A DNA stretch of 64,000 bases, taken from positions 576,001 through 640,000 of the forward strand of contig CAVVEU010000024.1 of assembly GCA_963747235.1 (NCBI GenBank). The letters are read 5' to 3'. A program made the position numbers and the translations under genes. Under the pieces are notes generated by a model. That model was not told the origin of the DNA. It ran no database searches and saw only the letters and a list, made by a program, of their open reading frames with translations. The DNA is from an uncultured Candidatus Rokubacteria bacterium. Its GTDB lineage: Bacteria; Methylomirabilota; Methylomirabilia; Rokubacteriales; CSP1-6. This document shows, piece after piece, positions 1-64,000 of this stretch. Each line of letters opens with the position of its first letter. Positions within the stretch are counted from its first letter, which is position 1.

Positions 1-2
1 GC

Positions 3-260
3 TTCCGCGCGGTGCACGGGCTCGAGCTGGCTGCCGGCGGGCTGGCGGCGGAGGAGATGGAGCTGGCCGAGTCGCTGGTGCGCGAGAAGTACGGGACCGA
101 CCGCTGGACGCGATCCGGCCGCGCGATGACCGTGACCACCCCTCACCCTGCAGCCCCTCACCCTGCCCTCTCCCCGGAGGGGAGAGGGTCCGATGACGTT
201 CGCGCGCGAGTACCCGGATGCGCCGCGTGTGGGCGTGGGGGCGGTGATCCTGGACGGTGA
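3..260 (+). CDS. 3' end of a probable lipoate-protein ligase family protein (5' truncated by window; true stop uncertain)
   Basis: ELAESLVREKYGTDRW resembles the LplA/LipM C-terminal 'L..EKY...W' segment. The tail reads through a palindromic repeat. Confidence 0.4.
   Translation, partial: FRAVHGLELAAGGLAAEEMELAESLVREKYGTDRWTRSGRAMTVTTPHPAAPHPALSPEGRGSDDVRARVPGCAACGRGGGDPGR
139..189. repeat. REP-like palindromic element
   Basis: Perfect 10-bp stem CCCTCTCCCC(166-175)-GGA-GGGGAGAGGG(179-188), preceded by a duplicated CCCCTCACCCTGC (139-151, 154-166). Confidence 0.7.
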
Positions 261-666
261 CCGCGTGCTCCTGGTCAAGCGCGGGCAGCCGCCGTCCCAG
301 GGCAAGTGGAGCATTCCCGGCGGCCTCGTGCACCTGGGCGAGCGCATCGAGGACGCGGCGCGCCGCGAGGTGCTGGAGGAATGCGGGGTGAGCGTGCGCC
401 TGCTCGGGCTCTGCGGGGTGATCGACCGGGTGCGGCTCGCCCCCGAGAACGGATCGGAGCCGCCCCGCGTGCACTATCACTACGTGATCATCGACTACGT
501 CGCGGCGGTCGAGTCCGGGGTCCCGCGCGCGGGCAGCGACGCCGCCGAGGTGCGCTGGGTGCCGATCGCCGATCTCGGCCGCTACGACACCACCGACGGG
601 CTCGCGGACATGGTCCACCGCGCCGTGAGCCTCTGCCCGCCACAGACCCTGTCCCACGGAGGATGA
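193..666 (+). CDS. NUDIX hydrolase (ADP-ribose pyrophosphatase-like)
   Basis: Nudix box GGLVHLGERIEDAARREVLEECG. Confidence 0.9.
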   Translation: MTFAREYPDAPRVGVGAVILDGDRVLLVKRGQPPSQGKWSIPGGLVHLGERIEDAARREVLEECGVSVRLLGLCGVIDRVRLAPENGSEPPRVHYHYVIIDYVAAVESGVPRAGSDAAEVRWVPIADLGRYDTTDGLADMVHRAVSLCPPQTLSHGG

Positions 667-2177
667 CCGCAATGGAGCTGGCGCTGGAGACCCGGAGCCC
701 ATCGGAAGCGCGCGCGGACGTGCTGGTGCTGGGGCAGTACGGCGACGGCGCGCGGCCCGCGCCCGAGATCGTCGCGCTGGACCGGGCGCTCGGCGGCCTG
801 CTCTCGCGCGTGCAGAAGAGCGAGAAGTTCGAGGGCAAGCCGGGGCAGATCTCCTACTTCCACACCGCGGGCGTGATCCCCGCCGAGCGGGTCCTCGTGG
901 TGGGGCTGGGCCCGGTCAAGCGGGGCGCGCGGGCGCGCGACGCCGAGCCCATCCGCCGCGCCACCGCCGCGGCGGTGCGGCGCGCGCGCGACCTGGGCGC
1001 CGCTTCGATCGCCGTGTTCATGCCCGCCGCCGCGCTGCCCGCGCGCGAGCGGGCGCAGGCGGTCGCGGAGGGCGCGCTGCTCGGCACCTATCGCTTCGAC
1101 AAGTACCTGAAGGAGAAGAACGGCAAGGTGGTCCGCGCGCTCACCGTGCTCGAGCCCGACCGGCGCAGCGCGGCCGCCGCGCGCGACGGGGTGCGCCTCG
1201 GCCGCATCGCGGCGGAGGCCACCTGCCTGGCGCGCGACCTGGTCAACGAGCCGGCCAACGTGGTGACGCCCACCTTCCTGGCGCGGCGCGCGGCCGAGAT
1301 CGCCGAGGAGGGCGGGCTCGCCCTGCGCGTCCTGGACCGGGCCGAGTGCGCCACGATGGGCATGGGCGCCTACGTGGGCGTGGCGCAGGGCAGCGAGGAG
1401 GCGCCCAAGTTCATCCACCTGACCTACACCCCGAAGGGCCGGGCGCGCCGCCGCGTGGTGGTGATCGGCAAGGGCATCACCTTCGACTCGGGCGGGCTCG
1501 ATCTCAAGACCGCCGACGGCATGCTGCGGATGAAGGACGACATGGCGGGCGCCGCGTCGGTGCTGGGCATCTTCCAGGCCCTGCCGCGGCTCAAGCCCCC
1601 GGTCGAGGTGCATGGGCTGATCGCGGCCACCGAGAACATGCCCTCCGGCACCGCGCAGCGCCCGGGCGACATCGTGCGGGCGATGAACGGGCTCACCATC
1701 GAGATCGGCAATACCGACGCGGAGGGCCGGCTCACCCTGGCCGACGCCCTCGCCTACGCGGTCGAGCACATCAAGCCGGACGAGATGATCGACATGGCGA
1801 CCTTGACCGGCGCGGTGGTCATCGCGCTGGGCCAGGGCGTGTCCGGGATGATGGCCAGCGACGACGGCCTCGCCTCGCGGGTCCTGGCCGCCGCCGACGG
1901 GGCGGGGGAGCGGATGTGGCGGCTGCCGCTCCACGACGAGTACAAGGACGGGCTCAAGAGCGACGTGGCCGACCTCAACAACATCTCGAGCCAGCGCGGA
2001 GCCGGGGCCATCGTGGCCGGCCTCTTCATGCGCGAGTTCACCGCGGGCGTGCCGTGGGCGCATCTCGACATCGCGGGCACCGCCTTCACCGAGCGGGAGC
2101 TGCCGCTCGGGCCCAAGGGCGCCACCGGCGTGGGCGTGCGGACGCTGCTCACCTATCTCGCGAACGGATCGCGCTAG
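663..2177 (+). CDS. pepA: Leucyl aminopeptidase (M17)
   Basis: GKGITFDSGG, MKDDMAG, NTDAEGRL and WAHLDIAG motifs. ATGA overlap with the NUDIX stop; alternative start at 672. Confidence 0.95.
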   Translation: MTAMELALETRSPSEARADVLVLGQYGDGARPAPEIVALDRALGGLLSRVQKSEKFEGKPGQISYFHTAGVIPAERVLVVGLGPVKRGARARDAEPIRRATAAAVRRARDLGAASIAVFMPAAALPARERAQAVAEGALLGTYRFDKYLKEKNGKVVRALTVLEPDRRSAAAARDGVRLGRIAAEATCLARDLVNEPANVVTPTFLARRAAEIAEEGGLALRVLDRAECATMGMGAYVGVAQGSEEAPKFIHLTYTPKGRARRRVVVIGKGITFDSGGLDLKTADGMLRMKDDMAGAASVLGIFQALPRLKPPVEVHGLIAATENMPSGTAQRPGDIVRAMNGLTIEIGNTDAEGRLTLADALAYAVEHIKPDEMIDMATLTGAVVIALGQGVSGMMASDDGLASRVLAAADGAGERMWRLPLHDEYKDGLKSDVADLNNISSQRGAGAIVAGLFMREFTAGVPWAHLDIAGTAFTERELPLGPKGATGVGVRTLLTYLANGSR

Positions 2178-2192
2178 GCGCCGCGGGACCCG

Positions 2193-3038
2193 ATGGCGGG
2201 CGGCGTCGACCTCCACACGCACACGATCGCCTCCGACGGCACGCTCCGGCCGCGCGAGCTGGTGGCCGAGGCGGCCCGGCGCGGGGTGCGCGTGCTCGCG
2301 ATCACCGATCACGACTCCACCGAGGGCCTCGCCGAGGCGATCGAGGAGGCGCGGCTCCACCCGCCGCTCGTCATCGTGCCCGGCATCGAGATCAACTGCG
2401 ACGTCGAGGGCGCCGAGATCCACATCCTGGGCTACTGCATGGACTACGAAGCGGCGTGGTTCCAGGACTTCTGCCGCGCCCAGCGCGAAGAGCGCCGGGC
2501 GCGCGTGCACCGGATGGCCGAGCGGCTCGCCGAGCTCGGCATGCCGATCGACCCCGAGCGCGTGTTCGCCCTGGTGCAGGAGGGCTCGGCGGGGCGCCCG
2601 CACGTGGCCCGCGTGATGGTCGAGCGCGGCTACGTCAAGACGGTGCGCGAGGCTTTCGACAAGTACCTGGCCGCGGGCAAGCCCGCGCACGTCCAGCGCA
2701 AGAAGCTCACGCCCGAGGACGCGGTGCGGCTGCTGCGCCGGGCCGGCGGCGTGCCCGTGTTCGCCCACCCGGGGTTGTCGGATCGGGACGCGTTGATCCC
2801 GTCCCTGGTCGCGGCCGGGCTCATGGGCATCGAGTGCTTCTACAGCGAGCACACCCCCGCCCAGCGCGGCAGCTATGTCGAGCTCTGCCGCCGGCACGGC
2901 CTGCTCGCGACCGGCGGCTCCGATTTCCACGGCCCGCCGGTGCGCGCCGCGGTCCTGGGCAACCCGACCGTGCCCCTGGCGGTCTGGGAGGCCCTGCAGG
3001 TGAAGGCGGCGGAGGCGCGGGCGAGCCGCCCCGCCTGA
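2193..3038 (+). CDS. PHP-domain phosphoesterase (TrpH/YciV-like)
   Basis: DLHTHT, ITDHD, FAHPG and TGGSDFHG motifs. Confidence 0.9.
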   Translation: MAGGVDLHTHTIASDGTLRPRELVAEAARRGVRVLAITDHDSTEGLAEAIEEARLHPPLVIVPGIEINCDVEGAEIHILGYCMDYEAAWFQDFCRAQREERRARVHRMAERLAELGMPIDPERVFALVQEGSAGRPHVARVMVERGYVKTVREAFDKYLAAGKPAHVQRKKLTPEDAVRLLRRAGGVPVFAHPGLSDRDALIPSLVAAGLMGIECFYSEHTPAQRGSYVELCRRHGLLATGGSDFHGPPVRAAVLGNPTVPLAVWEALQVKAAEARASRPA

Positions 3039-3045
3039 CCCCGGC

Positions 3046-3071
3046 TGTCGATTCCGGGGGTCGTCGGCGTC
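3046..3071 (+). promoter_or_regulatory. ECF42-type promoter (-35 TGTCGA, -10 CGTC)
   Basis: TGTCGA(3046-3051)-16 nt-CGTC(3068-3071) directly upstream of the DGPF gene, next to an ECF42-type sigma. Confidence 0.65.
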
Positions 3072-3135
3072 GTATAGATGAGGGCCGCTTCGACGGCCCG
3101 ACATCCACGATAGGGCACGAGAGGGAGGCATACCG

Positions 3136-3481
3136 ATGCGCTACCTGTTGCTCATCTGCTCCGACAAGAACCAGCCCGCTCCGTCCCCGGCCGAGATGGA
3201 CGCCATGGTGCAGGGACACGGCCGCTTCGCCCAGGAGCTGCACGCGGCCGGCAAGATGGTCCACGGCGAGCGCCTGCGCCCCGACACCGACGGCAGCCGC
3301 GTCCGCTTCAAGGCCGGGCAGCGCCAGATCATGGACGGGCCCTTCGCCGAGACGAAGGAGGCCCTGGGCGGCTTCTACCTGATCGAGTGCGACACGCAAG
3401 CAGGAAGCCCTGGAGTGGGCGAAGAAGGTCCCGCTCGGCGAGGGCGGCTTCATCGACGTGCGGCCGGTCTGGGCGATGTAA
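3136..3481 (+). CDS. YciI/DGPF family protein (frameshift near 3400)
   Basis: MRYLLLI...DGPFAETKEALGGFYLIEC, continuing in another frame as EALEWAKKVP...IDVRPVWAM*. GGAGG RBS. Confidence 0.85.
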
Positions 3482-3563
3482 GGGCGGGAGCCTCCGCCGC
3501 CGCGCCGCGGGCCCGGCGGTCGCGCCCCCAGCATGATCGCCGGATGGCGTACCATGCCAGGTC

Positions 3564-4850
3564 GTGGAGCCGTCGACGGACGAGAGCGTGCGCGCGCGCC
3601 TGGCCGAGGTGTTCCGGCTCGAGTACGCGCGGGTGGTCGCCTCGGTGCTGCGGATCGTGCGCGACATCGACGCGGCGCAGGAGGTGGTCCAGGAGGCCTT
3701 CGAGCAGGCGCTCGATCACTGGCCCGCGGACGGCATCCCGGATCGTCCGGGCGCGTGGCTGCTCACCACGGCGCGCCGCCGGGCGCTCGATCATCTGCGG
3801 CGCGTCCGCCGGGCCGGCGCGCGCGTGGACGCCCTCGCCCACGAGGCGCTCGGCGCGGCGCACCCGGCGCCTGACGTGCCCAGCTTCGAGACGCCCGACG
3901 AGATCCCCGACGATCGGCTCCGGCTGATCTTCACCTGCTGCCATCCCGCGCTCCCCGCCGACAGCCGCGTCGCGCTCACGCTGCGGCTGGTCGGCGGTCT
4001 CTCGACGACGGAGATCGCGCGCGCGTTCCTGGTGCCCGAGCCGACGATCGCCCAGCGCCTGGTGCGCGCGAAGCGGACGATCCGCGACGGCGGCTTCCCG
4101 TACGAGGTGCCGGAAGGGGTCGAGCTCGCGTCGCGGCTGTCGGCCGTGCTCGCGGTGCTGTACCTGATCTTCAACGAGGGCTACGCGGCCCATTCGGGCG
4201 ACGACCTCGTGCGGCACGATCTCTGCGAGGAGGCGATCCGTCTCGGCCGCGTGCTCGCCGAGCTGATGCCGCGCGAGCCCGAGGTGCTGGGCTTGCTGGC
4301 CCTGATGGAGCTCCAGACCTCCCGCGCGGCGGCGCGCACCGACGCCGACGGCAATCTGGTGCTGCTCGAGGATCAGGACCGGCTGCCGCTGGGACCGGGC
4401 GCCGGATCGCGCGGGGCCTCGCCTGTCTCGAGCGCGCCGGGCCGTCGGCGCGCGCGGGGGCCTATCAGCTCCAGGCCGCCATCGCCGCCTGTCACGCGCA
4501 GGCCGCCATCGTGGGAGGCGACGGACTGGCCGCGCATCGTGGGCCACTACCGGGCGCTCGCGGCGCTCGCCCCGTCGCCCGGTCGTCGACCTGAACCTGG
4601 CGGTGGCGATCGGTCTGGCCGACGGGCCCGCGGCGGGCCTGGCGGCGCTCGATCGGATCGACGACCTGGCGCTGCGCGCCTATCATCTGCTGCCCGCCGC
4701 GCGCGCCGAGTTCCTCCGCCGCCTCGGCCGCGCCCCGGAGGCCGCCGTCGAGTACCGGCGCGCGCTCCGCCTCGTGGACAACCCGCGCGAGCAGGTGTTC
4801 CTGGCGCGCGGCTGGCGGCCTGCGAGCCGGGGGGTGGCTCGGGCGCGTAG
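3564..4850 (+). CDS. ECF sigma factor with C-terminal TPR extension (ECF42-type); several frameshifts 4380-4810
   Basis: Region 2 (AQEVVQEAF, PGAWLLTTARRRALD), DDRLRLIFTCCHPAL, region 4 HTH and LYLIFNEGY. Confidence 0.85.
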   Translation: MEPSTDESVRARLAEVFRLEYARVVASVLRIVRDIDAAQEVVQEAFEQALDHWPADGIPDRPGAWLLTTARRRALDHLRRVRRAGARVDALAHEALGAAHPAPDVPSFETPDEIPDDRLRLIFTCCHPALPADSRVALTLRLVGGLSTTEIARAFLVPEPTIAQRLVRAKRTIRDGGFPYEVPEGVELASRLSAVLAVLYLIFNEGYAAHSGDDLVRHDLCEEAIRLGRVLAELMPREPEVLGLLALMELQTSRAAARTDADGNLVLLEDQDRLPLGPGAGSRGASPVSSAPGRRRARGPISSRPPSPPVTRRPPSWEATDWPRIVGHYRALAALAPSPGRRPEPGGGDRSGRRARGGPGGARSDRRPGAARLSSAARRARRVPPPPRPRPGGRRRVPARAPPRGQPARAGVPGARLAACEPGGGSGA

Positions 4851-5693
4851 CTACCGCGCGTGGTTCGGGAACATCCGCTCGAAGATCTCGGGATCGGTGC
4901 GCGAGCGGAAGAAGGCCAGCTGGCGCTCGGAGTAGTCGGCGCCCGACCGGAACACGATGGCGGCGGTGGCCAGCAGGGTGCCGTCGGCCGCGAGCAGGGC
5001 CGAGCGGGTGCGCCAGAACGTGCGCCGCCGGTCCACCGGCGTCACGTCGGCGAAGCGGCCCACCGCGGTGACCGGGCCCGGCGCGATCGCCTCGGGGCGC
5101 AGCAGGGTCAGGGCGATGCGATTGGTGAGGCCGCCTTCCTTCGTGACCAGGGCGCCGAGCCACCACGCGATCTCGTCGAGCACTACCGCGGCCAGCGCGG
5201 GCGCGAGGCGATCGCCGGGCCGCCGCCAGGGCTCGCGGGGCAGGAAGCGGGCCCAGACGCCGTCGGCGTCGAAGCGCAGGCCGAGCTGCAGCCCGAGCGG
5301 GTTGTGCGCGCCGCAGGCCAGGCACTGATCGGACAGCGGCATCGGCCAGCCCTCGCGCCCGCTCGCCCGCCAGCCGGGATCGGGCGCGGGGTCCTCGATG
5401 TCGCCATGACCGATCGTGGCCGACGTGAGCGGCTGCGTCCCGTCGAGAATGGTGACGGTGGCGACGCCGCCGTCGACGTGGCCTTCGAGCGCGAGCGGCG
5501 TGTCGAGCGGCACCGACGAGGTGAGGCGGCCTTCGACGAGGCGCGGCCGGCCGTCCGGCCCCAGCGCGGCGGACGCCCCATCCAGCAGCGCGACCAGCCC
5601 GCCGCCGTGCACGATCCCGGGCCAGCTCTGCAGCACGGGCGGCGCGAGGAAGCGCCCGCGGCCGTCGGCCTCGAGCGTCGCGGCGGCGGCCAT
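4851..5693 (-). CDS. Double hot-dog fold thioesterase-like protein (PaaI-like)
   Basis: SWPGIVHGGGLVALLD in the first domain; CLACGAHNPLGL...LDE in the second. Confidence 0.7.
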   Translation of the reverse strand: MAAAATLEADGRGRFLAPPVLQSWPGIVHGGGLVALLDGASAALGPDGRPRLVEGRLTSSVPLDTPLALEGHVDGGVATVTILDGTQPLTSATIGHGDIEDPAPDPGWRASGREGWPMPLSDQCLACGAHNPLGLQLGLRFDADGVWARFLPREPWRRPGDRLAPALAAVVLDEIAWWLGALVTKEGGLTNRIALTLLRPEAIAPGPVTAVGRFADVTPVDRRRTFWRTRSALLAADGTLLATAAIVFRSGADYSERQLAFFRSRTDPEIFERMFPNHAR

Positions 5694-5795
5694 GACGTCG
5701 CCGACCGCCGGGCCCGCCGGACGCCGCGTGCTATACTCGCGAGGATTCATGCCGCCGGCCATTCTACTGTCGCCGTCGCTCCCGCCGCAACGCGT

Positions 5796-7013
5796 GTGAC
5801 CAGCTCGACCCTCGAGCTCCTGAGCCATGGCCCGTTCGCGCGGATCATGCTCACGAACTTCTTCTTCTTCGGGGCGCTGAACACCTTCCTGCTCCTGCCG
5901 CTGTATATCCAGAGGCTGGGCGGCGACGAGGCGGATATCGGGCTCGTGCAGGGCCTCTACAGCGCGGCCGGCATCGTCTGCCAGCCGGTGGTGGGCGCCC
6001 TCATCGACTACCTGGGCCGCCGCTTCTTCATGCGGCTCGGCGCCGTGCTGCTCGTGGTGTCCTGCGCGCTCTTCGTGGTGGCGAGCCCGCTGCCCCTGCT
6101 CGGCGTGCTGCGCATCCTGCAGGGCGTGGCCTTCTCCGCCTTCTTCGTCGCCAACTACATCCACGTGGTGGAGATGGTGCCCGCGGAGCGGCGCGGGTGG
6201 GCGCTCGGCATCTTCGGCCTCTCGGGCCTCGTCTCCACCTCGCTGGCCCCGCTCTTCGGCGAGTTCATGATCCGCCGCTTCGGCTTTCCCACGTTCTTCA
6301 TGGCCTCCACCGTGATCGCGGCGGTGGCCACCGCGATGTGCTGGCGGGTGCGGGACGTGCGGCCGGCCGCGCTGGGCGCCCGCCCGGGCCTGCACGTCAT
6401 CCGGGAAGGGCTGCTCGAGCTGCGGCACATGCACATGGCGATCGGGCTGTTCTTCGGGCTCGGCACCGGGACCATCTTCACGTTCCTGCCGACCTTCGGC
6501 GAGGACCTGGGCATCACGAGCGTCGGCCTCTTCTACACCGCGTACGCGGCGGCGGCGATGCTGGTGCGGGTGGTGGGCGGCAACCTGATCGACGTGCGCG
6601 GCCGGCGCGCGGTGATCATCCCGTGCATGTTCGTGCAGTCCGCCGCGACCTGCATCATCGCGCTGGTCGCGATCCTGTTCGCGCCCGCGCTCCGGCTGCC
6701 GGTGCTGCCGTTCATCTTCCTGGCCGGCTTCCTGGCTGGCGCGGCCCACGGCTTCCTCTACCCGGCCATGTCGGCCCTGCTGATGGACGTGACGCCCGAG
6801 CGTCGCCGCGGCAGCGCGGTGGGCATCTTCAGCTCGGTGATCCTCGTCGGGAACTCGTTCGGGGCGATCGCCTTCGGCTACGTCGCGCACGGGCTCGGGT
6901 ACGCGGTGATGTGGAGCGCGCTCACCGTGCTGCTGATCGTCGGCTCGTTCCTGAGCGTCCGGCTGCGCGTGGGCTACGCGAGGCCGGTGACGGCGCCCGC
7001 GCCCGCGTCCTGA
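5796..7013 (+). CDS. MFS transporter
   Basis: About 12 hydrophobic segments; motif A-like GALIDYLGRR and GNLIDVRGRR. Alternative start at 5847. Confidence 0.9.
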   Translation: MTSSTLELLSHGPFARIMLTNFFFFGALNTFLLLPLYIQRLGGDEADIGLVQGLYSAAGIVCQPVVGALIDYLGRRFFMRLGAVLLVVSCALFVVASPLPLLGVLRILQGVAFSAFFVANYIHVVEMVPAERRGWALGIFGLSGLVSTSLAPLFGEFMIRRFGFPTFFMASTVIAAVATAMCWRVRDVRPAALGARPGLHVIREGLLELRHMHMAIGLFFGLGTGTIFTFLPTFGEDLGITSVGLFYTAYAAAAMLVRVVGGNLIDVRGRRAVIIPCMFVQSAATCIIALVAILFAPALRLPVLPFIFLAGFLAGAAHGFLYPAMSALLMDVTPERRRGSAVGIFSSVILVGNSFGAIAFGYVAHGLGYAVMWSALTVLLIVGSFLSVRLRVGYARPVTAPAPAS

Positions 7014-7103
7014 TCCGCCGCGCGCGCGGGCCGCGCGGTTGACTTGCCCCGGAGGCGAGCCGATACTGAGTCGCACGCCGTCGCGTGGGAGGCCCCGTCG
7101 ATC

Positions 7104-7637
7104 ATGGTGAGACGCACTCGATATCGCCGCCTGGCGCCGGTGCTCGCGCTGGGCGTTCTCCTCGTGGGCGCCCGCAATCCGGGGGAGACGCCCGCGCCGC
7201 CCGCCGCCACCCCGCAGGAAGTCACGGTGATCGGCGTGTTCAGCGATCAGCGCGGCCAGCACGGCGTGATGCTCGAGGGCAAGCGCGACAAGCGGCGGGT
7301 CCTGATGGTGATCGGGGCCGCCGAGGCCACCGCCATCGCGGTGCCGCTCGAGAACATCACGCCGCCGCGCCCGCTCACCCACGATCTCTTCCTCACCCTG
7401 TTCGGGCGGCTCAAGGTGCAGGTCACGAAGGTGGTGATCACCGACCTGCGCAACAACACCTACTACGCGACGGTGTTCCTGACCTCGAGCGGTACGGCGA
7501 TGGAGCTCGACTCGCGTCCCTCCGACGCCATCGCGCTGGCCATCCGCGCCAGGGTGCCCGTCTTCGCGGAGGAGCGCGTGTTCGAGAAGTCCGATCGGCC
7601 GCCGGGCAGCCCGGGCGGGCCGGGGGAGCGGATCTAG
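7104..7637 (+). CDS. Bifunctional nuclease family protein (DUF151) with N-terminal hydrophobic segment
   Basis: IGAAEATAIA, PPRPLTHDL and LDSRPSDAIALA motifs. Confidence 0.85.
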   Translation: MVRRTRYRRLAPVLALGVLLVGARNPGETPAPPAATPQEVTVIGVFSDQRGQHGVMLEGKRDKRRVLMVIGAAEATAIAVPLENITPPRPLTHDLFLTLFGRLKVQVTKVVITDLRNNTYYATVFLTSSGTAMELDSRPSDAIALAIRARVPVFAEERVFEKSDRPPGSPGGPGERI

Positions 7638-7641
7638 CCCC

Positions 7642-8631
7642 GTGGCGAGCGAGACGCCCCGCGCGGGCGCGCCGGCCCTGCCGCCGCACACGCCCCCTCA
7701 GAACGTCGAGGGGCAGCAGTGGGCGATCGAGCGCCGCCTGGGCGAGATCTTCGGCAAGCTCGGCGAGAAGCTCGCCGAGCTCACCGGGCGCGTCGAGGTG
7801 CAGGTCAAGCCGGAGACCTCGTTCGCCGACATCGGCGGCCTCGCCGAGGCCAAGGGCATCGTGCGGAGCTTCGTGACCGCGCTGACCGATCCCGAGCTGT
7901 ATCGCAAGTGGGGCATCGCCCCGCCCAAGGGCATGCTGATCTACGGGCCGCCGGGCACCGGCAAGACGCTGCTGGCGCGCGCGCTCGCCACCGAGGCGGG
8001 GGCCGTCTTCTACCACCTGAAGCTCGGCACGCTCACCGCCAAGTTCGGGCCCAATACCGGCGAGCTGCTGCAGGAGATCCTGGGCCTGGCGCGCGAGCAG
8101 GGCCGGGCGGTGGTGTTCCTCGATCAGGCCGACGCGCTCGCGCTCGAGCATCTCCTGCCGCCGGCCCAGGCCCGCGAGGCGGGCGCCCGCATCGTGGCCG
8201 CGCTCTGCGAAAAGCTCGATACCCTGGAAGCTTTCTCTCGGATCGTCGTGGTGGCGGCCACCAGCCGCACCGACGTGGTGGATCCCTCCCTGGTGGCCCC
8301 GGGCCGGCTCGATCGGCTGGTCGAGGTGCCGCTGCCGGACGCGGTCGCGCAGCAGCAGATCCTCGAGCTGACGCGGACGCGCGCCGAGCAGGCCGCCGAT
8401 CGGCGGCTCGTGGGCGATCTCGACTACCGCTCCCTGCTGCCGCCGATGGGCGGCATGAGCGGGGGCGAGCTCCGCGATCTGCTGCGCCGCGCGCTCGAGG
8501 AGAAGGTCCACGCGGCCGGGCAAGGCCAGGACGCGGGACTCGTCACCACCCAGGACCTGCTGCGCCAGGTGGACGTGTACCGGCGCATCCGGGCCGTCGT
8601 CGAGAAGATCCGCTACGGGCAGTACCTCTAG
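7642..8631 (+). CDS. Single-domain AAA+ protein (ARC/PAN/Cdc48 clade) with degenerate Walker B and C-terminal GQYL
   Basis: FADIGGL, PPKGMLIYGPPGTGKT (Walker A), VVFLDQAD, PGRLDR; ends ...RYGQYL*. Confidence 0.85.
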   Translation: MASETPRAGAPALPPHTPPQNVEGQQWAIERRLGEIFGKLGEKLAELTGRVEVQVKPETSFADIGGLAEAKGIVRSFVTALTDPELYRKWGIAPPKGMLIYGPPGTGKTLLARALATEAGAVFYHLKLGTLTAKFGPNTGELLQEILGLAREQGRAVVFLDQADALALEHLLPPAQAREAGARIVAALCEKLDTLEAFSRIVVVAATSRTDVVDPSLVAPGRLDRLVEVPLPDAVAQQQILELTRTRAEQAADRRLVGDLDYRSLLPPMGGMSGGELRDLLRRALEEKVHAAGQGQDAGLVTTQDLLRQVDVYRRIRAVVEKIRYGQYL

Positions 8632-8649
8632 CCCGAGCGAGGAGGCATC

Positions 8650-9396
8650 ATGCGCACACGTCGAGGAGTGAGGCACTGGTCCGGCTGGCTGGCCGTCGCG
8701 GCGGTCCTGTTCGTGCTGACGGGACCGGCCGGCGCGCAGTGGGACAAGCTGCTGAAGGGGCTGGGCGGCGGGGAGGGGAGCGCGGGCGCGGGGCTGTCGG
8801 ACGCCAAGATCGGCGCGGGGCTCAAGGAGGCGCTCCAGGTGGCCACCGAGAAGACGGTGAGCCTCACCGGAAAGACCGACGGCTACTTCTCCAACCAGGC
8901 CATCAAGATCCTGATGCCGGAGAAGCTGCGGAATTTCGAGAGCGGGCTGCGCGCGGTGGGCTTCGGTGGGCAGGTCGACGAGCTGGTGCTCGGCATGAAC
9001 CGCGCCGCGGAGCGCGCCGCGCCGCAGGCCAAGCAGATCTTCTTCGACGCCATCGGCGCGATGAGCTTCGACGACGCCCGCAAGCTCCTGAACGGCGGGG
9101 ACACCGCGGCCACCGAGTACTTTCGCGGCAAGACCACGCCGCGGCTGACCACCGCGTTCCGGCCGGCGGTCGAGCAGTCCATGAATCAGGTCGGCGTGAG
9201 CCGGCAGTACAAGGATCTGGTCGGGCGCTTCGAGTCGATCCCGTTCGCCAAGTCCCAGGCCTTCGACCTGGACGGCTACGTCGTGGACCAAGGGCTGGGC
9301 GGGCTCTTCACGGTGCTGGCGGAGCAGGAGAAGCAGATCCGCACCAACCCGACCGCCCGCGCCACCGATCTCCTGAAGGAAGTCTTCAAGCGCTAG
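8650..9396 (+). CDS. DUF4197 domain secreted protein
   Basis: Signal peptide; GLKEAL, MNRAAE and EEK-like [19 protein letters not shown] signature. Confidence 0.85.
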
Positions 9397-9430
9397 CGCG
9401 GCTCGCGGGTGGTACCATGGCGCCGCATCG

Positions 9431-9853
9431 ATGCCATCGGTCACCCGCGTGCGCGTGCGCTACAAGGACACCGACACCATGTCGGTCGTCTACTACGGCA
9501 ACTACCTGACCTACTTCGAGGTGGGGCGCGTGGAGTTCCTGCGCGAGTACGGCTGGCCCATGTCGGCGGTGAACGAGCGCGTGCACCTGCCGGTGGTGGA
9601 AGCCTTCGTGAAGTACGTGAAGCCGGCGAAGCTCGACGATCTGCTGGAAGTCGTCTCGCGGGTGAGCGAGCGCAAGCGGGCCAGCTTCCGGTTCAGCTAC
9701 GAGATCCGCAACGAGGCCAAGGAGCTGGTGGCCACCGGGCACACCGTGCACGCCTGCTGGAACCCGGCCACCGCCAAGATGATTCCCATCCCGGACTGGC
9801 TGAAGGAGATCATGCCCGATGCCGACCTCGACCCCGTCACGCCCCGACGCTGA
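9431..9853 (+). CDS. Acyl-CoA thioesterase (YbgC/FadM family)
   Basis: [26 protein letters not shown] hot-dog motif. Confidence 0.9.
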
Positions 9854-11496
9854 CCGGCAGCCCCGGCCGATCGCCGAGATCGCGCGCGAGCTCGGCCTCG
9901 GCCCGGAGGAGTGGATCCCCTACGGCCACGACAAGGCCAAGGTGCGCGTCGGCGCGCTGGCCGCCCGCCGCGATCGGCCCGACGGCAAGCTCGTGGTGGT
10001 GTCGTCCATCACCCCGACCCCGGCCGGCGACGGCAAGACCACCATGACCATCGGCATCGGGCAGGCGCTGTCGCGCGTCGGCGCCCGGCCGGTGATCGCG
10101 CTGCGCGAGCCGTCCATCGGGCCGACGCTCGGCATGAAGGGCGGCGGCACCGGGGGCGGCAAGGCGCAGGTGGTGCCGATGGAGGAGATCAACCTCCACT
10201 TCACCGGCGACTTCCACGCGATCACCTCGGCGCACAACCTGCTCGCCGCCGCCATCGACAACCACCTCCACCACGGCAACCCGCTCGGCATCGACGTCCG
10301 CCAGGTGGCGTGGAAGCGCGTCCTCGACGTCAACGACCGCGCCCTGCGCAGCGTGGTGGTCGGGCTCGGCGGGCGCCTCGACGGCGTGCCGCGCGAGGCG
10401 GGCTTCCTCATCACCTCGGCCTCCGAGATCATGGCCGCGCTCTGCCTGGCCGAGGACCTGATGGATCTCAAGCAGCGGCTCGGCCGGATGCTGGTCGCGC
10501 TGACCGCCGACGGCAAGCCGGTGACCGCCGACGCGCTCGGGGTGACCGGCGCGATGATCGCGCTGCTGCGCGACGCCATCCACCCGAACCTGGTGCAGAC
10601 GATGGAGGGCACGCCCGCGCTGGTGCACGGGGGGCCGTTCGCCAACATCGCCCACGGCTGCAACTCGGTGCTGGCCACCCGGCTCGCGCTCAAGCTCGGC
10701 GACATCTGCCTCACCGAGGCGGGCTTCGCCACCGACCTGGGCGCCGAGAAGTTCTTCGACATCAAGTGCCGGCTCGCGGGGCTCACGGCCCGACGCGGCC
10801 ATGATCGTGGCCACCGCGCGGGCGCTCAAGTACCACGGCGGGGTGCCGGTGCCGGAGCTGGACCGGGAGAACGTGGCCGCGCTCACCCTCGGACTCGACA
10901 ACCTGGAGGCGCACGTGGACGCGGTGCGCCAGTTCAAGGTGCCGGTCCTCATCGGGATGAATCGCTACCCGTCGGACACCGAGGCGGAATACGCGGCGGT
11001 GCGGGAGCGCTGCGCGCGGCTCGGGGTGGCGGTGCACGTGGCCGACGTGTTCGGGCGCGGGGGCGCGGGCGGCGAGGAGCTGGCCCGGGGCCTGCTCGCC
11101 CTCCTGGCCCGGGAGCGCTCGGCCTTCGCGCCGCTCTACGCGCTCGACGACCCCATCACGGTGAAGCTCGACACCATCGCGCGGCGGATCTACGGCGCCG
11201 ACGGCGTCGAATATCCCAAGCGGGTCGAGCGTCAGATCGCGCAGGCCGAATCCCTCGGCTACGGGAGGCTACCGATCTGCGTCGCGAAGACCCAGCGCTC
11301 GCTGTCCGACGATCCGGCCCTGCTGAATCGCCCCCGCGGGTTCAAGATCACCGTCAACGAGATCCGCATCTCGGCGGGCGCCGGCTTCCTGGTGGCCATC
11401 ACCGGTGACATCACCACCATGCCCGGGCTGCCGCGCCGTCCCAACGCCGAGAAGGTGGACGTCACGCCGGACGGCGTCATCACGGGGCTCTTCTAG
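9819..11496 (+). CDS. fhs: Formate--tetrahydrofolate ligase (frameshift near 10790)
   Basis: [62 protein letters not shown]...ITGLF. Confidence 0.95.
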
Positions 11497-11544
11497 GCCT
11501 GTGCTATACTTTGCGGCGGTCCCCGCGGAAATCGGACCGCACGT

Positions 11545-12525
11545 ATGATCCAAGTCGACAATCTCACGAAGCGCTACGGACCGGTCACGGCCATCCACGA
11601 TGTGTCCTTCACCGTGGAGAAGGGCCGCATCGTCGGCTTTCTCGGCCCCAACGGGGCGGGCAAGTCCACCACGATGAAGATCCTCTCGTGCTTCATGCCC
11701 GCCAGCGGCGGCACCGCCCGCGTGGCCGGCTTCGACGTGTTCTCCCAGTCGTTGGAGGTCCGGCGACGCATCGGCTATCTCCCGGAGAACGCGCCGCTCT
11801 ACCCCGATCTCTCGGTCGCGTCCTATCTGGACTTCGTGGCCGAGATCAAGGGCGTGGGGCGGACCGCGCGGCGCGGGCGGGTGGCCGACGTGATGGAGCG
11901 GTGCTTCATCGGGGACATGCAGAACCGCCTGATCGGCAAGCTCTCCAAGGGCTACCGGCAGCGGGTGGGGCTGGCCCAGGCCCTCCTGGGCGATCCGGAG
12001 GTGCTGATCCTGGACGAGCCCACCATCGGACTCGACCCGCGGCAGATCGCGGAGATCCGCGCGCTGATCCGGTCGCTGGCCGGGCAGCACACCGTGATCC
12101 TGTCCACCCACATCCTCCCCGAGGTCTCGATGGTGTGCGACGGCGTCGTCATCATCAACCGCGGGCGCATCGTGGCCCAGGGCACCGAGTCCGAGCTCGT
12201 CCAGCAGGCCTTTCCGTCCGCGCGCATCGAGCTGCGGGTGGCGGGCGCCGACGGCGACCTGGCCGCCGCGGTGGCCGCGATCCCGGGCGTGGTGGGCGTG
12301 CAGCCGCTCGCGCCCCGCGACGGCGGCGTCGGGGTGCTGGTGGAAGCGGCGCGCGACCGCGACGTGCGGCCCGACCTGGTCCGCCTCGTCACCGGCAAGG
12401 GCTGGACGCTCCAGGAGCTGCACCCGGTCGGCATGAGCCTCGAGGAGGTCTTCATCCGCGTGGTCGCGGGCGAGCAGGAGCCGCACGAGCCGGTCCCGGC
12501 GACGGCGGAGGAGGAGACGCGCTGA
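11545..12525 (+). CDS. ABC transporter ATP-binding protein (GldA-like)
   Basis: GPNGAGKST, LSKGYRQRVG, ILDEPT. Confidence 0.95.
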   Translation: MIQVDNLTKRYGPVTAIHDVSFTVEKGRIVGFLGPNGAGKSTTMKILSCFMPASGGTARVAGFDVFSQSLEVRRRIGYLPENAPLYPDLSVASYLDFVAEIKGVGRTARRGRVADVMERCFIGDMQNRLIGKLSKGYRQRVGLAQALLGDPEVLILDEPTIGLDPRQIAEIRALIRSLAGQHTVILSTHILPEVSMVCDGVVIINRGRIVAQGTESELVQQAFPSARIELRVAGADGDLAAAVAAIPGVVGVQPLAPRDGGVGVLVEAARDRDVRPDLVRLVTGKGWTLQELHPVGMSLEEVFIRVVAGEQEPHEPVPATAEEETR

Positions 12526-13292
12526 TGCGCTGGCTGCCCGTGTTCAAGAAGGAGATGCGGCTGTACTTCGGCTCGCCGGTGGCCTACGTGGTCTTCACGT
12601 TCTTCCTGGTGATCTCCGGCTGGTTCTTCAGCCAGATCTTCCTCTTCTACAGCGACGCCTCCATGCGGTCGTTCATGCAGCCGCAGTTCGGCCAGAACCT
12701 CAACGTGGTGGACAACGTGATGCGCCCGCTCTTCACCAACATGAGCGTGGTGCTCCTGTTCTTCATCCCGATGCTGACCATGCGGCTCTTCGCCGAGGAG
12801 AAGAAGTCGGGGACGATGGAGCTGCTGCTGACGTACCCGGTGCGCGACGGCGAGGTGCTCGCCGGCAAGTACCTGGCCGCCCTCGCCCTCTACCTGATCC
12901 TGCTCGGCCTGACCCTGCTCTACCCGGGGCTCGTCGCGTACTTCACCCGGGTCGAGTGGGGACCGATCCTGACCGGGTACCTGGGCCTGATCCTGATCGG
13001 CGCGGTGTTCCTCGCGGTCGGCGTGCTCGTCTCCTCGCTGACCGAGAACCAGATCGTGGCCGGCTTCGGCACCTTCGGGATGCTGCTCGCGTTCTGGGTC
13101 ATCGGCTGGGGCGCCGAGTTCGCGGGCGGCACCATGCGCACCGTGCTCCAGTACCTCTCGATCGGCGACCATCTGGAAGGCTTCACCCGCGGCCTCATCG
13201 ACACCAAGGACCTCGTGTACTTCGTGACCGGCGTGGCGCTGGCCCTGTTCCTCACCCTGCGCTCGCTCGAGTCGAAGCGGTGGAGGGGCTAG
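12525..13292 (+). CDS. ABC-2 type permease (GldF-like)
   Basis: TMRLFAEEKKSGTMELLLTYP; about 6 TM segments; overlaps the upstream stop. Confidence 0.9.
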   Translation: MRWLPVFKKEMRLYFGSPVAYVVFTFFLVISGWFFSQIFLFYSDASMRSFMQPQFGQNLNVVDNVMRPLFTNMSVVLLFFIPMLTMRLFAEEKKSGTMELLLTYPVRDGEVLAGKYLAALALYLILLGLTLLYPGLVAYFTRVEWGPILTGYLGLILIGAVFLAVGVLVSSLTENQIVAGFGTFGMLLAFWVIGWGAEFAGGTMRTVLQYLSIGDHLEGFTRGLIDTKDLVYFVTGVALALFLTLRSLESKRWRG

Positions 13293-13296
13293 CCCG

Positions 13297-14874
13297 ATGA
13301 GATGGCTCAAGCGCCACACGCTCACCGCGGCGGTGGTCTCCCTGCTACTGGCCCTCGCCCTCTGGCACTTCTACCCGGGCGTGCCCGCCCAGTGGCTCTT
13401 CCTGGGCCTGGGGGGCGCCCTGCTGCTGCTCTCGCTCGCCTTCAACGCGGGCGAGGCGCGCACCGCGATGGGCACCCGCACCGCGCGCTACGGCGCGGGG
13501 GCGGCGGTGATGGCGCTGCTCGCCCTCGGCATCGTGGTGGCGGCCAACGCGATCTCGCTCCGGCACAGCGTCCGCTGGGACTTCACCGAGAACAAGCGCA
13601 ACAGCGTCTCGCCCCAGACGATCCAGGTGCTGCGGACCCTGAAGGCTCCGGTCAGCGCGATCGCCTTCTTCCGCTCCGACACCCCGGGCAAGAAGGTGGC
13701 GGAGGACCTGCTCACCCAGTACGCGACCTACTCGCGCGGCAAGTTCACGTGGCGCCTGGAGGACACCGACCGGGCGCCCGCCCTGGCCCGGCAGTACGGG
13801 GTGGAGAGCTACGGCACCGTGGTGCTGGAGGGCGGCCCGGCGGGCCAGACGCGCACCGAGAAGGTGCAGGACGCCGAGGAGGAGAAGCTCACCAACGCCA
13901 TCGTCAAGATCACCCGCGCGGGCAAGCGGGTCGTCTACGTGCTCAAGGGCCACGGCGAGCGCGAGATCGGGAGCACCGACCGGGCCGGCTTCAGCCAGGC
14001 CAAGGAGCAGATGGAGAAGGCCAACTACGAGGTCAAGGACCTCTTCCTGGCCCGGGACCCGAAGATCCCCGAGGACGCGGCGATCGTGATGGTGCCGAGC
14101 CCGAAGACGGATCTCTTCCCGCAGGAGCTGGCCGCGCTCGACGGCTACATCGCGAAGGCGGGCAAGGTCTTCTTCATGACCGCGCCCTTCCAGGCCGATA
14201 CCACCGCGAAGTACCTGACCAAGTACGGGATCGTGGTGGACGAGGACGTGGTGATCGAGCTCAACCCGATCGGCCAGCTCTTCGGGGTGGGCCCGCTCGT
14301 CCCGGTGGTGGGGCAGTACGAGCCGCATCCGATCACCAAGGACATGGGCGGGGTCATGACGCTGTTCCCGCTCACCCGCTCGGTGGCGCCGGCCAAGGCG
14401 CTGCCGAAGGGCGTGCAGGCCTCGGTGCTGGCCCAGACGAGCCGCCAGTCGTGGGGCGAGACCGACAAGGCCGTGTTCCAGACCGGCAAGGCCACCCCGG
14501 ATCCCAACGAGAAGACGGGGCCGCTCTCGGTGGCGCTGGTGGCCACGGTGGACGCGCAGCCCGATCCGAAGGCGGAGGGCGACGCGGCCAAGAAGGCGCC
14601 CAAGGCCCGCCTCGTGGTGGTGGGCACCGCCGACTTCGCCTCCAACCAGTTCCTGGGGGCGCAGGGCAATCGCGACTTCTTCCTCAACATCGTGTCCTGG
14701 CTCGCGGAGGAGGAGGATCTCATCTCGATCCGCGCCAAGGATCCGAAGCAGAACCCGGTGGTGCTGACCTCCGGCCAGTCCCGGCTGGTGCTGGGCCTGC
14801 CGATCCTGGTGCTGCCGGGCGCCGTCCTGATCTGCGGCATCGCGGTGATCATGCAGCGGCGCCGCGCGCGCTAG
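13297..14874 (+). CDS. GldG-like ABC transporter auxiliary protein
   Basis: N-terminal TMs, DFTENKRNSVSPQT, GHGE motif, NRDFFLNIVSWL, C-terminal TM. Confidence 0.85.
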   Translation: MRWLKRHTLTAAVVSLLLALALWHFYPGVPAQWLFLGLGGALLLLSLAFNAGEARTAMGTRTARYGAGAAVMALLALGIVVAANAISLRHSVRWDFTENKRNSVSPQTIQVLRTLKAPVSAIAFFRSDTPGKKVAEDLLTQYATYSRGKFTWRLEDTDRAPALARQYGVESYGTVVLEGGPAGQTRTEKVQDAEEEKLTNAIVKITRAGKRVVYVLKGHGEREIGSTDRAGFSQAKEQMEKANYEVKDLFLARDPKIPEDAAIVMVPSPKTDLFPQELAALDGYIAKAGKVFFMTAPFQADTTAKYLTKYGIVVDEDVVIELNPIGQLFGVGPLVPVVGQYEPHPITKDMGGVMTLFPLTRSVAPAKALPKGVQASVLAQTSRQSWGETDKAVFQTGKATPDPNEKTGPLSVALVATVDAQPDPKAEGDAAKKAPKARLVVVGTADFASNQFLGAQGNRDFFLNIVSWLAEEEDLISIRAKDPKQNPVVLTSGQSRLVLGLPILVLPGAVLICGIAVIMQRRRAR

Positions 14875-14878
14875 CCCC

Positions 14879-16655
14879 ATGGCGCGAGGCAAGACCCTCG
14901 TCGTTCTCCTGCTCCTCGCCGCCGGTCTCGGCGGCTTCTTCTACTACGACACCTACTGGCTCAACCCCAAGCGCGAGAAGGCGGAGTCCGCGAAGGGGCG
15001 CATCTGGACCGTCGAGCCCAAGGACGTCGAGGGCGTCACCATCGCCCGCAAGGGCGAGACCGTCCGGCTGAAGCGCACCGCGGACGGCTGGGAGATGCTC
15101 GAGCCCCTGCGCGTGCGGGCCGACAAGGCCGCGGTGGACGACATGGTGACCGGCCTCGCCACCGCGCGCATGGACCGCGAGATCGATCCCAATCCGGCCA
15201 AGCCGGCCGATTTCGGGCTCGCGCCCCCGGAGGCGGAGGTGCGCCTCGACGTCAAGGGCGCCGCCGCGCCGCTCGTCCTCCGGGTGGGCAGCAAGAACCC
15301 GACCGGGGTCTGGGTCTACGCGCGCGAGGGCGACAAGCCCGCGGTGATGACGATGTCGGAGAGCGTCGCGCGCGACACCGCGCGCCCGGTGGCCGATTTC
15401 CGCGATCGCAGCGTGATGGCCTTCGACCGGCGCAATCTGACCGGCCTCGACCTCGACGTGGCCGGCGATCAGATCGGCCTCGTCGCCGACGAGCCGGGCA
15501 AGTGGCGCATCGTGAAGCCGCGCCCGCTCCGCGCCGACGCGGACATGGTGGCCGATTTCCTCGAGAAGCTGGAAGGCGCCAAGGCGCTCGAGTTCGCGGA
15601 CGACGCGCCGAAGTCGCTCGCGCCCTACGGGCTCGACAAGCCGTCCCGCGTCACGGTGTGGCTCGGCCGCGACAAGGACCGCTCGTCCCGGACCCTGCTG
15701 GTGGGGCGCCCGGTGCCGGAGAAGAAAGGCGTCTACGTCAAGCGCGACGGCGAGCCGGGCGTGCTCCTGACCGCGGAGGCGGTGTGGACGACGTTCCCGA
15801 AGACGGTGGCGGTGCTGCGCGACAAGACCGTCGTCACCTACGCCTACGACAAGCTCACGAAGGTGGAGCTCGCGCACGGGCGCGGCAGCGTCACGCTGGA
15901 GAAGGACGGCACCGGCTGGAAGCTCACCGCGCCCGAGGCGCTCCGAGGCCGATTCGTCCGCGGTGACCGGGCTCCTGTGGAAGATCCGCGACCTGCGCGC
16001 GCTCGGCTTTCTCGCCGAGAGCCCTGCCGAGGCCCCGCGCTTCCTGCCCCGGCCCGAGGTCACGGTGCGGCTCTGGGAGGAGGGCGCCAAGGAGCCGAAG
16101 ACGCTCCTGCTGCAGTCCTCGACGGAGCGCCGCGGCGGGCAGCCCGTGGCGGTGGCCGCGGTGCGAGGGGAGGGCCCCGTGATGCTGGTCGACGGGAAGA
16201 TGCTCGCGGACCTCGCCCCGGGGATCGCCGAGCTGCGCGACCGGGCCCTGCTCCCCGCGTTCGAGATCGGCGACGTCAAGAAGGCGCGCGTGGCCGCGGG
16301 CGACAAGCCCCTGGTCGTGGAGAAGAGCGGCGAGTCGGAGTGGAAGGTGGTGGAGCCGGCGCGCGGGAAGACCAAGGAAGGCCGCGTGGCCGGCATGCTC
16401 CTGACGCTCCGGGGCCTCAAGTGGAAGGAGATCGCGGCCAAGGGTCCGGAGGACGCGGCCAAGTGGGGCCTCGACAAGCCCGAGGTGGAGCTGACCCTGT
16501 TCAAGGACGGCGGCGCCGAGCTGGCCACGCTCTTGGTCGGGCGCACCGACGGCGCCGTGACCTACGTGAAGTTGAAGGCCGAGCCCGGCATCTTCGCGGT
16601 GTCCAGCAAGGACCTGGACGACCTGCGCAAGGCAAGAGCCGAGATTCCCTCCTGA
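14879..16655 (+). CDS. DUF4340 domain protein with three repeats (frameshift near 15950)
   Basis: N-terminal anchor; repeated FGLAPP/YGLDKP/WGLDKP units; usual partner of GldAFG-like systems. Confidence 0.8.
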
Positions 16656-16722
16656 AACCCGGCTTCTCCGGCCGGGGCGACAGTGGCAGAATAGGGTTGT
16701 CCAGAGAGGCGTCCGATCGATC

Positions 16723-17112
16723 ATGAGCCTACGCGCCGTCGTCGCCAGTCTCGCGCTGCTCGCCCTGGCCGGCTCGCTCGGTCCGGCAATCGCCGGTGAG
16801 CTGCGGCCGACCGTGCTGGCGCCGAATCCCTTCGCCATGACGCCGCCTCCCGGGCCCCTCGAGCCCCGCCCCACGCCCAGCGTGCCGGTCCGGCCGCCCC
16901 ACGGCCACCCCGGCCGCCCGCCGGTCTTCTCGGCCCCGTCGGTGGTCTGCTGCGCGGGTTACTGGGCCTATCAATGGGTGCCCACCGCGTACACGACCTA
17001 TGTGTGGGTGCCGGGATACATCACGGCGGAGGGGGTCATGGTCGGCGGCTCCTACCAGCCGCAGCTCGTGAGCGGCGGGTACTATCAGCTCGTGTGGGTG
17101 AGCGGGAACTGA
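16723..17112 (+). CDS. Small secreted Pro-rich protein with W/Y-rich (WVPGY-type) C-terminus
   Basis: Signal peptide; PPPGP region; YWAYQWVP..YVWVPGY. Confidence 0.6.
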   Translation: MSLRAVVASLALLALAGSLGPAIAGELRPTVLAPNPFAMTPPPGPLEPRPTPSVPVRPPHGHPGRPPVFSAPSVVCCAGYWAYQWVPTAYTTYVWVPGYITAEGVMVGGSYQPQLVSGGYYQLVWVSGN

Positions 17113-17798
17113 TGGCGCAGCCTCCGCTCTACCTGAAGCAGATCGAGCTGGGGCCGATGCAGAACTTCGTCTACCTCATCGGCGACCAGGCGAGCCGCGA
17201 GTGCGTGGTGGTGGATCCGGCGTGGGAGATCGACGGTATCGCGGACCTGGCGGCCAAGGACGACATGCGGCTCATCGGCGCGCTGGTCACCCACACCCAT
17301 CAGGACCACGTGGGCGGCCACCTCTTCGGCCACGACATCCCGGGCGTGGAAGAGCTGCTCGCCAAGCACCCCATGAAGGTCTACGTGCACGAGGCCGAGC
17401 GCGAGTTCCTCAAGGGCTTCGGCTCGGACGTGGTGCAGGTGCGGGGCGGGGACACGCTCCAGGTGGGGCAGGTGCCGCTGACGTTCATCCACACGCCCGG
17501 GCACACGCCGGGCTCGCAGTGCTTCCTGGTGGACGGCTGCCTCATCTCCGGCGACACGCTCTTCATCCGCTCGTGCGGCCGCACCGATCTGCCCGGCAGC
17601 GATCCCCAGGAGATGTATACCTCGCTCACGCAGCGCCTGGGCGCGCTGCCCGAGGAGACGGTGGTGCTGCCCGGCCACAACTACGGCGGCTCGCAGACCA
17701 CCATCGGCGCCGAGAAGCGCCAGAACCCGATGATGCGCTTTCCGTCCATGAGCGACTTCATGCGCGCCATGGGCGGTGGTCGCGTCGGCCGCACATAA
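17112..17798 (+). CDS. MBL-fold metallo-hydrolase (glyoxalase II-like)
   Basis: THTHQDHVGG, HTPGHTPG, SGDTLF, PGHNY. Confidence 0.9.
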   Translation: MAQPPLYLKQIELGPMQNFVYLIGDQASRECVVVDPAWEIDGIADLAAKDDMRLIGALVTHTHQDHVGGHLFGHDIPGVEELLAKHPMKVYVHEAEREFLKGFGSDVVQVRGGDTLQVGQVPLTFIHTPGHTPGSQCFLVDGCLISGDTLFIRSCGRTDLPGSDPQEMYTSLTQRLGALPEETVVLPGHNYGGSQTTIGAEKRQNPMMRFPSMSDFMRAMGGGRVGRT

Positions 17799-18685
17799 CC
17801 GCACCCGCCCTCCTCGTCGTCAACCCCGCGGCCGGCGGCGGCCGCGCCCGGCGCCTCTGGCCATCCCTCCGCGACTCGCTCACCCGGCAGCGCTTCGCCT
17901 TCGAGATGGTCGAGACGCGCGGGCGCGGCCACGCCGCGACGCTGGCCGCCGAGGCCGCGCGGGCCGGCGTCTCCCTCGTGGTCGCGGTGGGCGGCGACGG
18001 CACGCTGAACGAGGTGGTCAATGGCCTCGTCCCGCTGCGCGCGGAGCATCCGGTGACCGTCGGCGCGCTCATGACCGGACGCGGGCGCGATGCCTGCCGC
18101 AACCTGGGCCTCGCGCGGGATCCCCGGCGCGCCGCGCGCCGCCTCGTGGAGGGACGCGTCGTCGCGCTGGATGTCGGGCTGGCCCGGTGGCCGGGTGGCC
18201 ACCGGTACTTCCTGGGCTCGGCCGGCACGGGATTCGACGCGGTGGTGGCCGCGCGGACCGGCGCGCGTGGCGGGCGGCTGATCTACGCGCGCGCGGTGCT
18301 GACGAGCTTGCGCGACTACCGGCCCGCCGAGATCGCGGTGCGCCTGGACGATGCCGACGCGTGGGCCGGCCCCGCGGCGAGCGTGGTGGTGTGCAACGGC
18401 GCCTGGTTCGGGGGCGGCATGCGCATCGCGCCGGGCGCCCGCCCCGACGACGGCCTCCTCGACGTGGTCCGGCTGGGCGCGCTCGGCCGGCTCGAGCTGG
18501 CCGGCTGGCTCCCCACCGTGTACTGGGGCGGCCATCTCGCCAATCCCCGGATCGCGCTCCGGCGCGCGGCCCGGGTGCGGGTGGACGCGGCCGCGCCGCT
18601 TCCGGTCCAGCTCGACGGTGAGCTCGGCGCCCACACCCCGCTCGACATCGAGATCTGCCCCGGCGCCCTCCGCCTCCTGGTGTAG
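17795..18685 (+). CDS. Diacylglycerol/lipid kinase family protein (YegS/DagK-like); start codon uncertain, possibly ATA
   Basis: VVNPAAGGG, AVGGDGTLNEVVNG, NGAWFGGG, QLDGE. Confidence 0.85.
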   Translation: MTAPALLVVNPAAGGGRARRLWPSLRDSLTRQRFAFEMVETRGRGHAATLAAEAARAGVSLVVAVGGDGTLNEVVNGLVPLRAEHPVTVGALMTGRGRDACRNLGLARDPRRAARRLVEGRVVALDVGLARWPGGHRYFLGSAGTGFDAVVAARTGARGGRLIYARAVLTSLRDYRPAEIAVRLDDADAWAGPAASVVVCNGAWFGGGMRIAPGARPDDGLLDVVRLGALGRLELAGWLPTVYWGGHLANPRIALRRAARVRVDAAAPLPVQLDGELGAHTPLDIEICPGALRLLV

Positions 18686-18690
18686 CGCCG

Positions 18691-19449
18691 CTAGAGGGCG
18701 GACATGCCTCCGTCCACGAAGAGCACCTGGCCGGTGATGTAGTCGGAGCAGGTGGCGAAGAAGCGGACCGCCTCCGCCACGTCGGCGGGCCGCCCGTGCC
18801 GGCCCATCGGGATGCGCGCGGCGAGGCGGCGCCCCGATTCGCGCGGGAAGCCCTCGGGCAGCAGCACCACCCCGGGCGCGACCGCGTTCACCTGGATGCG
18901 CGGGGCCAGGGCCACCGCGAGGCCGCGGGTGAGCATGACCACGCCCGCCTTGGAGATGCCGTAGGGCACGTAGCCGGCCCAGGCGCGCACCGCGCCGACG
19001 TCCGCGATGTTGATGATGCGCCCGCCGCGCCGGCCCATGGCGCGGGCGGCCGCCTGGCTCACGAAGAACGGCGCGCGCAGGTTGACCGCGAGGAGCCGGT
19101 CGAACTGGGCGGGGGTGGTGGTGAGCACCGGCGTGCGGAAGAAGAGCGCCGCGTTGTTGACCAGGATGTCGAGACGGCCCAGGCGCCGCACCGCGCCCGC
19201 CACGAGCGCGCGCGCCTCGCGCGGCCGCGCCACGTCGGCGCGCAGCGCGACCGCGCGCACGCCGCGCGCCTCGAGCTCGCGCACCGCGGCGCGCGCCTCC
19301 ACGGCCGAGCGGCGGTAGCCCACCGCCACGTCGGCGCCCGCGTCCGCGAGCGCGCGCGCGATCTCGAGGCCGACGCGCACCGCACCGCCGGTGACGAGCG
19401 CCACCTTGCCGGTCAGTTCCTTGACTTGCCCTGGGCCGTGTGGTCTCAT
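18691..19449 (-). CDS. SDR oxidoreductase (pteridine reductase/FolM-like)
   Basis: VALVTGGAVRVG, LVNNAA, YGISK (YxxxK), ITGQVLFVDGG. Confidence 0.85.
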   Translation of the reverse strand: MRPHGPGQVKELTGKVALVTGGAVRVGLEIARALADAGADVAVGYRRSAVEARAAVRELEARGVRAVALRADVARPREARALVAGAVRRLGRLDILVNNAALFFRTPVLTTTPAQFDRLLAVNLRAPFFVSQAAARAMGRRGGRIINIADVGAVRAWAGYVPYGISKAGVVMLTRGLAVALAPRIQVNAVAPGVVLLPEGFPRESGRRLAARIPMGRHGRPADVAEAVRFFATCSDYITGQVLFVDGGMSAL

Positions 19450-19458
19450 CGATTTGAC

Positions 19459-20070
19459 ATGTCGGGTAGTTTCCGCAACTGGATGAAGGTTCGGTTCATC
19501 ACCGGACTGTTCTCCACCGTTCCCGCGATCGCCACGGCCTGGCTGCTGTGGGTGTTCTGGAACGCGATCGACGATTTTTTCTCCCCGGTGTACACCCAGA
19601 TCCTCGGCCGGCGCATTCCCGGTCTGGGCTTCCTCACCGCGGTCGTCATCATCTTCATGATGGGCACGATCGCCCGCAACGTGGTCGGCCGGCGCATCCT
19701 CGCCCGCATCGAGCGCCTCTTCGAGCACGTGCCGATCTTCCGCAGCATCTACCCCTCCGTGAAGCAGCTGCTGGAGTCGTTCTCCCCCCAGCAGCGCAAC
19801 TCCTTCAAGGCGGTGGTCCTGGCCGAGCACCCGCGCAAAGGCGAGTACGTCTTCGGCTTCGTCACGTCCGAGCTGCTGCTCGAGGGTGTCGAGGGCAAGC
19901 GCGCCATGGTGACGGTGTTCGTGCCCACGAACAACCTCTACCTGGGTGACGTGATCGTGGTGGCGAAGGAGGAGACGCTGCCCACCGGCCTCACCGTGGA
20001 GGAGGGCATCCGCATCATCCTCTCCGCGGGCACCGCCACGCCGCCCCGGCTGCCGCGCGAGCGGCTCTGA
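19459..20070 (+). CDS. DUF502 membrane protein
   Basis: Two TMs, VPIFRSIYPSVKQL, VFVPT. Confidence 0.85.
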   Translation: MSGSFRNWMKVRFITGLFSTVPAIATAWLLWVFWNAIDDFFSPVYTQILGRRIPGLGFLTAVVIIFMMGTIARNVVGRRILARIERLFEHVPIFRSIYPSVKQLLESFSPQQRNSFKAVVLAEHPRKGEYVFGFVTSELLLEGVEGKRAMVTVFVPTNNLYLGDVIVVAKEETLPTGLTVEEGIRIILSAGTATPPRLPRERL

Positions 20071-20700
20071 TCACGGGGCCGGCGGCAACCCCGCCAGCCA
20101 GGCCCCGATCGCCTCACCCAGCGGATAGAGCTTGCCGAAGAAGAAGTGGTCCGCCCCCTCGATGATCCGCTCCTCGGCCGAGGTGAGTGCGGCCAGGCGG
20201 TGGAGCGCCTCGACCGGACAGTAAGAATCCGCGGTGCCGGCTACCAGCAGGAGGTGGCCGGGGCCCGCCTGCAGGAAGTCGAGCTCGTACATCCCGAGCG
20301 GCGGGGCGATCAGGCCCAGCGGCGCCTCCGGAGCGCTCGGCCGGGTGGCCCGTGCCGCCATCGCGGCACCGAACGAGTAGCCGATCACCCCGACCCGGCT
20401 CCCGGCGGGCAGATGGGTCGCGAGCGCCGCCATCGCCGCGGTCACGTCCTCCTGCTCGCCGCGCCCCTTGTCGTGGGCCCCCTCGGAGCCGCCCGCCCCG
20501 CGGAAGTTGAAGCGGAGGGTGGCATAGCCGCCCGCCCGCGCGACCTCGGCGGCCCGGATGACCACGGGGTTGTCCATGTCGCCCCCGTAGAGGGGATGAG
20601 GGTGGCAGATGACGAACCCTCCGGTGGGGTTCGCGAGGGGTCCGAGCCGGGCCTCCAGGGCGGGGCCGTCCGGAACGTGGACCGCGAGGGCTTCTTCCAT
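20071..20700 (-). CDS. Alpha/beta hydrolase
   Basis: CHPHPLYGGDMDN, RFNFRG, GYSFG nucleophile elbow, GADHFF. Confidence 0.9.
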   Translation of the reverse strand: MEEALAVHVPDGPALEARLGPLANPTGGFVICHPHPLYGGDMDNPVVIRAAEVARAGGYATLRFNFRGAGGSEGAHDKGRGEQEDVTAAMAALATHLPAGSRVGVIGYSFGAAMAARATRPSAPEAPLGLIAPPLGMYELDFLQAGPGHLLLVAGTADSYCPVEALHRLAALTSAEERIIEGADHFFFGKLYPLGEAIGAWLAGLPPAP

Positions 20701-20777
20701 AGGAATTCCGACCTTAGGGGGTCCGGCGGGAATATTCAAGGGCCAGACCGCGTCACAGCCTACGAGGTATACTTCCG

Positions 20778-21290
20778 ATGATGCCGAGCCTCGGCTGTCT
20801 CTGGAATCGCCCGCGTCTCGAGCGCCTGGTCGATGGCGCGCTCGGGCCCCGCGCCGGGCGAGCGGCCACGTCTCACGCGGCCCGCTGCCCACGCTGTGGC
20901 GGTGAGGTGGCGCAGCTCACCCGGCTCCGCCTGCTGGTCCGGAGCGCGGCGCCGGACGTGGCCGATCCCGAGTGGGCCGGCTTCTGGCCCGCGGTCCGCG
21001 TCCGGATCGCCGGCGAGGCGCGCCAGCCGGTCCGCGAGTCCTGGTGGCTGCCCGTCTGGAAGCCGGTGTGGGGCCATCCGCGGGTCGCCCTCGGCAGCCT
21101 CATGGTCTCGAGCCTCGCGCTCGGCCTGGTGCTCTGGCCCAGCCCGCCGGTGATGCTGGCGGCGCCGGTGGTCGTGCAGGACGTCTCCTCCGCCGATCCG
21201 GACCGCAGCGTGATGGTCTACTCGAGCCCGGATGACGACGTGACGGTGATCTGGGTCTTCAACCCCGGGGAGCAGGACGAGCAGTCGTAG
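20778..21290 (+). CDS. Zinc-finger (ZAS/zf-HC2) anti-sigma factor-like membrane protein
   Basis: HAARCPRC (HxxxCxxC), a single TM and a C-terminal VTVIWV strand. Confidence 0.7.
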   Translation: MMPSLGCLWNRPRLERLVDGALGPRAGRAATSHAARCPRCGGEVAQLTRLRLLVRSAAPDVADPEWAGFWPAVRVRIAGEARQPVRESWWLPVWKPVWGHPRVALGSLMVSSLALGLVLWPSPPVMLAAPVVVQDVSSADPDRSVMVYSSPDDDVTVIWVFNPGEQDEQS

Positions 21291-22165
21291 CTAGTCCTTC
21301 AAGCTGGCCAGCCGCTCCTTCGCGAGCGGCGCTTCTTCCGATTGCGGAAAGTGCTCGACCAGGTACTGCAGCCGCGCCTGGGCGAGCGCGGTCTGCTTGA
21401 GCTCCACGAGGGCGAGCGCTTCCTTGTAGAGCGCGGTCGGCACCTTGCTGCCGCGCGGGTAGGCGACGACGACCTTCCGGAACTCCTGCACCGCCTGCTC
21501 GAGGTTCTCCCGCGCCTTCTCGGGCTGGCTCGCGGTGGCGCGCGCCATGCTGAAGTAGGCCTCCCCGATCCAGTACTGCGAGCTGTCGGCCAGGGGCGAG
21601 TCCGGGAAGCGCCGCAGGAAGTCACGGAAGCCCGACACCGCGAGCGGATAGAGTCCCTTGCTGAAGTCGAGGTAGGCCGCCTGGTAGCTCTCCTCCGCGC
21701 TGGCCCCGCCGGAGCGGGCCGGCGGGGGGACCGCCGCGACCGACGGCGCGGGCGCGCCGGACGCGCGCGGGCGGGGGAACCGGCGCCGCGCCGCCCGAGG
21801 GCGCCGCGCGCCCGATGGTCTCGACCCGCTGGGACAGCTCGTCCACGCGCGCGGAGACGCGCGCGACTTCCGCGGAGAGCGCGTCGAGCCGCGCGTTGAG
21901 CGCCGCGCTCTGCTTGCCGCTCTCCGCGCTCTGCTCGCGGGTGCGGCGATCGAGCTGGCCCACCACGGTCTCGGTGTCCCCGCGGCCCGCGATGCACCGC
22001 GAGCGTCAGCGAGTTGAGGTCCTGGCGGAGCTGGGCCACGTCCTGCTGCAGGGCCTGGCCGGAGACGTCGGCGCAGCCCGCGGCGGCGGTGAGCGTGACG
22101 GCGAGGAGCGTCCAAGCCGCGAAGGGGAGCCGGAGGCTCCCCTTCGCGGTCGATCTGGACAGACA
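21291..22165 (-). CDS. cpoB: Tol-Pal associated TPR protein CpoB/YbgF (frameshifts; start approximate)
   Basis: Lipobox-like LTAAAGC, coiled coil, TPRs (FPDSPLADSSQYWIGEAYF, YPRGSKVPTALYKEA); directly downstream of pal. Confidence 0.8.
22117..22149. terminator. Perfect 15-bp hairpin downstream of pal (terminator or stability element)
   Basis: CCGCGAAGGGGAGCC-GGA-GGCTCCCCTTCGCGG. Confidence 0.6.
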
Positions 22166-22183
22166 CGACGAACTCCGTGTCGA

Positions 22184-22766
22184 TCAGCGGGCCTTCACGA
22201 GGAAGTGCGCCCGCCGGTTCTTGGCCCAGCATGCTTCGCTGTGCTCGGTGCAGGTGGGCCGCTCCTTGCCGTAGGAGATGATCGTGATCCGGTTGGCCTG
22301 CACGCCCTGGCCGACCAGGTAGTTCATCGTCGCCTTCGCGCGCCGCTCGCCGAGCGCCAGGTTGTACTCGTTGGTGCCGCGCTCGTCGCAGTGGCCTTCG
22401 ATCAGCACGAGATTGTTGTTGGTCTTCAGCCACGTCGCGTTCGTGTCGAGCATCTTGGCGTCGGTGGCCCGGATGTCGTACTTGTCGAAGTCGAAGAAGA
22501 CGTCCTTCAGGTTGTCCGTCTCGCGGAACTCGCTCGGCGCCGGGCGGCGTCGTGCTGGGCGCGGCGGTCGAGGGCGCGACGGTTGACGGCGTCATCGCGG
22601 TGCTCGGCGCAGACGTCGAAGGCGCCGCGGAGGAAGGCGCGGGAGCGCCGGTCGGCGGAGGCGCGGAGGCGGCCGTGGTGGCGGGCCGCTTCGGGCACCC
22701 CGCGAGGAAGAGAGAAAGAACGAGCACTGGAGCAACCAGCAGCACGTTTCCCCGTCGATGCGCCAT
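22184..22766 (-). CDS. pal: Peptidoglycan-associated lipoprotein Pal (frameshift near 22540)
   Basis: Lipobox LFLAGC; VFFDFDKY; IEGHCDERGTNEYNLALGERRA; SYGKERP; KNRRAHF. Confidence 0.92.
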
Positions 22767-22827
22767 GAGTCAAATCCTCCTAGGTTTCATGCGCCTGATG
22801 ATCATTTTTCGTTACCAAAATATCGTA

Positions 22828-24177
22828 TCACGGAAGGCGCGGTGACCAAGAAGCACTTGTGGACTCCCCGGGCGCCCGCGTGAGGGGTTGCTGCTCCGTG
22901 CCGTCGGCGAGCATGGTGAAGAGCTGATACCCGCCCGCCAGACGGTTGGACTGGAAGACGAGATGGCGGCCGTTCGGGGCCCACGAGGCGCCCTCGTTGT
23001 TGCCGGGACCGGCGGTGAGCCGCCGCAGGTTCGATCCGTCGGGGCCGATGCCCCAGAGATCGAAGTTGCCCTGGCGCGACGTGAAGACGATGGTGTCGCC
23101 CTTGGGGGACCAGCGGGGCTGCGTGTTGAACCCGGCCTGGGTGAGGCGCCGCACGTTCGCGCCCTCGGCGTCCATCACGAAGACGTGCGCGCCCCCGGCC
23201 CGCTCGGACACGAACGCGATCTCGCGCCCGGTCGGGGACCAGCTCGGCTCGGTGTCGATGCCGCTGTAGGTGGTCAGCCGGCGGAAGGCCCCGGAGGCGA
23301 GGTTCAGCACGTACACCTCGGGGTTGCCGTCGCGGGACAGGGTCAAAGCTACCGACTTGCCGTCCGGGCTGAAGGCGGGCGAGGTATTGATGCCGAGGAA
23401 GCCGGCCAGCACCTGCACCGGCCGGTTCTCGAACGGGAACATCCGGTAGAGGTACGGGTAGCCCCGCATGTACGAGGTGAAGGCCAGCGAGCGCGTGTCC
23501 GGGCTCCACACCGGCGAGATGTTGATGGAGTTGTTCGACGTCACGCGCGCCGCGCTCGCGCCGTCGTAGTCCATCAGGCTGAGCTCCTTGCTGCCGGAGC
23601 CCGAGTTCACGTAGGCGACCTTGGTGTCCGCGACGCCCGCCTCGCCGGTGAACTGCAGCACCACCTCGTCCGCCACCTTGTGGGCGAGCCGGCGCGTCTG
23701 CGCGGCGGGCAGCTCGATCTTCTTGGCCCCGATCAACCGGAACTCGGGCGAGGTCAGGTCGTGCAGCCGCATCTCGAGCTCGGCGCGGTCGCCGCGCAGG
23801 GTGAGCACGCCCTGCAGGCCCGCGTGGGCGCCCGCCGCCGCGAAGTTGGCGAAGGCGGCCTTGAGCGCGGCGGGATCCCCGACCGGGATCGCGGGCACGT
23901 CCGAGACGACGCTGAAGAGGCTCGAGAACGTGAGGTCACGCGCGGTCACCTGGGACAGGCCGCGCCCGAGCCCCTGGGCGTCGGGGCCGCCCACCACCGT
24001 GAAGTGCGGGATCACGATGTTGAGCTTCTTGGCGCCGGTGGCCAGCACGTTGAGCAGCACGTCGGCGGCCTGCGAGCGGGCGGCGGGCGGGGAGGCGAGG
24101 GCGCCGCCCAGCGCGGCCAGCAGCACCAGCCCGACGAGGAAGCCGAGCGGACGTCCGGGACGCATCAGTGTGTTCAT
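22828..24177 (-). CDS. tolB: Tol-Pal beta-propeller protein TolB
   Basis: RRLAHKVADEV, repeated SP(x)WSPDG blades; upstream of pal. Confidence 0.93.
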   Translation of the reverse strand: MNTLMRPGRPLGFLVGLVLLAALGGALASPPAARSQAADVLLNVLATGAKKLNIVIPHFTVVGGPDAQGLGRGLSQVTARDLTFSSLFSVVSDVPAIPVGDPAALKAAFANFAAAGAHAGLQGVLTLRGDRAELEMRLHDLTSPEFRLIGAKKIELPAAQTRRLAHKVADEVVLQFTGEAGVADTKVAYVNSGSGSKELSLMDYDGASAARVTSNNSINISPVWSPDTRSLAFTSYMRGYPYLYRMFPFENRPVQVLAGFLGINTSPAFSPDGKSVALTLSRDGNPEVYVLNLASGAFRRLTTYSGIDTEPSWSPTGREIAFVSERAGGAHVFVMDAEGANVRRLTQAGFNTQPRWSPKGDTIVFTSRQGNFDLWGIGPDGSNLRRLTAGPGNNEGASWAPNGRHLVFQSNRLAGGYQLFTMLADGTEQQPLTRAPGESTSASWSPRLP

Positions 24178-24195
24178 GACTCACCCATTCATGTG

Positions 24196-25070
24196 TCAGC
24201 CGCGACGAAGGTCGAAGGTGAACAGGATGCGGAGCGACGGCTTCGTCCAGTCGTCGGGCAGTTTCGGGAAAGGGCCCGCCGCCATGACCGCGCGAAGGGC
24301 CGCATTGTCGTAGAAGGCGTTGCCGGAGCTCTTGTGGATGGCGGGCGGCTTGATCGATGCCGTCACGCAGGATCTCGACGTAGATCTGCGGCTTCTGCTG
24401 CGGGTCGCTGGGCTGGTTCTGACGCTGCCACTCCTGCTCGACCTTCTGGAGCACCTGCCGGAGGTACCACGCGTGCGGGAAGTCGCCGACGTCGAGGGTC
24501 AGGGCGCCCGCGCCGGTCACGGAGCCGGTCGGCGCGCCGAGCGATGCGGTCTCCGGGCGGCCGCGCGGACTCGGCCGTCTTCTCGCCCTGCGGGGTGCCG
24601 GCCGGCGGCGTCGCCAGCGACGGCAGCTCCTTCTCGCCGGGGCGGGGCAGGGTGGCCCGCGGCGGCAGCGGCCTCGCCGAGGGCAGGGACGGTGCGGGAA
24701 GGCTCGGCGCCTCGCGCTTCGGCGCCTCGCGCGGGGCGGTGGTGGCCTTGGGCTCCGGCTCGGGCTCGGGCGCGCGCGGCGCCACCGGCGCCTGCGGGCG
24801 CGCGGGCAGGGTCGGCGCGGCGGGCGCATTCGGGTTGCCGACCGCGGCCACCATCGGCACCAGGTTGACGACCTGGATCTTCTCGGAACGCCAGCCGCCC
24901 CACATCACGAACGCGGCCATGCCGCCGAACACCACGACGTGCACCACGGTGGAGAAGCCGATGGCCGCCAGCGGCAGGCGCCGCCGCCGCAGCGCCGGCC
25001 CCGGCCGTCTCAGACCGGGATCGGGGAGCGGACCGACGGGGTAGCGGCGGGCGGCCATCGTCGAGCTCAT
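24196..25070 (-). CDS. TolA/TonB family energy transducer (frameshifts near 24545 and 24360)
   Basis: TM with STVVH (SxxxH), Pro-rich linker, C-terminal SSGNAFYDNAALRAV..PFPKLP. Confidence 0.8.
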
Positions 25071-25507
25071 CGAGCGCGGGTCGGCTCCGTCACCATGCCG
25101 AGCTTCTCGATCCCGGCGCGGCGCACGCGATCCATCGTCTCGACCACGAGGCCGTACTGCAGGGCCTGGTCCGCCCGCAGGTAGAGCGTCTTGTCCTGCC
25201 GGTTCTTGAACAGGTCGCGCAGGGCCTGCTCGACCGCGCCCAGGGCCACCGGCTTGTCGTTGATGTAGATGGTCTGCTCCTTCGTCACCGTCAGCACCAC
25301 CCGCTCCTCGACCGCGGTCGGCTTGCCCGAGCTCTTGGGCAGGTTGACGTCGATGCCCCGGTACATGAGCGGCGCGGTGAGCATGAAGATGAGGAGGAGC
25401 ACCAGGATGACGTCGACCAGCGGGATGATGTTGATCTCGGACATCGTCCCGCCGATGCGGTAGCTGCCGCCGCCGCCGTAGTCGGGCGTGTCGACCTTAA
25501 TGGCCAT
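25067..25507 (-). CDS. tolR: TolR/ExbD biopolymer transport protein
   Basis: SEINIIPLVDVILVLLLIFM, LRADQALQYG. Confidence 0.9.
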   Translation of the reverse strand: MAIKVDTPDYGGGGSYRIGGTMSEINIIPLVDVILVLLLIFMLTAPLMYRGIDVNLPKSSGKPTAVEERVVLTVTKEQTIYINDKPVALGAVEQALRDLFKNRQDKTLYLRADQALQYGLVVETMDRVRRAGIEKLGMVTEPTRAR

Positions 25508-26237
25508 CTTTGGGCACCCGTGCCATCTTCTGCGCCGGACGAGCGAAGGCGTTCAGCAGGTCCAGCGTGAAGCCTTCCATCTCCATCGCCCAGTGCTTGG
25601 TGCGGTTCACGAAGAAGTTGTAGCCCATGACCGCGGGAATGGCCGCGCCGAGGCCGGCCGCGGTGGCCACGAGCGCTTCCGAGATGCCGGGCGCGACCAC
25701 CGCGAGGTTGGCCGAGCCCTGCTGGCCGATGTTCTGGAAGGCGGTCATGATGCCCCACACCGTGCCGAACAGCCCGATGAACGGCGCCGAGCTGGCCACG
25801 GTGGCGAGGAAGGGCAGGTAGCGCTCCATGCGCGCGACTTCGGAGGAGCCGGCCCGCCGGAGCGCGCGGCTGGTCGCGTCCAGGCGCTCGACGGCCAGAC
25901 CCTCCTCCGCGTCGTCCAGTACGTGGTCCACCATCTCCGCGCTGCCGTAGGCGGTGACCAGCTCCTGGCCCGCCGCCACGTAGAGCTGGGCCAGGGGGCT
26001 GTCGCGGTGCTTCTTGGCCGCTCCGTAGACCACCGAGAAGCGACGTGCTTCCCGGAAGATCTGCCGGAAGCGGAGCGACTCGCGCCGGATCTTCCGGAAC
26101 TCCCACCACTTCTCGACGATCAGCGCCCAGCAGATGACGGAGAAGGTCGCGAGGAGGAGCAGGACGAACTTGGCGACGGGACCGGCGCTGAGGACGAGCT
26201 CCGCAACGCCGCCGTTGGCACTTCCTGACCCTGGCAC
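25497..26237 (-). CDS. tolQ: TolQ/ExbB/MotA proton channel protein
   Basis: APFIGLFGTVWGIM, VAPGISEALVATAAGL. Confidence 0.92.
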   Translation of the reverse strand: MPGSGSANGGVAELVLSAGPVAKFVLLLLATFSVICWALIVEKWWEFRKIRRESLRFRQIFREARRFSVVYGAAKKHRDSPLAQLYVAAGQELVTAYGSAEMVDHVLDDAEEGLAVERLDATSRALRRAGSSEVARMERYLPFLATVASSAPFIGLFGTVWGIMTAFQNIGQQGSANLAVVAPGISEALVATAAGLGAAIPAVMGYNFFVNRTKHWAMEMEGFTLDLLNAFARPAQKMARVPKDGH

Positions 26238-26362
26238 CCGGGGGTCTCCTTGTACGAGTGAATGGGGAACGACGTGACGAATTCTTTGATTTGATGATAC
26301 CGGAGCCTTTTTCAGAGTGTCAACAAATTCGCCCCGAAAATGCCTGAAAAGTCGCTGAATTA

Positions 26363-26391
26363 TTGACAGTCTTGGGGTCCGGCCGTATAAG
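26363..26391 (+). promoter_or_regulatory. Sigma70-type promoter of lgt (probably leaderless)
   Basis: TTGACA(26363-68)-17 nt-TATAAG(26386-91), 6 nt before the ATG. Confidence 0.65.
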
Positions 26392-26397
26392 CCTTAC

Positions 26398-27180
26398 ATG
26401 TTCCAGTCGCCGGGCGCCATCGCGGTGCACGTGGGCCCCATCGCGATCCGCTGGTACGGCGTCCTCATGGCGACGGCCATGGCCCTGGGCCTGTGGCTCG
26501 CGCATCGGGACGCGCAGCGTCGGGGCCTCGATTCCGAGCGCCTGCTGAAGGCCTCCGAGCTGGCCCTGCTGGGCGGCCTGATCGGCGCGCGACTCTACTA
26601 CGTGGCGTTCAACCTCGACTACTACAGCCAGTTCCCCGGTAAAATCTTCGCGCTCTGGGAAGGCGGGCTCGCCATCCACGGCGGCGTGCTGGGCGGCATC
26701 CTGGTGGGTGGGATCTATGCGTGGCGGCGGCGTCTGCCCCTCCGGCACTATCTCGACGTGGCCGCGCCGAGCCTCGCGCTTGGACAGGCGATCGGGCGAT
26801 GGGGCAACTTCTTCAACGAGGAAGCGTTCGGCCGGCCCACCGAGCTGCCCTGGAAGCTGTACATCTCGCCGCCGCACCGGCCGCTGCCGTTCGCGCAGGC
26901 CGAGTACTTCCACCCCACGTTCCTCTACGAGTCCACGTGGGACCTCATGGTGTTCGGCCTCCTCGTGTTCGTGCTCCGCGATCGTCTCGTGCGGGCGCCG
27001 GGCGCGCTGTTCCTGGCCTACGTCGGGCTCTACTCGCTCGGCCGGATCTTCACCGAAGCCCTGCGAACCGACCCGCTGATGCTGGGCTCCGTCCGCGTCG
27101 CGCAGCTCGTGAGCCTGCTCTGCATGATCCTGGCCCTGGTGGGCGTGCCGCTGCTGCTGCGCCGCCGCCGCGCCGTCTGA
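26398..27180 (+). CDS. lgt: Prolipoprotein diacylglyceryl transferase
   Basis: IRWYG, GARLYYV, GGLAIHGG, GRWGNFFNEEAFG, HPTFLYES. Confidence 0.96.
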   Translation: MFQSPGAIAVHVGPIAIRWYGVLMATAMALGLWLAHRDAQRRGLDSERLLKASELALLGGLIGARLYYVAFNLDYYSQFPGKIFALWEGGLAIHGGVLGGILVGGIYAWRRRLPLRHYLDVAAPSLALGQAIGRWGNFFNEEAFGRPTELPWKLYISPPHRPLPFAQAEYFHPTFLYESTWDLMVFGLLVFVLRDRLVRAPGALFLAYVGLYSLGRIFTEALRTDPLMLGSVRVAQLVSLLCMILALVGVPLLLRRRRAV

Positions 27181-27202
27181 TCCGCGGCGGCCCCCCGGCG
27201 GC

Positions 27203-27877
27203 ATGAAGCGCTACGCGAGCCGCGACGGACGTCTCCGTCTCTTCGTGGGCGACAGCCGGCGCCTGGCCGGCATCGCCACCGGCAGCGTCGGCGTCATCCT
27301 GACCTCGCCGCCCTACTGGGTGCGCGGGCGTGGGCGCGCGCGGGCCGAGCGCTACGCGCGCGAGCTCGCGGCCGGCTTCGCGCGGGAGTGGCGCCGGGTG
27401 CTCGCGGACCACGGCGACCTCTGGCTCGTGATCGGCGACCGGCACGACGGGACCGAGTGGGTGGGGATGGACGCGCTCGCCGCGAGCTCCCTGCGCCGCG
27501 CCGGCTTCAGGCTGCAGGCCAAGGGGCTCTGGGCGCAGGTGCGCTCGCGCGAGCGCTGGGACAACCGGGTCAACCACCTGCTGCGCTTCCGGAAGGCGGA
27601 GCATCCGGTGCGGGTGGATGGGACCACGCTCTGCTGGATGCTGCCGCTGCCGCGCTCGCACCCGGAGAGCCTGTGGGACGCGACGCCGGACCCGGTGCTC
27701 CGCGGCCTGCTCGCGCTCTCCGCGCGCCGCGGCGCGGTGCTCGATCCGTTCGCGGGCGCGGGCACCGTGGGGCGCATCGCGGCCGCGCTCGGGCGCGAGT
27801 GGATCGGGGTGGAGCGCGATCCGCAGATGGCGGCGTTGACCGCGCGCCGGCTGCGGCTCCGCCCGGTCAGGGCCTGA
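27203..27877 (+). CDS. Orphan N4/N6 DNA methyltransferase-like protein (beta-class motif order)
   Basis: TSPPYW (motif IV) near the N-terminus; VLDPFAGAGT (motif I) near the C-terminus. Confidence 0.75.
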   Translation: MKRYASRDGRLRLFVGDSRRLAGIATGSVGVILTSPPYWVRGRGRARAERYARELAAGFAREWRRVLADHGDLWLVIGDRHDGTEWVGMDALAASSLRRAGFRLQAKGLWAQVRSRERWDNRVNHLLRFRKAEHPVRVDGTTLCWMLPLPRSHPESLWDATPDPVLRGLLALSARRGAVLDPFAGAGTVGRIAAALGREWIGVERDPQMAALTARRLRLRPVRA

Positions 27878-29094
27878 GCGTCGCGTAGACCAGCCGGCGC
27901 AGCGAGGCCTCGTCGAAGGCGGTGGCCTGCCGGCTCGGCGCGCTGGCCTCGGTCTTGAGCCCGGTCTCGCTCAGGATCACGCAGATGGTCGCGTCGGGAT
28001 CGATCGCCTTCTCGGCGAGGAGCCGTCGCAGCACCGCGAGCGCGGCCACGCCGGTCGGCCCAGCCCAGATGCCCTCGGTGCGGGCCAGCAGGGCCTGCGT
28101 CTCGAGGATCTCCTCGTCCTCCGCCTCACCCGCCACGCCGCCGGTCTCGTTCAGGATGCGCAGCACCCAGTCGCCCTTGCGGCCCGGGTTGCCCGCCGCG
28201 AGCCCCTCGGCCACCGTGTAGCCGATCTTCACCGGCTCGACCGGCCGCTTGCCGCGCCACGCGCGCGTGATCGCGTTGGCCCGCGCCGCCTGCGCGGCCA
28301 CCATCAGGGGCCGCCGCGGGATCCAGCCGAGCCGCTCGAGCTCGACGAAGCCGCGGTGGGTCGCGATGAAGGTCTCGCCCACCGCCGCGGGGGCCACCAC
28401 CACGTCCGGCGCCCGCCAGCCCGACTGCTCGGCGATCTCGTAGGCGAGCGTCTTCTTGCCCTCGTGCTTGTAGGCGTTGCGCGAGGCGCCGCAGTCGAAG
28501 AAGAGCCGCTCCTCGACGAGCCGGTCCCAGAGGTGATGAGGTCGTCGTAGACCCCCTGGTAGAGGACGAGATCGGTGGCGGTGGCGGTCATGTGCAGGAG
28601 CTTGGGCGCCGAGGTCCGCTCGTAGGCGAAGATCAGCGAGCGCAGGCCGGCGCGCGCGGAGTAGGCGGCGATGGACGAGCCCGCGTTGCCGGAGCTCACC
28701 ACCGAGGTGGCGCGGAAGCCGAACTGGAGCGCGGCCGCCACCGCGGTGGGGGAGGAGCGGTCCTTCACGGTGCCCGGTGGGATTGCTGCCCTCGAACTTG
28801 ACCTGGAGCCGGCGCACGCCGAGCCGGCGACCGAGGGCCGGGCAGTCGAGCAGCGGGCTCTGCCCCTCGCCGAGGGTCACGCGGTGGGCCGGGTCGGCGA
28901 TGGGCAGCACCGGCGCGTAGCGCCAGAGGCCGCCGCCGGTGAAGACCGCCGGCCCCGCCTGGCGAAGCGCCTCCCAGTCGTAGGTGAGCTCGAGGAGGCC
29001 GCGGCACGCCGCGCACTCGAGCACGTAGCTCGAGCGGGTGCTCGCGTCCGCACTCGATGCAGCGGAGGGCGGTCGCGAATGACTCTCACGTCAT
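27867..29094 (-). CDS. thrC: Threonine synthase-like PLP enzyme (several frameshifts)
   Basis: N-terminal CxxC pairs, LWRYAPVLP, VTLGEG, NPTGTVKDR, SSGNAG, EGKKTLAYEI, TGLK. Confidence 0.8.
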
Positions 29095-29106
29095 CGCGGC
29101 CCGAAG

Positions 29107-30088
29107 CTACTGCTCGAGGATGGCGATCATCGTCCTCGATGCGATGGCGCAGGGTGTGCTCGGCGAGCGCCCGCTTGCGCGCCCGCTCGCCGATGTCGCG
29201 CGCCTCGTCGGGATGGGCGAGGTAGTGGTCGAGCTGCCGCCGCAGCTCGGCCAGGTCGTGGTACACCACCGACCTCTTCCCCCGCGGTGAAGAGGTGGGC
29301 GAGCTCGTCCTTGGCGTCCACCACCTGGCACGCCGCGCTCGCCGCGAGCTCGAAGGCGCGCGTGTTCACGCCCACGATGTCGTTCATCGGGTGGTGGTGG
29401 TTCAGCGACAGCGTCGAGCCCGAGTACACCGCGAGCTTGGCCCGCCCCCACACCGGGCCGCCCGCCACCATCGCGCGCACCTCGGGCGCCTCGACGCGGT
29501 CCCAGCCGCCGCCCCAGAGCCGCACCGGGTAGCCCGCCAGCTCGCGCACGAAGCGCGTCCGGTAGGGATAGGCGTTGCCGACGAAGCTGATCGGCGCCGC
29601 GTAGCGCCGCGTCTCCTCCGCGGTCAGCTCGATCGGGTGGTGCTGCTCGGGCACGCAGTACATCGGCAGGTAGTGCAGGTTGCGCAGCCCCGCCTGCTCG
29701 AGCGCCCGCAGCGCGTAGCGCTCCTTGGTGAAGAAGGCGTCGTAGGCCTCGACGCAGTCGAACGGGATCATCCACAGCGGGTTGTCGGGGAAGAAGTTGA
29801 GGAAGCGGGTGTCGATCCGGGCCTTCACGCGCCGGATGAGGCCCGGGCGTGACCGGGCCCGCCCTTGATCACGAGCACGAGATCCGGCCGCCACGCGAGG
29901 CAGGCGCGCTCGAGCCGGCGGAGGATGAAGATCTGGTAGGTGGCCTTGGTGCTGCGGTTCTTGTAGAGCGGGTTATCGCGCCGGTAGGCGAAGGTCCGCA
30001 CCTCGTGGCCCATGGCCACGAGCTCGTCGCGGAAGTCCATCCCCATCAACCCGGGACGCGCGAACGGCAGGACGATCAGCCAGCGCAC
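29107..30088 (-). CDS. CgeB-family glycosyltransferase (frameshifts near 29850, 29270, 29140)
   Basis: PDLVLVIKG, ISFVG..YPYR, NTRAFELAA, ALAEHTLRHR. Confidence 0.8.
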
Positions 30089-30129
30089 GGGCGAAGCGTA
30101 TCACACCGGTATCACATCGACGGGGGGCC

Positions 30130-31121
30130 TCAGGCGAAGGCGGGCAGCACTTCCCGGGACAGCAGCTCCAGCTCGCGCATGATGTGCCGATGCGGCATGC
30201 CGGGGAAGAAGACCCGGCAGATGAGATGGGTCATGCCGTACTCGTCGACGAAGGGCCGGAGCGCGCGGATGACTTGCTCGGGCCCGCCGATGAGGAAGCG
30301 ATTCTTCATCAGCCCGTCGAGATCGGTGGCGATGGAGGCGTCGATGAACGGATGCCGCCAGCCCCCCGCGTACTCCTTGCGGTACGAGATCATGATGTGC
30401 TTCTCGGCCAGCTCGCGCGCCTCCCGGTCGGTGTCGGCGATGATGACGTCGCGGGTGAGCGGCCACTCGGTGATCGGCTCCGTCCGCCCCGCCGCCTTCC
30501 GGTTGGCCAGGAACTGCTGCTTGCCCGCGAGCAGGCGGGGCAGGTCCGCGGTGGGCCCCGGGATCCAGTTGTCGGCCAGGGTGGCGGCGCGGCGCAGGGT
30601 GATGTCGCCCCATCCGCCGATCCAGACCGGGGGATGCGGGCGCGTGATGGACTTGGGCTCGAGCCGGCCCGTCACCTTGTAGTACGTGCCCCTGGAAGGA
30701 CACCGTCTCCTGGGTCCACAGGGCCTTCATGATCGCGAGCTGCTCCTCGAAGCGCGCGCCGCGCTTCGCGAGCTCGGCGTCGTAGAGGGCGAACTCGTCC
30801 GGCTTGTAGCCGATGGCGATGCCGAGCACGAAGCGCCCGTCCGACATCACGTCCAGCATGGCCGCGTCCTCCGCGAGCCGGACCGGATGGTAGAACGGCG
30901 CCACCAGGATGTCGGTGCCCAGCCGCATGCGGGTGGTCCGCGTCGCGAAGCCCGCGAGCACCGGCAGCGGGCGAGGGCCAGTAGTGATCGGTGACCGAGT
31001 GGTGCTCCTCCATCCACACCGAGTCGAAGCCCAGCTCCTCGGCGCGCGTGACCTCCTCGAGCGCCTCCCGGTAGTAGTGCCCGCCCTCGATGGGGATGAA
31101 GCCGACTTCGAGGCGCGCCAC
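30130..31121 (-). CDS. LLM-class flavin-dependent oxidoreductase (frameshifts near 30970 and 30690)
   Basis: AEELGFDSVWMEEHH, HPVRLAEDAAMLDVMSDGRF, PPVWIGG. Confidence 0.88.
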
Positions 31122-31128
31122 GATCGCG

Positions 31129-31314
31129 CTACTTATCGCTCGCCAGCTTGCCGTTCACGCCCCAGTTCGTCTTCTCGATGTCCTGGAACACGATGTGCAC
31201 CTGGTCGGCGGTGGTCTTGCCGATCTTGACCATCGCGTCGGTGATGGCGGCGGTGATCTCGCGCTTCTGCTGGTCGGTGCGGCCGGCGTACCACTGGACG
31301 GTGATGTTGGGCAT
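31129..31314 (-). CDS. 4-oxalocrotonate tautomerase family protein
   Basis: N-terminal Pro (MPNITV), GRTDQQKR, NWGVNG; GAGGAG RBS. Confidence 0.92.
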   Translation of the reverse strand: MPNITVQWYAGRTDQQKREITAAITDAMVKIGKTTADQVHIVFQDIEKTNWGVNGKLASDK

Positions 31315-31337
31315 CGGAGTCTCCTCGCTGGTCGGGG

Positions 31338-31670
31338 TTACTTGAGTCGCCGCAGGTCGTCGGGGAAATTGGACGTGAACGAGTAGGACCGGACGAGGCC
31401 GTCGGCGTTGAAGCGCACGATGAGGTCCTTGCTGACCGCGCTCGCGCCCAGGCGCTGCACGTAGAGCCATCGCCAGGTCGAATCGCCGTTCTCGAAGCCG
31501 ACCTGGTAGGGCTCGCCGAGCATCCGCTGGAGCCCCCAGCGATCGCTCCGGCCCGCGACGATCCAGTGCGCGTCGGGCGAGGGGAACTCGCGGCCGATCC
31601 TGATCGACATGCAGCCGGCGAAGAGACCGAGCGCGACCAGACATACCAGTAGCGACCCGGGCGCGCGCAT
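31338..31670 (-). CDS. Small lipoprotein, SmpA/BamE-like fold
   Basis: Lipobox LFAGC; LGEPY, WRWLY, LIVRFNADGLV. Confidence 0.65.
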   Translation of the reverse strand: MRAPGSLLVCLVALGLFAGCMSIRIGREFPSPDAHWIVAGRSDRWGLQRMLGEPYQVGFENGDSTWRWLYVQRLGASAVSKDLIVRFNADGLVRSYSFTSNFPDDLRRLK

Positions 31671-31677
31671 GGCGCGG

Positions 31678-31706
31678 AGTATGAATCCGGCCAGGTACTT
31701 TGTCAA
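31678..31706 (-). promoter_or_regulatory. Sigma70-type promoter (probably leaderless)
   Basis: Minus strand TTGACA-17 nt-CATACT, 7 nt before the ATG at 31670. Confidence 0.6.
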
Positions 31707-31816
31707 CGATTCGCGCGGTTGCACGTCGCGCGATACGACGGCGTGGACGGCGGCGGAAATTCGCCGGCTGGTGCGAGTACTGACGAGAGCGGCCGAGAAG
31801 CTCGACGGCTAGGCGC

Positions 31817-32053
31817 TCATGCCCTGAGGCCTTGGTCAAGCACTCTCGCCAATTCGGTGCACGTGATGTTCTGTACGGCCATCTTGCCGTCACTGTCCCG
31901 GGTGAAGATGACCGTGACGCTCGTGCCGGACGGGAATGACTCCAGGATCAGTCCTTCCGGGAGCGGGATTCTCTCCCGGTCACTCAGCACGATACAATCC
32001 GCGTGCTGTGCCTCGAGAATGCCTAGGATCACCCCTGCCGTCGTCGCGCTCAT
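31817..32053 (-). CDS. Small hypothetical beta-rich protein
   Basis: 78-aa ORF in a lower-GC segment; alternating hydrophobic pattern (SVTVIFTRD). Confidence 0.5.
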   Translation of the reverse strand: MSATTAGVILGILEAQHADCIVLSDRERIPLPEGLILESFPSGTSVTVIFTRDSDGKMAVQNITCTELARVLDQGLRA

Positions 32054-32210
32054 GCTAAGACTATGGACGATCTGGACGGAGAGGGGCTAGTGCAATAGGG
32101 AACAGTTCCTCCGTTTCCTGCGGTTTGGCGGGCGCATGGCGCGGACGGCGGCCCGGACCCGCCGACGGCCCAACCCGCGGCCTCTTGACCGGAGGTGCTA
32201 CCATGCCGGC

Positions 32211-33789
32211 GTGGACACGTTCACCCCCGACGAGCGGCGTGCTCTGGCGCCCTATTTCACCGAGCTCGACGGCCCCGTCTTCGCCCTCGTCAACCTACCG
32301 GAGGTGGTCAAGGGCGCCCTGTTCGCCCGCTACTCCCGCTCCGCCAAGTCCCTGCGGCGACTCTTCCTCGACGAGTTCCTGGAGCAGGCCGAGCTTCCCG
32401 CGGGCGCCCGCTCCATCGGGACCACGCGCGCCGACCAGCTCTACGAGCGCGTCTTGAGCGAGTACGGCGACGATTCGGTCGCGCAGCTCGGCGGCGTGCA
32501 CCTGGCCTGCGAGGGCGCGTCCAATATCCTGACCAAGGTGCTCGAGTGGGGGCGGCTCATGGCCTATCTCGAGCAATCCACCCGCTACGTGCCCTACACG
32601 GACCGGCCGGACGGGCGATGGAAGTATCACGTGCCCGCGGAGCTCGACGGCCACCCGCTGCGCGCGCGCTACGTGGAGACGCTCGATCGCGCGTTCGAGA
32701 CCTACGCGCGCTGGATCGATCCGATGCGGGAGTACTGGACGCGGCGCGTTCCCCAAGCCCGCCGCGGACAGCGACGCCGCGTACCGCATGACGATCCGGG
32801 CCAAGGCGCTCGACAGTCTGCGCGGGCTCCTGCCCGCGGCCACGCGGTCGAACGTGGGCATCTTCGGCACCGGCCAGGGCTACGAAGCCCTCCTGCTCCG
32901 CATGCGCGCGCACCCGCTGCGCGAGGTCCGCGACTACGCCGATCTCATGCTCGTCGAGCTGCGCAAGGTCATCCCCGCCTTCCTGAAGCGCCTGGAGCGC
33001 CCGGAGCGGGGCGGGGTCTGGTCGCGCTATCTGGCCGAGAACGCCGAGGCCGTCGCGGCGGTGGCGGCCCGCGTGCTCGACGGCATCGAGCCCGAGTCCC
33101 GGCCGGAGGTCACGCTCACCGACTGGGATCCGGACGGCGAGGTGAAGGTGATCGCGGCCGCGCTCTACGCGGCCTCCCGCCTGCCGGACGACCAGCTCCT
33201 GGCGGTGGCGCGCAAGCTCGGCCCCGAGGAGCGGCGCCAGGTCCTGGAGGCCTACGTCGGCCGGCGGGAGAACCGGCGCCACAAGCCCGGGCGCGCCTTC
33301 GAGCGCACCGTCTATCGCTTCGACGTGCTCGGCGACTACGGCGCCTTCCGGGACCTGCAGCGGCACCGGCTGCTCACCCTCGAGTGGCAGCCGCTCTCGA
33401 CCCGGCACGGCCACGTGACACCGGACGAGCTCGGCGACGCGGGCGTGCTTCCGGAGTGGACGCGCGTGATGGAGGACTCCGCCGCGCTCCACGACGCGCT
33501 GGCCGCCGAGACGCCCGCGGTCGCGCCGTACGCGGTGGCCATGGCCTACCGCGTGCGCTTCTACATGGAGCTGAACGCGCGCGAGGCGATGCACATGATC
33601 GAGCTGCGCACCGCGCCGCAGGGGCATCCGGCCTACCGGCGCATCTGCCAGGCGATGCACCGTCTCATCGCGGAGCAGGCCGGGCATCGGGCGCTCGCGG
33701 CGGCCATGCGCCACGCGGATCACTCGGGCGCGGAGGGCGGCCGGCTCGACGCGGAGCGCGCCGCGGAGCAGCGGCGCGGGAAGAGCTGA
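32211..33789 (+). CDS. thyX: FAD-dependent thymidylate synthase, tandem-domain type (frameshift near 32750)
   Basis: GALFARYSRS, YGDDSVAQL, EQSTRY, FRDLQRHR, ELRTAPQGH. Confidence 0.88.
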
Positions 33790-33816
33790 CCGGCGGCGGG
33801 GTCCCGCCCGCCCGGT

Positions 33817-36800
33817 CTACTGCCCGCTGATCGTGACCCGCGTGGTCGCGCCGTCCACCCGGACCGCGGCGGCGCCGGCGGCGATGGACACGGTGTTGCC
33901 GGCCGCGTTCTTGATCGGGTTCGTGATGGACACGTTGGCGGCCAGCGCGCCTCCGGAGAGCCGCACCGGGATGCCGCCGATGATCGTGCAGGGGCACAGC
34001 GTGTTGCTCACGCGTGACCGTGCTGCCGGACCCGCCGAAGGAGAGCAGCGCCCCGCTGATGTTGACCACCGAGCCGCCCGCCGCGAAGAGCAGGGTTCCG
34101 CCGGTGACCGAGATCAGGCTGCCGTTGGCCACGCTCAGGAGATTGCCGGTCACGCCGAGATAGCTGCCGCCCGCCACGTTGACCAGCGAGGCGTTGGTGA
34201 CGGTGATCCGGCTGCCGTCGAGCGCGATGACCGGCGCGGTCGCGTTCAGCTTCGCCCGCGAGGTCAGGTCGATCGCGTTGCTGGTCGTGGTGAGCCCGCC
34301 CGCCACCGCGCCGTTGTTCCGCAGGCTCAGCAGCGGCGCGCTGGCCTGGAGCAGAGCCACGTCCAGGCGCACCGCCCGCTGGGTGGTCGCGGTGGCGCCG
34401 ACCGACTCGAACAGGGAGCCGGCGGCCTGGATCGGCTCCTCGGTGCCGAGCAGCAGCCCGCTCACCGGATCGATCGCGGTGGCGGTGCCGGAGAGCCGGT
34501 AGATGTTGCCGGCCGCGCCGAACTGGTGGGTGCCGCCGGTGAGCGAGAGCAGCGGCGCGCTCGAGCCGATCACCACGACGCGCCCGCCGCCCAGGGCCCG
34601 CACGAAGTCGCCTACCGCGGTGATGTCGGTGCCGGTCGTGTCGAGGAGGCCACCCGCGAGGGTCGCGGTGCCCGCGGTGTTCACCAGGACCGCGCTGGTC
34701 GCCGCGCCGAGCGTGAGCGAGCCGCCCGAGAGGCTGAGGAGGCGCGTGGTCGTCGCGTCGGTCAGCGTCCCGCTGGTGGACACCTCGACCAGCGCGTTCC
34801 CGGTGAGCGAGAGCGCGGTGCCGGTGGCGCTCAGCACCGGGCCGGCCAGGGCGGCCTGCGATCCCACGCCGTTCACCACGAAGAGCTGATCGCCCGCCGC
34901 GTTGCCGATGTTGACGGTGCCGGCGGAGAAGGCGAGCAGCGGCCCCGCGCCCGTGTCGGTGAGCCGGCCGCCCGACGTGATGCTGACGAGATCGTCGGTC
35001 AGGGTCAGGGTGCCGCCGGTGCGGCTGAGCGCGGGGCCGTTCAAGGCTGAGCCGGCCGTTCGCGGTGGAGACCAGCACGCCGCTGCGCGCCGCGACCGCG
35101 CCGCCGCTCGAGATCGAGCAGCGCGGCGGTGCCGGTGTCGGTGAGCGTGCCCGAGACGCTCACGAGGTCGCCGGTCGTGGTCACTCCGGTATTGGTGGTG
35201 CGCAGCAGGCTGCCCGCGATCTGGCTGGCGCCGGTCGAGCTGAAGACGAAGCCGGTCGCGTTGCCGAGGGCGAGCGAGCCGTCCGACAGCGCGGCGAGCG
35301 GGGCGGCGCCGCTCGCGGAGAGCACCGCGCCGGTGGAAACGTCCACGAGGGACGAGCCGGTGAGGGTGAAGGCGGTGGTGGAGGCATCGAGCAGGCCCCC
35401 GGCCAGGGTGGCGGTCGAGCCCGCGCCGGTGAGCTGGAAGAGCTGGTCGCCGGAGCCGTTGCCGACGTTCACCGTCGCGCCCGAGAAGCCGAGCAGCGCG
35501 CCGGCCCCCGCGCTCGTGAGGCGGCCGCCCGCGGAGATGTTGACGAGATCGTCGGTCACGGTCAGAGTGCCGCCGGCGCGGCCGAGCGCGGGCCCGTTCA
35601 GGCCGAGCTGACCGCTCGCCGACGAGAGCGCGAGGCCGTTGCGCGCCGAGACCGCGCCGCCGGTGAGGTCGAGCAGCGCGGCGGTGCCGGTGTCGGTGAG
35701 CGACCCGGACACGGTCACGAGGTTGCCGGTGGTGGTGACGTCGGCGCCGGTGGTGCGGAGCAGGCTCCCGCCGACCGTGCTGGGGCTGGTCGAGCTCACG
35801 AGGAAGCCGGTGCCGCCGCCCAGGTTCAGCGTGCCGCCCGAGAGGGCGGTGAGCGGCGCCGCGGCGGGCGCGGTGAGCGTCGCGCCGCTCGAGACCTCGA
35901 CGAAGGACGCGCCGGTCAGCGTGAACGTGGTCGCGGAGGCGTCGAGCAGCGCACCGGCCAGCGTCGCCGCCGATCCGGCTCCGGTGACCACGAAGAGCTG
36001 GTCGCCGCTGCCCACATTGACGGTGGCGCCCGAGAAGCCGAGCAGCGCGCCGGTCCCCGCGCTCGTGAGCCGCGCGCCCCCGGAGATGTTGAAGAGATCG
36101 TCGGTGGTGGCCAGGGTGCCCCCCGAGCGGGCGAGCGCGGGGCCATTCAGGGTGAGCCGGCCGTTCACGGTGGAGACCAGGACGCCATTGCGGGCCGCCA
36201 CCGCGCCGCCGTCGAGATCGAGCAGCGGCGCCGTGCCGGTGTCGGTGAGTGTGCCCGACACGCTGACGAGGTCGCCGGTGGTGGTGATGCCGGTACTGGT
36301 GGTGCGCAGCAGGCTGCCCGCGATCTGGCTGGCCCCGGTCGAGCTGATGGCGAAGCCGGTCGCGCTGCCGAGGGCGAGCGAGCCGCCCGACAGCGTGGCG
36401 AGCGGGCCGGCGCCGGTCGCGGTGAGGACCGCGCCGGTGGAGACGTCCACGAGGGACGAGCCGGTGAGGGTGAAGGCCGTATTGGAGCTCTCGAGCAGCC
36501 CGGCGCCGAGCGTCGCGGCCGAGCCGGCGCCGGTGAGCTGGAAGAGCTGGTCGCCGCTGCCGTTGCCCGCGTTGACGGTGGTGTCCGTGAAGCGCAGCAG
36601 CGCGTTGGCGCCGCCCGCGACGAGCCGCCCGCCCGCCGAGACGTTCAGGAGGTCGTCGGTCGTGACGAGCGTGTTGCCGGCGCCGGACCGGTCCAGGAAC
36701 GCGCCGCCCAGCGTGAGCACGCCCGTCGCCGACGACACCACGCCCAGGTTCCGCGCGCGCACGTCGCCGCCGCTCAGCGAGAGGAGCGGGGTGGCGGTCG

Positions 36801-38388
36801 TGCTCGTGAGCGGACCGGACACGCTCAGGAGATTGCCGGGCGCCGCGATCCCCGCGTTGATGTCGGTGCCGCTCGTGGAGAGCAGGCCGCCGCCCAGCGT
36901 GGACGCGGTCGTCGAGCTGAACAGGAAGCCGGTGGCCGCGCCATTCAGCACCAGCGCGCCGCCGGTCAGGTTGACCAGGCTGGCGCCGGCCACATCCAGC
37001 GCCGCGCCCGTCGTCACCTCGACCAGGGAGGTGCCGGTGAGGCTCACGGTGGAGCCGGTCGCGTCGAGGAGCGCGCCCCCGAGGCTGAGCCGCGAGCCCG
37101 CCCCGGTCAGCTCCAGCAGCCGGTCGCCCGTCCCGTTGCCGACGCCGAGCGTGGCGCCCGAGAGGCTGAGGAGGGGCGCGTCCGCGGGTCCGACGAGGCG
37201 GCCACCGCCGGTGACCCGGAGGAGATCGTCGGTGGTGGTGGCGCCGCCGCCCACGGCCTCGAGGAGCGGGCCGCCGGTCAGCGTCAGGCTCCCGGTCTGG
37301 ACCAGCGCCAGCGTGCGCGAGGCCAGCGTGCTCGACTGCAGCGCGACGAACGGGCCCGCCGCGCCGGCGGTGAGGGTGCCGGTGACGTCCACGACTTCAT
37401 TGGTGACCGTGACCGTGCTGCCGGTCGCGCTCGCGAGGCTCGAGGCGAGCGTGCTGGTGGCCGCGGCCGGCACGTTGAGGAGATCGCCCGTGACGGTGGC
37501 GGTCTGGTTGGTCCAGCTCTGGATCGGCGGCGGCGGGGGCGTCACCGGAACCGCGGCCATCGCGGGAGTGCCTGGCACGACGGGTGACGTCACCGGCGCC
37601 TGCGTCGGGCTCTGCATGCCGGCCGCGGTCTGGGGGACCGGCGCGTCGGTCACCGCGAGCATCTCGACCTGGTCGCCGCCGGTGCCGTCGCCGCTGATCA
37701 GCCGCGCCAGCAGCACCGCCTTCGCCTGCTCCTGGGCCACCACCTCTGCGGGCGCGCTGAGCTCCGCCACGCGGAGGCTCAGGTAGTCGGCGGTGAGCCG
37801 ATCGCGGGTGGCGTCGTCCAGGCCGCGCGGGGTGCCGACCACGGACCCGGTGACGGTCAGGCTGGCGGGCGCCTGCAGCCGCTGCCACGCGGTCGGGTTG
37901 GCGTGGGCAGCCACGTCGAGCGCCCCGGTCAGGACGTGGAAGTGCGTGACCGCGCCCTGTGTCTCGACGACGATCGTGGTGCCGCGTACCGCGGCCACCG
38001 CGTTCGGCGTGCGGACCAGGACCGTCTCGCCCGGGCGTAGCCGGGACCGCGCGACGCTGAACGCGATGCCGCCGGCCTTCAGATCCACCGCCGCCTGGGT
38101 CGCGTCTTCCGTGATGCGCAGGACCGACAGCTCGCGGACCGTCAGCACCGCCTTGCGCTCGAGCAGCATGCGCACGAAGGAGCGCTCGGCGGTCCGGATC
38201 GTGTCCGCGCCGAAGACACCGTCCTTGAACCGCAGCGGGGTGGGGGTCTCGCCGGGGGCGCTGGCCGTCCGGGTCGCCCGGCCGGCCAGGGTGGTGACCA
38301 CGCCGACCGGCTCCTGGGCCATTCCGAGGCCCGGGCAGGCCAGGAGGGCCACGCCGACTGCCAGTGCCCATCGCCGCACGGTGCTCAT
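33817..38388 (-). CDS. Giant secreted FecR-domain protein with G/T/A/L-rich beta-solenoid repeats (~1500 aa; frameshifts near 35107, 35043, 34012)
   Basis: Signal peptide (..GLGMA-QEP), FecR-like DTIRT...VRTPNAVAAVRGT, then about five ~185-aa repeats; consistent codon bias across the joined frames. Confidence 0.8.
34600..37150 (-). repeat. Intragenic tandem repeats, period about 550-570 nt
   Basis: GD(Q/R)L(F/L) anchor recurs near 37111, 36541, 35992, 35437 and 34880. Confidence 0.8.
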
Positions 38389-38402
38389 GCGTCCCTCTTT
38401 AC

Positions 38403-38417
38403 GCAACGTCTGTGCCG
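38403..38417 (-). promoter_or_regulatory. Sigma54-type promoter for the FecR-repeat gene
   Basis: Minus strand CGGCAC-AGACG-TTGC; IHF-like ACTCAAGATATTG at 38420-38432. Confidence 0.55.
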
Positions 38418-38640
38418 AGACTCAAGATATTGAAATCATGGAGATCTGAGTCCGAGGATCGAGCGAGAAAACCCTCACTTCCTGAGGTGTCAGCCACAAA
38501 TTTCGATGGAGGGGCGCTATGGTGACGCCACCATGTTCGGCGACCTGACACCAGGGGCCACGCCCAGGTCGCCGGGCGCAGGCGTTCCGCAAGAGCCTGG
38601 AAAATATGACGATCGGGCCGACGCGATGCGGTGGCCTCCG

Positions 38641-38655
38641 TGGCACCCGGGTTGC
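38641..38655 (+). promoter_or_regulatory. Sigma54-type promoter for the HExxH lipoprotein
   Basis: TGGCAC-CCGGG-TTGC matches the -24/-12 consensus. Confidence 0.6.
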
Positions 38656-38668
38656 CTTGCTAGGGGGT

Positions 38669-38992
38669 ATGGCAACGAAGGGGATCCGGGCGGTGATCGC
38701 GGGAATCGGACTGGCGCTGGCCTCCACGGGGTGCGCGAGCCACGGCCCGTACCTCAGCACGGGGCAGACCCAGCTCGGCGGTTCTCCCCACCAGATCGGC
38801 CCGGTCACGGTGGTGATCCGTCCGCAGCCCGAGGTGGAGATGATCTGCCGGCTCCGGAGCCCGCAATCGGCGCCCACCGGCCGGATCCACGGCTGCTACG
38901 TGCCCGCCGACCGGACGATCATCTCGACCGCGGACCCGTACGTGCTGATGCACGAGTTCAAGCACCACTTCGAAGGCGCCTGGCACCAGTAG
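38669..38992 (+). CDS. Small lipoprotein with C-terminal HExxH zincin-like motif
   Basis: LASTGC lipobox-like; VLMHEFKHHFEGAWH. Confidence 0.65.
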   Translation: MATKGIRAVIAGIGLALASTGCASHGPYLSTGQTQLGGSPHQIGPVTVVIRPQPEVEMICRLRSPQSAPTGRIHGCYVPADRTIISTADPYVLMHEFKHHFEGAWHQ

Positions 38993-39014
38993 TCCCCGCT
39001 TCCCGCCCGGTCGC

Positions 39015-39076
39015 TTGACGCGGCCGCGGTCCCGCCGCATACTCCGAACCGGATAATTGGTCGACCGACCAATTAT
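39015..39076 (+). promoter_or_regulatory. Sigma70 promoter and palindromic TetR operator
   Basis: TTGACG-17 nt-CATACT; perfect 11-2-11 inverted repeat ATAATTGGTCG-AC-CGACCAATTAT (39053-39076). Confidence 0.8.
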
Positions 39077-39106
39077 AGTCGTCCGGCACATGAACGGAGG
39101 CGCGGC

Positions 39107-39715
39107 GTGTCCCCCAAGCTCGGCATGGCCCCGGTGCGACGCGAGCAGATCGTCCGCGCCACCATCCGATGCCTCGCCCGCGATGGCTACGCCGGTCTCA
39201 CCATGAAGCGCGTGGCCGCCGAGGCGGCGGTGAGCCAGGGCATCCTCCACTACTACTTCCGCGACAAGGCGGCGATGCTGGCCGCGGCGGCCCGCCGCGT
39301 GACCGTCGACCTCGACCGTCGCGTCGCCACCGAGTCGCGCGGGGCCCGGACCGCGCGGGAGCGGCTGCGCGCCGTCATCCGCGCGTGCCTGCGCACCGCG
39401 GCGGACAATCGCGATTTCTGGACCGTGTTCATCGAGTTCTGGGGCGAGGCCTTCCACGAGCGGCGGCTGGCCGCGGTCAACCGGCAGGCGTACGCGCGCG
39501 CCCGGCGCCTCATCGCCGGGGGCCTGGCCCGGGGCGTCGCGGCCGGCGAGTTTCGCCGGATCAACGTGGAGGACGCCGCGGTGGTGGTGCTGGCCGTCCT
39601 CGACGGCCTCTCGCTCCAGCTCACGTTCGACCACGGATTGATGACGGTGCCGCGCGCGGCGCGCGTCGCCGAGACCGTGCTCTTCCGTTACCTCGCCAAT
39701 GGAGACCCGACATGA
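39107..39715 (+). CDS. TetR family transcriptional regulator (BetI-like)
   Basis: RREQIVRA..GLTMKRVAAEAAVSQGILHYYFRDK HTH; GGAGG RBS. Confidence 0.92.
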   Translation: MSPKLGMAPVRREQIVRATIRCLARDGYAGLTMKRVAAEAAVSQGILHYYFRDKAAMLAAAARRVTVDLDRRVATESRGARTARERLRAVIRACLRTAADNRDFWTVFIEFWGEAFHERRLAAVNRQAYARARRLIAGGLARGVAAGEFRRINVEDAAVVVLAVLDGLSLQLTFDHGLMTVPRAARVAETVLFRYLANGDPT

Positions 39716-40299
39716 CCATGCCGCCCGAACACGCGAAAGCCAAGGCCTACCTGCTCGAGCAGGGCACCCGGGCCCCCGTCGCCCAGATCCGCGAGCGCGT
39801 CGCCGACGCCTTCGCCGCACTGGAGAGCCTGCTGGACGGTGTCACGGAGAGCCAGGCTCACCGGGCGCCCGGCGCCGGCGAATGGAGCGTGCACGAGATC
39901 CTGGACCACCTGGTGGCGACGCATCCGCTGGCGCTCGCGGAGATGCGCGCGCTGCTCGAGGGCCGCCACTCGCCGGTGAGCCCCATTCCGGCCGGGCTCC
40001 AGTCCGCCGACCCCGCCGCGCGACGGTGGGACGACCTGCGGGGCGAGCTGCGGCGCCTCCACGCGGACGTGCTCGACGTCCTGGGGAAGGCGCCCGACCG
40101 CATGACGGACGTGCGCGCGCCCATCATCATGGTGATCAACACGCGGCAGGCCGACGGTCGCGTGAAGGCGATGGAGTGGGTCGAGGAGTGCGACTGGAAG
40201 GCCTGCGCCATCATCTTCCGGCTCCACGAGCTCGATCATCTGGGCCAGGCGAGACGGGCGCTCCGCGCCCTCGCGGCCCGCCGCGACGCCACAGATTGA
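39712..40299 (+). CDS. DinB/YfiT-like metal-binding protein
   Basis: WSVHEILDHL and HELDH motifs; ATGA coupling to TetR. Confidence 0.8.
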   Translation: MTMPPEHAKAKAYLLEQGTRAPVAQIRERVADAFAALESLLDGVTESQAHRAPGAGEWSVHEILDHLVATHPLALAEMRALLEGRHSPVSPIPAGLQSADPAARRWDDLRGELRRLHADVLDVLGKAPDRMTDVRAPIIMVINTRQADGRVKAMEWVEECDWKACAIIFRLHELDHLGQARRALRALAARRDATD

Positions 40300-40321
40300 C
40301 GCGCCGTGTAAACTTCACGAT

Positions 40322-40794
40322 ATGAGCCGCCGGGGCCGATTCGGAATCGGGGCGCTCCTGCTGACCGCCGTCCTGTGGGCGGGCGCGGCCCAGGCGACGG
40401 ACTTGCCGGAGCCGACCCTGCATCTCATTCCCGATCTCCGCCTCTCGATCAGCGAGGTGCCCGGCGAGGTGTCGGTGCGGCTGCCCCTGGCCGCGGACAG
40501 CCACGTGCTCTACGGGCTCCTGAGCCCCTACGTCTCGCTGGGCTCGAGCACGAGCCTGGGCGTGCCGTGGGCCGCCTCGCTGCCGCCGGGTCTCCGGCGC
40601 GACACCGACGGGCTCGAGGACGTGCGGCTGGGCGCGGGGATGGCGGTGCCGCTGTCGGGGCGCGCCCAGCTCTACGGGGAGTACCGCTTCCTGCGCGGCC
40701 GCCTCGACGCGGGCGTCGGGCGCGGCCTGCTCCAGCGCGAGCCGGACTCCGCGGATTTCCGGGCCGGCTTCTCGATCCGGCTCAACTCGACTAG
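40322..40794 (+). CDS. Small secreted outer-membrane beta-barrel-like protein (3' end uncertain)
   Basis: Signal peptide (AAQA), amphipathic strands SPYVSLG, LGAGMAVPL, LYGEYRF, FRAGFSIRL. Confidence 0.55.
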
Positions 40795-41984
40795 CCCTTC
40801 GCGAACTCGTCCTTCGCCTTCCGGAGCTGCTGCGGCTCGGCCAGCAGGTCGAGCGCGGTCATCGCCAGCGCCTTCGCCGCCGCCACCATGCCGGTCCGCG
40901 CCAGCGGTGACTTGGCCCACTCCGCGAACTCGCGCGAGTGGCCCGGCACCCCGTCGGGGGAGATACGGATGTAGGGGTGGATCGTCGGCAGCGCCTGGCT
41001 CACGTTGCCGCAGTCGGTCGAGCCGTATCCCGCCTCGCCGTCGTCCGGGTCCACCGGGAAGTCGATCCGCTCGAGGTTCCGCGCGAAGAGCTCGGCCATC
41101 GCGAAGTTGGCCTTCAGCGGATCGTGGATGATCGCGTCCGCGGTGACCTTCACCGTGCAGCCGGTGGCGGTGGCCGCGCCCTCCGCGGCCGCCTCGAAGC
41201 GGCGCAGCAGCTCGCGGCAGTAGTCCTTCGTCGGCGCGCGCAGGTAGAACTCCGACGCGGTGTGCTCCGGGATGATGTTGGCCTGGTCGCCGCCCTTGGT
41301 GATGATCCCGTGCACGCGCGCGTCCGGGCGGAGCTGCTGCCGCATGGCGTCCAGCGAGACGAAGAGCTGGATCATCGCGTTCAGCGCGTTCACCCCGCGC
41401 CAGGGCCAGGAGGAGGCGTGCGAGGCCCGGCCGAAGAACTCGCACTTGACCTTGATGATCCCCAGGCTCGGCCGCCAGACCTGGGTGCCGCAGCGGCCGT
41501 GGATCATCATGGCCGCGTCCACGTCCTTGAAGACGCCCGCGTCCATCAGGCGCACCTTGCCCGCGCCGCCTTCCTCGGCCGGCGTGCCGATCACCTGGAT
41601 GCGGCCCGGGAAGGGCAGGGTGGTCAGCGCGGCCGCGATGGCGGCGCCCGCGCCGGTGCCCGCGGTGGCGATCACGTTGTGGCCGCACGCGTGGCCGATG
41701 TTCGGCAGCGCGTCGTACTCGGCCATGATCGCGACGGTCGGCCCCGGGCCCTGGCCCGCGATGGTGGCGCGGAACGCGGTGGGCAGCCCGCCGACGCCGC
41801 GCTCGACCGCGGCCCCCTGCCTGGCGAGGAAGTCGGCGAGCCAGGCGGAGGCCTTGTGCTCCTCGAAGCACAGCTCGGGGTTGGCGTGGATCTGGAGGCT
41901 GATCCGCTCGAGCTCGTCGGCGAGCCGGTCCACCGTCTCGGCGACGCGGTTCTTGGCCTGCTCCAGGACGGTCGGGGCGGCCAC
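40791..41984 (-). CDS. M20 family amidohydrolase (ACY1L2/AbgB-like), copy 2
   Basis: EYDALP, HACGHN, GTPAEEG, GSTDCGNVS, GHSREF. Confidence 0.92.
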   Translation of the reverse strand: MAAPTVLEQAKNRVAETVDRLADELERISLQIHANPELCFEEHKASAWLADFLARQGAAVERGVGGLPTAFRATIAGQGPGPTVAIMAEYDALPNIGHACGHNVIATAGTGAGAAIAAALTTLPFPGRIQVIGTPAEEGGAGKVRLMDAGVFKDVDAAMMIHGRCGTQVWRPSLGIIKVKCEFFGRASHASSWPWRGVNALNAMIQLFVSLDAMRQQLRPDARVHGIITKGGDQANIIPEHTASEFYLRAPTKDYCRELLRRFEAAAEGAATATGCTVKVTADAIIHDPLKANFAMAELFARNLERIDFPVDPDDGEAGYGSTDCGNVSQALPTIHPYIRISPDGVPGHSREFAEWAKSPLARTGMVAAAKALAMTALDLLAEPQQLRKAKDEFAKG

Positions 41985-43156
41985 TTACTTGCTCTGCGCG
42001 AACTCGTCCTTCGCGGCCTTGACGCGGGCGGGGTCGGCGAGCAGATCGAAGGTGGTGAGGGCCATGGTCTTGGCCGCCGCGACCATGCCCGCGCGGGCCA
42101 GCGGCTTCACCGCCGCGTCGGCGAACTCGCGGGTGTGAATCGCCATGCCGGTGGGCGCGATGGCCACCATGGGCTGGATGGCCGGGATCACCTGGCTCAC
42201 GTTGCCGATGTCGGAGGAGCCCAGGCGATCGGGGATCGGCGCGCCCTCGGTGAGGCCCGCCCCCTTCATGTTGGCCGCGAAGAGGTCGAGCATCACGCGG
42301 CTCGACTTCATCGGCTCGTAGACGCTGTCGTGCTGGGTGACCTTGAGCGTGCAGCCGGTGGCCCGGGCCGCGCCCTCCGCGGCCGCCGACGACGCGCTTG
42401 AAGAGCTCCCACATCGTGTCGATGCGGGGCGCCCGCACGTAGAAGACGGCGGCGGCGTACTCCGGGATGATGTTGGCCGCCGCGCCGCCGCTCGTGATGA
42501 TGCCGTGGATCCGGCAGTCCGGTCGCACCTGCTGCCGCAGCATGCTGACCGAGTTGTACATCTGGATGCACCGCGTCGAGGGCGTTCACGCCCTCCCACG
42601 GATCCGCGGAGGCGTGCGAGGCCTTGCCGGTGAACTCGAAGGTGCCGCGCGCGATCCCGAGGAGGTCCTGGTGCAGGATCGTGCGGTCGAAGCCGTGGAT
42701 CATCATCGCGCAGTCCACGTCCTTGAAGACCCCGGCCTTGATCAGCTTCACCTTGCCGCCGCCGCCCTCCTCGGCCGGCGTGCCGATCACCTGGATGCGG
42801 CCCTTCGGGAGCTGCGCCTTGACCGCGGCCAGCGCCGCGCCCGCCCCCGCGCCCGAGGTGGCGATCACGTTGTGCCCGCACGCGTGCCCGATGCCGGGCA
42901 GCGCGTCGTACTCGCACAGGATCGCGATGGTCGGGCCCACGCCGGTCTCGATGGTGGCGCGGAACGCGGTCTCCACCCCGCCCACGCCGCGCTCGACCTT
43001 GTAGCCCTGCTTGGCCAGGAAGTCGCTGAGCCAGCCGCAGGCCTTCACTTCCTCGTAGGCCAGCTCGGGATGATCGTGGATCTGGCGGGAGAGGGCTTCG
43101 AGCTCGTCGCCCAGGCGGTCGACGGCCTGCGAGATGGAATCCTTGATGGCGCTCAT
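41985..43156 (-). CDS. M20 family amidohydrolase, copy 1 (frameshifts near 42570 and 42390)
   Basis: HDHPELAYEE, EYDALP, HACGHN, GTPAEEGGGGK, GSSDIGNVS. Confidence 0.88.
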
Positions 43157-43179
43157 GGGGGCCTCCGGCATGACGGCGG

Positions 43180-43392
43180 TCAGGGCGATTGCGCGCAGAA
43201 CAGGAAGAAGAGGGGCCGGGTGGCGTCGAGCGACCCCCCGCGGCCCGGCTCGTTCACGCAGCGGACGGTCGGTGAATCCGAGGCGCGCCGCGGGGACTCG
43301 GCGGTGGCGCAGGCCGCCAGGGTGAGAGCGGCGCCGAGCGAGAGGGCGATTCGTACGAGGACGACGGAGCGCACGGGGAAGAAGAGTACCAC
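43180..43392 (-). CDS. Small hypothetical lipoprotein
   Basis: LTLAAC lipobox; two further Cys residues (possible disulfide). Confidence 0.55.
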   Translation of the reverse strand: MVLFFPVRSVVLVRIALSLGAALTLAACATAESPRRASDSPTVRCVNEPGRGGSLDATRPLFFLFCAQSP

Positions 43393-43426
43393 GAGCCCGC
43401 GGGAGCGGGCGACGGCCGGGGACGGA

Positions 43427-44755
43427 TCAGGTGGTCGGGGTGAGGGCGGGATCGACGGCCGGGACGCCGGCCGGCAGCTCGATCACGAACATCGCGCCGC
43501 CGCCGGGCCGGTTCTCGGCCCAGAGACGCCCGTCGTGCTCGGCCACCACGCTGTGGGCGACCGACAGGCCCAGGCCGCGGCCTTCGCCGGGCGCCTTGGT
43601 GGTGAAGAACGGGTTGAAGACGCGGGCCAGATCGTCGGGCGCCACCCCCGGCCCATCGTCGGAGACCTCGATGCGCACGCCGCCGTCGCCCGCCGGACGC
43701 ACCCGGATCGCGAGCGCGCCGGACCCGCGGGCGGTGGACATCGCCTGCTCCGCGTTCTGCACCAGGTGGAAGAGGGCTTCCTGGAGCTGGTTGCTGTCGG
43801 CCCAGATCTCCGGCACTTCCTCGAACTCGGTCTGCACCGTGATGTGGGCGCCCTCGAGCCGCGACTGGTGCAGGGAGAGCACCTTGTAGATCTGGTCGCT
43901 CACCTTGCAGCGCCCGCGGCGCAGGGGCGAGCGCTCGGCGAAGAGCACCAGCTCCCGCACGATGTTGGCGGCGCGCTTGGTGGCCCCGTCGATGACCTTG
44001 AGCCCGGTGAGGACCGCGTCGTGGTCCTGGGACTGCAGCAGCAGGTGCACCTGGCCCAGGATGATCATGAGCGGGTTGTTGATCTCGTGCGCGACGCCGC
44101 CCGCCAGCTCGCCGACCGCGGCCAGCCGCTCGGCCCGCACCACGTCGGTGTGGGAGCGGCGCAGGTCCTCGAGCTGCAGGCGCGTCTCGGTGTACAGGCG
44201 CGCGTTGTCCAGCGCCAGGCCGATCTGATCCGCGCTCGACTCGAGCAGCGCGACCTCCTCGTTGCTGAAGCGATCCTCGGTCTGCCGGCCGAGCGAGAGC
44301 GTGCCCAGGATGCGGTGGCGCGCGCGGATCGGCACGCACAGGAAGCCGCGGATACCGTCGGCGGTCACCGCGGCCCGCGCGGCGGGCAGGAGATCGAGCG
44401 CGCGCCCGGCCTCGTCCACGCGGCGCACGCGCCCGGAGGCGGCCACGCGGCCGATGAGGCCCTGGCCGATGGGCAGCATCTCGTTGACCTCGCGCAGGCG
44501 ATCCGAGAGGCCGCGCTCGCCGCGCAGCAGGAGCATCTTGCCGTCGGAGGAGACGAGGTGAAGGCTCGCGATCTCGTGACCGGTGACGTGCGTGAGGGCA
44601 CCCAGCGACTTCTGGATGACCTCGTTGAGATCGAGCGAGCGGCTCACCGCCTCGGTCACCGTGCGGAGAATCTGCAGGTGACGGATCAGCGACGTCGCGC
44701 CGCCTAGTCCGCGGTTATTGACTCGGGCCATTGAGAGATCGTCTCGGCTCCCCAT
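43427..44755 (-). CDS. Cytoplasmic GAF-domain sensor histidine kinase
   Basis: GAF (GQGLIGRVA, LCVPI, LALDNARLY), HEINNPL H-box, DDGPG, FFTTK, GLGL. Confidence 0.92.
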   Translation of the reverse strand: MGSRDDLSMARVNNRGLGGATSLIRHLQILRTVTEAVSRSLDLNEVIQKSLGALTHVTGHEIASLHLVSSDGKMLLLRGERGLSDRLREVNEMLPIGQGLIGRVAASGRVRRVDEAGRALDLLPAARAAVTADGIRGFLCVPIRARHRILGTLSLGRQTEDRFSNEEVALLESSADQIGLALDNARLYTETRLQLEDLRRSHTDVVRAERLAAVGELAGGVAHEINNPLMIILGQVHLLLQSQDHDAVLTGLKVIDGATKRAANIVRELVLFAERSPLRRGRCKVSDQIYKVLSLHQSRLEGAHITVQTEFEEVPEIWADSNQLQEALFHLVQNAEQAMSTARGSGALAIRVRPAGDGGVRIEVSDDGPGVAPDDLARVFNPFFTTKAPGEGRGLGLSVAHSVVAEHDGRLWAENRPGGGAMFVIELPAGVPAVDPALTPTT

Positions 44756-44788
44756 TGCTGGTCTGCGTTGAAGCGTTCCTGCGTACCA

Positions 44789-44804
44789 AGCAAGCGAAGT
44801 GCCA
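44789..44804 (-). promoter_or_regulatory. Sigma54-type promoter for the histidine kinase
   Basis: Minus strand TGGCAC-TTCGC-TTGCT; AT-rich IHF-like TAACAACTATTTA at 44832-44844. Confidence 0.65.
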
Positions 44805-44897
44805 TGGCGACCGATTCAATAATACCATGTATAACAACTATTTAGATTGGACCGCGGAGATCCCCGGAAACGCCGGCGATACGGTCCCGACACACTG

Positions 44898-46025
44898 TCA
44901 GGTCAGACCGTGGCGAAACTGCCGCGCGTGGGCGATCCGGCGCGCGATCGCGGGGTGGGAATAGAGGAAGAACTCCTCGAGGCGATGGGGGTCGCGCTCG
45001 GCCAGATTGAGTGTGGCCAGCCGCTCCATGGACCCGATGAAGGCGCGCGGATCGGGAATGGTCTCGAGCGCGAAGCGGTCGGCCTGCCATTCGACGCGGC
45101 GCGACCAGCCGTTGGCGACCGGCAACGCGGCGAGGCTCACGAGGACCAGGATCAGGCCGAAGAGCGGCAGCCCCGCGATATCCGCGGGCCCGGCGAGGCC
45201 GAGCCACCCTGCACTCCACCGCAACGCGAGATCGGCGATCCAGAAGGTGACGAGGGTGAGCGCGCCCTGGACCAGGAGCCCCCGGCGGATGTCGCCGTGG
45301 AGCTGATGCGCCAGCTCGTGCGCGAGCACCGCTTCGATCTCTTCCGCGGTGAACTGATCGAGCAGGGTGTCGAAGAGCAGGATCCGCCGGGTGCGGCCGA
45401 GCCCGGTCACCGCCGCGTTCGCGGTGCGGCTCTTGCGCGACTGGTCCACCACGAACACGCCGGTCACCGGCACGCCGACCCGGCCGGCGAGCGCGAGCAG
45501 CCGCGCGAGCAGGTCCCCGTCGGGGAGCGGGGTCAGGCGATAGAAGAGCGGCACGAGCCAGATCGGCGCGACCAGGGCGAGCAGCGTGTAGCCCGCGAGG
45601 AAGACGGCGGCGCCCCAGAGCCACCACCACGGCGTCACGCGCAGCAGCCCGTAGATGGTCAGCACGGCGAGCAGGCCGAGGCCGGCGCCGATCAGCGCCG
45701 CCTTCCCCGCGTCCCACAGCCAGCGCCGGAAGGGCTGGTGCAGCAGCCCGAAGCGACGCGGCAGCCAGTACCCGCCGAGCCAGTGAAGCGGCAGGGTGAG
45801 GAGGCGATACGCGCCGGCCAGGACGAGCACGACGATGCCGAGCTCGAGCCACCAGATGCTGGTCCAACGCGCCACGTGGTCGGTGAGATGCGCCGCCGCC
45901 CGCGTCGCGATGAGGACGAGCAGGTAGGCGACGGAGAGGGCCAGCCCGAGCAGGGAGAGGGCGAGCTGGCGACGGTGGTAGACGCGCGCGCGGGCGCCCT
46001 CCTCGGGCACCGGGGTCGGGGCCAT
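44898..46025 (-). CDS. M48 family (Ste24-like) membrane zinc protease
   Basis: ANAAVTGLG, LFDTLL, AHELAH, EWQADRFA, YSHP. Confidence 0.92.
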   Translation of the reverse strand: MAPTPVPEEGARARVYHRRQLALSLLGLALSVAYLLVLIATRAAAHLTDHVARWTSIWWLELGIVVLVLAGAYRLLTLPLHWLGGYWLPRRFGLLHQPFRRWLWDAGKAALIGAGLGLLAVLTIYGLLRVTPWWWLWGAAVFLAGYTLLALVAPIWLVPLFYRLTPLPDGDLLARLLALAGRVGVPVTGVFVVDQSRKSRTANAAVTGLGRTRRILLFDTLLDQFTAEEIEAVLAHELAHQLHGDIRRGLLVQGALTLVTFWIADLALRWSAGWLGLAGPADIAGLPLFGLILVLVSLAALPVANGWSRRVEWQADRFALETIPDPRAFIGSMERLATLNLAERDPHRLEEFFLYSHPAIARRIAHARQFRHGLT

Positions 46026-46113
46026 GCCCCGAGTGTCCCACCGTCGGGCCGGCCCGCCAACCGCCGCGGCCGTTGTGCTACACTGGCCGCCAATTCTCAC
46101 TCAGGGAGCCGCC

Positions 46114-47028
46114 ATGTTTCAGTCCGTCGAGGACGTCCAGCAGCAGTTCAAGAACGCCCGCTACATCGCCAACCGCCGCATCTCCACCGTGGTCTTCCTC
46201 GCCGCGCGCATGGGCCGTCCCGTGCTCATCGAGGGGCCGGCCGGCGTGGGCAAGACGGAGCTGGCCAAGACGCTGGCCGAGGTGACCGGGCGGCATCTCA
46301 TCCGCCTGCAGTGCTACGAGGGGCTGGACGAGGGCAAGGCGCTCTACGAGTGGAAGTACGCCAAGCAGCTCCTCTACACCCAGCTCCTCAAGGAGCGCAT
46401 CGGCGAGCTGATCGCGGACGCGCCGTCGCTGCCCGACGCGGTCGCCCGCATCTCGGGCCAGGACGACGCCTTCTTCTCCCACCGCTTCCTGGCCCCGCGC
46501 CCGCTGCTGCAGGCGATCGAGTCCGTCGATCCGGTGGTGCTGCTGGTGGACGAGATCGACAAGGCGGAGCCGGAGTTCGAGGCGTTTCTTCTGGAAGTCC
46601 TGTCCGACTTCCAGGTCTCGGTGCCCGAGCTCGGCACGATCCGGGCCACCCAGATCCCGCTGGTCGTCCTCACCTCGAACAACGCGCGCGAGCTGTCCGA
46701 CGGCCTCAAGCGGCGGTGCCTGCACCTCTTCATCGACTTCCCGCCCGCCGACGAGGAGCTCGCGATCATTCGCCTGAAGGTCCCGGAGGTCTCCGAGCGC
46801 CTGGCCCAGACCGTGGTCACCGCGGTGCAGCGCATCCGCGGGCTCGAGCTGCGCAAGGCCCCGTCGATCTCGGAGAGCCTCGACTGGGCGCGCTCGCTCG
46901 TCATCCTCAACGCGGAGACGCTCGACCGCGACCTGGTGGAATCCACGCTCACCTTGCTGGTCAAGCACGAGAAGGACCTGGAGCGGGTCAAGGGCGCCCT
47001 CGACAAGGTGCTGGCCGACCTGGGCTAG
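46114..47028 (+). CDS. MoxR family AAA+ ATPase (CoxD-like)
   Basis: EGPAGVGKT, RLQCYEGLD, LLVDEIDK, LTSN, LKRRC. Confidence 0.92.
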   Translation: MFQSVEDVQQQFKNARYIANRRISTVVFLAARMGRPVLIEGPAGVGKTELAKTLAEVTGRHLIRLQCYEGLDEGKALYEWKYAKQLLYTQLLKERIGELIADAPSLPDAVARISGQDDAFFSHRFLAPRPLLQAIESVDPVVLLVDEIDKAEPEFEAFLLEVLSDFQVSVPELGTIRATQIPLVVLTSNNARELSDGLKRRCLHLFIDFPPADEELAIIRLKVPEVSERLAQTVVTAVQRIRGLELRKAPSISESLDWARSLVILNAETLDRDLVESTLTLLVKHEKDLERVKGALDKVLADLG

Positions 47029-47034
47029 TCGCCC

Positions 47035-47596
47035 ATGAGCGGGAGCCCGTCCGGCCTCACCGAGTTTCGCGAGCTCTGGTTCCCGAGCCCGCGCATCCGG
47101 CTGTCGGAGCTGGGCCCGTCCGGTCCCGTGTTCATCGAAGGGGGCCGCTGCATCTCGCGCGCGCTCGGCGAGTACACCAAGCTCTGGATCTCCGCGGCGG
47201 GGCGCTGGCACTTCTACTACGTGCACCCGTCGCCCCGCGATTTCTTCCTCGCCACGATGCCGGAGGCGGTGCCCCATCTCCTGCACCCCGGGGAGATGAC
47301 GGTGGAGACCTTCCGCCAGGGGCTCGCCTACAAGGTGGTGCTCGGCCTGCGGTGCGCCGAGGGCCCGGTGCGGGTGCTCCATCTGGTCGGCGACGTGACC
47401 GACGTGGCGCGCGCGGTGGAGCGCGACGAGGACGCGCCGGCCGGGCCGCTCGGGTGGAAGCTCAAGATGACGCACCTGATCTGCCCAGGGCTCGTTCCAC
47501 GGCCTGATCCGCCTCGAGGACGGGCGCCTGCACCCCATCAGCCGGGACGGCGGCGAGGACGTCTTCAAGTCCTCCTGGGTCCACTTCACCCGATGA
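47035..47596 (+). CDS. Hypothetical protein (frameshift near 47485)
   Basis: GC3-biased ORF between the coxD- and coxE-like genes; the alternate frame gives GSFHGLIRLEDG...WVHFTR*. Confidence 0.6.
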
Positions 47597-47607
47597 GCGC
47601 GAGTTAA

Positions 47608-49018
47608 ATGGACCAGCGGATACTGGAGTTCATCGGCGACCTGCGGCGGGCCGAGATGCGCATCTCGCCGAGCGAGGCGCTCGACGCGCTCACCGCCTCC
47701 ACCGAGATCGGCCTGGAAGATCGCGACACGTTCAAGAGCGCGCTCGCGGCCACGCTGGTCAAGGAGTCGCGCGACCTCGTCACCTTCGACCGCATCTTCG
47801 ACCTCTACTTCCTCGACCTGCAGGCGCTCGGAGAAGGGCTCAAGAAGGCGATGGGCCCGGCGGATCCGAAGATCCAGGAGATGCTCGACCGCCTGGTCGC
47901 CGAGGAGGGCATGGAGCTGGACGAGCTCACCGAGCTGCTGCTGCAGGGCGAGGGCAGCGACATGGAGATGGCCATCCGCCAGGAAGGCCAGGGCACCGGC
48001 CTCGAGCGGCTGATGTACTTCCTCCAGGTCGGCTACTTCTCGCGCCGCATCTACGACAAGTTCGACTGGGAGGCGATCGAGCGCGACCTGAGCCGGATCA
48101 TGCAGCTCCTGGAGGCCAAGGGGCTCGACCCGGGCATGCTCGCGCGCATCCGGAACTATCTCGACCTGCGGCTCGAGGCCTTCCGCCGCATGATCCGCCA
48201 GCACGTGGAGCGCGAGCTCGAGCGCCGGGCCTTCCGCCAGGGCGAGAAGCTGACCCGCGAGGTGCTGACCGACAAGCCGCTCTTCGCGCTGTCCGCCGAC
48301 GAGGTCGCGCAGATGAAGGCGGTGGTGGCCCGCCTGGCCCGCAAGATCAAGGACGCCCTCGCGATGCGCCAGCGGCAGGAGGAGAAGGGGCGGCTCGACA
48401 CGCGGCGGACCATCCGGCAGAGCCTGCAGTACGGCGGGATCCCGATGGAGGTGCGGTTCCGGCGGCGGCACCGGGAGAAGCCCAAGCTGATCACGCTCTG
48501 CGACGTGTCGGACTCGGTGCGGAACGCCTCCCGCTTCATGCTCCAGCTCGTGTGGAGCCTGCAGGACTGCTTCTCCCGCGTGCGCTCCTACGTCTTCGTG
48601 TCCGAGATCGCGGAGGTCACCCAGGCCTTCGCCACCTACCCGGTGGACACCGCGATCGACTGGGCGCTCAAGTCCTCCTCGGTGGACTATCACTGCCGCT
48701 CGGACTTCGGCTACGCGTTCAGCCGCTTCGTGAAGACCGAGCTCGAGACCGCTCGACCGCAAGACCACCGTGCTGATCCTGGGCGACGCGCGCAACAACT
48801 ACAACGACCCGCAGGCCTGGGCCATCCGGCAGATCCGGGAGCGGGTGAAGGGCGTCATCTGGCTGAATCCGGAGGGGCAGTGGGGCTGGGGGATCGGGGA
48901 CAGCGTGATGCCGCTCTACTCGCCGGCCTGCGACATCGTCAAGGAGTGCCGCACGGTGGGGCAGCTCGTCCAGGTCGTCGATCATCTGGTTCACTCCTGG
49001 TGGCGTCGCGGGCGCTGA
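47608..49018 (+). CDS. VWA-domain CoxE-like protein (frameshift near 48750)
   Basis: GRLDTRRTIRQS, MIDAS CDVSDS, ILGDARNN, WLNPE. Confidence 0.88.
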
Positions 49019-49664
49019 TCGGGCTCCTGTTCCTGGCCTCCTCGCTCGGCGCCGGCCCGGGCGCCGCGCTCGCCGCGGAGTGTGTCGCGCTGGACGATTT
49101 CTCCCAGGGCCGGCTCGGCGAGTTTCCCCTCGAATGGAAGCCGCGCAAGGAGTCGGGCCGGCCGGTGTACTCCATCCGGGAGGAAGGCGGGCGGCGGTTC
49201 CTCCGCGCCATCGCCCGCCGCATCGGCATCCAGGCCGGCCGCGAGGTGGCCTGGAACCTCGAGGCCTATCCCATCCTGGCCTGGTCGTGGCGGCCCATCG
49301 AGTTCCCGACGAGCTCCGACGAGCGGAAATCGGGCACCAACGACAGCGCGGTGTCGGTGTACGCGGTCTTTCCGAGCTCGGCGATCTCGGTGAAGAGCGT
49401 CAAGTACGTCTGGAGCCGCGGTGGTGCCGGCGGGCACCCATCTCACGTCGAGCGCGGGGAACACCCAGGTGCGCGTCTTGCGATCGAGCCCCCAGGTGGG
49501 CAAGTGGGCCGACGAGCAGGTGAACGTCCGCGAGGACTACCAGAAGTACTTCGGGGGGAGCGAGGTCCCCAAGGCCGGGCGGGATCGCGGTGCTCACCGA
49601 CTCCGACGACACCAAGAGCAGCGCGCAGGGCGACTACGCCAACTTCCGCGTCTGCAAGCCGTGA
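49000..49664 (+). CDS. DUF3047 domain secreted protein (frameshifts near 49420 and 49578)
   Basis: Signal peptide; YPILAWSW, KYVWS, NVREDYQKYFG, AVLTDSDDT. Confidence 0.8.
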
Positions 49665-49676
49665 GGCGCCCGGCCG

Positions 49677-50729
49677 GTGGCTGACGCGGGCGATCCGTTC
49701 GAGACCCTCTACGCTCGCGGGGTGACCGACGGGCTGCCGGTCATTCCTCCCACCCGCGAGCGCGTGACGGCCGCGGTGGCCGCGACCGGCCGCGAGGGGA
49801 GCGAGCTGATCGCCCTGGTGCCGCCCAACTTCGGGCGCGCCACCGTGGAGAAGATCGCGGTCAACGCGGTGATGGCGGGCTGCCGGCCCGAGTACCTGCC
49901 GGTGGTGATCGCGGGCGTGGACGCGATGTGCGACGAGGGCTTCGACCTGCACGGCGTCTCGGCCACCACCAACTTCCCGTCGCCGCTCTTCATCGTCAAC
50001 GGGCCCGCGCGCGCGCGCCTCGACATCAACTGCGGCGCCGGCCTCTTCGGGCCGGGCTGGCGCGCCAACGCCACCATCGGGCGGGCCCTGCGGCTGATCG
50101 CGGTCAACCTGGGCGGAGCGATTCCCGGCGTGGTCAGCATGTCCACCATGGCCCACCCGGGGCGCTACACCTACTGCATCGGCGAGGCCGAGGAGGAGAG
50201 CCCCTGGGACTCGCTCGCGGTCGAGCACGGCTTCGCCCCCGGCGACAGCGTGATCGCCGCCTTCGCGGGGGAAGCGCCCCACGGCGTCTACGATCACATG
50301 AGCCGCACCGCGAAGGACCTGCTGATCACGATCGGCCGGTCGCTCGAGGTCATCTCGCACCACAAGTCCACGCATCACGGCGACACGCTCGTGGTGCTCT
50401 CGCCCGAGCACGCGCGCACCATCGCGGACTCCGGCTGGGGCAAGGCCGAGATGCGCGAGTTCCTGTGGACGCGCCTGCGCAAGCCGGTCCGCGAGCTGAT
50501 CCCCGGGGTGGACGGCGGCGAGGGGCTGCCGGCGCACGTGCTCGCGAAGTTCCCGCATCCGGAGACCGACGGCACCCTGATCGCCAAGTTCCGCGAGCCG
50601 GGCAACCTCAAGTTCGTGGTGGCGGGCGGCACCGCGGGACGCTTCTCGGCGGTGATTCCGGGCTGGACCTTTCCCAAGAGCTCGCGCATGATCTGGAGGA
50701 AGATCCAGATGCCCGAGGAGGCCGCATGA
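49677..50729 (+). CDS. Conserved hypothetical protein, partner of the UGSC-type (seleno)protein
   Basis: TDGLPVIPPTRERV, TVEKIAVNAVMAGCRPEYLPV, RANATIGRA; ATGA-coupled to the next gene. Confidence 0.8.
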   Translation: MADAGDPFETLYARGVTDGLPVIPPTRERVTAAVAATGREGSELIALVPPNFGRATVEKIAVNAVMAGCRPEYLPVVIAGVDAMCDEGFDLHGVSATTNFPSPLFIVNGPARARLDINCGAGLFGPGWRANATIGRALRLIAVNLGGAIPGVVSMSTMAHPGRYTYCIGEAEEESPWDSLAVEHGFAPGDSVIAAFAGEAPHGVYDHMSRTAKDLLITIGRSLEVISHHKSTHHGDTLVVLSPEHARTIADSGWGKAEMREFLWTRLRKPVRELIPGVDGGEGLPAHVLAKFPHPETDGTLIAKFREPGNLKFVVAGGTAGRFSAVIPGWTFPKSSRMIWRKIQMPEEAA

Positions 50730-51253
50730 GCGACGAAGAGTTCCTGGACCCGACCGATTCGGTGGCGGTCCCGCGCAAGGTCGCGCGCCGCCTCGAGAGC
50801 CTCGACGGCAAGACCATCACCCTGCTGGACATCTCGAAGGCCAAGGGCAATCACCTGCTCGACCGCCTGGAGGAGCTGCTGCGCGAGCGCGCCCACCCGC
50901 GCGAGATCATCCGGAAGAAGAAGCCGACGTTCGCGCGGCCCGCCCCGGAGGACCTGCGCCAGGAGATCGCCAAGCACAGCGACGCGGTCATCGAGGCCCT
51001 CGCCGACTGAGGGTCCTGCACCACGTGCAGTGTGCACGACAGCGTGTTCTTCGAGGACCAGGGGATTCCCACCGCGACGATCATCTCGACCGAGTTCAAG
51101 CGGGCGGCGCGCGCGCAGGCCGACGCGCTCGGGGCGAGCGCGTTTCAGACCATCATGGTCGCCCACCCGATCCAGCCGCTCACCCGGGACGAGGTGCGCG
51201 CGCTGGCCGACGGGGCCTTCGACGAGATCGTGGCGCGCCTGACGCGCGCCTGA
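50726..51253 (+). CDS. UGSC-family selenoprotein, 175 aa, Sec (TGA) at codon 95
   Basis: Two in-frame ORFs joined by TGA 51008-51010: EALAD-U-GSCTTCSVHD...GIPTATI; hairpin immediately 3' of the TGA. Confidence 0.88.
51011..51059 (+). promoter_or_regulatory. Candidate bacterial SECIS element
   Basis: Lower stem GGTCCT(51012-17)/AGGACC(51054-59); upper stem CGTGCA(51024-29)/TGCACG(51033-38); GTG apical loop about 20 nt after the UGA. Confidence 0.7.
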
Positions 51254-51260
51254 CGATCAG

Positions 51261-52070
51261 GTGACGCTCCTCCTCAAGCTGGTCCTGGTGCCGGGGCTCA
51301 TCGCCCTGGTCACCCTGGCCGGCCGCCGCTTCGGCCCGCGGATCGGCGGCTGGCTCAATGCCCTGCCGCTGGTGGCGGGGCCGGTGCTCTTCTTCCTCGC
51401 GCTCGAGCAGGGCGACGCGTTCGTGGCGCGGGCCGCGGAGGCGACGCTGGCCGGGCTCGCCGCGGTCGCCGCCTTCTCGGTGATCTACGCGTGGACCGCG
51501 GTGGCGCGCCCGTGGTGGGTCTGCGTGCTGGTGGGCTGGACCGCCTTCGCGCTCCTGACCGTCGCGCTCCAGGCGGTGACCTGGACGGCGGCCTCGGGGC
51601 TCGCGCTCGCGCTGGCCGCGTTCGCCATCGCGCCGTTCACGCTCCCCCCATTGCCCGACGCGCCGATCCCGCCGCCCGCGCCCGCCTGGGACCTGCCCCT
51701 GCGCATGGGCGCGTCGGTCGTGCTCGTGCTCGCGGTGACCGGCCTGGCCACCTGGCTCGGCCCGCGGCTCTCCGGCGCGATCACCCCGTTCCCGATCGCC
51801 ACCACGATCCTGCTCGCGTTCACCCACGCGCAGCAGGGCGCGCCCGCCGCGGTCGGCTTCCTGCGCGCGTTCCTGCCCGCGATGTGGAGTTTCGGGTTCT
51901 TCTGCTTCGTGCTGGCGGTGGGCGTGGTGCCGCTCGGGCGCGACGTCGCGTTCCTGCTGGCGCTCGCCGTGCACCTCCTGGTGCAGGGCGCGGTGTGGCT
52001 CGGCCTCGAAGCGCTGGCTAGCCGGGGAAGCGCCAGACGCGGCCCTCGGGCGGCTCGTCGGTCAGCGTGA
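51261..52070 (+). CDS. Hypothetical polytopic membrane protein (two internal halves)
   Basis: About 8-9 TMs; repeated FGPRIGG..LP / LGPRLSG..FP motif. Confidence 0.75.
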   Translation: MTLLLKLVLVPGLIALVTLAGRRFGPRIGGWLNALPLVAGPVLFFLALEQGDAFVARAAEATLAGLAAVAAFSVIYAWTAVARPWWVCVLVGWTAFALLTVALQAVTWTAASGLALALAAFAIAPFTLPPLPDAPIPPPAPAWDLPLRMGASVVLVLAVTGLATWLGPRLSGAITPFPIATTILLAFTHAQQGAPAAVGFLRAFLPAMWSFGFFCFVLAVGVVPLGRDVAFLLALAVHLLVQGAVWLGLEALASRGSARRGPRAARRSA

Positions 52071-52526
52071 ACTGCGGCAGCGCGAAGTCCGGCGGCGAGG
52101 TCCTGGAAGACCACGCGGACCCGCTTGCCGATGGCCACGTTCGTCTCCGGCTCCGGGCGGAACTCGGGCGTCACCAGGTTGGCGATGACGCGCAGGGCCT
52201 CGTCCGGGGTGGGCGCGCCGCGCTGCTCGTCGAGCTCCACCAGCACCACCGCGTAGGGCGTCCACTCCTTGAAGCCGGGCTGGATCGCGTGGTGCACGAC
52301 CTCGTAGGAGTAGATGTGCCCACGCGCCGCTCACCGGCTTCCACTCCCACTCGAGCGACATGCACCACGGGCAGCCGTGGCTCGGCGGGTAGCGCATGAG
52401 CCCGCACGCCTTGCAGGCGCGGAGCATCAGGCGGTGGTTCGTGCGCGCGAGCTTGAAGTGCTCGCGCCACTCGGAGTCGTTCTCCGGGATCACCAGGTTC
52501 ATGCCGCGGTACTCGACGGAGGCCAT
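52018..52526 (-). CDS. Zn-ribbon/OB-fold protein (DUF35 family; frameshifts near 52325 and 52090)
   Basis: CKACG..YPP..GCPWC, IYSYEVVHH, PYAVVLVELDE, IGKRVRVVF. Confidence 0.85.
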
Positions 52527-52528
52527 CG

Positions 52529-53745
52529 CTAGTTCCTCATGATGAGGGCGGAGCCGGTCGGCGGCATCGCCCAGCCGAGGTTCATGGTGATGCGCGCGTC
52601 CTCGCACCTGGCGGCACTTGCCGGGCGAGTAGTCGTAGCTGTGCTTGCCGTCCTCCCAGCCCGGGCAGTAGTCGTCCACCTGGCCGCGGAGCTGGCGCAC
52701 GTTCTCGATCACCATCGAGATGCCGTGGGTGTAGCCCTCGCAGAGGTGGCTGCCCGAGGTGTTGTTGGGCCGCTTGCCCCCGAGCTCGATGATGCCGCTC
52801 GAGACGTACTGGCCGCCTTCGCCCTTCTTGCAGAAGCCGTATTCCTCGAGCTGGAGCATGGTGGTGAACGTGAAGGCGTCGTAGGAGCCGGTGACGTTGA
52901 CGTCGTCCGGCTTGATGCCGGCCTGGCCGAACACGATGTCCTTGGCGTGGTAGCCCGCCACCCGGGTGATCGGCCCGTGGGCCCAGTGGAAGTCGGTGCG
53001 CGGCTTGTTGACCCGGCCCGCGACGCCCATGATGTAGACCGGCTTGCGGCGCAGGTCGCGCGCGCGCTCCGCGCTCGTGACGATCAGCGCGGTGGCGTTG
53101 TCGGTCTCCAGGCAGCAGTCCAGCAGGTGGAGCGGCTTGCAGATCCACCGGGAGCCGACCACGTCCGCCACCGTGACGCGCTCCTTGAGGAAGGCCTTCG
53201 GGTTCTGCGAGGCGTGCTTGCTGTGGGCCACCCGCACGTGGGCCACCTGCTCCGACGTGGTCCCGTACTCGTACATGTGGCGCATGAAGGTCGGCGCGAA
53301 GTTCTGGCCGGCGCTGCGCATGCCGAAGGGCACCTGGGCCAGGTCGAGGCCCGCGCACCGGCTGGGCCGCGCGGGCGCCGGTGCCGCCGATGCGGAAGTC
53401 GGAGTAGCCGTTCATCGAGCGGAAGATCGCCACCGTGTGGCACATGCCGGCCTCGATGGCGCCCATCGCGAGGCCGACGAGGGCCTCGGTGGAGGAGCCG
53501 CCGCCGAAGACGTCCATGTAGAAGTTGAGCCGGATGCCGAGGTCCGGCGCCACGCAGTTGGCGAAGACGGAGTCGCCGCTCTGGTAGGACATCATGCCGT
53601 CCACGCCGTCCTTGCCGAGGCCGGCGTCGCGCATGGCGTTGCGCACCGCCTCGACCGCCATCGCGCGCGTGCTGCGGGCGGACTGCCGGCTGTACTCGGT
53701 CTCTCCGACGCCGACGATGCAGTACTTGTCCTTGAGTGAGGCCAT
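52529..53745 (-). CDS. Thiolase-superfamily protein (SCP-x/Ltp2-like; frameshifts near 53350 and 52600)
   Basis: IVGVGET, HASQNPKA, PLHLLDCC, YDAFT, NTSGSHLCEGY. Confidence 0.85.
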
Positions 53746-53767
53746 GGGGATCCTCCGCGCCGGGACT

Positions 53768-55042
53768 TTACGCGAGCGCGGCGGGGGGCGTCAAGCCAGG
53801 GATCGCGACGGCGGGCGGCCGGGCGAACCCGAGGAGGATCAGGGCGAGCGCGTTGAAGCCGGCGCCGAGCCACCACGCGAGCTGGTAGCTCGCCGGCGCG
53901 GTCGTAGATGAAGCCGGCCGCGAGCGGGCCCCACGCGGCCATCGAGCCGGCCAGCGCGAAGAGCAGCCCGGCGAGGCTCGCGGCCTGCTCGCGCCCGAAG
54001 TAGTCGGCGACCGCGGCGGGGAAGAGGGTGGAGCCGGCGCCGTAGGAGAAGCCGAAGAGGAGCGACGCCGCGTAGAGCCCGGGCAGCTCGCGGGCCAGGG
54101 CGAAGCCGACGAACGCGGCGGCCTGCAGCACGAGGGCCACCGCGAGGGCGGGCCGCCGCCCGATCCGATCCGACGCGCCGCCCATGAGCAGGCGGCCGAC
54201 CAGCGCGGCGGCGCCGAGCGCGCTGACGAGCGTCGCGGCCAGCAGCGGCGAGACGCCGAGCCCGCGGGCCATCGGCACCAGGTGCACGAGCGGGACGAAC
54301 ACCGGGATCCAGGTCGCGCTGAACACCGCGAAGAGCAGCCAGAACGCGCGGGTCCGCATCGCCCGGCCCGCCGTCCATGCGCTCCGGGCGCGCGGGCGCG
54401 CCCCGGGGGCTGCGCGTCGCCGTCGGGGTGGAGGCCGAGCGTCTCGGGGTCGCGCCGCATGAGGACGGCGAGCGCGTTGAGGGCGAGCAGGACCGCCACG
54501 CCGAAGACCACGTAGGCCCAGCGCCAGCCGAGCCGGCTCACCACGACGTGGGCGACCGGCGGCAGCGCGAAGGTGCCGAGGCTGCCGCCCGCGCTGGCCA
54601 GCCCGATCGCGAGGCCGCGGCGCCGCGTGAACCACTTCGCCACGGTGGCGTTGCACGGCACGTAGGCGGTGGACATCCCGAGCGCGGCCACGAGGCCGTA
54701 GCACACGTAGGGCTGCCACAGCGCGCTCACGCGGCTCATCGCGATGAGCCCGAGGCCCAGCAGGACGCCGCCGATCGCGATGACCACGCGCGGCCCCCAG
54801 CGATCGGTGAGCCGGCCCGAGACGAGGGCGAAGACCGCGTAGGTGAACGCGTAGAGCGAGAAGACCCCGGAGAGGCTGGCCCGGCTCCAGCCGAACTCGT
54901 CGATGAGGGCGGTGAAGAAGACGCCGAAGGCGTACTGGGTGCCGTAGGCCATGAAGAGGATCAGGAAGGCGCCCGCCACCACGATCCAGCCGTGGAAGAA
55001 ACGGGGCCGCCCCGGCCGATCGCCGGGGCTAACGACGGACAT
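53768..55042 (-). CDS. MFS transporter (OFA/MCT-like; frameshifts near 54395 and 53890)
   Basis: FFHGWIVV, EFGWSRA, GRLTDRWGPR, KWFTRRRGLAIG, SDRIGRR. Confidence 0.85.
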   Translation of the reverse strand: MSVVSPGDRPGRPRFFHGWIVVAGAFLILFMAYGTQYAFGVFFTALIDEFGWSRASLSGVFSLYAFTYAVFALVSGRLTDRWGPRVVIAIGGVLLGLGLIAMSRVSALWQPYVCYGLVAALGMSTAYVPCNATVAKWFTRRRGLAIGLASAGGSLGTFALPPVAHVVVSRLGWRWAYVVFGVAVLLALNALAVLMRRDPETLGLHPDGDAQPPGRARAPGAHGRRAGRCGPARSGCSSRCSARPGSRCSSRSCTWCRWPAGSASRRCWPRRSSARSAPPRWSAACSWAARRIGSGGGPPSRWPSCCRPPRSSASPWPASCPGSTRRRSSSASPTAPAPPSSPPRSPTTSGASRPRASPGCSSRWPARWPRGARSRPASSTTAPASYQLAWWLGAGFNALALILLGFARPPAVAIPGLTPPAALA

Positions 55043-56288
55043 CGTCGTCGGGCTGCTCCGCGGATCGCTCCGTGTCCAGGATGGGCGGCAGCGAGCCGCT
55101 GGGCTCGGTGCTCTCGATGCGGACGATGCGGTTGAGCCGCCCCACCGCGTCGCGAATGCGCCCACCGGCGCGGCGGCAGGTGCGGGCCCAGCCGCCTTCC
55201 TCGGTCTCCGCGGCCAGCCGGTCTTCCAGGAGCTGGCTGTAGCCCATGATGATCGCGAGCGGATTGTTGATCTCGTGGGCGGCCGCCTGGGCCAGGAGAT
55301 TCACCGACCGGAGCGACGCGGCCTCCCGTCGCGCCTCCTCGCCCGCGAGCCGCTCGGACGCGTCGCGGTAGATCACGATCTCGTAGCGGCGGCCCCGGTA
55401 CGCGACGGTGCGGCGCGAGCAGTCCACCGCGAGCGTCCGCCCGGAGGCGGTCATGAACGGCACGCTCAGGGCCCGCGACACGCCCGTCGCCCGCGCCTCG
55501 GGCGAGGGCTCCGGCCGGGCGGCGCCGCTCGCGCCGGACTCCGGCCAGAACTGGCGGGAGTCGCGGCCCAGCATCGCGTCGCGCGCGAAGCCGGAGAGCT
55601 CGCAGTCCGCGCGATTGCAGTCGAGGATGCGGTGGCTCTCGACGTCCACGATGCGGACGGCGTCGGTGGCGTCGTCGAGGACGGCGCGGAAGCGCTCGCG
55701 CTCCTGAGCCAGCAGCCGCCGCTCGATGATGCTCGCCATGAGCAGGGCGAGCATCGGGAGTCCGACCACGGTCAGGAGCAGATAGGACGGCCAGACGCGC
55801 GCGAACAGGGTCCGGCCGGGCTCGCCCAGCAGCCCGAAGCCGCCGAAGGTGATGAAGAACGTCCCCACCGCGAGCGCGAAGGCGTGATGGACCCGCACCC
55901 GCTCGGTCCCTCCCGCCCAGCGGTGCGCCAGCCCGGCCGCCACCGCCACCGCGACGATGACGACCACGCCCGGCATCGCGCCGGGGCCGCCCAGGTAGAT
56001 TCGATAGACCGCCGCGGCCAGCCCCGCGATGAGCGCGGGCCCCCAGCCCTCGAAGAGGCCGATGAGGGCGATCGGGATCGCGCGGCCGTCGATGAAGACG
56101 CCCTCGCGGGTCTCGATGCGAGAGATCATCAGGATCACCGTGATGGCGCCCCAGACCAGGCCCAGCGTGACGATCCAGAAGGGCCGGCGGCGCGGATCGT
56201 CGGGAGCGAACCAGCCGTAGGCCAGGGAGTAGAAGAGGACGCCGGAGACGACGATGCCCGTCGCCTCGAGCAGGTGGTGGTAGTCCAT
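55029..56288 (-). CDS. LytS/5TM-type membrane sensor with PAS and HisKA (DHp) domains but no ATPase domain
   Basis: GVFIDGRAIPIALIGLFEG (5TMR-LYT), PAS (ILDCNRA..LSGF), AHEINNPL; stop about 75 aa later. Confidence 0.8.
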   Translation of the reverse strand: MDYHHLLEATGIVVSGVLFYSLAYGWFAPDDPRRRPFWIVTLGLVWGAITVILMISRIETREGVFIDGRAIPIALIGLFEGWGPALIAGLAAAVYRIYLGGPGAMPGVVVIVAVAVAAGLAHRWAGGTERVRVHHAFALAVGTFFITFGGFGLLGEPGRTLFARVWPSYLLLTVVGLPMLALLMASIIERRLLAQERERFRAVLDDATDAVRIVDVESHRILDCNRADCELSGFARDAMLGRDSRQFWPESGASGAARPEPSPEARATGVSRALSVPFMTASGRTLAVDCSRRTVAYRGRRYEIVIYRDASERLAGEEARREAASLRSVNLLAQAAAHEINNPLAIIMGYSQLLEDRLAAETEEGGWARTCRRAGGRIRDAVGRLNRIVRIESTEPSGSLPPILDTERSAEQPDDDVRR

Positions 56289-59097
56289 CAGCTCCGGCCG
56301 GCCGCCGCGCGCCCGGTGGGGCGGGGCAGCAGCTCGCGCAGGAACTTCCCGGTGTAGGACGCGCCGACCTGCGCGATCTGCTCGGGCGTGCCCTCGGCCA
56401 CCAGCTCCCCGCCCGCCGAGCCGGCCTCGGGGCCGAGGTCCACCACCCAGTCCGCGGTCTTGATCACGTCGAGGTGGTGCTCGACCACGAGCACGGTGTT
56501 GCCCGCCTCGACGAGGCGGTTGAGGACCAGGAGGAGCTTGCGCACGTCGTCGAGGTGGAGCCCGGTGGTGGGCTCGTCGAGGATGAAGAGGTGGTCGGTG
56601 GTCGGCCGCGCGGAGAGCTCCGCCGCGATCTTGAGCCGCTGGGCCTCGCCGCCCGACAGCTTGGTGGCGGGCTGGCCCAGCCGCAGGTAGCCGAGGCCGA
56701 CTTCCTGGAGCACCTTGAGCCGCCGCTGCAGCACCGCCTCGGAGGCGAAGAAGTCCACCGCCTCGTCCACGGTCTGCTGCAGGATCTGGCTGATGTCCCG
56801 GCTCTTGTAGGTGACCTGGAGCACGTCGGCGCGGTAGCGGCGGCCCTCGCACTCCTGGCAGGTCACGTACACGTCCTCGACGAAGTACATCTCGAGCTTC
56901 TGGAAGCCGTCGCCCTCGCACGTCTCGCAGCGGCCGCCGGGCACGTTGAACGAGAAGGCGCCGGGGCCCAGGCCGAGCGCCTGGGCGCGGGGCAGCCCCG
57001 CGAAGAGCCGCCGGATCTCGTCGAAGGCCTTCACGTACGTGACCGGATTGGAGCGGGGCGTGCGCCCGATCGGCTCCTGGTCGATGAGGCGGATGCCCTT
57101 GAGATGCTGCAGGCCACGCAGCTCGTCGTGGGCGCCCGCGACCGCGAAGTCCACCTTGAAGTGCCGGGCCACCGCCCGGTAGAGCGTGTCGTGCACGAGC
57201 GTGGATTTCCCGGAGCCGGACACCCCGGTGACGCAGGTCAGGGTGTGCAGCGGGATCCGCACCGTGACGTCCTTCAGGTTGTTCGCGCGGGCGCCCTTGA
57301 GGACGAGGGAGCGGCGGCCTTCCCGGCGCGCGAGCGGCAGGGGAATCGTGTCGCGGCCGCTCAGGTAGCGCGCGGTCAGCGAGCGCGGGTCCTTGCGGAA
57401 CTCGGCCTGCGTGCCCGCGAACACCATGGCGCCGCCGCGCTCGCCCGAGCCGGGGCCCATCTCGATCACGTAGTCGGCCGCCTCGATCAGCGCGCGATCG
57501 TGCTCGACGATCACCACCGTGTTGCCCCCCGAGGCGAGCTCGCGGCAGAGCTCGGCCAGCCGCGCGGTGTCCCGCGGGTGGAGCCCGATGGACGGCTCGT
57601 CGAGCACGTAGAGCGTGCCGGTGAGCTGGGCCCCGAGCTGATTGGCGAGATTGATCCGCTGCGCCTCGCCCGCCGGACAGGGTGCGCGTCTGCCGCCCGA
57701 GGGTGAGGTAGCCGAGGCCCACGCGGAGCAGGAAGGAGAGCTTCGCCCGCAGCATCTTGAGCACGTCGCGCGCCACCCCCGCCTCCCAGGGGGAGAGCGG
57801 CAGCGTCGCGAAGAGCGCGTCCAGATCCTCGATGGTCCTGTCCCCGAGCTCGGCGATGCTGGCGCCGCCCACGCGAACCGCGAGGGCCTCGGGCCGCAGG
57901 CGCCGGCCCTCGCAGCGCGGGCAGGGCGACTGGCTGCGGTAGCGCGAGAGGAAGACACGGACGTGGAGCTTGTAGCGGTACGACTCCACCTCCTCGAAGA
58001 AGCCGCGGATGCCGGTGAGCCCGCCGCCGCCGTCGTAGACCCACTTCCGGTCCTCGGCGGACAGCTCCGCGTAGGGGCGGCTCACGTCGACGCCGCGCTT
58101 CTTGGCCGCCTTGAGGAGCTGCTTCTGGTACCAGCGGCCCGAGGGATGCGACCAGGGCTCGACCGCGCCCTCGGCCAGGCTCTGGGTGGGATCCGGCACC
58201 ACGCGGGCCTCGTCGTAGCGCAGCACGTTGCCGAAGCCCTTGCACTCGGGACACGCGCCGAGCGGGTGGTTGAACGAGAAGAGCAGGGGCCGCGGCCGCG
58301 CCAGCGCCACCCCGCAGGACGGGCAGTGGAAGTCGCGGCTCACCGTGACGATGCCGCGCTCGAGCAGATCCACGCTGGCCCGGCCCTCGCCCTCGGCGAG
58401 CGCGGTCTCCAGGGAATCGGTGATCCGACGGCGGCTGTCCGGGCCGACCACGACGCGATCGAGCACCACCGCGAGGCGCGCCGGGTCGAGGTCGGCGGGC
58501 ACGCCGTCGGGGCGGGCCGTCACCTCGGCCAGGTCCAGCACGGTGTCTCCCGCCTTCACCCGGGCGAAGCCGCGCTGGAGCAGGGTGGCGAACAGCGCGC
58601 GCGGGTCGCGGCCCGCCTCCACGGGCAGGGGAAAGCAGATGAGGGCGCGCGCGCCCGGGATGATCGCGCAGGAGGGCGTCGGCGACCTGGTCGGCCGAGT
58701 CGCTCCGCGCCTCCGCCCCGCAGGTGGGGCAGTGCACGCGGCCGATCTTGGCGAAGAGCAGGCGGAGGTAGTCGTGCAGCTCGGTGGCGGTGCCCACCGT
58801 GGAGCGCGCGGTGCGCACCGGGTTCTTCTGCTCGAGCGCGATGGCGGGCCGGATGTGCTCGATGCGGTCCACGTCGGGCCGGTCGAGGCGCTCCAGGAAC
58901 ATGCGGGCGTAGGTGGACAGCGACTCGATGTAGCGCCACTGGCCTTCCGCGAAGAGCGTGTCGAAGGCCAGGGAGGACTTGCCCGAGCCGGAGACCCCGG
59001 TGATCACGGTGACGCGGTCGTGGGGGATGTCGACGGAGACGTTCTTCAGGTTGTTCTGCCGGGCTCCCTCGATCCGGAGCCAGACGGGCTGGGACAT
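56288..59097 (-). CDS. uvrA: Excinuclease ABC subunit A (frameshifts near 58660 and 57672)
   Basis: GARQNNLKN, two [20 protein letters not shown], two [17 protein letters not shown]. Confidence 0.93.
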
Positions 59098-59194
59098 TCG
59101 AGCGATCCTCCTGAGATGGGAAGTCTACGCGACGGCCCGGGGGCCTTCAATAGCGCGGCGCGCGGTGCGGCCCACGCGAGGACGCGCGTGACGC

Positions 59195-59250
59195 TTGACA
59201 CGCGACGCGCGAGCCGGTACTCTCCTGATCCGTAATGAGAACCATTCCTA
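59195..59250 (+). promoter_or_regulatory. Sigma70 promoter with Fur/PerR-box-like operator
   Basis: TTGACA(59195-200)-17 nt-TACTCT; AT-rich TAATGAGAACCATTCCTA (59233-59250). Confidence 0.65.
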
Positions 59251-59267
59251 AAAAGCAACTGCCCCCG

Positions 59268-59726
59268 ATGGCGGAGGGCGCCGAGAGCGCGCTCCGCGCC
59301 CGCGGGCTCCGGCTCACCGGGCCCCGCCGGGTCGTGCTCGACGTGGTGCGGGCCACCGAGTCGCATCCCACCGCGGAGTGGGTGCACCAGATGGTCCGTC
59401 GCCGCCTGCCGCGCGTGAGCCTGGGCACGGTGTATCGCAACCTGCGCCTGCTGGTGGCCGAGGGGCTGGTGAAGGAGCTGGCCGGCCCGCACGCGCGCTT
59501 CGACGGCAACCTGAGCGAGCACCACCACTTCACCTGCCTGGGCTGCGGCCGCATCAGCGACGTGCAGGCGCCGACCAGCGACCCCCACTCCCGCGCCCTG
59601 TGCGGGCGGGTGGCCGCCCAGAGCGGGGGAAGCGTCACCCATCATCGCATCGAGTTCTACGGCCGCTGTTCCGAGTGCCAGCGCCGCGCCGGTGGTCGCG
59701 CGCGGAGCCGGCGCCCGACGCCGTAG
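59268..59726 (+). CDS. fur: Fur family transcriptional regulator (PerR-like by context)
   Basis: [30 protein letters not shown]. Confidence 0.92.
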
Positions 59727-59784
59727 CTCGGCGGGCCGCCGCCCCCCGAGCCGCCGCCACCATCAACCGAAGGGAGGAGTCACC

Positions 59785-60234
59785 ATGGCTGGAAAGCCTC
59801 TGAAGGGCAGCAAGAGCGTGGACAACCTCAAGGACGCCTTTGCGGGCGAGTCGCAGGCCAATCGCCGGTATCTGTACTTCGCGCGGGTCGCCGACATCGA
59901 GGGGTTCCCGGACATCGCGGGGCTCTTCAAGGACACCGCCGACGCCGAGACCGGCCACGCCTTCGGCCACCTCGACTTCCTCAAGGAAGTGGGCGACCCG
60001 GCCACCGGGGAGCCCATCGGCAAGACCGAGAAGAACCTGAAGTCCGCCGTCGCGGGCGAGACCTACGAGTACACCCAGATGTACCCGGGCATGGCCAAGA
60101 CCGCGCGGGACGAGGGGTTCCCGGAGCTGGCCGAGTGGTTCGAGACGCTCGCCAAGGCCGAGAAGTCGCACGCGGGCCGCTTCACCAAGGGCCTCAACCA
60201 GGTCGCGGGCAAGGAGCCGGCCGACGCCATCTAG
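59785..60234 (+). CDS. rbr: Rubrerythrin (short form, no rubredoxin domain)
   Basis: [34 protein letters not shown]; GGAGGAG RBS. Confidence 0.95.
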
Positions 60235-60255
60235 TCGGGCCCTCGATGGGATCCG

Positions 60256-60289
60256 GGCCGGGCGCCGCGGCGGGAGCCGGCGCCCGGCC
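60256..60289 (+). terminator. GC-rich hairpin after rubrerythrin
   Basis: 12-bp stem GGCCGGGCGCCG/CGGCGCCCGGCC. Confidence 0.5.
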
Positions 60290-60324
60290 TCCTCACCGCT
60301 CCGTTCCCCACTCGTGAGAGGACG

Positions 60325-61604
60325 ATGACACTCGACATTCGCGTCCCGGACTTCTGGCAGCTCGACCGCGTCGACACCGAGCTGCGCCGGGTCTACGACA
60401 TCTGCGCGGGCTGCCGGCGCTGCCTGCCCCTCTGCCCCTCGTTCCGGGTCATGTTCGACCGGCTGGACGTGGACGCGGTGGACGGCGACGTCGAGAAGCT
60501 GCCCGCGGCGGACGTCAAGGAAGTCGTCGATCTCTGCTACCAGTGCAAGCTCTGCTACAACCACTGTCCCTACACGCCGCCGCACCGCTGGGCGGTGGAC
60601 TTCCCGCGCCTCATGCTGCGGGCCCGCTCCGCGGAGGCGCGCGCCCACGGCGTGACCCTGCAGGATCGCTTCCTCGGCAACACCGAGCTGGTCGGGCGCA
60701 TCGGCAGCCTCACCGCGCCGATCTCCAACTGGATGAACGCGGTGTGGGTCAATCGCAAGTTCATGGAGAAGGCGGTCGGCATCCACGCCCGGCGCAATCT
60801 GCCGCCCTTCCACCGCGAGACGTTCTCGCGCTGGTTCGACCAGCGCAAGGCGCCCGCCGCGGACCGCGCCGGCGCAGGACCGCGTGGCGTTCTTCACCAC
60901 GTGCTCGGTTGAGTACAACGATCCCGCCACCGGGAAGGCCGCGGTGGCGGTGCTCGAGAAGAACGGGGTGGACGTGTCGCTGCCCGCCCAGCGCTGCTGC
61001 GGGATGCCCTACCTCGACGGCGGGCGCGGTCACCGAGGCCAAGCGGCTGATCGCGGCCAACGTCAAGAGCCTCGCCGAGCAGGTCCGGCTGGGGCGCGAG
61101 ATCGTCGTGCCGGGGCCGACGTGCTCCTACATGCTCAAGCAGGAGTATCCCTGGCTCGACGGCTCGGACGACGCCAACCTGGTCGCGGCGCACACGCGCG
61201 ACCTCTTCGAGTACCTCGCGGCGCTGCACGAGAAGGGCCGCCTCGACACGAGCTTCCCGAACGCGCCGGGCACGATCGCCTACCAGCTGCCCTGCCACCT
61301 GAAGGCCCAGAACATGGGCACGCGCTCCGCCGACGTGCTGCGCCTGACCGGGGCGCCGGTCGAGGTGATCGAGCGGTGCTCGGCGGTGGACGGCACCTGG
61401 GGCATGAAGACGGAGTACTTCGAGCTGTCCATGAAGCTGGCGGAGCCGCTGTTCCGGGACGTCGAGGCGGCCAAGCCCGATCGGGTCGCCACCGACTGCC
61501 CGCTCGCCGCGCTGCAGATCCACCAGGGCACCGGGCGGACCGCGCGGCATCCCATCCAGATCCTGGCCGAGGCCTACGGCCTCGATCCGGAGAGTCCGGC
61601 GTGA
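60325..61604 (+). CDS. Fe-S oxidoreductase (4Fe-4S dicluster plus CCG domains, GlpC-like; frameshifts near 60870 and 61025)
   Basis: [42 protein letters not shown]. Confidence 0.88.
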
Positions 61605-62193
61605 CCGCGCAGATCCGCCTCGGCGACGTCATCAACTTCTTCGAGTACGAGAAGGTGCGCGAGGACCGACGGCGCCGCGTGATCGAGCTGAAGGAGAGGC
61701 GGCGGGTCGAGGTCGGACCGTACCTGTCGTTCGTCTTCGAGAACCGGGCGACGCTCCTGTTCCAGATCCAGGAGATGTGCCGCGCGGAGCGCATCAGCGA
61801 CGACGCCAAGGTACAGGAAGAGATCGACGTCTACAGCGCGCTGCTCCCCGGGCCGGGCGAGCTCTCGGCCACGCTGTTCATCGAGATCGCCGACAAGGAT
61901 CAGATCAAGCCGGTGCTGGACCGCTTCATGGGCATCGACACCGGCCATCACGTGTGGATCGAGATGGTGGGCGGCCTCCGGGTGCCCGGGGTCTTCGAGG
62001 CGGGCCACTCCGACGAGGAGAAGGGCAAGCTCGCCGCCGTCCACTTCGTGCGCTTCGTCTTCTCCGACGAGGCGATGCGCGCCTTCCGCGACGCTCCGCG
62101 GTGGACCTGGTGACCGATCACCCCGCCGCGCGCGCGCGCGCCCGCCTGTCCGACGAGACCAAGGCCGAGCTGCTGACCGACCTCGTCGCCTGA
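61601..62193 (+). CDS. DUF3501 family protein (frameshift near 62100)
   Basis: FENRATLLFQIQEM.RAE, LSATLFIE, AVHFVRF; usual partner of rubrerythrin and the Fe-S oxidoreductase. Confidence 0.85.
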
Positions 62194-62219
62194 CGGGCGC
62201 GCGGCGGCGCCGCGCGCGG

Positions 62220-62924
62220 CTACTGCATGATCCAGAACCAGACGTAGTAGACCAGCGGTCAGGATGAAGCCGAACCAGAGGGTGCCCTTCACGGTGGCGA
62301 GCGGCTTGGCCGCGCCCTTGCCCGGCGTGCCCACCAGCGCGTTGATCTCGACCAGCACCATGATCGCGAGCGCCACGACCCAGAAGACGAGTCCCGACTT
62401 GCCGACGGTGAGGCCGCGGCAGGTGGCTGCGCCGCGCCCATGAAGAAGAGCATCGGGATCGAGATCACCACGTTGGTGCGGGAGGCCAGCCCGCCCGCGC
62501 CCCCGCCGCAGCCGCGGCCGGGTTGGCCGGCTTGCCCGCCGCGGTGTCGAGCGCGTTCTGGATCACGATCTTGTTCCGGGGCCAGATCACGAACCACACG
62601 TTGGCCCACATGATCGATCCCAGGAGGCCGCCCAGCAGGATCTTCCACGTGCCCGGGTCGTTGATGCCGCGGAGCCCCGAGCCAGTAGTGGAGCAGGTAG
62701 ATCCAGCCGGAGAGGAAGGTGATCATCGCGCCCCACCGGAACCACCACATCACGCGGGGCAGCAGCTTCTGCTGCGCACCCGAGCGGACCCCCGGCTCGG
62801 TCTCCGCGAAGAAGGGGACCTGGGCGAAGTTGAGGTAGTACAGGAGGCCGATCCAGGTGATACCCGCCAGGAAGTGAATCCAGCGCAAGAGGAACAGCCA
62901 GCCCTCGGAGCTCATCAGTGCCAT
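62220..62924 (-). CDS. puuD: Urate hydroxylase PuuD-like membrane protein (several frameshifts)
   Basis: RWIHFLAGITWIGLLYYLNF, WWFRWGA, GSIMWANVWFVIWP, ASRTN..SIPMLFFM. Confidence 0.75.
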
Positions 62925-62981
62925 CGCTACCCTCCCGGGAAAGACCGCGGATCAGTCACTGCATCGAGCCCTCGAGCCTAG

Positions 62982-63215
62982 TCAGGCGTCGTCCTTGTCG
63001 TCGTCATCCTCATCCTCGTCGTCGTCCTCCTCGTCGTCGTCGAGGTCATCGTCGAGATCGTCGTCGTCGAAATCGTCATCGTCGTCGAAGTCATCGTCCT
63101 CGTCGTCGAGGTCGTCGTCGTCCTTGTCCTTGTCCTCGTCCTTGTCCTCGTCGTCCGGCGCGAGCAGCGGCGTCTGCTCTTCTTCGATCCACGGGTGATT
63201 GCCGAGGCTGACCAT
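62982..63215 (-). CDS. Small extremely acidic protein (77 aa, 50 Asp/Glu)
   Basis: GGGAGGAG RBS; mixed GAC/GAT codons; upstream consensus promoter. Confidence 0.7.
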   Translation of the reverse strand: MVSLGNHPWIEEEQTPLLAPDDEDKDEDKDKDDDDLDDEDDDFDDDDDFDDDDLDDDLDDDEEDDDEDEDDDDKDDA

Positions 63216-63255
63216 GTGAAGCTCCTCCCGAGGTAAGGCCTTTACGCTGGGCGGG

Positions 63256-63283
63256 ATTATAGCAAAGGGGGTTTGGGTGTCCA
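63256..63283 (-). promoter_or_regulatory. Strong sigma70 promoter (extended -10) for the acidic protein
   Basis: Minus strand TGGACA-16 nt-TATAAT, with TGn immediately before the -10. Confidence 0.7.
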
Positions 63284-63308
63284 CGCCATTTTGCCCGTTG
63301 CGCGCGAC

Positions 63309-63335
63309 TTATCCACTTATCCCCACTCATCCACA
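63309..63335 (+). promoter_or_regulatory. Cluster of three DnaA-box-like 9-mers
   Basis: TTATCCACT(63309-17), TTATCCCCA(63317-25) and TCATCCACA(63327-35), each one mismatch from TTATCCACA. Confidence 0.55.
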
Positions 63336-63568
63336 ACACGAGATTTGCACGCGCTGACGCGGCTCCGCGGGCGTGGCGACGCGGGCGCGCAGCACTGGCG
63401 CGGGCAACATGCACGTCACCTTTGCGATCCCTGATCGAACGTGGCGATTCGCGCGTGCGCGCGTGCCCGCCCGCATTTCCAGAGGGCACCTCCGTGCTTG
63501 ACGGCCGCTTCGCGCAACGCCTACGATCGAACGGAGCGCCGCATGCGCCCACGAGGAGAATAGAAGAG

Positions 63569-64000
63569 ATGCCGTTGTTCGCCGTCGAGCGTGACCTGAG
63601 CCAGGTGCCCCCCGAGCATTTCCGCTCCAACCTCCCGGGCCTGGTGGCCGCGTGCGCGCGGCTGCAGGGTCTCGGGAAGAAGGTGCGCTACATCAGCAGC
63701 GCGGTGTTCCCCGCCGAGGCGCGCGGCCTCTGCCTCTTCGGCGCGGAACAGCCCCAGTGGATCCACGAGGCGAACGAGGCGGCCCGGCTGCCCTACTCGC
63801 GGATCTTTCCGGTCCTCGACCTCACCCCCACCGGTGTCCGGCGCGACCTCTCGCGCGGCCGCTGGCCCACGCGCGTCGAGGCGACCGCGACGGTGGCGCA
63901 CAAGGGGACCAACGGTGGGCCCCCGTCCGGGGCCGCCGCGCGGGTGGCCGATGAGATGGCCCGGTGGTCGGACGAGGCGCATGAGCTCATGCAGGTCCTC
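63569..64000 (+). CDS. DUF4242/SCO4226-like protein with C-terminal extension (3' truncated; absent from ORF track)
   Basis: MPLFAVERDL...VRYISSAVFPAEARGLCLFGA...EANEAARLPYSRI; GAGGAG upstream; open to the window end. Confidence 0.7.
   Translation, partial: MPLFAVERDLSQVPPEHFRSNLPGLVAACARLQGLGKKVRYISSAVFPAEARGLCLFGAEQPQWIHEANEAARLPYSRIFPVLDLTPTGVRRDLSRGRWPTRVEATATVAHKGTNGGPPSGAAARVADEMARWSDEAHELMQVL

Follow-up and report, generated by a model that had tools for sequence, protein, structure and literature searches.

The 329-aa protein encoded at positions 7642–8631 (+) of the analysed window, meaning the whole 64-kb stretch of DNA, combines a single classic AAA module with the C-terminal residues GQYL. 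Judged from its sequence, it probably represents a third type of proteasome cap, so far undescribed, with a motor that has decayed in this lineage. GQYL is the set of four C-terminal residues by which known bacterial proteasome activators dock, and what is known of bacterial proteasome biology comes almost exclusively from Actinobacteria. According to excerpts of two papers, one of them a minireview from 2025, the motif is known in two families only, Mpa/ARC and Bpa/PafE (PMC12288473, PMC6017811). Our literature search on GQYL and the proteasome, with supplementary lists of motif-bearing proteins outside its scope, returned no description of a family like the present one. No report on a proteasome in Rokubacteria or Methylomirabilota was found among the best matches, the UBact literature yielded nothing relevant, GQYL is absent from the text of the ProEnd paper, and PMC8755798 does not refer to Walker B.

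Gene and Domain Organization

The host is a soil member of the Methylomirabilota with a genomic GC content of 70.8%. The AAA gene (7642–8631 (+), stop codon included) opens with GTG, and its product ends in EKIRYGQYL, directly followed by the stop codon (GQYL and stop together, 8617–8631). The first-pass annotation had described a 329-aa single AAA module ending in GQYL at this location, and the sequence confirms it. The start at 7642 is backed by same-genus orthologues, which can be aligned from residue 1, and by contigs of relatives, in which an A at the position of 7642 turns the start codon into ATG.

The protein is a single-module classic AAA protein, with the AAA core (Pfam PF00004) at residues 98–231 and a score of 94.6 bits against a cut-off of 21.2. 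Approximately 55 residues precede the module, and no coiled-coil, OB or other N-domain family of Pfam matched the protein. The profile matches to Mpa/ARC and PAN also lack the N-terminal part, bearing out the earlier observation that a stretch of this length does not hold the OB domains of either. Our description of the gene as GQYL-ending and free of an N-domain draws on the ORF, on Pfam and NCBIfam profiles and on family membership. A search with Rfam matched nothing within the 64-kb window.

Conservation of the GQYL Tail

The genome contains 33,566 stop-to-stop ORFs of at least 80 aa, and three of these end in GQYL, where position-specific residue frequencies would predict 0.011. The three ORFs are Mpa, Bpa and the 329-aa AAA protein. 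In the latter, the tail EKIRYGQYL (residues 321–329, 8602–8628 (+)) is a putative 20S docking motif, marked as such by its conservation and by the count of ORF tails.

Conservation of the terminal GQYL in homologues, which the first reading had proposed as a check, turned out to be nearly without exception. Of 120 close clusters, 118 have the motif, the other two being one GQSL and one C-terminally partial record. EKIRYGQYL occurs in 119 of the 120 members of a 314-aa group (the remaining one has GHYL), and RYGQYL in all 56 phylum loci (56/56). Across 30 sequences less than 80% identical to one another, pre-filtered to those ending in YL, KIRYGQYL was the most conserved eight-residue window (0.996), with Walker A behind it (0.963). 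The protein displays two features of the GQYL activator class, a GQYL with penultimate Tyr conserved in relatives and 20S core particle genes in the same genome. In known systems, as an excerpt of one study reports, C-terminal peptides with a penultimate Tyr suffice to open the gate (PMC3493965).

Proteasome System of the Host

The first-pass annotation had made its proposal dependent on a 20S proteasome in the host, and a full Pup-proteasome system is indeed encoded: Pup, Dop, PafA, PrcA, PrcB, Mpa and Bpa. The genes for PrcA, PrcB, Dop, PafA and Mpa form one cluster on the same contig, approximately 150 kb from the AAA gene, and those for Pup and Bpa lie elsewhere in the genome. Mpa scored 759.9 bits against TIGR03689 and has canonical catalytic motifs, and Bpa (C13:221560-222105) scored 149 bits against PF10759. 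PrcA can be aligned over its full length to the Rhodococcus and M. tuberculosis alpha subunits, and its K52 is invariant among 24 orthologues.

Catalytic Motifs and Their Variation

Motifs were assigned by residue-by-residue alignment to the solved VAT ATPase. Walker A (GPPGTGKT, residues 102–109, 7945–7968 (+)) is intact; all 121 close homologues share its K108, which does not vary in the non-redundant set either. Pore loop 1 (residues 134–137, 8041–8052 (+)) reads KFGP where VAT has KYYG/KWVG. Walker B (VVFLDQ, residues 157–162, 8110–8127 (+)) ends in Q162, encoded by CAG at 8125–8127, and FLDQAD stands in place of FIDEID. Sensor-1 (residues 206–209, 8257–8268 (+)) is ATSR rather than ATNR, with S208 replacing N, and the second region of homology (SRH; residues 217–222, 8290–8307 (+)) is LVAPGR rather than LRRPGR, with A219 replacing the first arginine finger and R222 kept. 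A second alignment, to the canonical Mpa of the same genome, was concordant, with KYVG, FFDEMD, ASNR and LRPGR at those sites. Where f7-type relatives have the canonical residues (DE in Walker B, N in sensor-1 and both SRH arginines), the 329-aa protein has DQ, S and A219. The motif calls of the first reading (intact Walker A, DQ, sensor-1 S, LVAPGR) thus hold in both the VAT and the Mpa alignment. Its remodelled pore loop is also real, with the nuance that the aromatic F135 is retained and it is the next two residues, normally a hydrophobic residue and Gly, that have become Gly-Pro.

Among the 121 close homologues, the last residue of Walker B is E in 92, Q in 27 and D in 2; the sensor-1 position is N in 54, S in 45, H in 14, A in 7 and D in 1; and the first arginine-finger position is A in 98, R in 9 and another residue in 14. 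R222 and KFGP are both found in 121/121, the canonical clade having KWY[AG] in place of the latter. A sequencing error is ruled out by the same DQ in 18 other genomes of the genus and by the 27 homologues with Q. The expected joint conservation of DQ and GQYL, by contrast, fails: among the phylum loci compared, DQ was seen only in genus g1, and DE is kept in 92 of the 121 close homologues and in 120 of 120 members of the 314-aa group.

Across the phylum, deep lineages are canonical throughout, with DE, sensor-1 N, the arginine finger and a KWY[AG] pore loop. Rokubacteriales have lost the arginine finger and have a remodelled pore loop, and in the genus of our protein the Walker B Glu has become Gln and the sensor-1 Asn has become Ser, with Walker A, R222 and the tail remaining fixed. 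Separate erosion is seen elsewhere (DD/ED in f2, HE in f8, a Walker A T-to-A change in two loci), and the arginine finger is variously replaced by A, G, Q, S or C across the phylum loci. On the evidence of these alignments, motif losses are confined to derived clades, each in its own way, and catalytic degeneracy is not a trait of the family itself. The degeneracy claimed by the first-pass annotation is therefore real and inherited in this genus, but it does not extend to the whole family.

The dN/dS ratio within the DQ genus was 0.145 (171 pairs), compared with 0.10–0.24 in the canonical family f7, and such a low value indicates continuing purifying selection and a functional rather than a decaying protein. 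A Walker B E-to-Q change locks AAA proteins in the ATP-bound state. CLPC1-TRAP, described in an excerpt of PMC8889267, is an example of this substitution used as a trap. Since F135, R222 and Walker A are intact, the sequence also leaves room for residual hydrolysis and threading, which the 329-aa protein may retain.

Phylogeny and Distribution of the Family

The AAA family was found in 205 of the 251 Methylomirabilota genomes to which our distribution figures refer, and its members measure approximately 308–334 aa and have no substrate-recognition N-domain. The AAA phylogeny that had been called for recovered the family as monophyletic (support 0.992), on a branch separate from Mpa, and the 329-aa protein is 31% identical to the Mpa of its own genome; the GQYL tail was thus not inherited from an Mpa duplicate. 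NCBIfam scores and the tree together uphold the view that this family is distinct from ARC/Mpa, Bpa and Cpa. The best match of the P0148 lineage in the phylum was 53% identical. Longer cousins (P0247 and others, 478–544 aa) were considered as within-phylum ancestors and rejected, since all 26 matches covered the AAA part only and lay at loci of the short AAA protein. In a one-genome-per-species scan with a generic Walker A pattern, one of the 80 loci kept among the matches listed was a family member (L011).

Co-occurrence with proteasome genes, proposed earlier as a check, holds for the host, but across the phylum it is confounded. Pup ligase is present in 210 of the 251 genomes in any case, so that its co-occurrence with the AAA gene is weak evidence. 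Bpa is found in 52 of the 251, making the AAA family the commoner of the two. Among the 11 phylum genomes listed with at most 10 contigs, eight carry both AAA and Pup ligase, two the ligase only, one neither and none the AAA gene only. The closed genomes G017 and G053 contain a proteasome and no AAA family member, which shows that a proteasome can do without the AAA protein.

Conversely, 32 genomes have the AAA gene and no Pup ligase match. In five of these, with a completeness of 92–100%, a good PrcB match is missing as well, and since Bpa persists in four of the five, the proteasome cluster was likely lost from them in binning. Family f10, which might carry the AAA protein and no proteasome, has the AAA gene in 6/6 genomes and Pup ligase in 1/6. 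PrcA was found in 0/5 f10 genomes (including G044, an unpublished genome), and in 3/5 Mpa lies on contigs of 1.4–3.1 kb, the locus being fragmented.

Gene Neighbourhood and Expression

Upstream of the AAA gene and separated from it by 4 bases lies a BFN/DUF151 gene (7044–7637 (+)), identified as an ORF with a domain match; its product has a signal-peptide-like N-terminus, and the real start is likely the ATG at 7104. The sole sigma-70-like promoter match within 6800–10000 is at 7039–7067 (+), a match to the consensus only. Downstream follow, again as ORFs with domain matches, a DUF4197 gene (8650–9396 (+)), which encodes a signal peptide and is present in part of the family's loci only, and a gene for a 4HBT-type thioesterase (9431–9853 (+)), whose synteny with the AAA gene is maintained throughout the order. 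No terminator-like sites were found between the four genes (BFN, AAA, DUF4197, 4HBT).

The BFN/DUF151 gene is upstream of the AAA gene in an order-level clade only and is absent from canonical lineages with the same tail. All BFN orthologues examined have signal-peptide-like N-termini, which makes BFN proteins unlikely cytosolic partners of the AAA protein. Neighbours in the canonical clade are GNAT, DUF72, GntR and IlvD, and neighbours overall are exported or housekeeping proteins. Gene neighbourhood was accordingly dropped as functional evidence: BFN is clade-limited and exported, DUF4197 is exported, and the canonical clade has different neighbours. No proteasome gene was found near the AAA gene in the 56 phylum loci, in the metagenome loci (0/68) or in this window.

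Contigs of close relatives cover the AAA gene in four metatranscriptome runs from three studies. Some of them span the BFN/AAA junction (X15 records 5 and 6, X17 record 18, X18 record 27), and one spans the AAA/DUF4197 junction (X15 record 8). These contigs are a weak hint of AAA gene expression, given that the libraries may contain DNA and that a contig should not be equated with one transcript.

Comparison with Known Proteasome Regulators

With Mpa/ARC, the protein shares a classic-clade AAA module, the C-terminal GQYL and a genome that also encodes PrcAB. It scored 105.7 bits against the Mpa/ARC model TIGR03689, below the cut-off of 504.75, and the match spans profile positions 173–375 only. 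Unlike Mpa/ARC, it lacks the coiled coil, the double OB domain and the beta-grasp domain before the tail, and its catalytic motifs are eroded whereas those of the genome's own Mpa are canonical. PAN (NF003069/TIGR01242) is the best-scoring named family, at 181 and 173 bits, although both scores fall short of the cut-off of 500. The likeness lies in a single AAA module and a penultimate-Tyr tail straight after the lid domain, but the match begins only at position 93 or 76 of the profiles, so that PAN's coiled-coil/OB region is missing, and the PAN tail is HbYX instead of GQYL.

Bpa/PafE has the same GQYL tail and is likewise accessory, being missing from many proteasome-bearing genomes, and its ATP-independent gate opening offers a functional model for the degenerate clade. 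The two are nevertheless unrelated in sequence (no PF10759 match in the 329-aa protein), and Bpa is not an ATPase. CDC48/VAT and Cpa are also classic AAA proteins, and among solved sequences the D2 modules of VAT and p97 come closest, but CDC48 and Cpa have two AAA modules in place of one, and the score against TIGR01243 was 160.3 bits, below the cut-off of 802.65. An excerpt of the work on Cpa reports no penultimate-Tyr motif and binding that is insensitive to its last five residues (PMC6017811).

The archaeal PAN/CDC48/AMA network offers a parallel, in that unrelated AAA families of one organism share one C-terminal docking motif. In the account excerpted here, the C-terminal motif of archaeal CDC48 and AMA led to the prediction that they are proteasomal ATPases, which was subsequently confirmed (Forouzan et al. 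2012, PMC3493965). The archaeal proteins, however, have N-domains and active ATPase sites, whereas this bacterial family has no N-domain and a naturally eroded motor.

Alternative Explanations

The tail might serve a partner other than the 20S particle or act within the ring, its likeness to the Mpa and Bpa tails being convergent and non-proteasomal, and we regard this as rather doubtful. It would account for the lack of proteasome gene linkage at any locus, for the 32 genomes with AAA and no Pup ligase match, some of them nearly or fully complete, and for the conserved operon-like arrangement with the BFN/DUF151 gene in the order, alongside the co-purification of plant DUF151 proteins with an AAA+ trap reported in an excerpt of PMC8889267. 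Against it, the tail is found on only three ORFs of the genome, two of which encode proteasome activators; Bpa persists in four of the five cluster-less genomes that look complete, as expected from binning loss; and BFN has signal-peptide-like N-termini and is not linked to the AAA gene in canonical lineages. It is also unlikely that the protein docks on the 20S particle through GQYL without activating it, as a competitor of Mpa and Bpa, a storage cap or an assembly chaperone. HbYX-bearing assembly factors do exist in archaea and eukaryotes, this genome has one alpha ring for three GQYL proteins, and the lost arginine finger and remodelled pore loop fit a non-threading protein. The docking evidence (three GQYL ORFs and tail conservation) is common to this explanation and to gate opening, and nothing distinguishes the two. 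A pure blocker would need an extra feature, of which none was seen, given that penultimate-Tyr peptides alone open the gate in the excerpted study (PMC3493965).

A still working, if slow, ATP-driven unfoldase cap that tolerates its substitutions appears quite improbable. Walker A, R222 and the pore-loop F135 are retained, canonical relatives exist within the same family, and dN/dS matches the low level of the canonical clade. Four elements are altered together in the genus, though (E to Q, N to S, R to A and the Gly-Pro pore loop), the Walker B change has a trap effect, and differing changes in the same motifs of other lineages indicate relaxed constraint on hydrolysis. Lastly, weak profile matches to IetA (75.6 bits, PADLOC) and to the NCBIfam model of IteA (71.8 bits, with the cut-off at 510) bring to mind an anti-phage or other stand-alone AAA protein, IetA/IteA-like or TRIP13-like. 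Such a role is very improbable: these scores are at the generic AAA level, with PAN, CDC48 and FtsH models scoring higher, no partner gene of such systems adjoins the AAA gene, and inheritance is vertical across the phylum, with the gene in most of its genomes.

Proposed Function and Implications

In our preferred explanation, to which we give about an even chance, an N-domain-less AAA ring docks on the 20S particle through GQYL and, in this lineage, binds ATP, hydrolyses it poorly or not at all and opens the gate without threading. The analysis itself shows the sequence features, the distribution of the family, the pattern of conservation, the selection and the presence of the proteasome system; that the protein forms a ring, docks, has lost hydrolysis and opens the gate is what we infer from them. 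It would form a nucleotide-bound ring whose GQYL tails enter the pockets between PrcA subunits of the genome's own 20S particle, in the same mode as Mpa and Bpa. Deep-lineage members, with a canonical ATPase site and KWY[AG], probably serve as minimal unfoldase caps. In the present protein, the changes in the arginine finger, pore loop, Walker B and sensor-1, together with the fixed Walker A and R222, suggest that ATP is bound and that hydrolysis is poor or nil. The result would be a cap that needs ATP, does not thread, and gives peptides or unfolded proteins access by opening the 20S gate. For PAN, according to an excerpt of the relevant study, ATP binding triggers the association of the ATPase with the 20S particle and gate opening (PMC4608255).

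More tentatively, the lineages may record a stepwise change from a proteasomal AAA motor to a pseudo-ATPase. In Rokubacteriales, an unfoldase cap without N-domain, which deep lineages retain in canonical form, would have shed the arginine finger, pore-loop geometry, Walker B Glu and sensor-1, to persist only as an ATP-binding ring that opens or occupies the 20S gate by six GQYL tails. If true, this would be an ATP-sensing, non-hydrolysing regulatory particle of a kind known for no proteasome, and the series from active to hydrolysis-dead AAA rings could show the effect of ATP binding alone on the 20S gate. A third GQYL family would, if confirmed, carry the idea of a proteasomal regulator network over from archaea to bacteria.

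Sequence and Motifs of the Short AAA Protein

The ORF at window positions 7642-8631 (+) is real and encodes a 329-aa protein with a GTG start, referred to here as the short AAA protein. To assign its motifs we aligned it by HMMER to the VAT ATPase, whose structure is solved, and a BLASTP comparison with the genome's own Mpa returned the same assignments, Mpa being canonical at all four places. The protein features a GPPGTGKT Walker A, an FLDQAD Walker B (with CAG at 8125-8127), an ATSR sensor-1, LVAPGR instead of LxRPGR in the arginine-finger region, a KFGP pore loop where classic AAA proteins have aromatic-hydrophobic-Gly, and the C-terminus EKIRYGQYL. The first-pass annotation had read the same ORF, motif substitutions and GQYL end, and this reading was confirmed on sequence; for the pore loop, substitution is correct, but the aromatic F135 is retained and it is the two residues after it that are Gly-Pro.

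Pfam detected the AAA core alone (residues 98-231). The NCBIfam ranking was PAN (181 bits), CDC48 (160), FtsH (129) and pup_AAA (106), all far under the cut-offs. The PAN profile match starts at profile position 93, and the coiled-coil/OB part therefore has no counterpart in the short AAA protein. Long antisense frames, such as one of 668 aa across the AAA gene at window 7438-9444 (-), commonly arise as an artefact at 71% GC and do not represent genes.

Proteasome Components of the Host Genome

The host assembly (5.57 Mb, 42 contigs, 88% complete, 70.8% GC) contains the 20S genes on which the first-pass proposal depended, PrcA and PrcB, as well as Dop, PafA, Mpa, Pup and Bpa. Its homologues carry source names that point to Methylomirabilota (Rokubacteria) as the host phylum. 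The mpa-dop-prcB-prcA-pafA genes occupy 735.5-741.9 kb of contig C24, the contig that also carries the short AAA gene about 150 kb away; the window corresponds to C24:576001-640000. The Pup gene (C8:301548-301688 (+); PF05639, 69 bits) lies outside the window, on a contig other than that of dop-prcB and not between these two genes, which overlap by a few bases. Also outside the window is the Bpa/PafE gene (C13:221560-222105 (-); PF10759, 149 bits), encoding 163 aa with a GQYL end, a bona fide Bpa in a non-actinobacterial genome. A 303-aa ORF at C40:484441-485349 (-), likewise outside the window, weakly matched PF00227 (25.5 bits) and the archaeal beta model (26 bits); being neither HslV nor PrcB, it could be an Anbu/BPH-like Ntn hydrolase.

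The host PrcA could be aligned full-length to the alpha subunits of Rhodococcus and M. tuberculosis, and its K52, which we take to be the pocket lysine, is invariant across 24 orthologues. A conserved alpha-subunit lysine is described as required (PMC12288473).

Across the genome, GQYL ends 3 of 33,566 stop-to-stop ORFs of at least 80 aa, versus 0.011 expected. These three are the short AAA protein, Mpa (ending TGQYL) and the Bpa on C13. No other single argument for a proteasomal meaning of the short-AAA tail is as strong as this exclusivity.

Distribution and Phylogeny of the Family

A word-indexed search with the short AAA protein yielded 120 clusters of 272-334 aa at 70-96% identity, 118 of them ending in GQYL; of the other two, one ends in GQSL and one is a C-terminally partial record. 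Exhaustive search of representatives recovered the distant full-length members P0121, P0133 and P0148 (63%, 43% and 39% identical), all ending in EKIRYGQYL, and a profile of distant members retrieved 120 further proteins, nearly all of 314 aa, with EKIRYGQYL in 119 and GHYL in one. In the Atlas, the clusters of the two size classes mostly carry the label Methylomirabilota, and single records are named outside the phylum as Binatia (P0051) and Acidobacteriota (P0322). At a presence threshold of E <= 1e-60, the gene was found in 205 of 251 Methylomirabilota species genomes, including 82 of the 104 high-quality ones.

In a FastTree phylogeny of 203 AAA modules, the family was monophyletic (support 0.992), stood apart from Mpa, and formed either the sister group of, or a branch within, a set of longer proteins of 478-544 aa (joint support 0.959). 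In these closest relatives (P0247, P0175, P0191, P0199, P0211, P0245) the pore loop is a canonical KWYG and the C-terminus contains [LMI]GF, without GQYL; they are absent from the 251 Methylomirabilota genomes, and the N-terminal ~200 aa of the two checked, P0211 and P0247, matched no Pfam family. P0133 was placed next to a genome of f7, a family of the phylum; the lineage of P0148 is not among the 251 genomes, where its best match is 53% identical. The stem of the order-level clade of Rokubacteriales members is long, with 0.42 substitutions per site versus 0.08 for the other clade. By the defining features of each group, the short AAA protein lies outside Mpa/ARC, PAN, CDC48/Cpa and Bpa; its proposed separation from ARC, Bpa and Cpa is borne out by the sub-cut-off NCBIfam scores and its own monophyletic branch.

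Conserved Tail and Eroded Motor

Among 121 close sequences, the Walker A Lys, KFGP and R222 are each present in 121/121. Other motor positions vary: the second Walker B residue is E in 92, Q in 27 and D in 2; the Walker B Asp position is D in 111, A in 9 and G in 1; sensor-1 is N in 54, S in 45, H in 14, A in 7 and D in 1; and the first arginine finger is A in 98, R in 9 and another residue in 14. The 314-aa group has DE in 120/120, sensor-1 N in 112/120, the arginine finger in 114/120 and a KWY[AG] pore loop.

We then read the motifs at 56 loci over the families of the phylum. All are canonical in f7. Families f10, f11 and f12 retain the pore loop, DE and N, with G, Q or S at the arginine finger, and in f8 the Walker B Asp is replaced by H. 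Family f2 carries GPPGNGKT and KVGP along with DD or ED; f3, f4 and f5 have K[FHI]GP, f1 has KFGP, and all four carry A at the finger. At two loci, L011 and L097, the Walker A Ser/Thr is Ala (GPPGTGKA, GPPGNGKA) and RYGQYL is retained; here the nucleotide site has been hit once more, independently. The RYGQYL tail is present at 56/56 loci, and DQ among them occurs only in g1, the genus of the host (18 other genomes plus the host itself). Joint conservation of DQ and GQYL, as raised by the first-pass annotation, was thus not observed, GQYL being near-universal and DQ confined to one genus.

Among 30 non-redundant sequences, each below 80% identity to every other, the top 8-residue window was KIRYGQYL (0.996), with YGPPGTGK at 0.963; database proteins in this set were pre-filtered to 300-340 aa and a YL ending, which excludes the known tail exceptions such as GQSL and the partial record. 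The dN/dS ratio was 0.145 in the DQ genus (171 pairs; median dS 0.46) and 0.10-0.24 in the canonical f7 family (10 pairs). Together with the conservation pattern, these low values indicate that selection maintains the short AAA protein. What is conserved is the tail and the binding of nucleotide; the apparatus for hydrolysis and threading is not.

Co-Occurrence with the Pup-Proteasome System

The Pup ligase family was detected in 210/251 phylum genomes. Both AAA and ligase were present in 173 genomes, AAA alone in 32, ligase alone in 37 and neither in 9; five of the genomes counted (G034, G044, G076, G216, G217) are unpublished, and none of the sequence-level statements depends on them. Dependence of the short AAA protein on the proteasome is favoured by family f6, whose two genomes, each 100% complete, lack AAA, ligase and PrcA, and by the 11 genomes listed with <=10 contigs (contig figures may be rounded), of which 0 have AAA without ligase. 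Against it count five genomes, 92-100% complete, with AAA, no ligase and PrcB-like matches of only 25-29 bits. PrcA and Mpa are also missing from both genomes of genus g46. Bpa is still present in 4/5 of these ligase-less complete genomes (153-183 bits) and in 5/6 ligase-negative g1 genomes. The host Pup-proteasome cluster (L007, C24:738565-743094) has 61-67% GC in 500-base windows versus 70.8% for the genome, and this deviation may be why many MAGs of the phylum lack the whole cluster yet retain Bpa; binning probably loses it in many cases.

Conversely, ligase was found in 19/20 genomes of f13 and 14/15 of f8, with AAA in 2/20 and 4/15, respectively, and in two closed genomes, G017 and G053, PrcA occurs and AAA does not. 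The proteasome therefore does not require the short AAA protein. Bpa occurs in 52/251 genomes, nearly all of family f1, making the short AAA protein the commoner second GQYL protein within the phylum.

Gene Neighbourhood

In the window, a BFN/DUF151-domain gene (7044-7637) precedes the AAA gene by a 4-base gap, and a DUF4197 gene and a 4HBT thioesterase gene follow. We found one promoter-like site, at 7039-7067, and, between these four genes, no terminator-like site; the BFN gene likely starts at the ATG at 7104, just past the promoter-like site. The BFN - AAA - thioesterase order is kept across f1, f2, f4 and f5 and in L011, and is missing in f7 to f13; the arrangement thus appears in step with the clade in which the arginine finger was lost. 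Readable BFN orthologues (window; L011, L095-L119, L228-L244) have a basic and then hydrophobic, signal-peptide-like N-terminus, which is uncommon for a domain with a nuclease annotation, and a cytosolic BFN-AAA partnership is therefore unlikely.

Around canonical-type AAA genes, no proteasome genes were within reach at 68 metagenome loci; recurrent neighbours are GNAT (18-21 of the 48 loci where crude gene calling kept AAA), DUF72, GntR and IlvD. Gene context thus speaks neither for nor against a proteasome link. Further along the window (9819-11496), a one-base shift near 10785-10795 divides a formate-tetrahydrofolate ligase gene between two frames, which marks either a pseudogene or a mistake in the assembly.

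Proposed Function

In classic AAA proteins, hydrolysis is abolished or strongly reduced by a Walker B E-to-Q substitution and by loss of the arginine finger. The first-pass annotation proposed an ATP-binding, non-translocating proteasome cap, gate opener or ARC competitor. This interpretation is supported in part: family status, the host proteasome parts and the conserved tail speak for it; the restriction of DQ to g1 and the canonical f7 speak against degeneracy of the family as a whole.

Mpa and Bpa are described as interacting through GQYL with its penultimate Tyr (PMC6017811, PMC12288473). Motif-bearing C-terminal peptides of archaeal AAA proteins are reported to open the gate, and the motif to have correctly predicted new regulators (PMC3493965); for PAN, ATP binding is reported to trigger 20S association and gate opening (PMC4608255). 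We infer the link between the short AAA protein and the 20S particle from one motif and its genomic exclusivity. The host protein would form an ATP-bound ring, dock by its tails, and open or occupy the gate without threading, and its canonical relatives would serve as minimal caps with unfoldase activity. Judged from sequence, the short AAA protein is best regarded as a variant, new at the family level, within the known class of proteasomal AAA regulators, and its motor has decayed in a lineage-specific way.

Follow-up and report, generated by a model that had tools for sequence, protein, structure and literature searches.

The gene described here belongs to the UGSC proteins, which have been in print since 2007-2008, when the selenoproteome studies of GOS and Olavius listed a "UGSC-containing protein" (PMC2398784, PMC1976440). 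In the GOS survey, the Sec forms of UGSC outnumber the Cys forms by 255 to 21, the family is counted among the most abundant selenoprotein families of aquatic metagenomes, a fusion with an unknown domain ("Unknown_1") is already recorded, and a thioredoxin-like fold is suggested (PMC2398784). The function of the family is given as unknown (PMC1976440, PMC13188914). Two other systems offer points of comparison. One is the SECIS element of E. coli fdhF, whose 17-nt upper stem-loop comprises nucleotides 15-31 (PMC8659212); the same source gives the definition of a bacterial SECIS that we used, namely a stem-loop within coding sequence, ~11-13 nt past the UGA, whose apical loop has a G and a U around positions 23-24. 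The other is the group of Grd selenoproteins, among which GrdB, GrdF, and GrdH carry a UxxCxxC motif (PMC6778437, PMC13188914).

A UGSC-family gene read through a single in-frame UGA

The window, by which we mean the whole 64-kb stretch of DNA that was analysed, stems from an assembly prone to errors and contains many frameshifted genes, such as a split VWA_CoxE gene, a split thiolase-like gene, and half of an FTHFS gene. The features of the locus considered here are as follows.

49677..50729, + strand: "UP350", the partner gene, which encodes 350 aa and matches no Pfam or NCBIfam family; its stop codon, TGA, overlaps the start of UGSC (ATGA)
50715..50721, + strand: Shine-Dalgarno-like GAGGAGG, read from the sequence, 4 nt ahead of the UGSC ATG at 50726
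50726..51253, + strand: UGSC-family selenoprotein gene in a single frame; matches to NF041046 and PF24696, each one stretch across the TGA
51008..51010, + strand: in-frame UGA read as Sec (U95); TGA in 81/81 sequences, Cys in 89/94 homologues
51012..51059, + strand: lower stem GGTCCT (51012-51017) / AGGACC (51054-51059), present in the window, not conserved
51024..51038, + strand: SECIS apical hairpin CGUGCA-GUG-UGCACG; the only helix kept by RNAalifold, with frozen codons and a match to covariance model R1

The original prediction held that two ORFs in this region are halves of one gene, that they are separated by a TGA rather than by an indel, and that the product belongs to a family annotated as UGSC (seleno)proteins. 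All of this is borne out. The gene runs from the ATG at 50726 to the final stop TGA at 51251-51253, with the TGA at 51008-51010 as its sole interruption, and comprises 175 codons including Sec95, which lies in the translated context ...AVIEALAD-U-GSCTTCSVHD.... The read-through protein scores 166 bits against the NCBIfam equivalog model NF041046 (cut-off 125) and 171.8 bits against the Pfam family PF24696 (cut-off 25), and the Pfam and NCBIfam profiles are colinear with it and pass through the TGA without a break (residues 6-173 and 27-173). With 57-86% identity to its best public relatives, it is a Methylomirabilota-type member; set beside the catalogued family, it matches over its full length, shares the D-U-G-S-C motif, and differs in nothing essential.

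Relaxed scans over all members of the UGSC and UP350 families returned no second Pfam family for either, and sequence and profile searches of UGSC against the PDB gave no useful match. An ESM Atlas search with the homologues P0127 and P0232 returned their own family or nothing. A PDB sequence match to 2m7b (E=0.02), which came up in the UGSC/UP350 searches, was dropped because the profile search gave it no support.

The U95 column is occupied by Cys in 89 of 94 full-length homologues, as had been expected of a genuine Sec position. TGA stands at the Sec codon in 80/80 related genome loci from eight phylum-level groups, a count that is no unbiased rate, given that the loci were chosen by a Sec-typical peptide pattern and ranked by their likeness to the window. 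Carriers include cultured organisms, such as Pseudonocardia bannensis DSM 45300 (L067) and Hyphomonas neptunium, which PMC1976440 names. Elsewhere in the window TGA is an ordinary stop, and indeed the commonest one (26 of 41 Pfam-supported frames); no further plausible in-frame TGA candidate was found within the 64 kb. A single Sec clade was rejected by the AU test (p=5.6e-5), and the element has therefore been kept in separate Sec lineages.

The original prediction supposed that the host encodes SelA/B/C/D. None of selA, selB, selD, or tRNA-Sec lies in the 64-kb window. When these genes were searched for in the window and the other loci, they were found at one relative alone, L074, where selD, selA, selB, and tRNA-Sec stand directly upstream of the equivalent operon. 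A literature search on selenocysteine in Rokubacteria turned up no paper that looked relevant.

The motif columns that follow the Sec codon are unequally conserved. Among 95 rows, G96 is found in 92, S97 in 73, and C98 in 90. The UxxCxxC centre originally proposed for the protein thus stands in its first part, since U/C-x-x-C is conserved, but not in its second: the third Cys occurs in 28 of 95 full-length UGSC members, and 33 of the 95 have a Trp there. From these alignments, the conserved UGSC centre is read as U/C-x-x-C, and the third Cys is no family feature.

A conserved hairpin follows the UGA

Directly 3' of the UGA, the original prediction placed a two-part stem-loop with a G first in the apical loop, about 20 nt from the UGA, and took it to fit the bacterial SECIS model. 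Both stems are present in the window. The 15-nt apical hairpin starts 13 nt beyond the UGA; its arms, CGTGCA (51024-51029) and TGCACG (51033-51038), form 6 bp and enclose a GUG loop, whose G lies 22 nt past the U of the UGA, so that the loop presents G23 and U24 when counted from that U. The hairpin occupies nucleotides 17-31, with loop G23 U24 N25, in 81/81 sequences, and in an RNAalifold analysis of these 81 sequences (80 loci and the window itself) it was the sole helix kept. The apical half of the proposed structure, the position of its G, and the fit to a bacterial SECIS at an E. coli-like distance have thus held up, whereas the lower stem has not: 58% of its cells are paired across the 81 sequences, which does not exceed the level in shuffles, and we rejected it as a conserved helix. 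It is clade-specific at best.

The codons that encode the apical hairpin, +5 to +8 (ACG/TCG, TGC, AGT, NTG), show zero synonymous variation in 81/81 sequences; all other degenerate codons between -30 and +40 vary, by 0.24-2.07 bits. The lone variable stem position is G-C in 56 sequences and G-U in 25, and loop position 25 varies freely. A G-U loop is found in 82/82 Sec forms versus 0/6 Cys forms. Covariation had been suggested as a check on the hairpin; the stem is invariant in the 81 sequences, which therefore contain no covariation, and the single compensatory case comes from L081, a Sec form on an Acidovorax plasmid, where a C:G to G:C double change leaves the hairpin in register (with a Trp at the third-Cys site). 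A covariance model, R1, made from the 80 other loci with the window left out, matches the window at 51020-51042 with 39.8 bits (E=1.4e-10); it also finds L081 (E=1.7e-5). Within the 64 kb, the exact hairpin motif is present at this one place. The frozen codons, the compensatory pair in L081, and the Sec-only G-U loop show that the RNA is under selection over and above the demands of the protein. Because the SECIS element freezes four codons, the residues after Sec are strongly conserved in the Sec forms, and the third-Cys codon of these forms falls within the frozen stem.

Folding stability told us little. The 66-nt region is no more stable than chance (z=-0.25), nor is the 23-nt hairpin (z=-0.84; 37 of 200 shuffles fold equally well), and thermodynamic stability was rejected as evidence for a SECIS on the basis of these values. 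As a caveat to the case for selection on the RNA, three of the six Cys forms (L084, L086, and L087) also fold a hairpin here, with z of -2.3 to -3.1, so the protein sequence itself accounts for some of the pairing. No relevant Rfam family was found, either at the gathering threshold or at E<=10.

Direct comparison with the fdhF sequence revealed close parallels. Both hairpins lie in coding sequence directly 3' of the UGA, both hold G23/U24 in the apical loop at an equal distance from the UGA, the one at which E. coli SelB binds the fdhF element, and both have the four loop-proximal pairs UGCA/UGCA. Unlike fdhF, the UGSC loop is 3 nt (GUN) rather than 4 nt (GGUC), its lower helix is not conserved, and there is no bulged U17, position 17 being a C paired with G31 and no bulge being present in the 81 sequences. 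R1 found no match in E. coli fdhF at E<=10. Geometry and conservation support the UGSC hairpin as a SECIS-type element at an E. coli-like distance, for which SelB binding is predicted. The UGA at 51008-51010 would be decoded as Sec, with the hairpin at 51024-51038 offering G23 and U24 in its loop; SelB and Sec-tRNA(Sec) would bind there and deliver Sec. The motif, its conservation, and its geometry are what we observe; the binding is what we infer from them.

These data bear on two other explanations for the TGA. If a Cys codon had been turned into TGA, whether by a mistake in sequencing or assembly or by a recent nonsense mutation, the locus would be an ordinary Cys-form gene or a pseudogene; the many frameshifted genes of the window (VWA_CoxE, thiolase-like, FTHFS) are in keeping with such an origin, as is the fact that TGC or TGT becomes TGA by one base change. 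However, the TGA is shared by 80/80 relatives at the UGSC codon, the window carries the Sec-specific G-U loop together with the frozen AGT, TGC, and ACG codons, and a covariance model that never saw the window recognizes it at E=1.4e-10, so that we give this explanation next to no credence. Hardly more probable is a true stop at the UGA, with a 94-aa N-terminal protein followed by a separate 73-aa C-terminal protein from GTG 51032. Public gene calls do split the family in this manner, with many proteins of 94-100 aa that end in ...ALAD and others of 56-78 aa that begin at residue 103, and termination is the default at UGA when selenium is lacking. Nevertheless, Cys forms and fusion proteins run through this point as single chains, and a stop would split the catalytic motif between Asp94 and Gly96. 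The second gene would have no conserved start codon or Shine-Dalgarno sequence, since its GTG at 51032 falls on the variable codon NTG, and the frozen hairpin would be left unexplained. We conclude that the gene in the window is a real selenocysteine-coding gene and a fresh member of the already catalogued UGSC family; as an overall explanation, a 175-residue UGSC selenoprotein at 50726-51253 with its UGA decoded as Sec is very probably correct.

UP350, the partner gene of UGSC

The gene immediately upstream, UP350, adjoins UGSC in 69 of 80 genome loci and in 7/7 plasmid loci, and the -4 overlap seen in the window recurs in 23 of the 69. Ten of the 79 loci that were informative have no UP350 within 6 kb; among these are L001 and all three Poribacteria. 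Its homologues form at least 7972 clusters at 90% identity (7972 among the 8000 scored). Sequence and profile searches against the PDB gave no useful match to UP350, and hhalign detected no relationship between UGSC and UP350. Where UP350 lies beside a redox-competent UGSC, its Cys69 is retained in 74 of 75 and its Cys167 in 76 of 78.

A third conserved gene of the operon was sought and rejected, the commonest further neighbours being an SDR (16 loci), a CoA-transferase III (11), and an acyl-CoA dehydrogenase (7). These further neighbours are often on the opposite strand.

Fusions and gene orders suggest a thiol relay

UGSC-UP350 fusion proteins occur. In 11 of them, from two clades, the UGSC cysteines, Cys69, and Cys167 are jointly missing; three others keep the UGSC cysteines without Cys69 and three show the reverse, and many of the fusion proteins are single metagenomic gene calls, among which artefacts are possible. 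UP350 is also joined to known redox domains: among 49 long UP350 proteins, 13 carry a TrxR-like domain, each of them with a CxxC, and two further long UP350 proteins are fused to AhpC/Redoxin domains. For P0381, the segment from residue 358 to 659 matches solved TrxRs (E=5e-43). Gene order provides a further hint, as one plasmid (L082) has trxB-trxA-UP350-UGSC and another UP350-UGSC-trxB. Such trxB/trxA neighbours are found in only 2 of 7 plasmid loci, and they are not among the 40 commonest neighbour clusters (33 of them Pfam-named) of the 80 genome loci. The neighbourhood and fusions of UP350 suggest a selenol/thiol relay that would be fed by a thioredoxin reductase.

The architecture is reminiscent of glycine reductase, whose selenoproteins GrdA (a CxxU carrier) and GrdB (UxxCxxC) are fed by the thioredoxin system, and in which a small Sec/Cys redox protein likewise works with a larger partner that is specific for the substrate. 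UGSC could accordingly be imagined as the catalytic selenoprotein of a glycine/proline-reductase-like enzyme, an analogue of GrdB or PrdB, with its Sec attacking a substrate bound to UP350. The window protein does read U-G-S-C-T-T-C, a UxxCxxC; grd operons also contain trxB and trxA, and the gene order of L082 recalls this linkage. In contrast to Grd, however, no sequence similarity was detected, the third Cys, with its 28 of 95, is not general in the UGSC family, and UP350 matches no Pfam family even in relaxed scans, the Grd families included. At E<=10, the GRDB Pfam family (PF07355) figures neither among the 4 families shown for the window protein nor among the 25 most shared of the 39 matched by the 75 members, no pyruvoyl-type partner was recognized, and the fusions of UP350 to TrxR and AhpC-like domains better fit UGSC as an exchangeable redox donor. 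We regard the Grd-like scheme as unlikely.

Less probable still is that U/C-x-x-C(-x-x-C) is a metal or Fe-S site, as in a chaperone or sensor, that does not cycle as a redox pair; the original prediction had named metal binding as one option. Some Cys forms have a C-terminal NifU-like domain (P0250, at 26.5 bits, lies just below the cut-off of 27), and L082 has a 271-aa form, both of which could be taken in its favour. Against it stand the poor conservation of the third Cys and the links to TrxR, thioredoxin, and AhpC-like proteins, which favour dithiol exchange; moreover, a Sec placed in such a UxxC motif is described as typical of thiol oxidoreductases (PMC2398784).

Discussion

The reading that we prefer is that Sec95 and Cys98, which the sequence pattern would place at a strand-to-helix turn, form a selenol/thiol redox pair. 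UGSC would then be a dedicated redox carrier for, or a subunit of, the translationally coupled upstream UP350, with UP350 and its conserved Cys69 and Cys167 as the substrate-handling partner. Electrons from NAD(P)H would enter a flavoprotein of the thioredoxin-reductase type and, directly or by way of thioredoxin, pass on to Sec95/Cys98, then to Cys69/Cys167 of UP350, and finally to the substrate, which the recurring neighbours hint may be small organic acids or CoA esters. We consider this relay as a whole, with UGSC as redox carrier and UP350 as its substrate partner, to be somewhat favoured by the comparisons.

The layout has a precedent in AhpC/AhpF and NTRC-type systems, since UP350 fused to a low-Mr TrxR domain (with its CxxC) and to AhpC/TSA-Redoxin has the arrangement of a flavoprotein-fed thiol relay. 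It differs from them in that the acceptor, UP350, is without a known family and that a separate UGSC protein, often with Sec, would be the intermediate in most genomes. A broader proposal, which we put forward tentatively and hold at a little under even, is that UGSC and UP350 constitute a widespread and undescribed reductase fed by thioredoxin reductase, in which UGSC (often a Sec form) reduces Cys69/Cys167, UP350 acts on a small substrate, and the SECIS arose more than once from a hairpin that was already imposed by the coding of the protein.

In the papers naming the UGSC family that were available to us, we came across neither the frozen hairpin nor the near-universal association with UP350, and the fusions to TrxR and AhpC and the concerted loss of cysteines were likewise not found there. 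For the gene as such, the consequence is one of annotation: it is broken into two ORFs by gene callers, and an NCBI model that can repair this already exists. The hairpin, on the other hand, is a very clean natural case of a SECIS that holds four codons fixed throughout eight phylum-level groups. For the family, which has been without a function for ~20 years, the comparisons yield a specific hypothesis that lends itself to laboratory tests, one that names a near-universal partner (UP350), a thioredoxin-reductase-type electron source, and candidate redox residues, these being Sec95 and Cys98 in UGSC and Cys69 and Cys167 in UP350.

One reading frame across an in-frame TGA

The UGSC gene is a single unit of the UGSC (seleno)protein family, and the conserved SECIS-like hairpin within it lies as far from the UGA as the one in E. 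coli. The gene, its hairpin and the upstream gene for the partner protein UP350 are laid out as follows:

49677–50729, + strand: UP350, 350 aa, overlapping the start of the UGSC gene
50726–51253, + strand: UGSC gene, one frame from ATG 50726 to TGA 51251–51253, broken only by TGA 51008–51010
51012–51017 and 51054–51059, + strand: arms of the lower stem (GGTCCT, AGGACC), an inverted repeat found in the sequence
51024–51029 and 51033–51038, + strand: arms of the apical hairpin (CGTGCA, TGCACG), an inverted repeat found in the sequence

The original prediction held that two apparent half-genes share one frame and are split solely by a TGA, and that is how the region reads (...DAVIEALAD-U-GSCTTCSVHDSVFFED...). 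A GAGGAGG box precedes the ATG at a spacing of 4 nt, and in the sequence ATGA the start codon and the UP350 stop (TGA) overlap. The G+C content of the window is 71.5%, and its nearest relatives among the matches listed are Methylomirabilota/Rokubacteria MAGs.

For profile searches, C was substituted for U in the read-through protein. It scored 166 bits (cut-off 125) against the NCBIfam model NF041046, "UGSC family (seleno)protein", and 171.8 bits against PF24696 of Pfam, in keeping with the family proposed for it. Since each match is one colinear stretch spanning the TGA, an indel is not the cause of the break, in agreement with the original prediction. Elsewhere in the window, genes broken by frameshifts lie at 47608–49725, 52062–53745 and 10558–11493; the two parts of VWA_CoxE lie in different frames, the minus strand has a thiolase-like lipid-transfer protein in two pieces, and formate-tetrahydrofolate ligase has its C-terminal half alone in frame. 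These fit an error-prone assembly.

An exhaustive HMMER search returned 1167 UGSC relatives at E ≤ 0.001. We aligned 95 rows, comprising the window protein, the homologue P0007 and, out of 136 newly listed proteins, the 93 with a length of 155–235 aa. At the column of the presumptive selenocysteine (Sec95), where the prediction had expected Cys, 89 of the 94 homologues have Cys (the remainder being Ser in three, Gly in one and His in one). Cys98 is present in 90/95 rows, and the third cysteine, Cys101, in only 28/95, with Trp in 33/95. The family motif is therefore D-[U/C]-G-S-C and not the UxxCxxC first proposed, of which the first two positions stand and the third is kept in a minority. Asp94, Asp105 and Glu110 are almost invariant. 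Public gene calls often end precisely at ...ALAD, as did all 20 truncated proteins picked. Two homologues, P0002 and P0240, have Arg at the Sec/Cys column (D-R-G-S-C); CGA is one base from TGA, and the Arg may be genuine or may reflect a pseudogene or an error in the sequence. Some UGSC proteins with Cys (~271–275 aa; P0250, and plasmid locus L082 at 4989–5804) have a C-terminal extension, which in P0250 is NifU-like at 26.5 bits, slightly below the cut-off of 27.

The apical hairpin is frozen at the DNA level

A genome scan matched 599 stretches, 485 of them encoding relatives, and the best 80 of the 485 were retained. These form a biased sample, since one of the search patterns (D[AV]V[IV]EALAD) is characteristic of Sec forms, and similarity to the window decided which loci ranked highest. 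They span eight phylum-level groups.

Genome loci by group (best 80 of 485), and number with UP350 upstream of UGSC
Gammaproteobacteria: 25 loci, UP350 in 25
Methylomirabilota: 13 loci, UP350 in 12
Chloroflexota: 12 loci, UP350 in 8
Myxococcota/delta: 8 loci, UP350 in 8
Actinomycetota: 7 loci, UP350 in 7
Binatia: 6 loci, UP350 in 6
Acidobacteriota: 6 loci, UP350 in 3 (one locus at a contig edge)
Poribacteria: 3 loci, UP350 in 0

Within this biased sample, the Sec codon is TGA in 80/80 loci. With numbering from 0 at the T of TGA, all 81 sequences (the 80 loci and the window) are identical from +16 to +23 (CGTGCAGT) and from +25 to +28 (TGCA). All four bases occur at loop position +24. At codons +5 to +8 the sequences have ACG or TCG, TGC, AGT (otherwise rare) and NTG, with zero synonymous change, whereas all other degenerate codons between −30 and +40 vary by 0.24–2.07 bits; the Cys codon three places earlier, for comparison, is TGC in 43 and TGT in 38. 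RNAalifold retained a single helix, the 6-bp apical hairpin, whose sole variable position is G-C in 56 and G-U in 25. The exact hairpin pattern occurs once in the window, once per locus in 80/80 loci and in 0/8 other loci, and a covariance model trained on these 80 loci, window excluded, matched window positions 51020–51042 at 39.8 bits (E = 1.4e-10).

The original prediction was of a two-part stem-loop. Both inverted repeats are present and the apical stem is conserved; for the lower stem, 58% of cells across the 81 sequences are paired and shuffles do as well, so that its conservation does not stand. Folding stability was rejected as an argument for the window hairpin, given z = −0.84 for its 23 nt (−7.4 kcal/mol) and z = −0.25 for the 66-nt region.

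We compared the hairpin with that of fdhF from the E. coli K-12 record, numbering the U of UGA as 1. In fdhF, stem UGCA 18–21 and UGCA 26–29 encloses loop GGUC 22–25; in the window, stem CGUGCA 17–22 and UGCACG 26–31 encloses loop GUG 23–25. G23 and U24 are therefore equally distant from the UGA, and the predicted G opening the apical loop about 20 nt from the UGA is G23. In the available text of PMC8659212, the fdhF upper stem-loop comprises nucleotides 15–31, G23 and U24 are loop nucleotides, and G23 together with bulged U17 is a SelB binding site. The bulged U17 of E. coli is missing from the UGSC hairpin, and the UGSC covariance model did not retrieve fdhF at E ≤ 10.

Sec and Cys forms

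A plasmid tblastn gave eight matches, seven of which were examined: one Sec form and six Cys forms. The Sec form, L081 (Acidovorax sp. T1 plasmid), comes from another family branch and reads GSGD-TGA-GSCTSWSVHD. Its hairpin has the register and GUG loop of the window, and pair C20:G26 is replaced by G20:C26, making Cys101 Trp; the covariance model scored it at 25 bits (E = 1.7e-5). At 4965–7460 of this locus (plasmid p2-T1), UGSC runs in-frame with UP350 and then into a Y2/IS91-type transposase, and the fusion gene appears to have been cut off by transposase insertion. The annotation covers the first 96 codons only, as a hypothetical protein.

The six Cys forms have 3 to 6 of the 6 in-register pairs, and three haloarchaeal ones (L084, L086, L087) fold well (z = −2.3, −3.1 and −2.8). 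Pairing is therefore partly imposed by the protein sequence. Neither G-U at loop positions 23–24 nor AGT as the Ser codon was seen among the six (0/6 each); Sec forms are distinguished by the frozen codons together with a G-U-N triloop. The three haloarchaeal plasmids have a stable hairpin without the G-U loop at the SECIS position (~5283–5314), in hosts not expected to use a SECIS element. The UGSC coding sequence may have primed this site for the element to arise.

Sec forms are not one clade. A FastTree phylogeny of 156 rows had three Sec/Cys label changes, with L081 pairing with a Cys form. A quick IQ-TREE run on 24 Sec and 36 Cys rows, the latter being the first 36 after removal of 17 flagged for long branches or odd composition, had four, and the AU test rejected a single Sec clade (p = 5.6e-5).

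Decoding of the TGA

TGA is the commonest ordinary stop in the window (26/41 Pfam-supported frames) and terminates both the UP350 and UGSC genes, which excludes general TGA reassignment. No other plausible gene with an in-frame TGA was found in the window, and its 64 kb contain no tRNA genes, no Rfam match and no selA, selB or selD. An Actinomycetota MAG (L074) has the order selD, selA, selB, tRNA-SeC and then the UP350-UGSC operon; the region (339–6516), with selD on the minus strand and selA, selB and tRNA-SeC directly upstream of the operon, resembles a small Sec island that may chiefly serve UGSC. No sel genes were found in the flanks of the other loci. The UGA at 51008 is very probably decoded as Sec by SelB bound to the conserved hairpin.

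The partner protein UP350

Even at E ≤ 1 to 10, no family in Pfam or NCBIfam matches UP350, and no relative was found among solved structures. Of 8000 candidates scored, at least 7972 are homologues. The protein has a conserved TDGLPVVPPT box, Cys69 within an AGC motif, and invariant R136 and E170. In 69 of the best 80 genome loci UP350 is the gene directly upstream of UGSC, on the same strand; by profile it adjoins UGSC in 76/87 loci, including 7/7 plasmid loci. With start codons chosen heuristically, there is a 4-nt overlap between the genes in 23/69 loci, and their spacing is −4 to +3 nt in 38/69. In L086 and L087, UP350 paralogues flank UGSC on either side.

UGSC proteins of ~560 aa are UGSC-UP350 fusions. 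Among 49 long UP350-containing proteins, PF24696 occurs in 22 and a thioredoxin-reductase-type domain in 13, all with CxxC (residues 358–659 of one, P0381, match solved TrxRs at E = 5e-43); AhpC-TSA/Redoxin domains occur in two. Ten are UP350-UP350 tandems (nine without a Pfam family, plus P0368, also counted under UGSC), two are unusual one-off fusions (one with a PLP enzyme, the other with an AMP-binding domain), and P0380 has an N-terminus matching nothing known. An Arthrobacter plasmid has the order trxB-trxA-UP350-UGSC, and a Roseovarius plasmid UP350-UGSC-trxB.

Across 109 UP350 domains, G68, G109, R136 and E170 are invariant, and Cys69, Cys167 and Cys85 are found in 97, 80 and 56, respectively. 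Beside a redox-competent UGSC, Cys69 is present in 74/75 and Cys167 in 76/78. Fifteen fusion proteins have both a UGSC cysteine and Cys69; eleven, from two related clades, jointly lack the UGSC cysteines, Cys69 and Cys167; three have the UGSC cysteines alone and three Cys69 alone. The cysteines of UGSC and UP350 thus go together in fusion proteins, which is suggestive and not proof, as independent events are few. Fusions P0401–P0408, P0403, P0397 and P0399, in which the UGSC cysteines, Cys69 and Cys167 are lost together, have a Tat-signal-like N-terminus (R-R-x-F, by eye) and may represent an offshoot that has no redox role and is possibly exported.

Gene neighbourhood and proposed function

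Recurring, non-universal neighbours of UP350-UGSC are CoA-transferase III, SDR, acyl-CoA dehydrogenase, thiolase-like proteins with DUF35, amidohydrolases, TRAP or TTT transporters and CoA-ester lyase, a hint of small organic acid catabolism. No third conserved operon gene was found among them. In the window, an AAA ATPase (MadB-like, below cut-off), VWA_CoxE and DUF3047 lie upstream (45982–49725), and VWA_CoxE or DUF3047 is upstream again in several Methylomirabilota loci (L001, L004, L007, L009–L011); in L001, DUF3047 immediately precedes UGSC without UP350. Starting 7 nt past the UGSC stop is an apparently hydrophobic 269-aa ORF (51261–52070, + strand), for which no family was found and tblastn found relatives in 0/80 genome loci.

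UGSC is called a "selenoprotein of unknown function" in the available text of PMC1976440 (2007). That of PMC2398784 (2008) places it among the major GOS families (255 Sec versus 21 Cys forms), with a "likely Trx-like fold" and fusion to a domain Unknown_1, which is presumably UP350. The family also appears in the accessible parts of two reviews (PMC9312934, PMC13188914). As the family is already in print, the window gene adds a member to a known family; in the available portions of the literature naming it, we found no treatment of its function. Rival proposals are a GrdB/PrdB-like catalytic role for UGSC and a metal site in it. We lean modestly towards a redox relay taken as a whole: Sec95 and Cys98 would alternate between selenol/thiol and selenylsulfide, reducing equivalents would pass from a thioredoxin-reductase-type system through UGSC to Cys69/Cys167 of UP350, and UP350 would be the substrate-handling protein.
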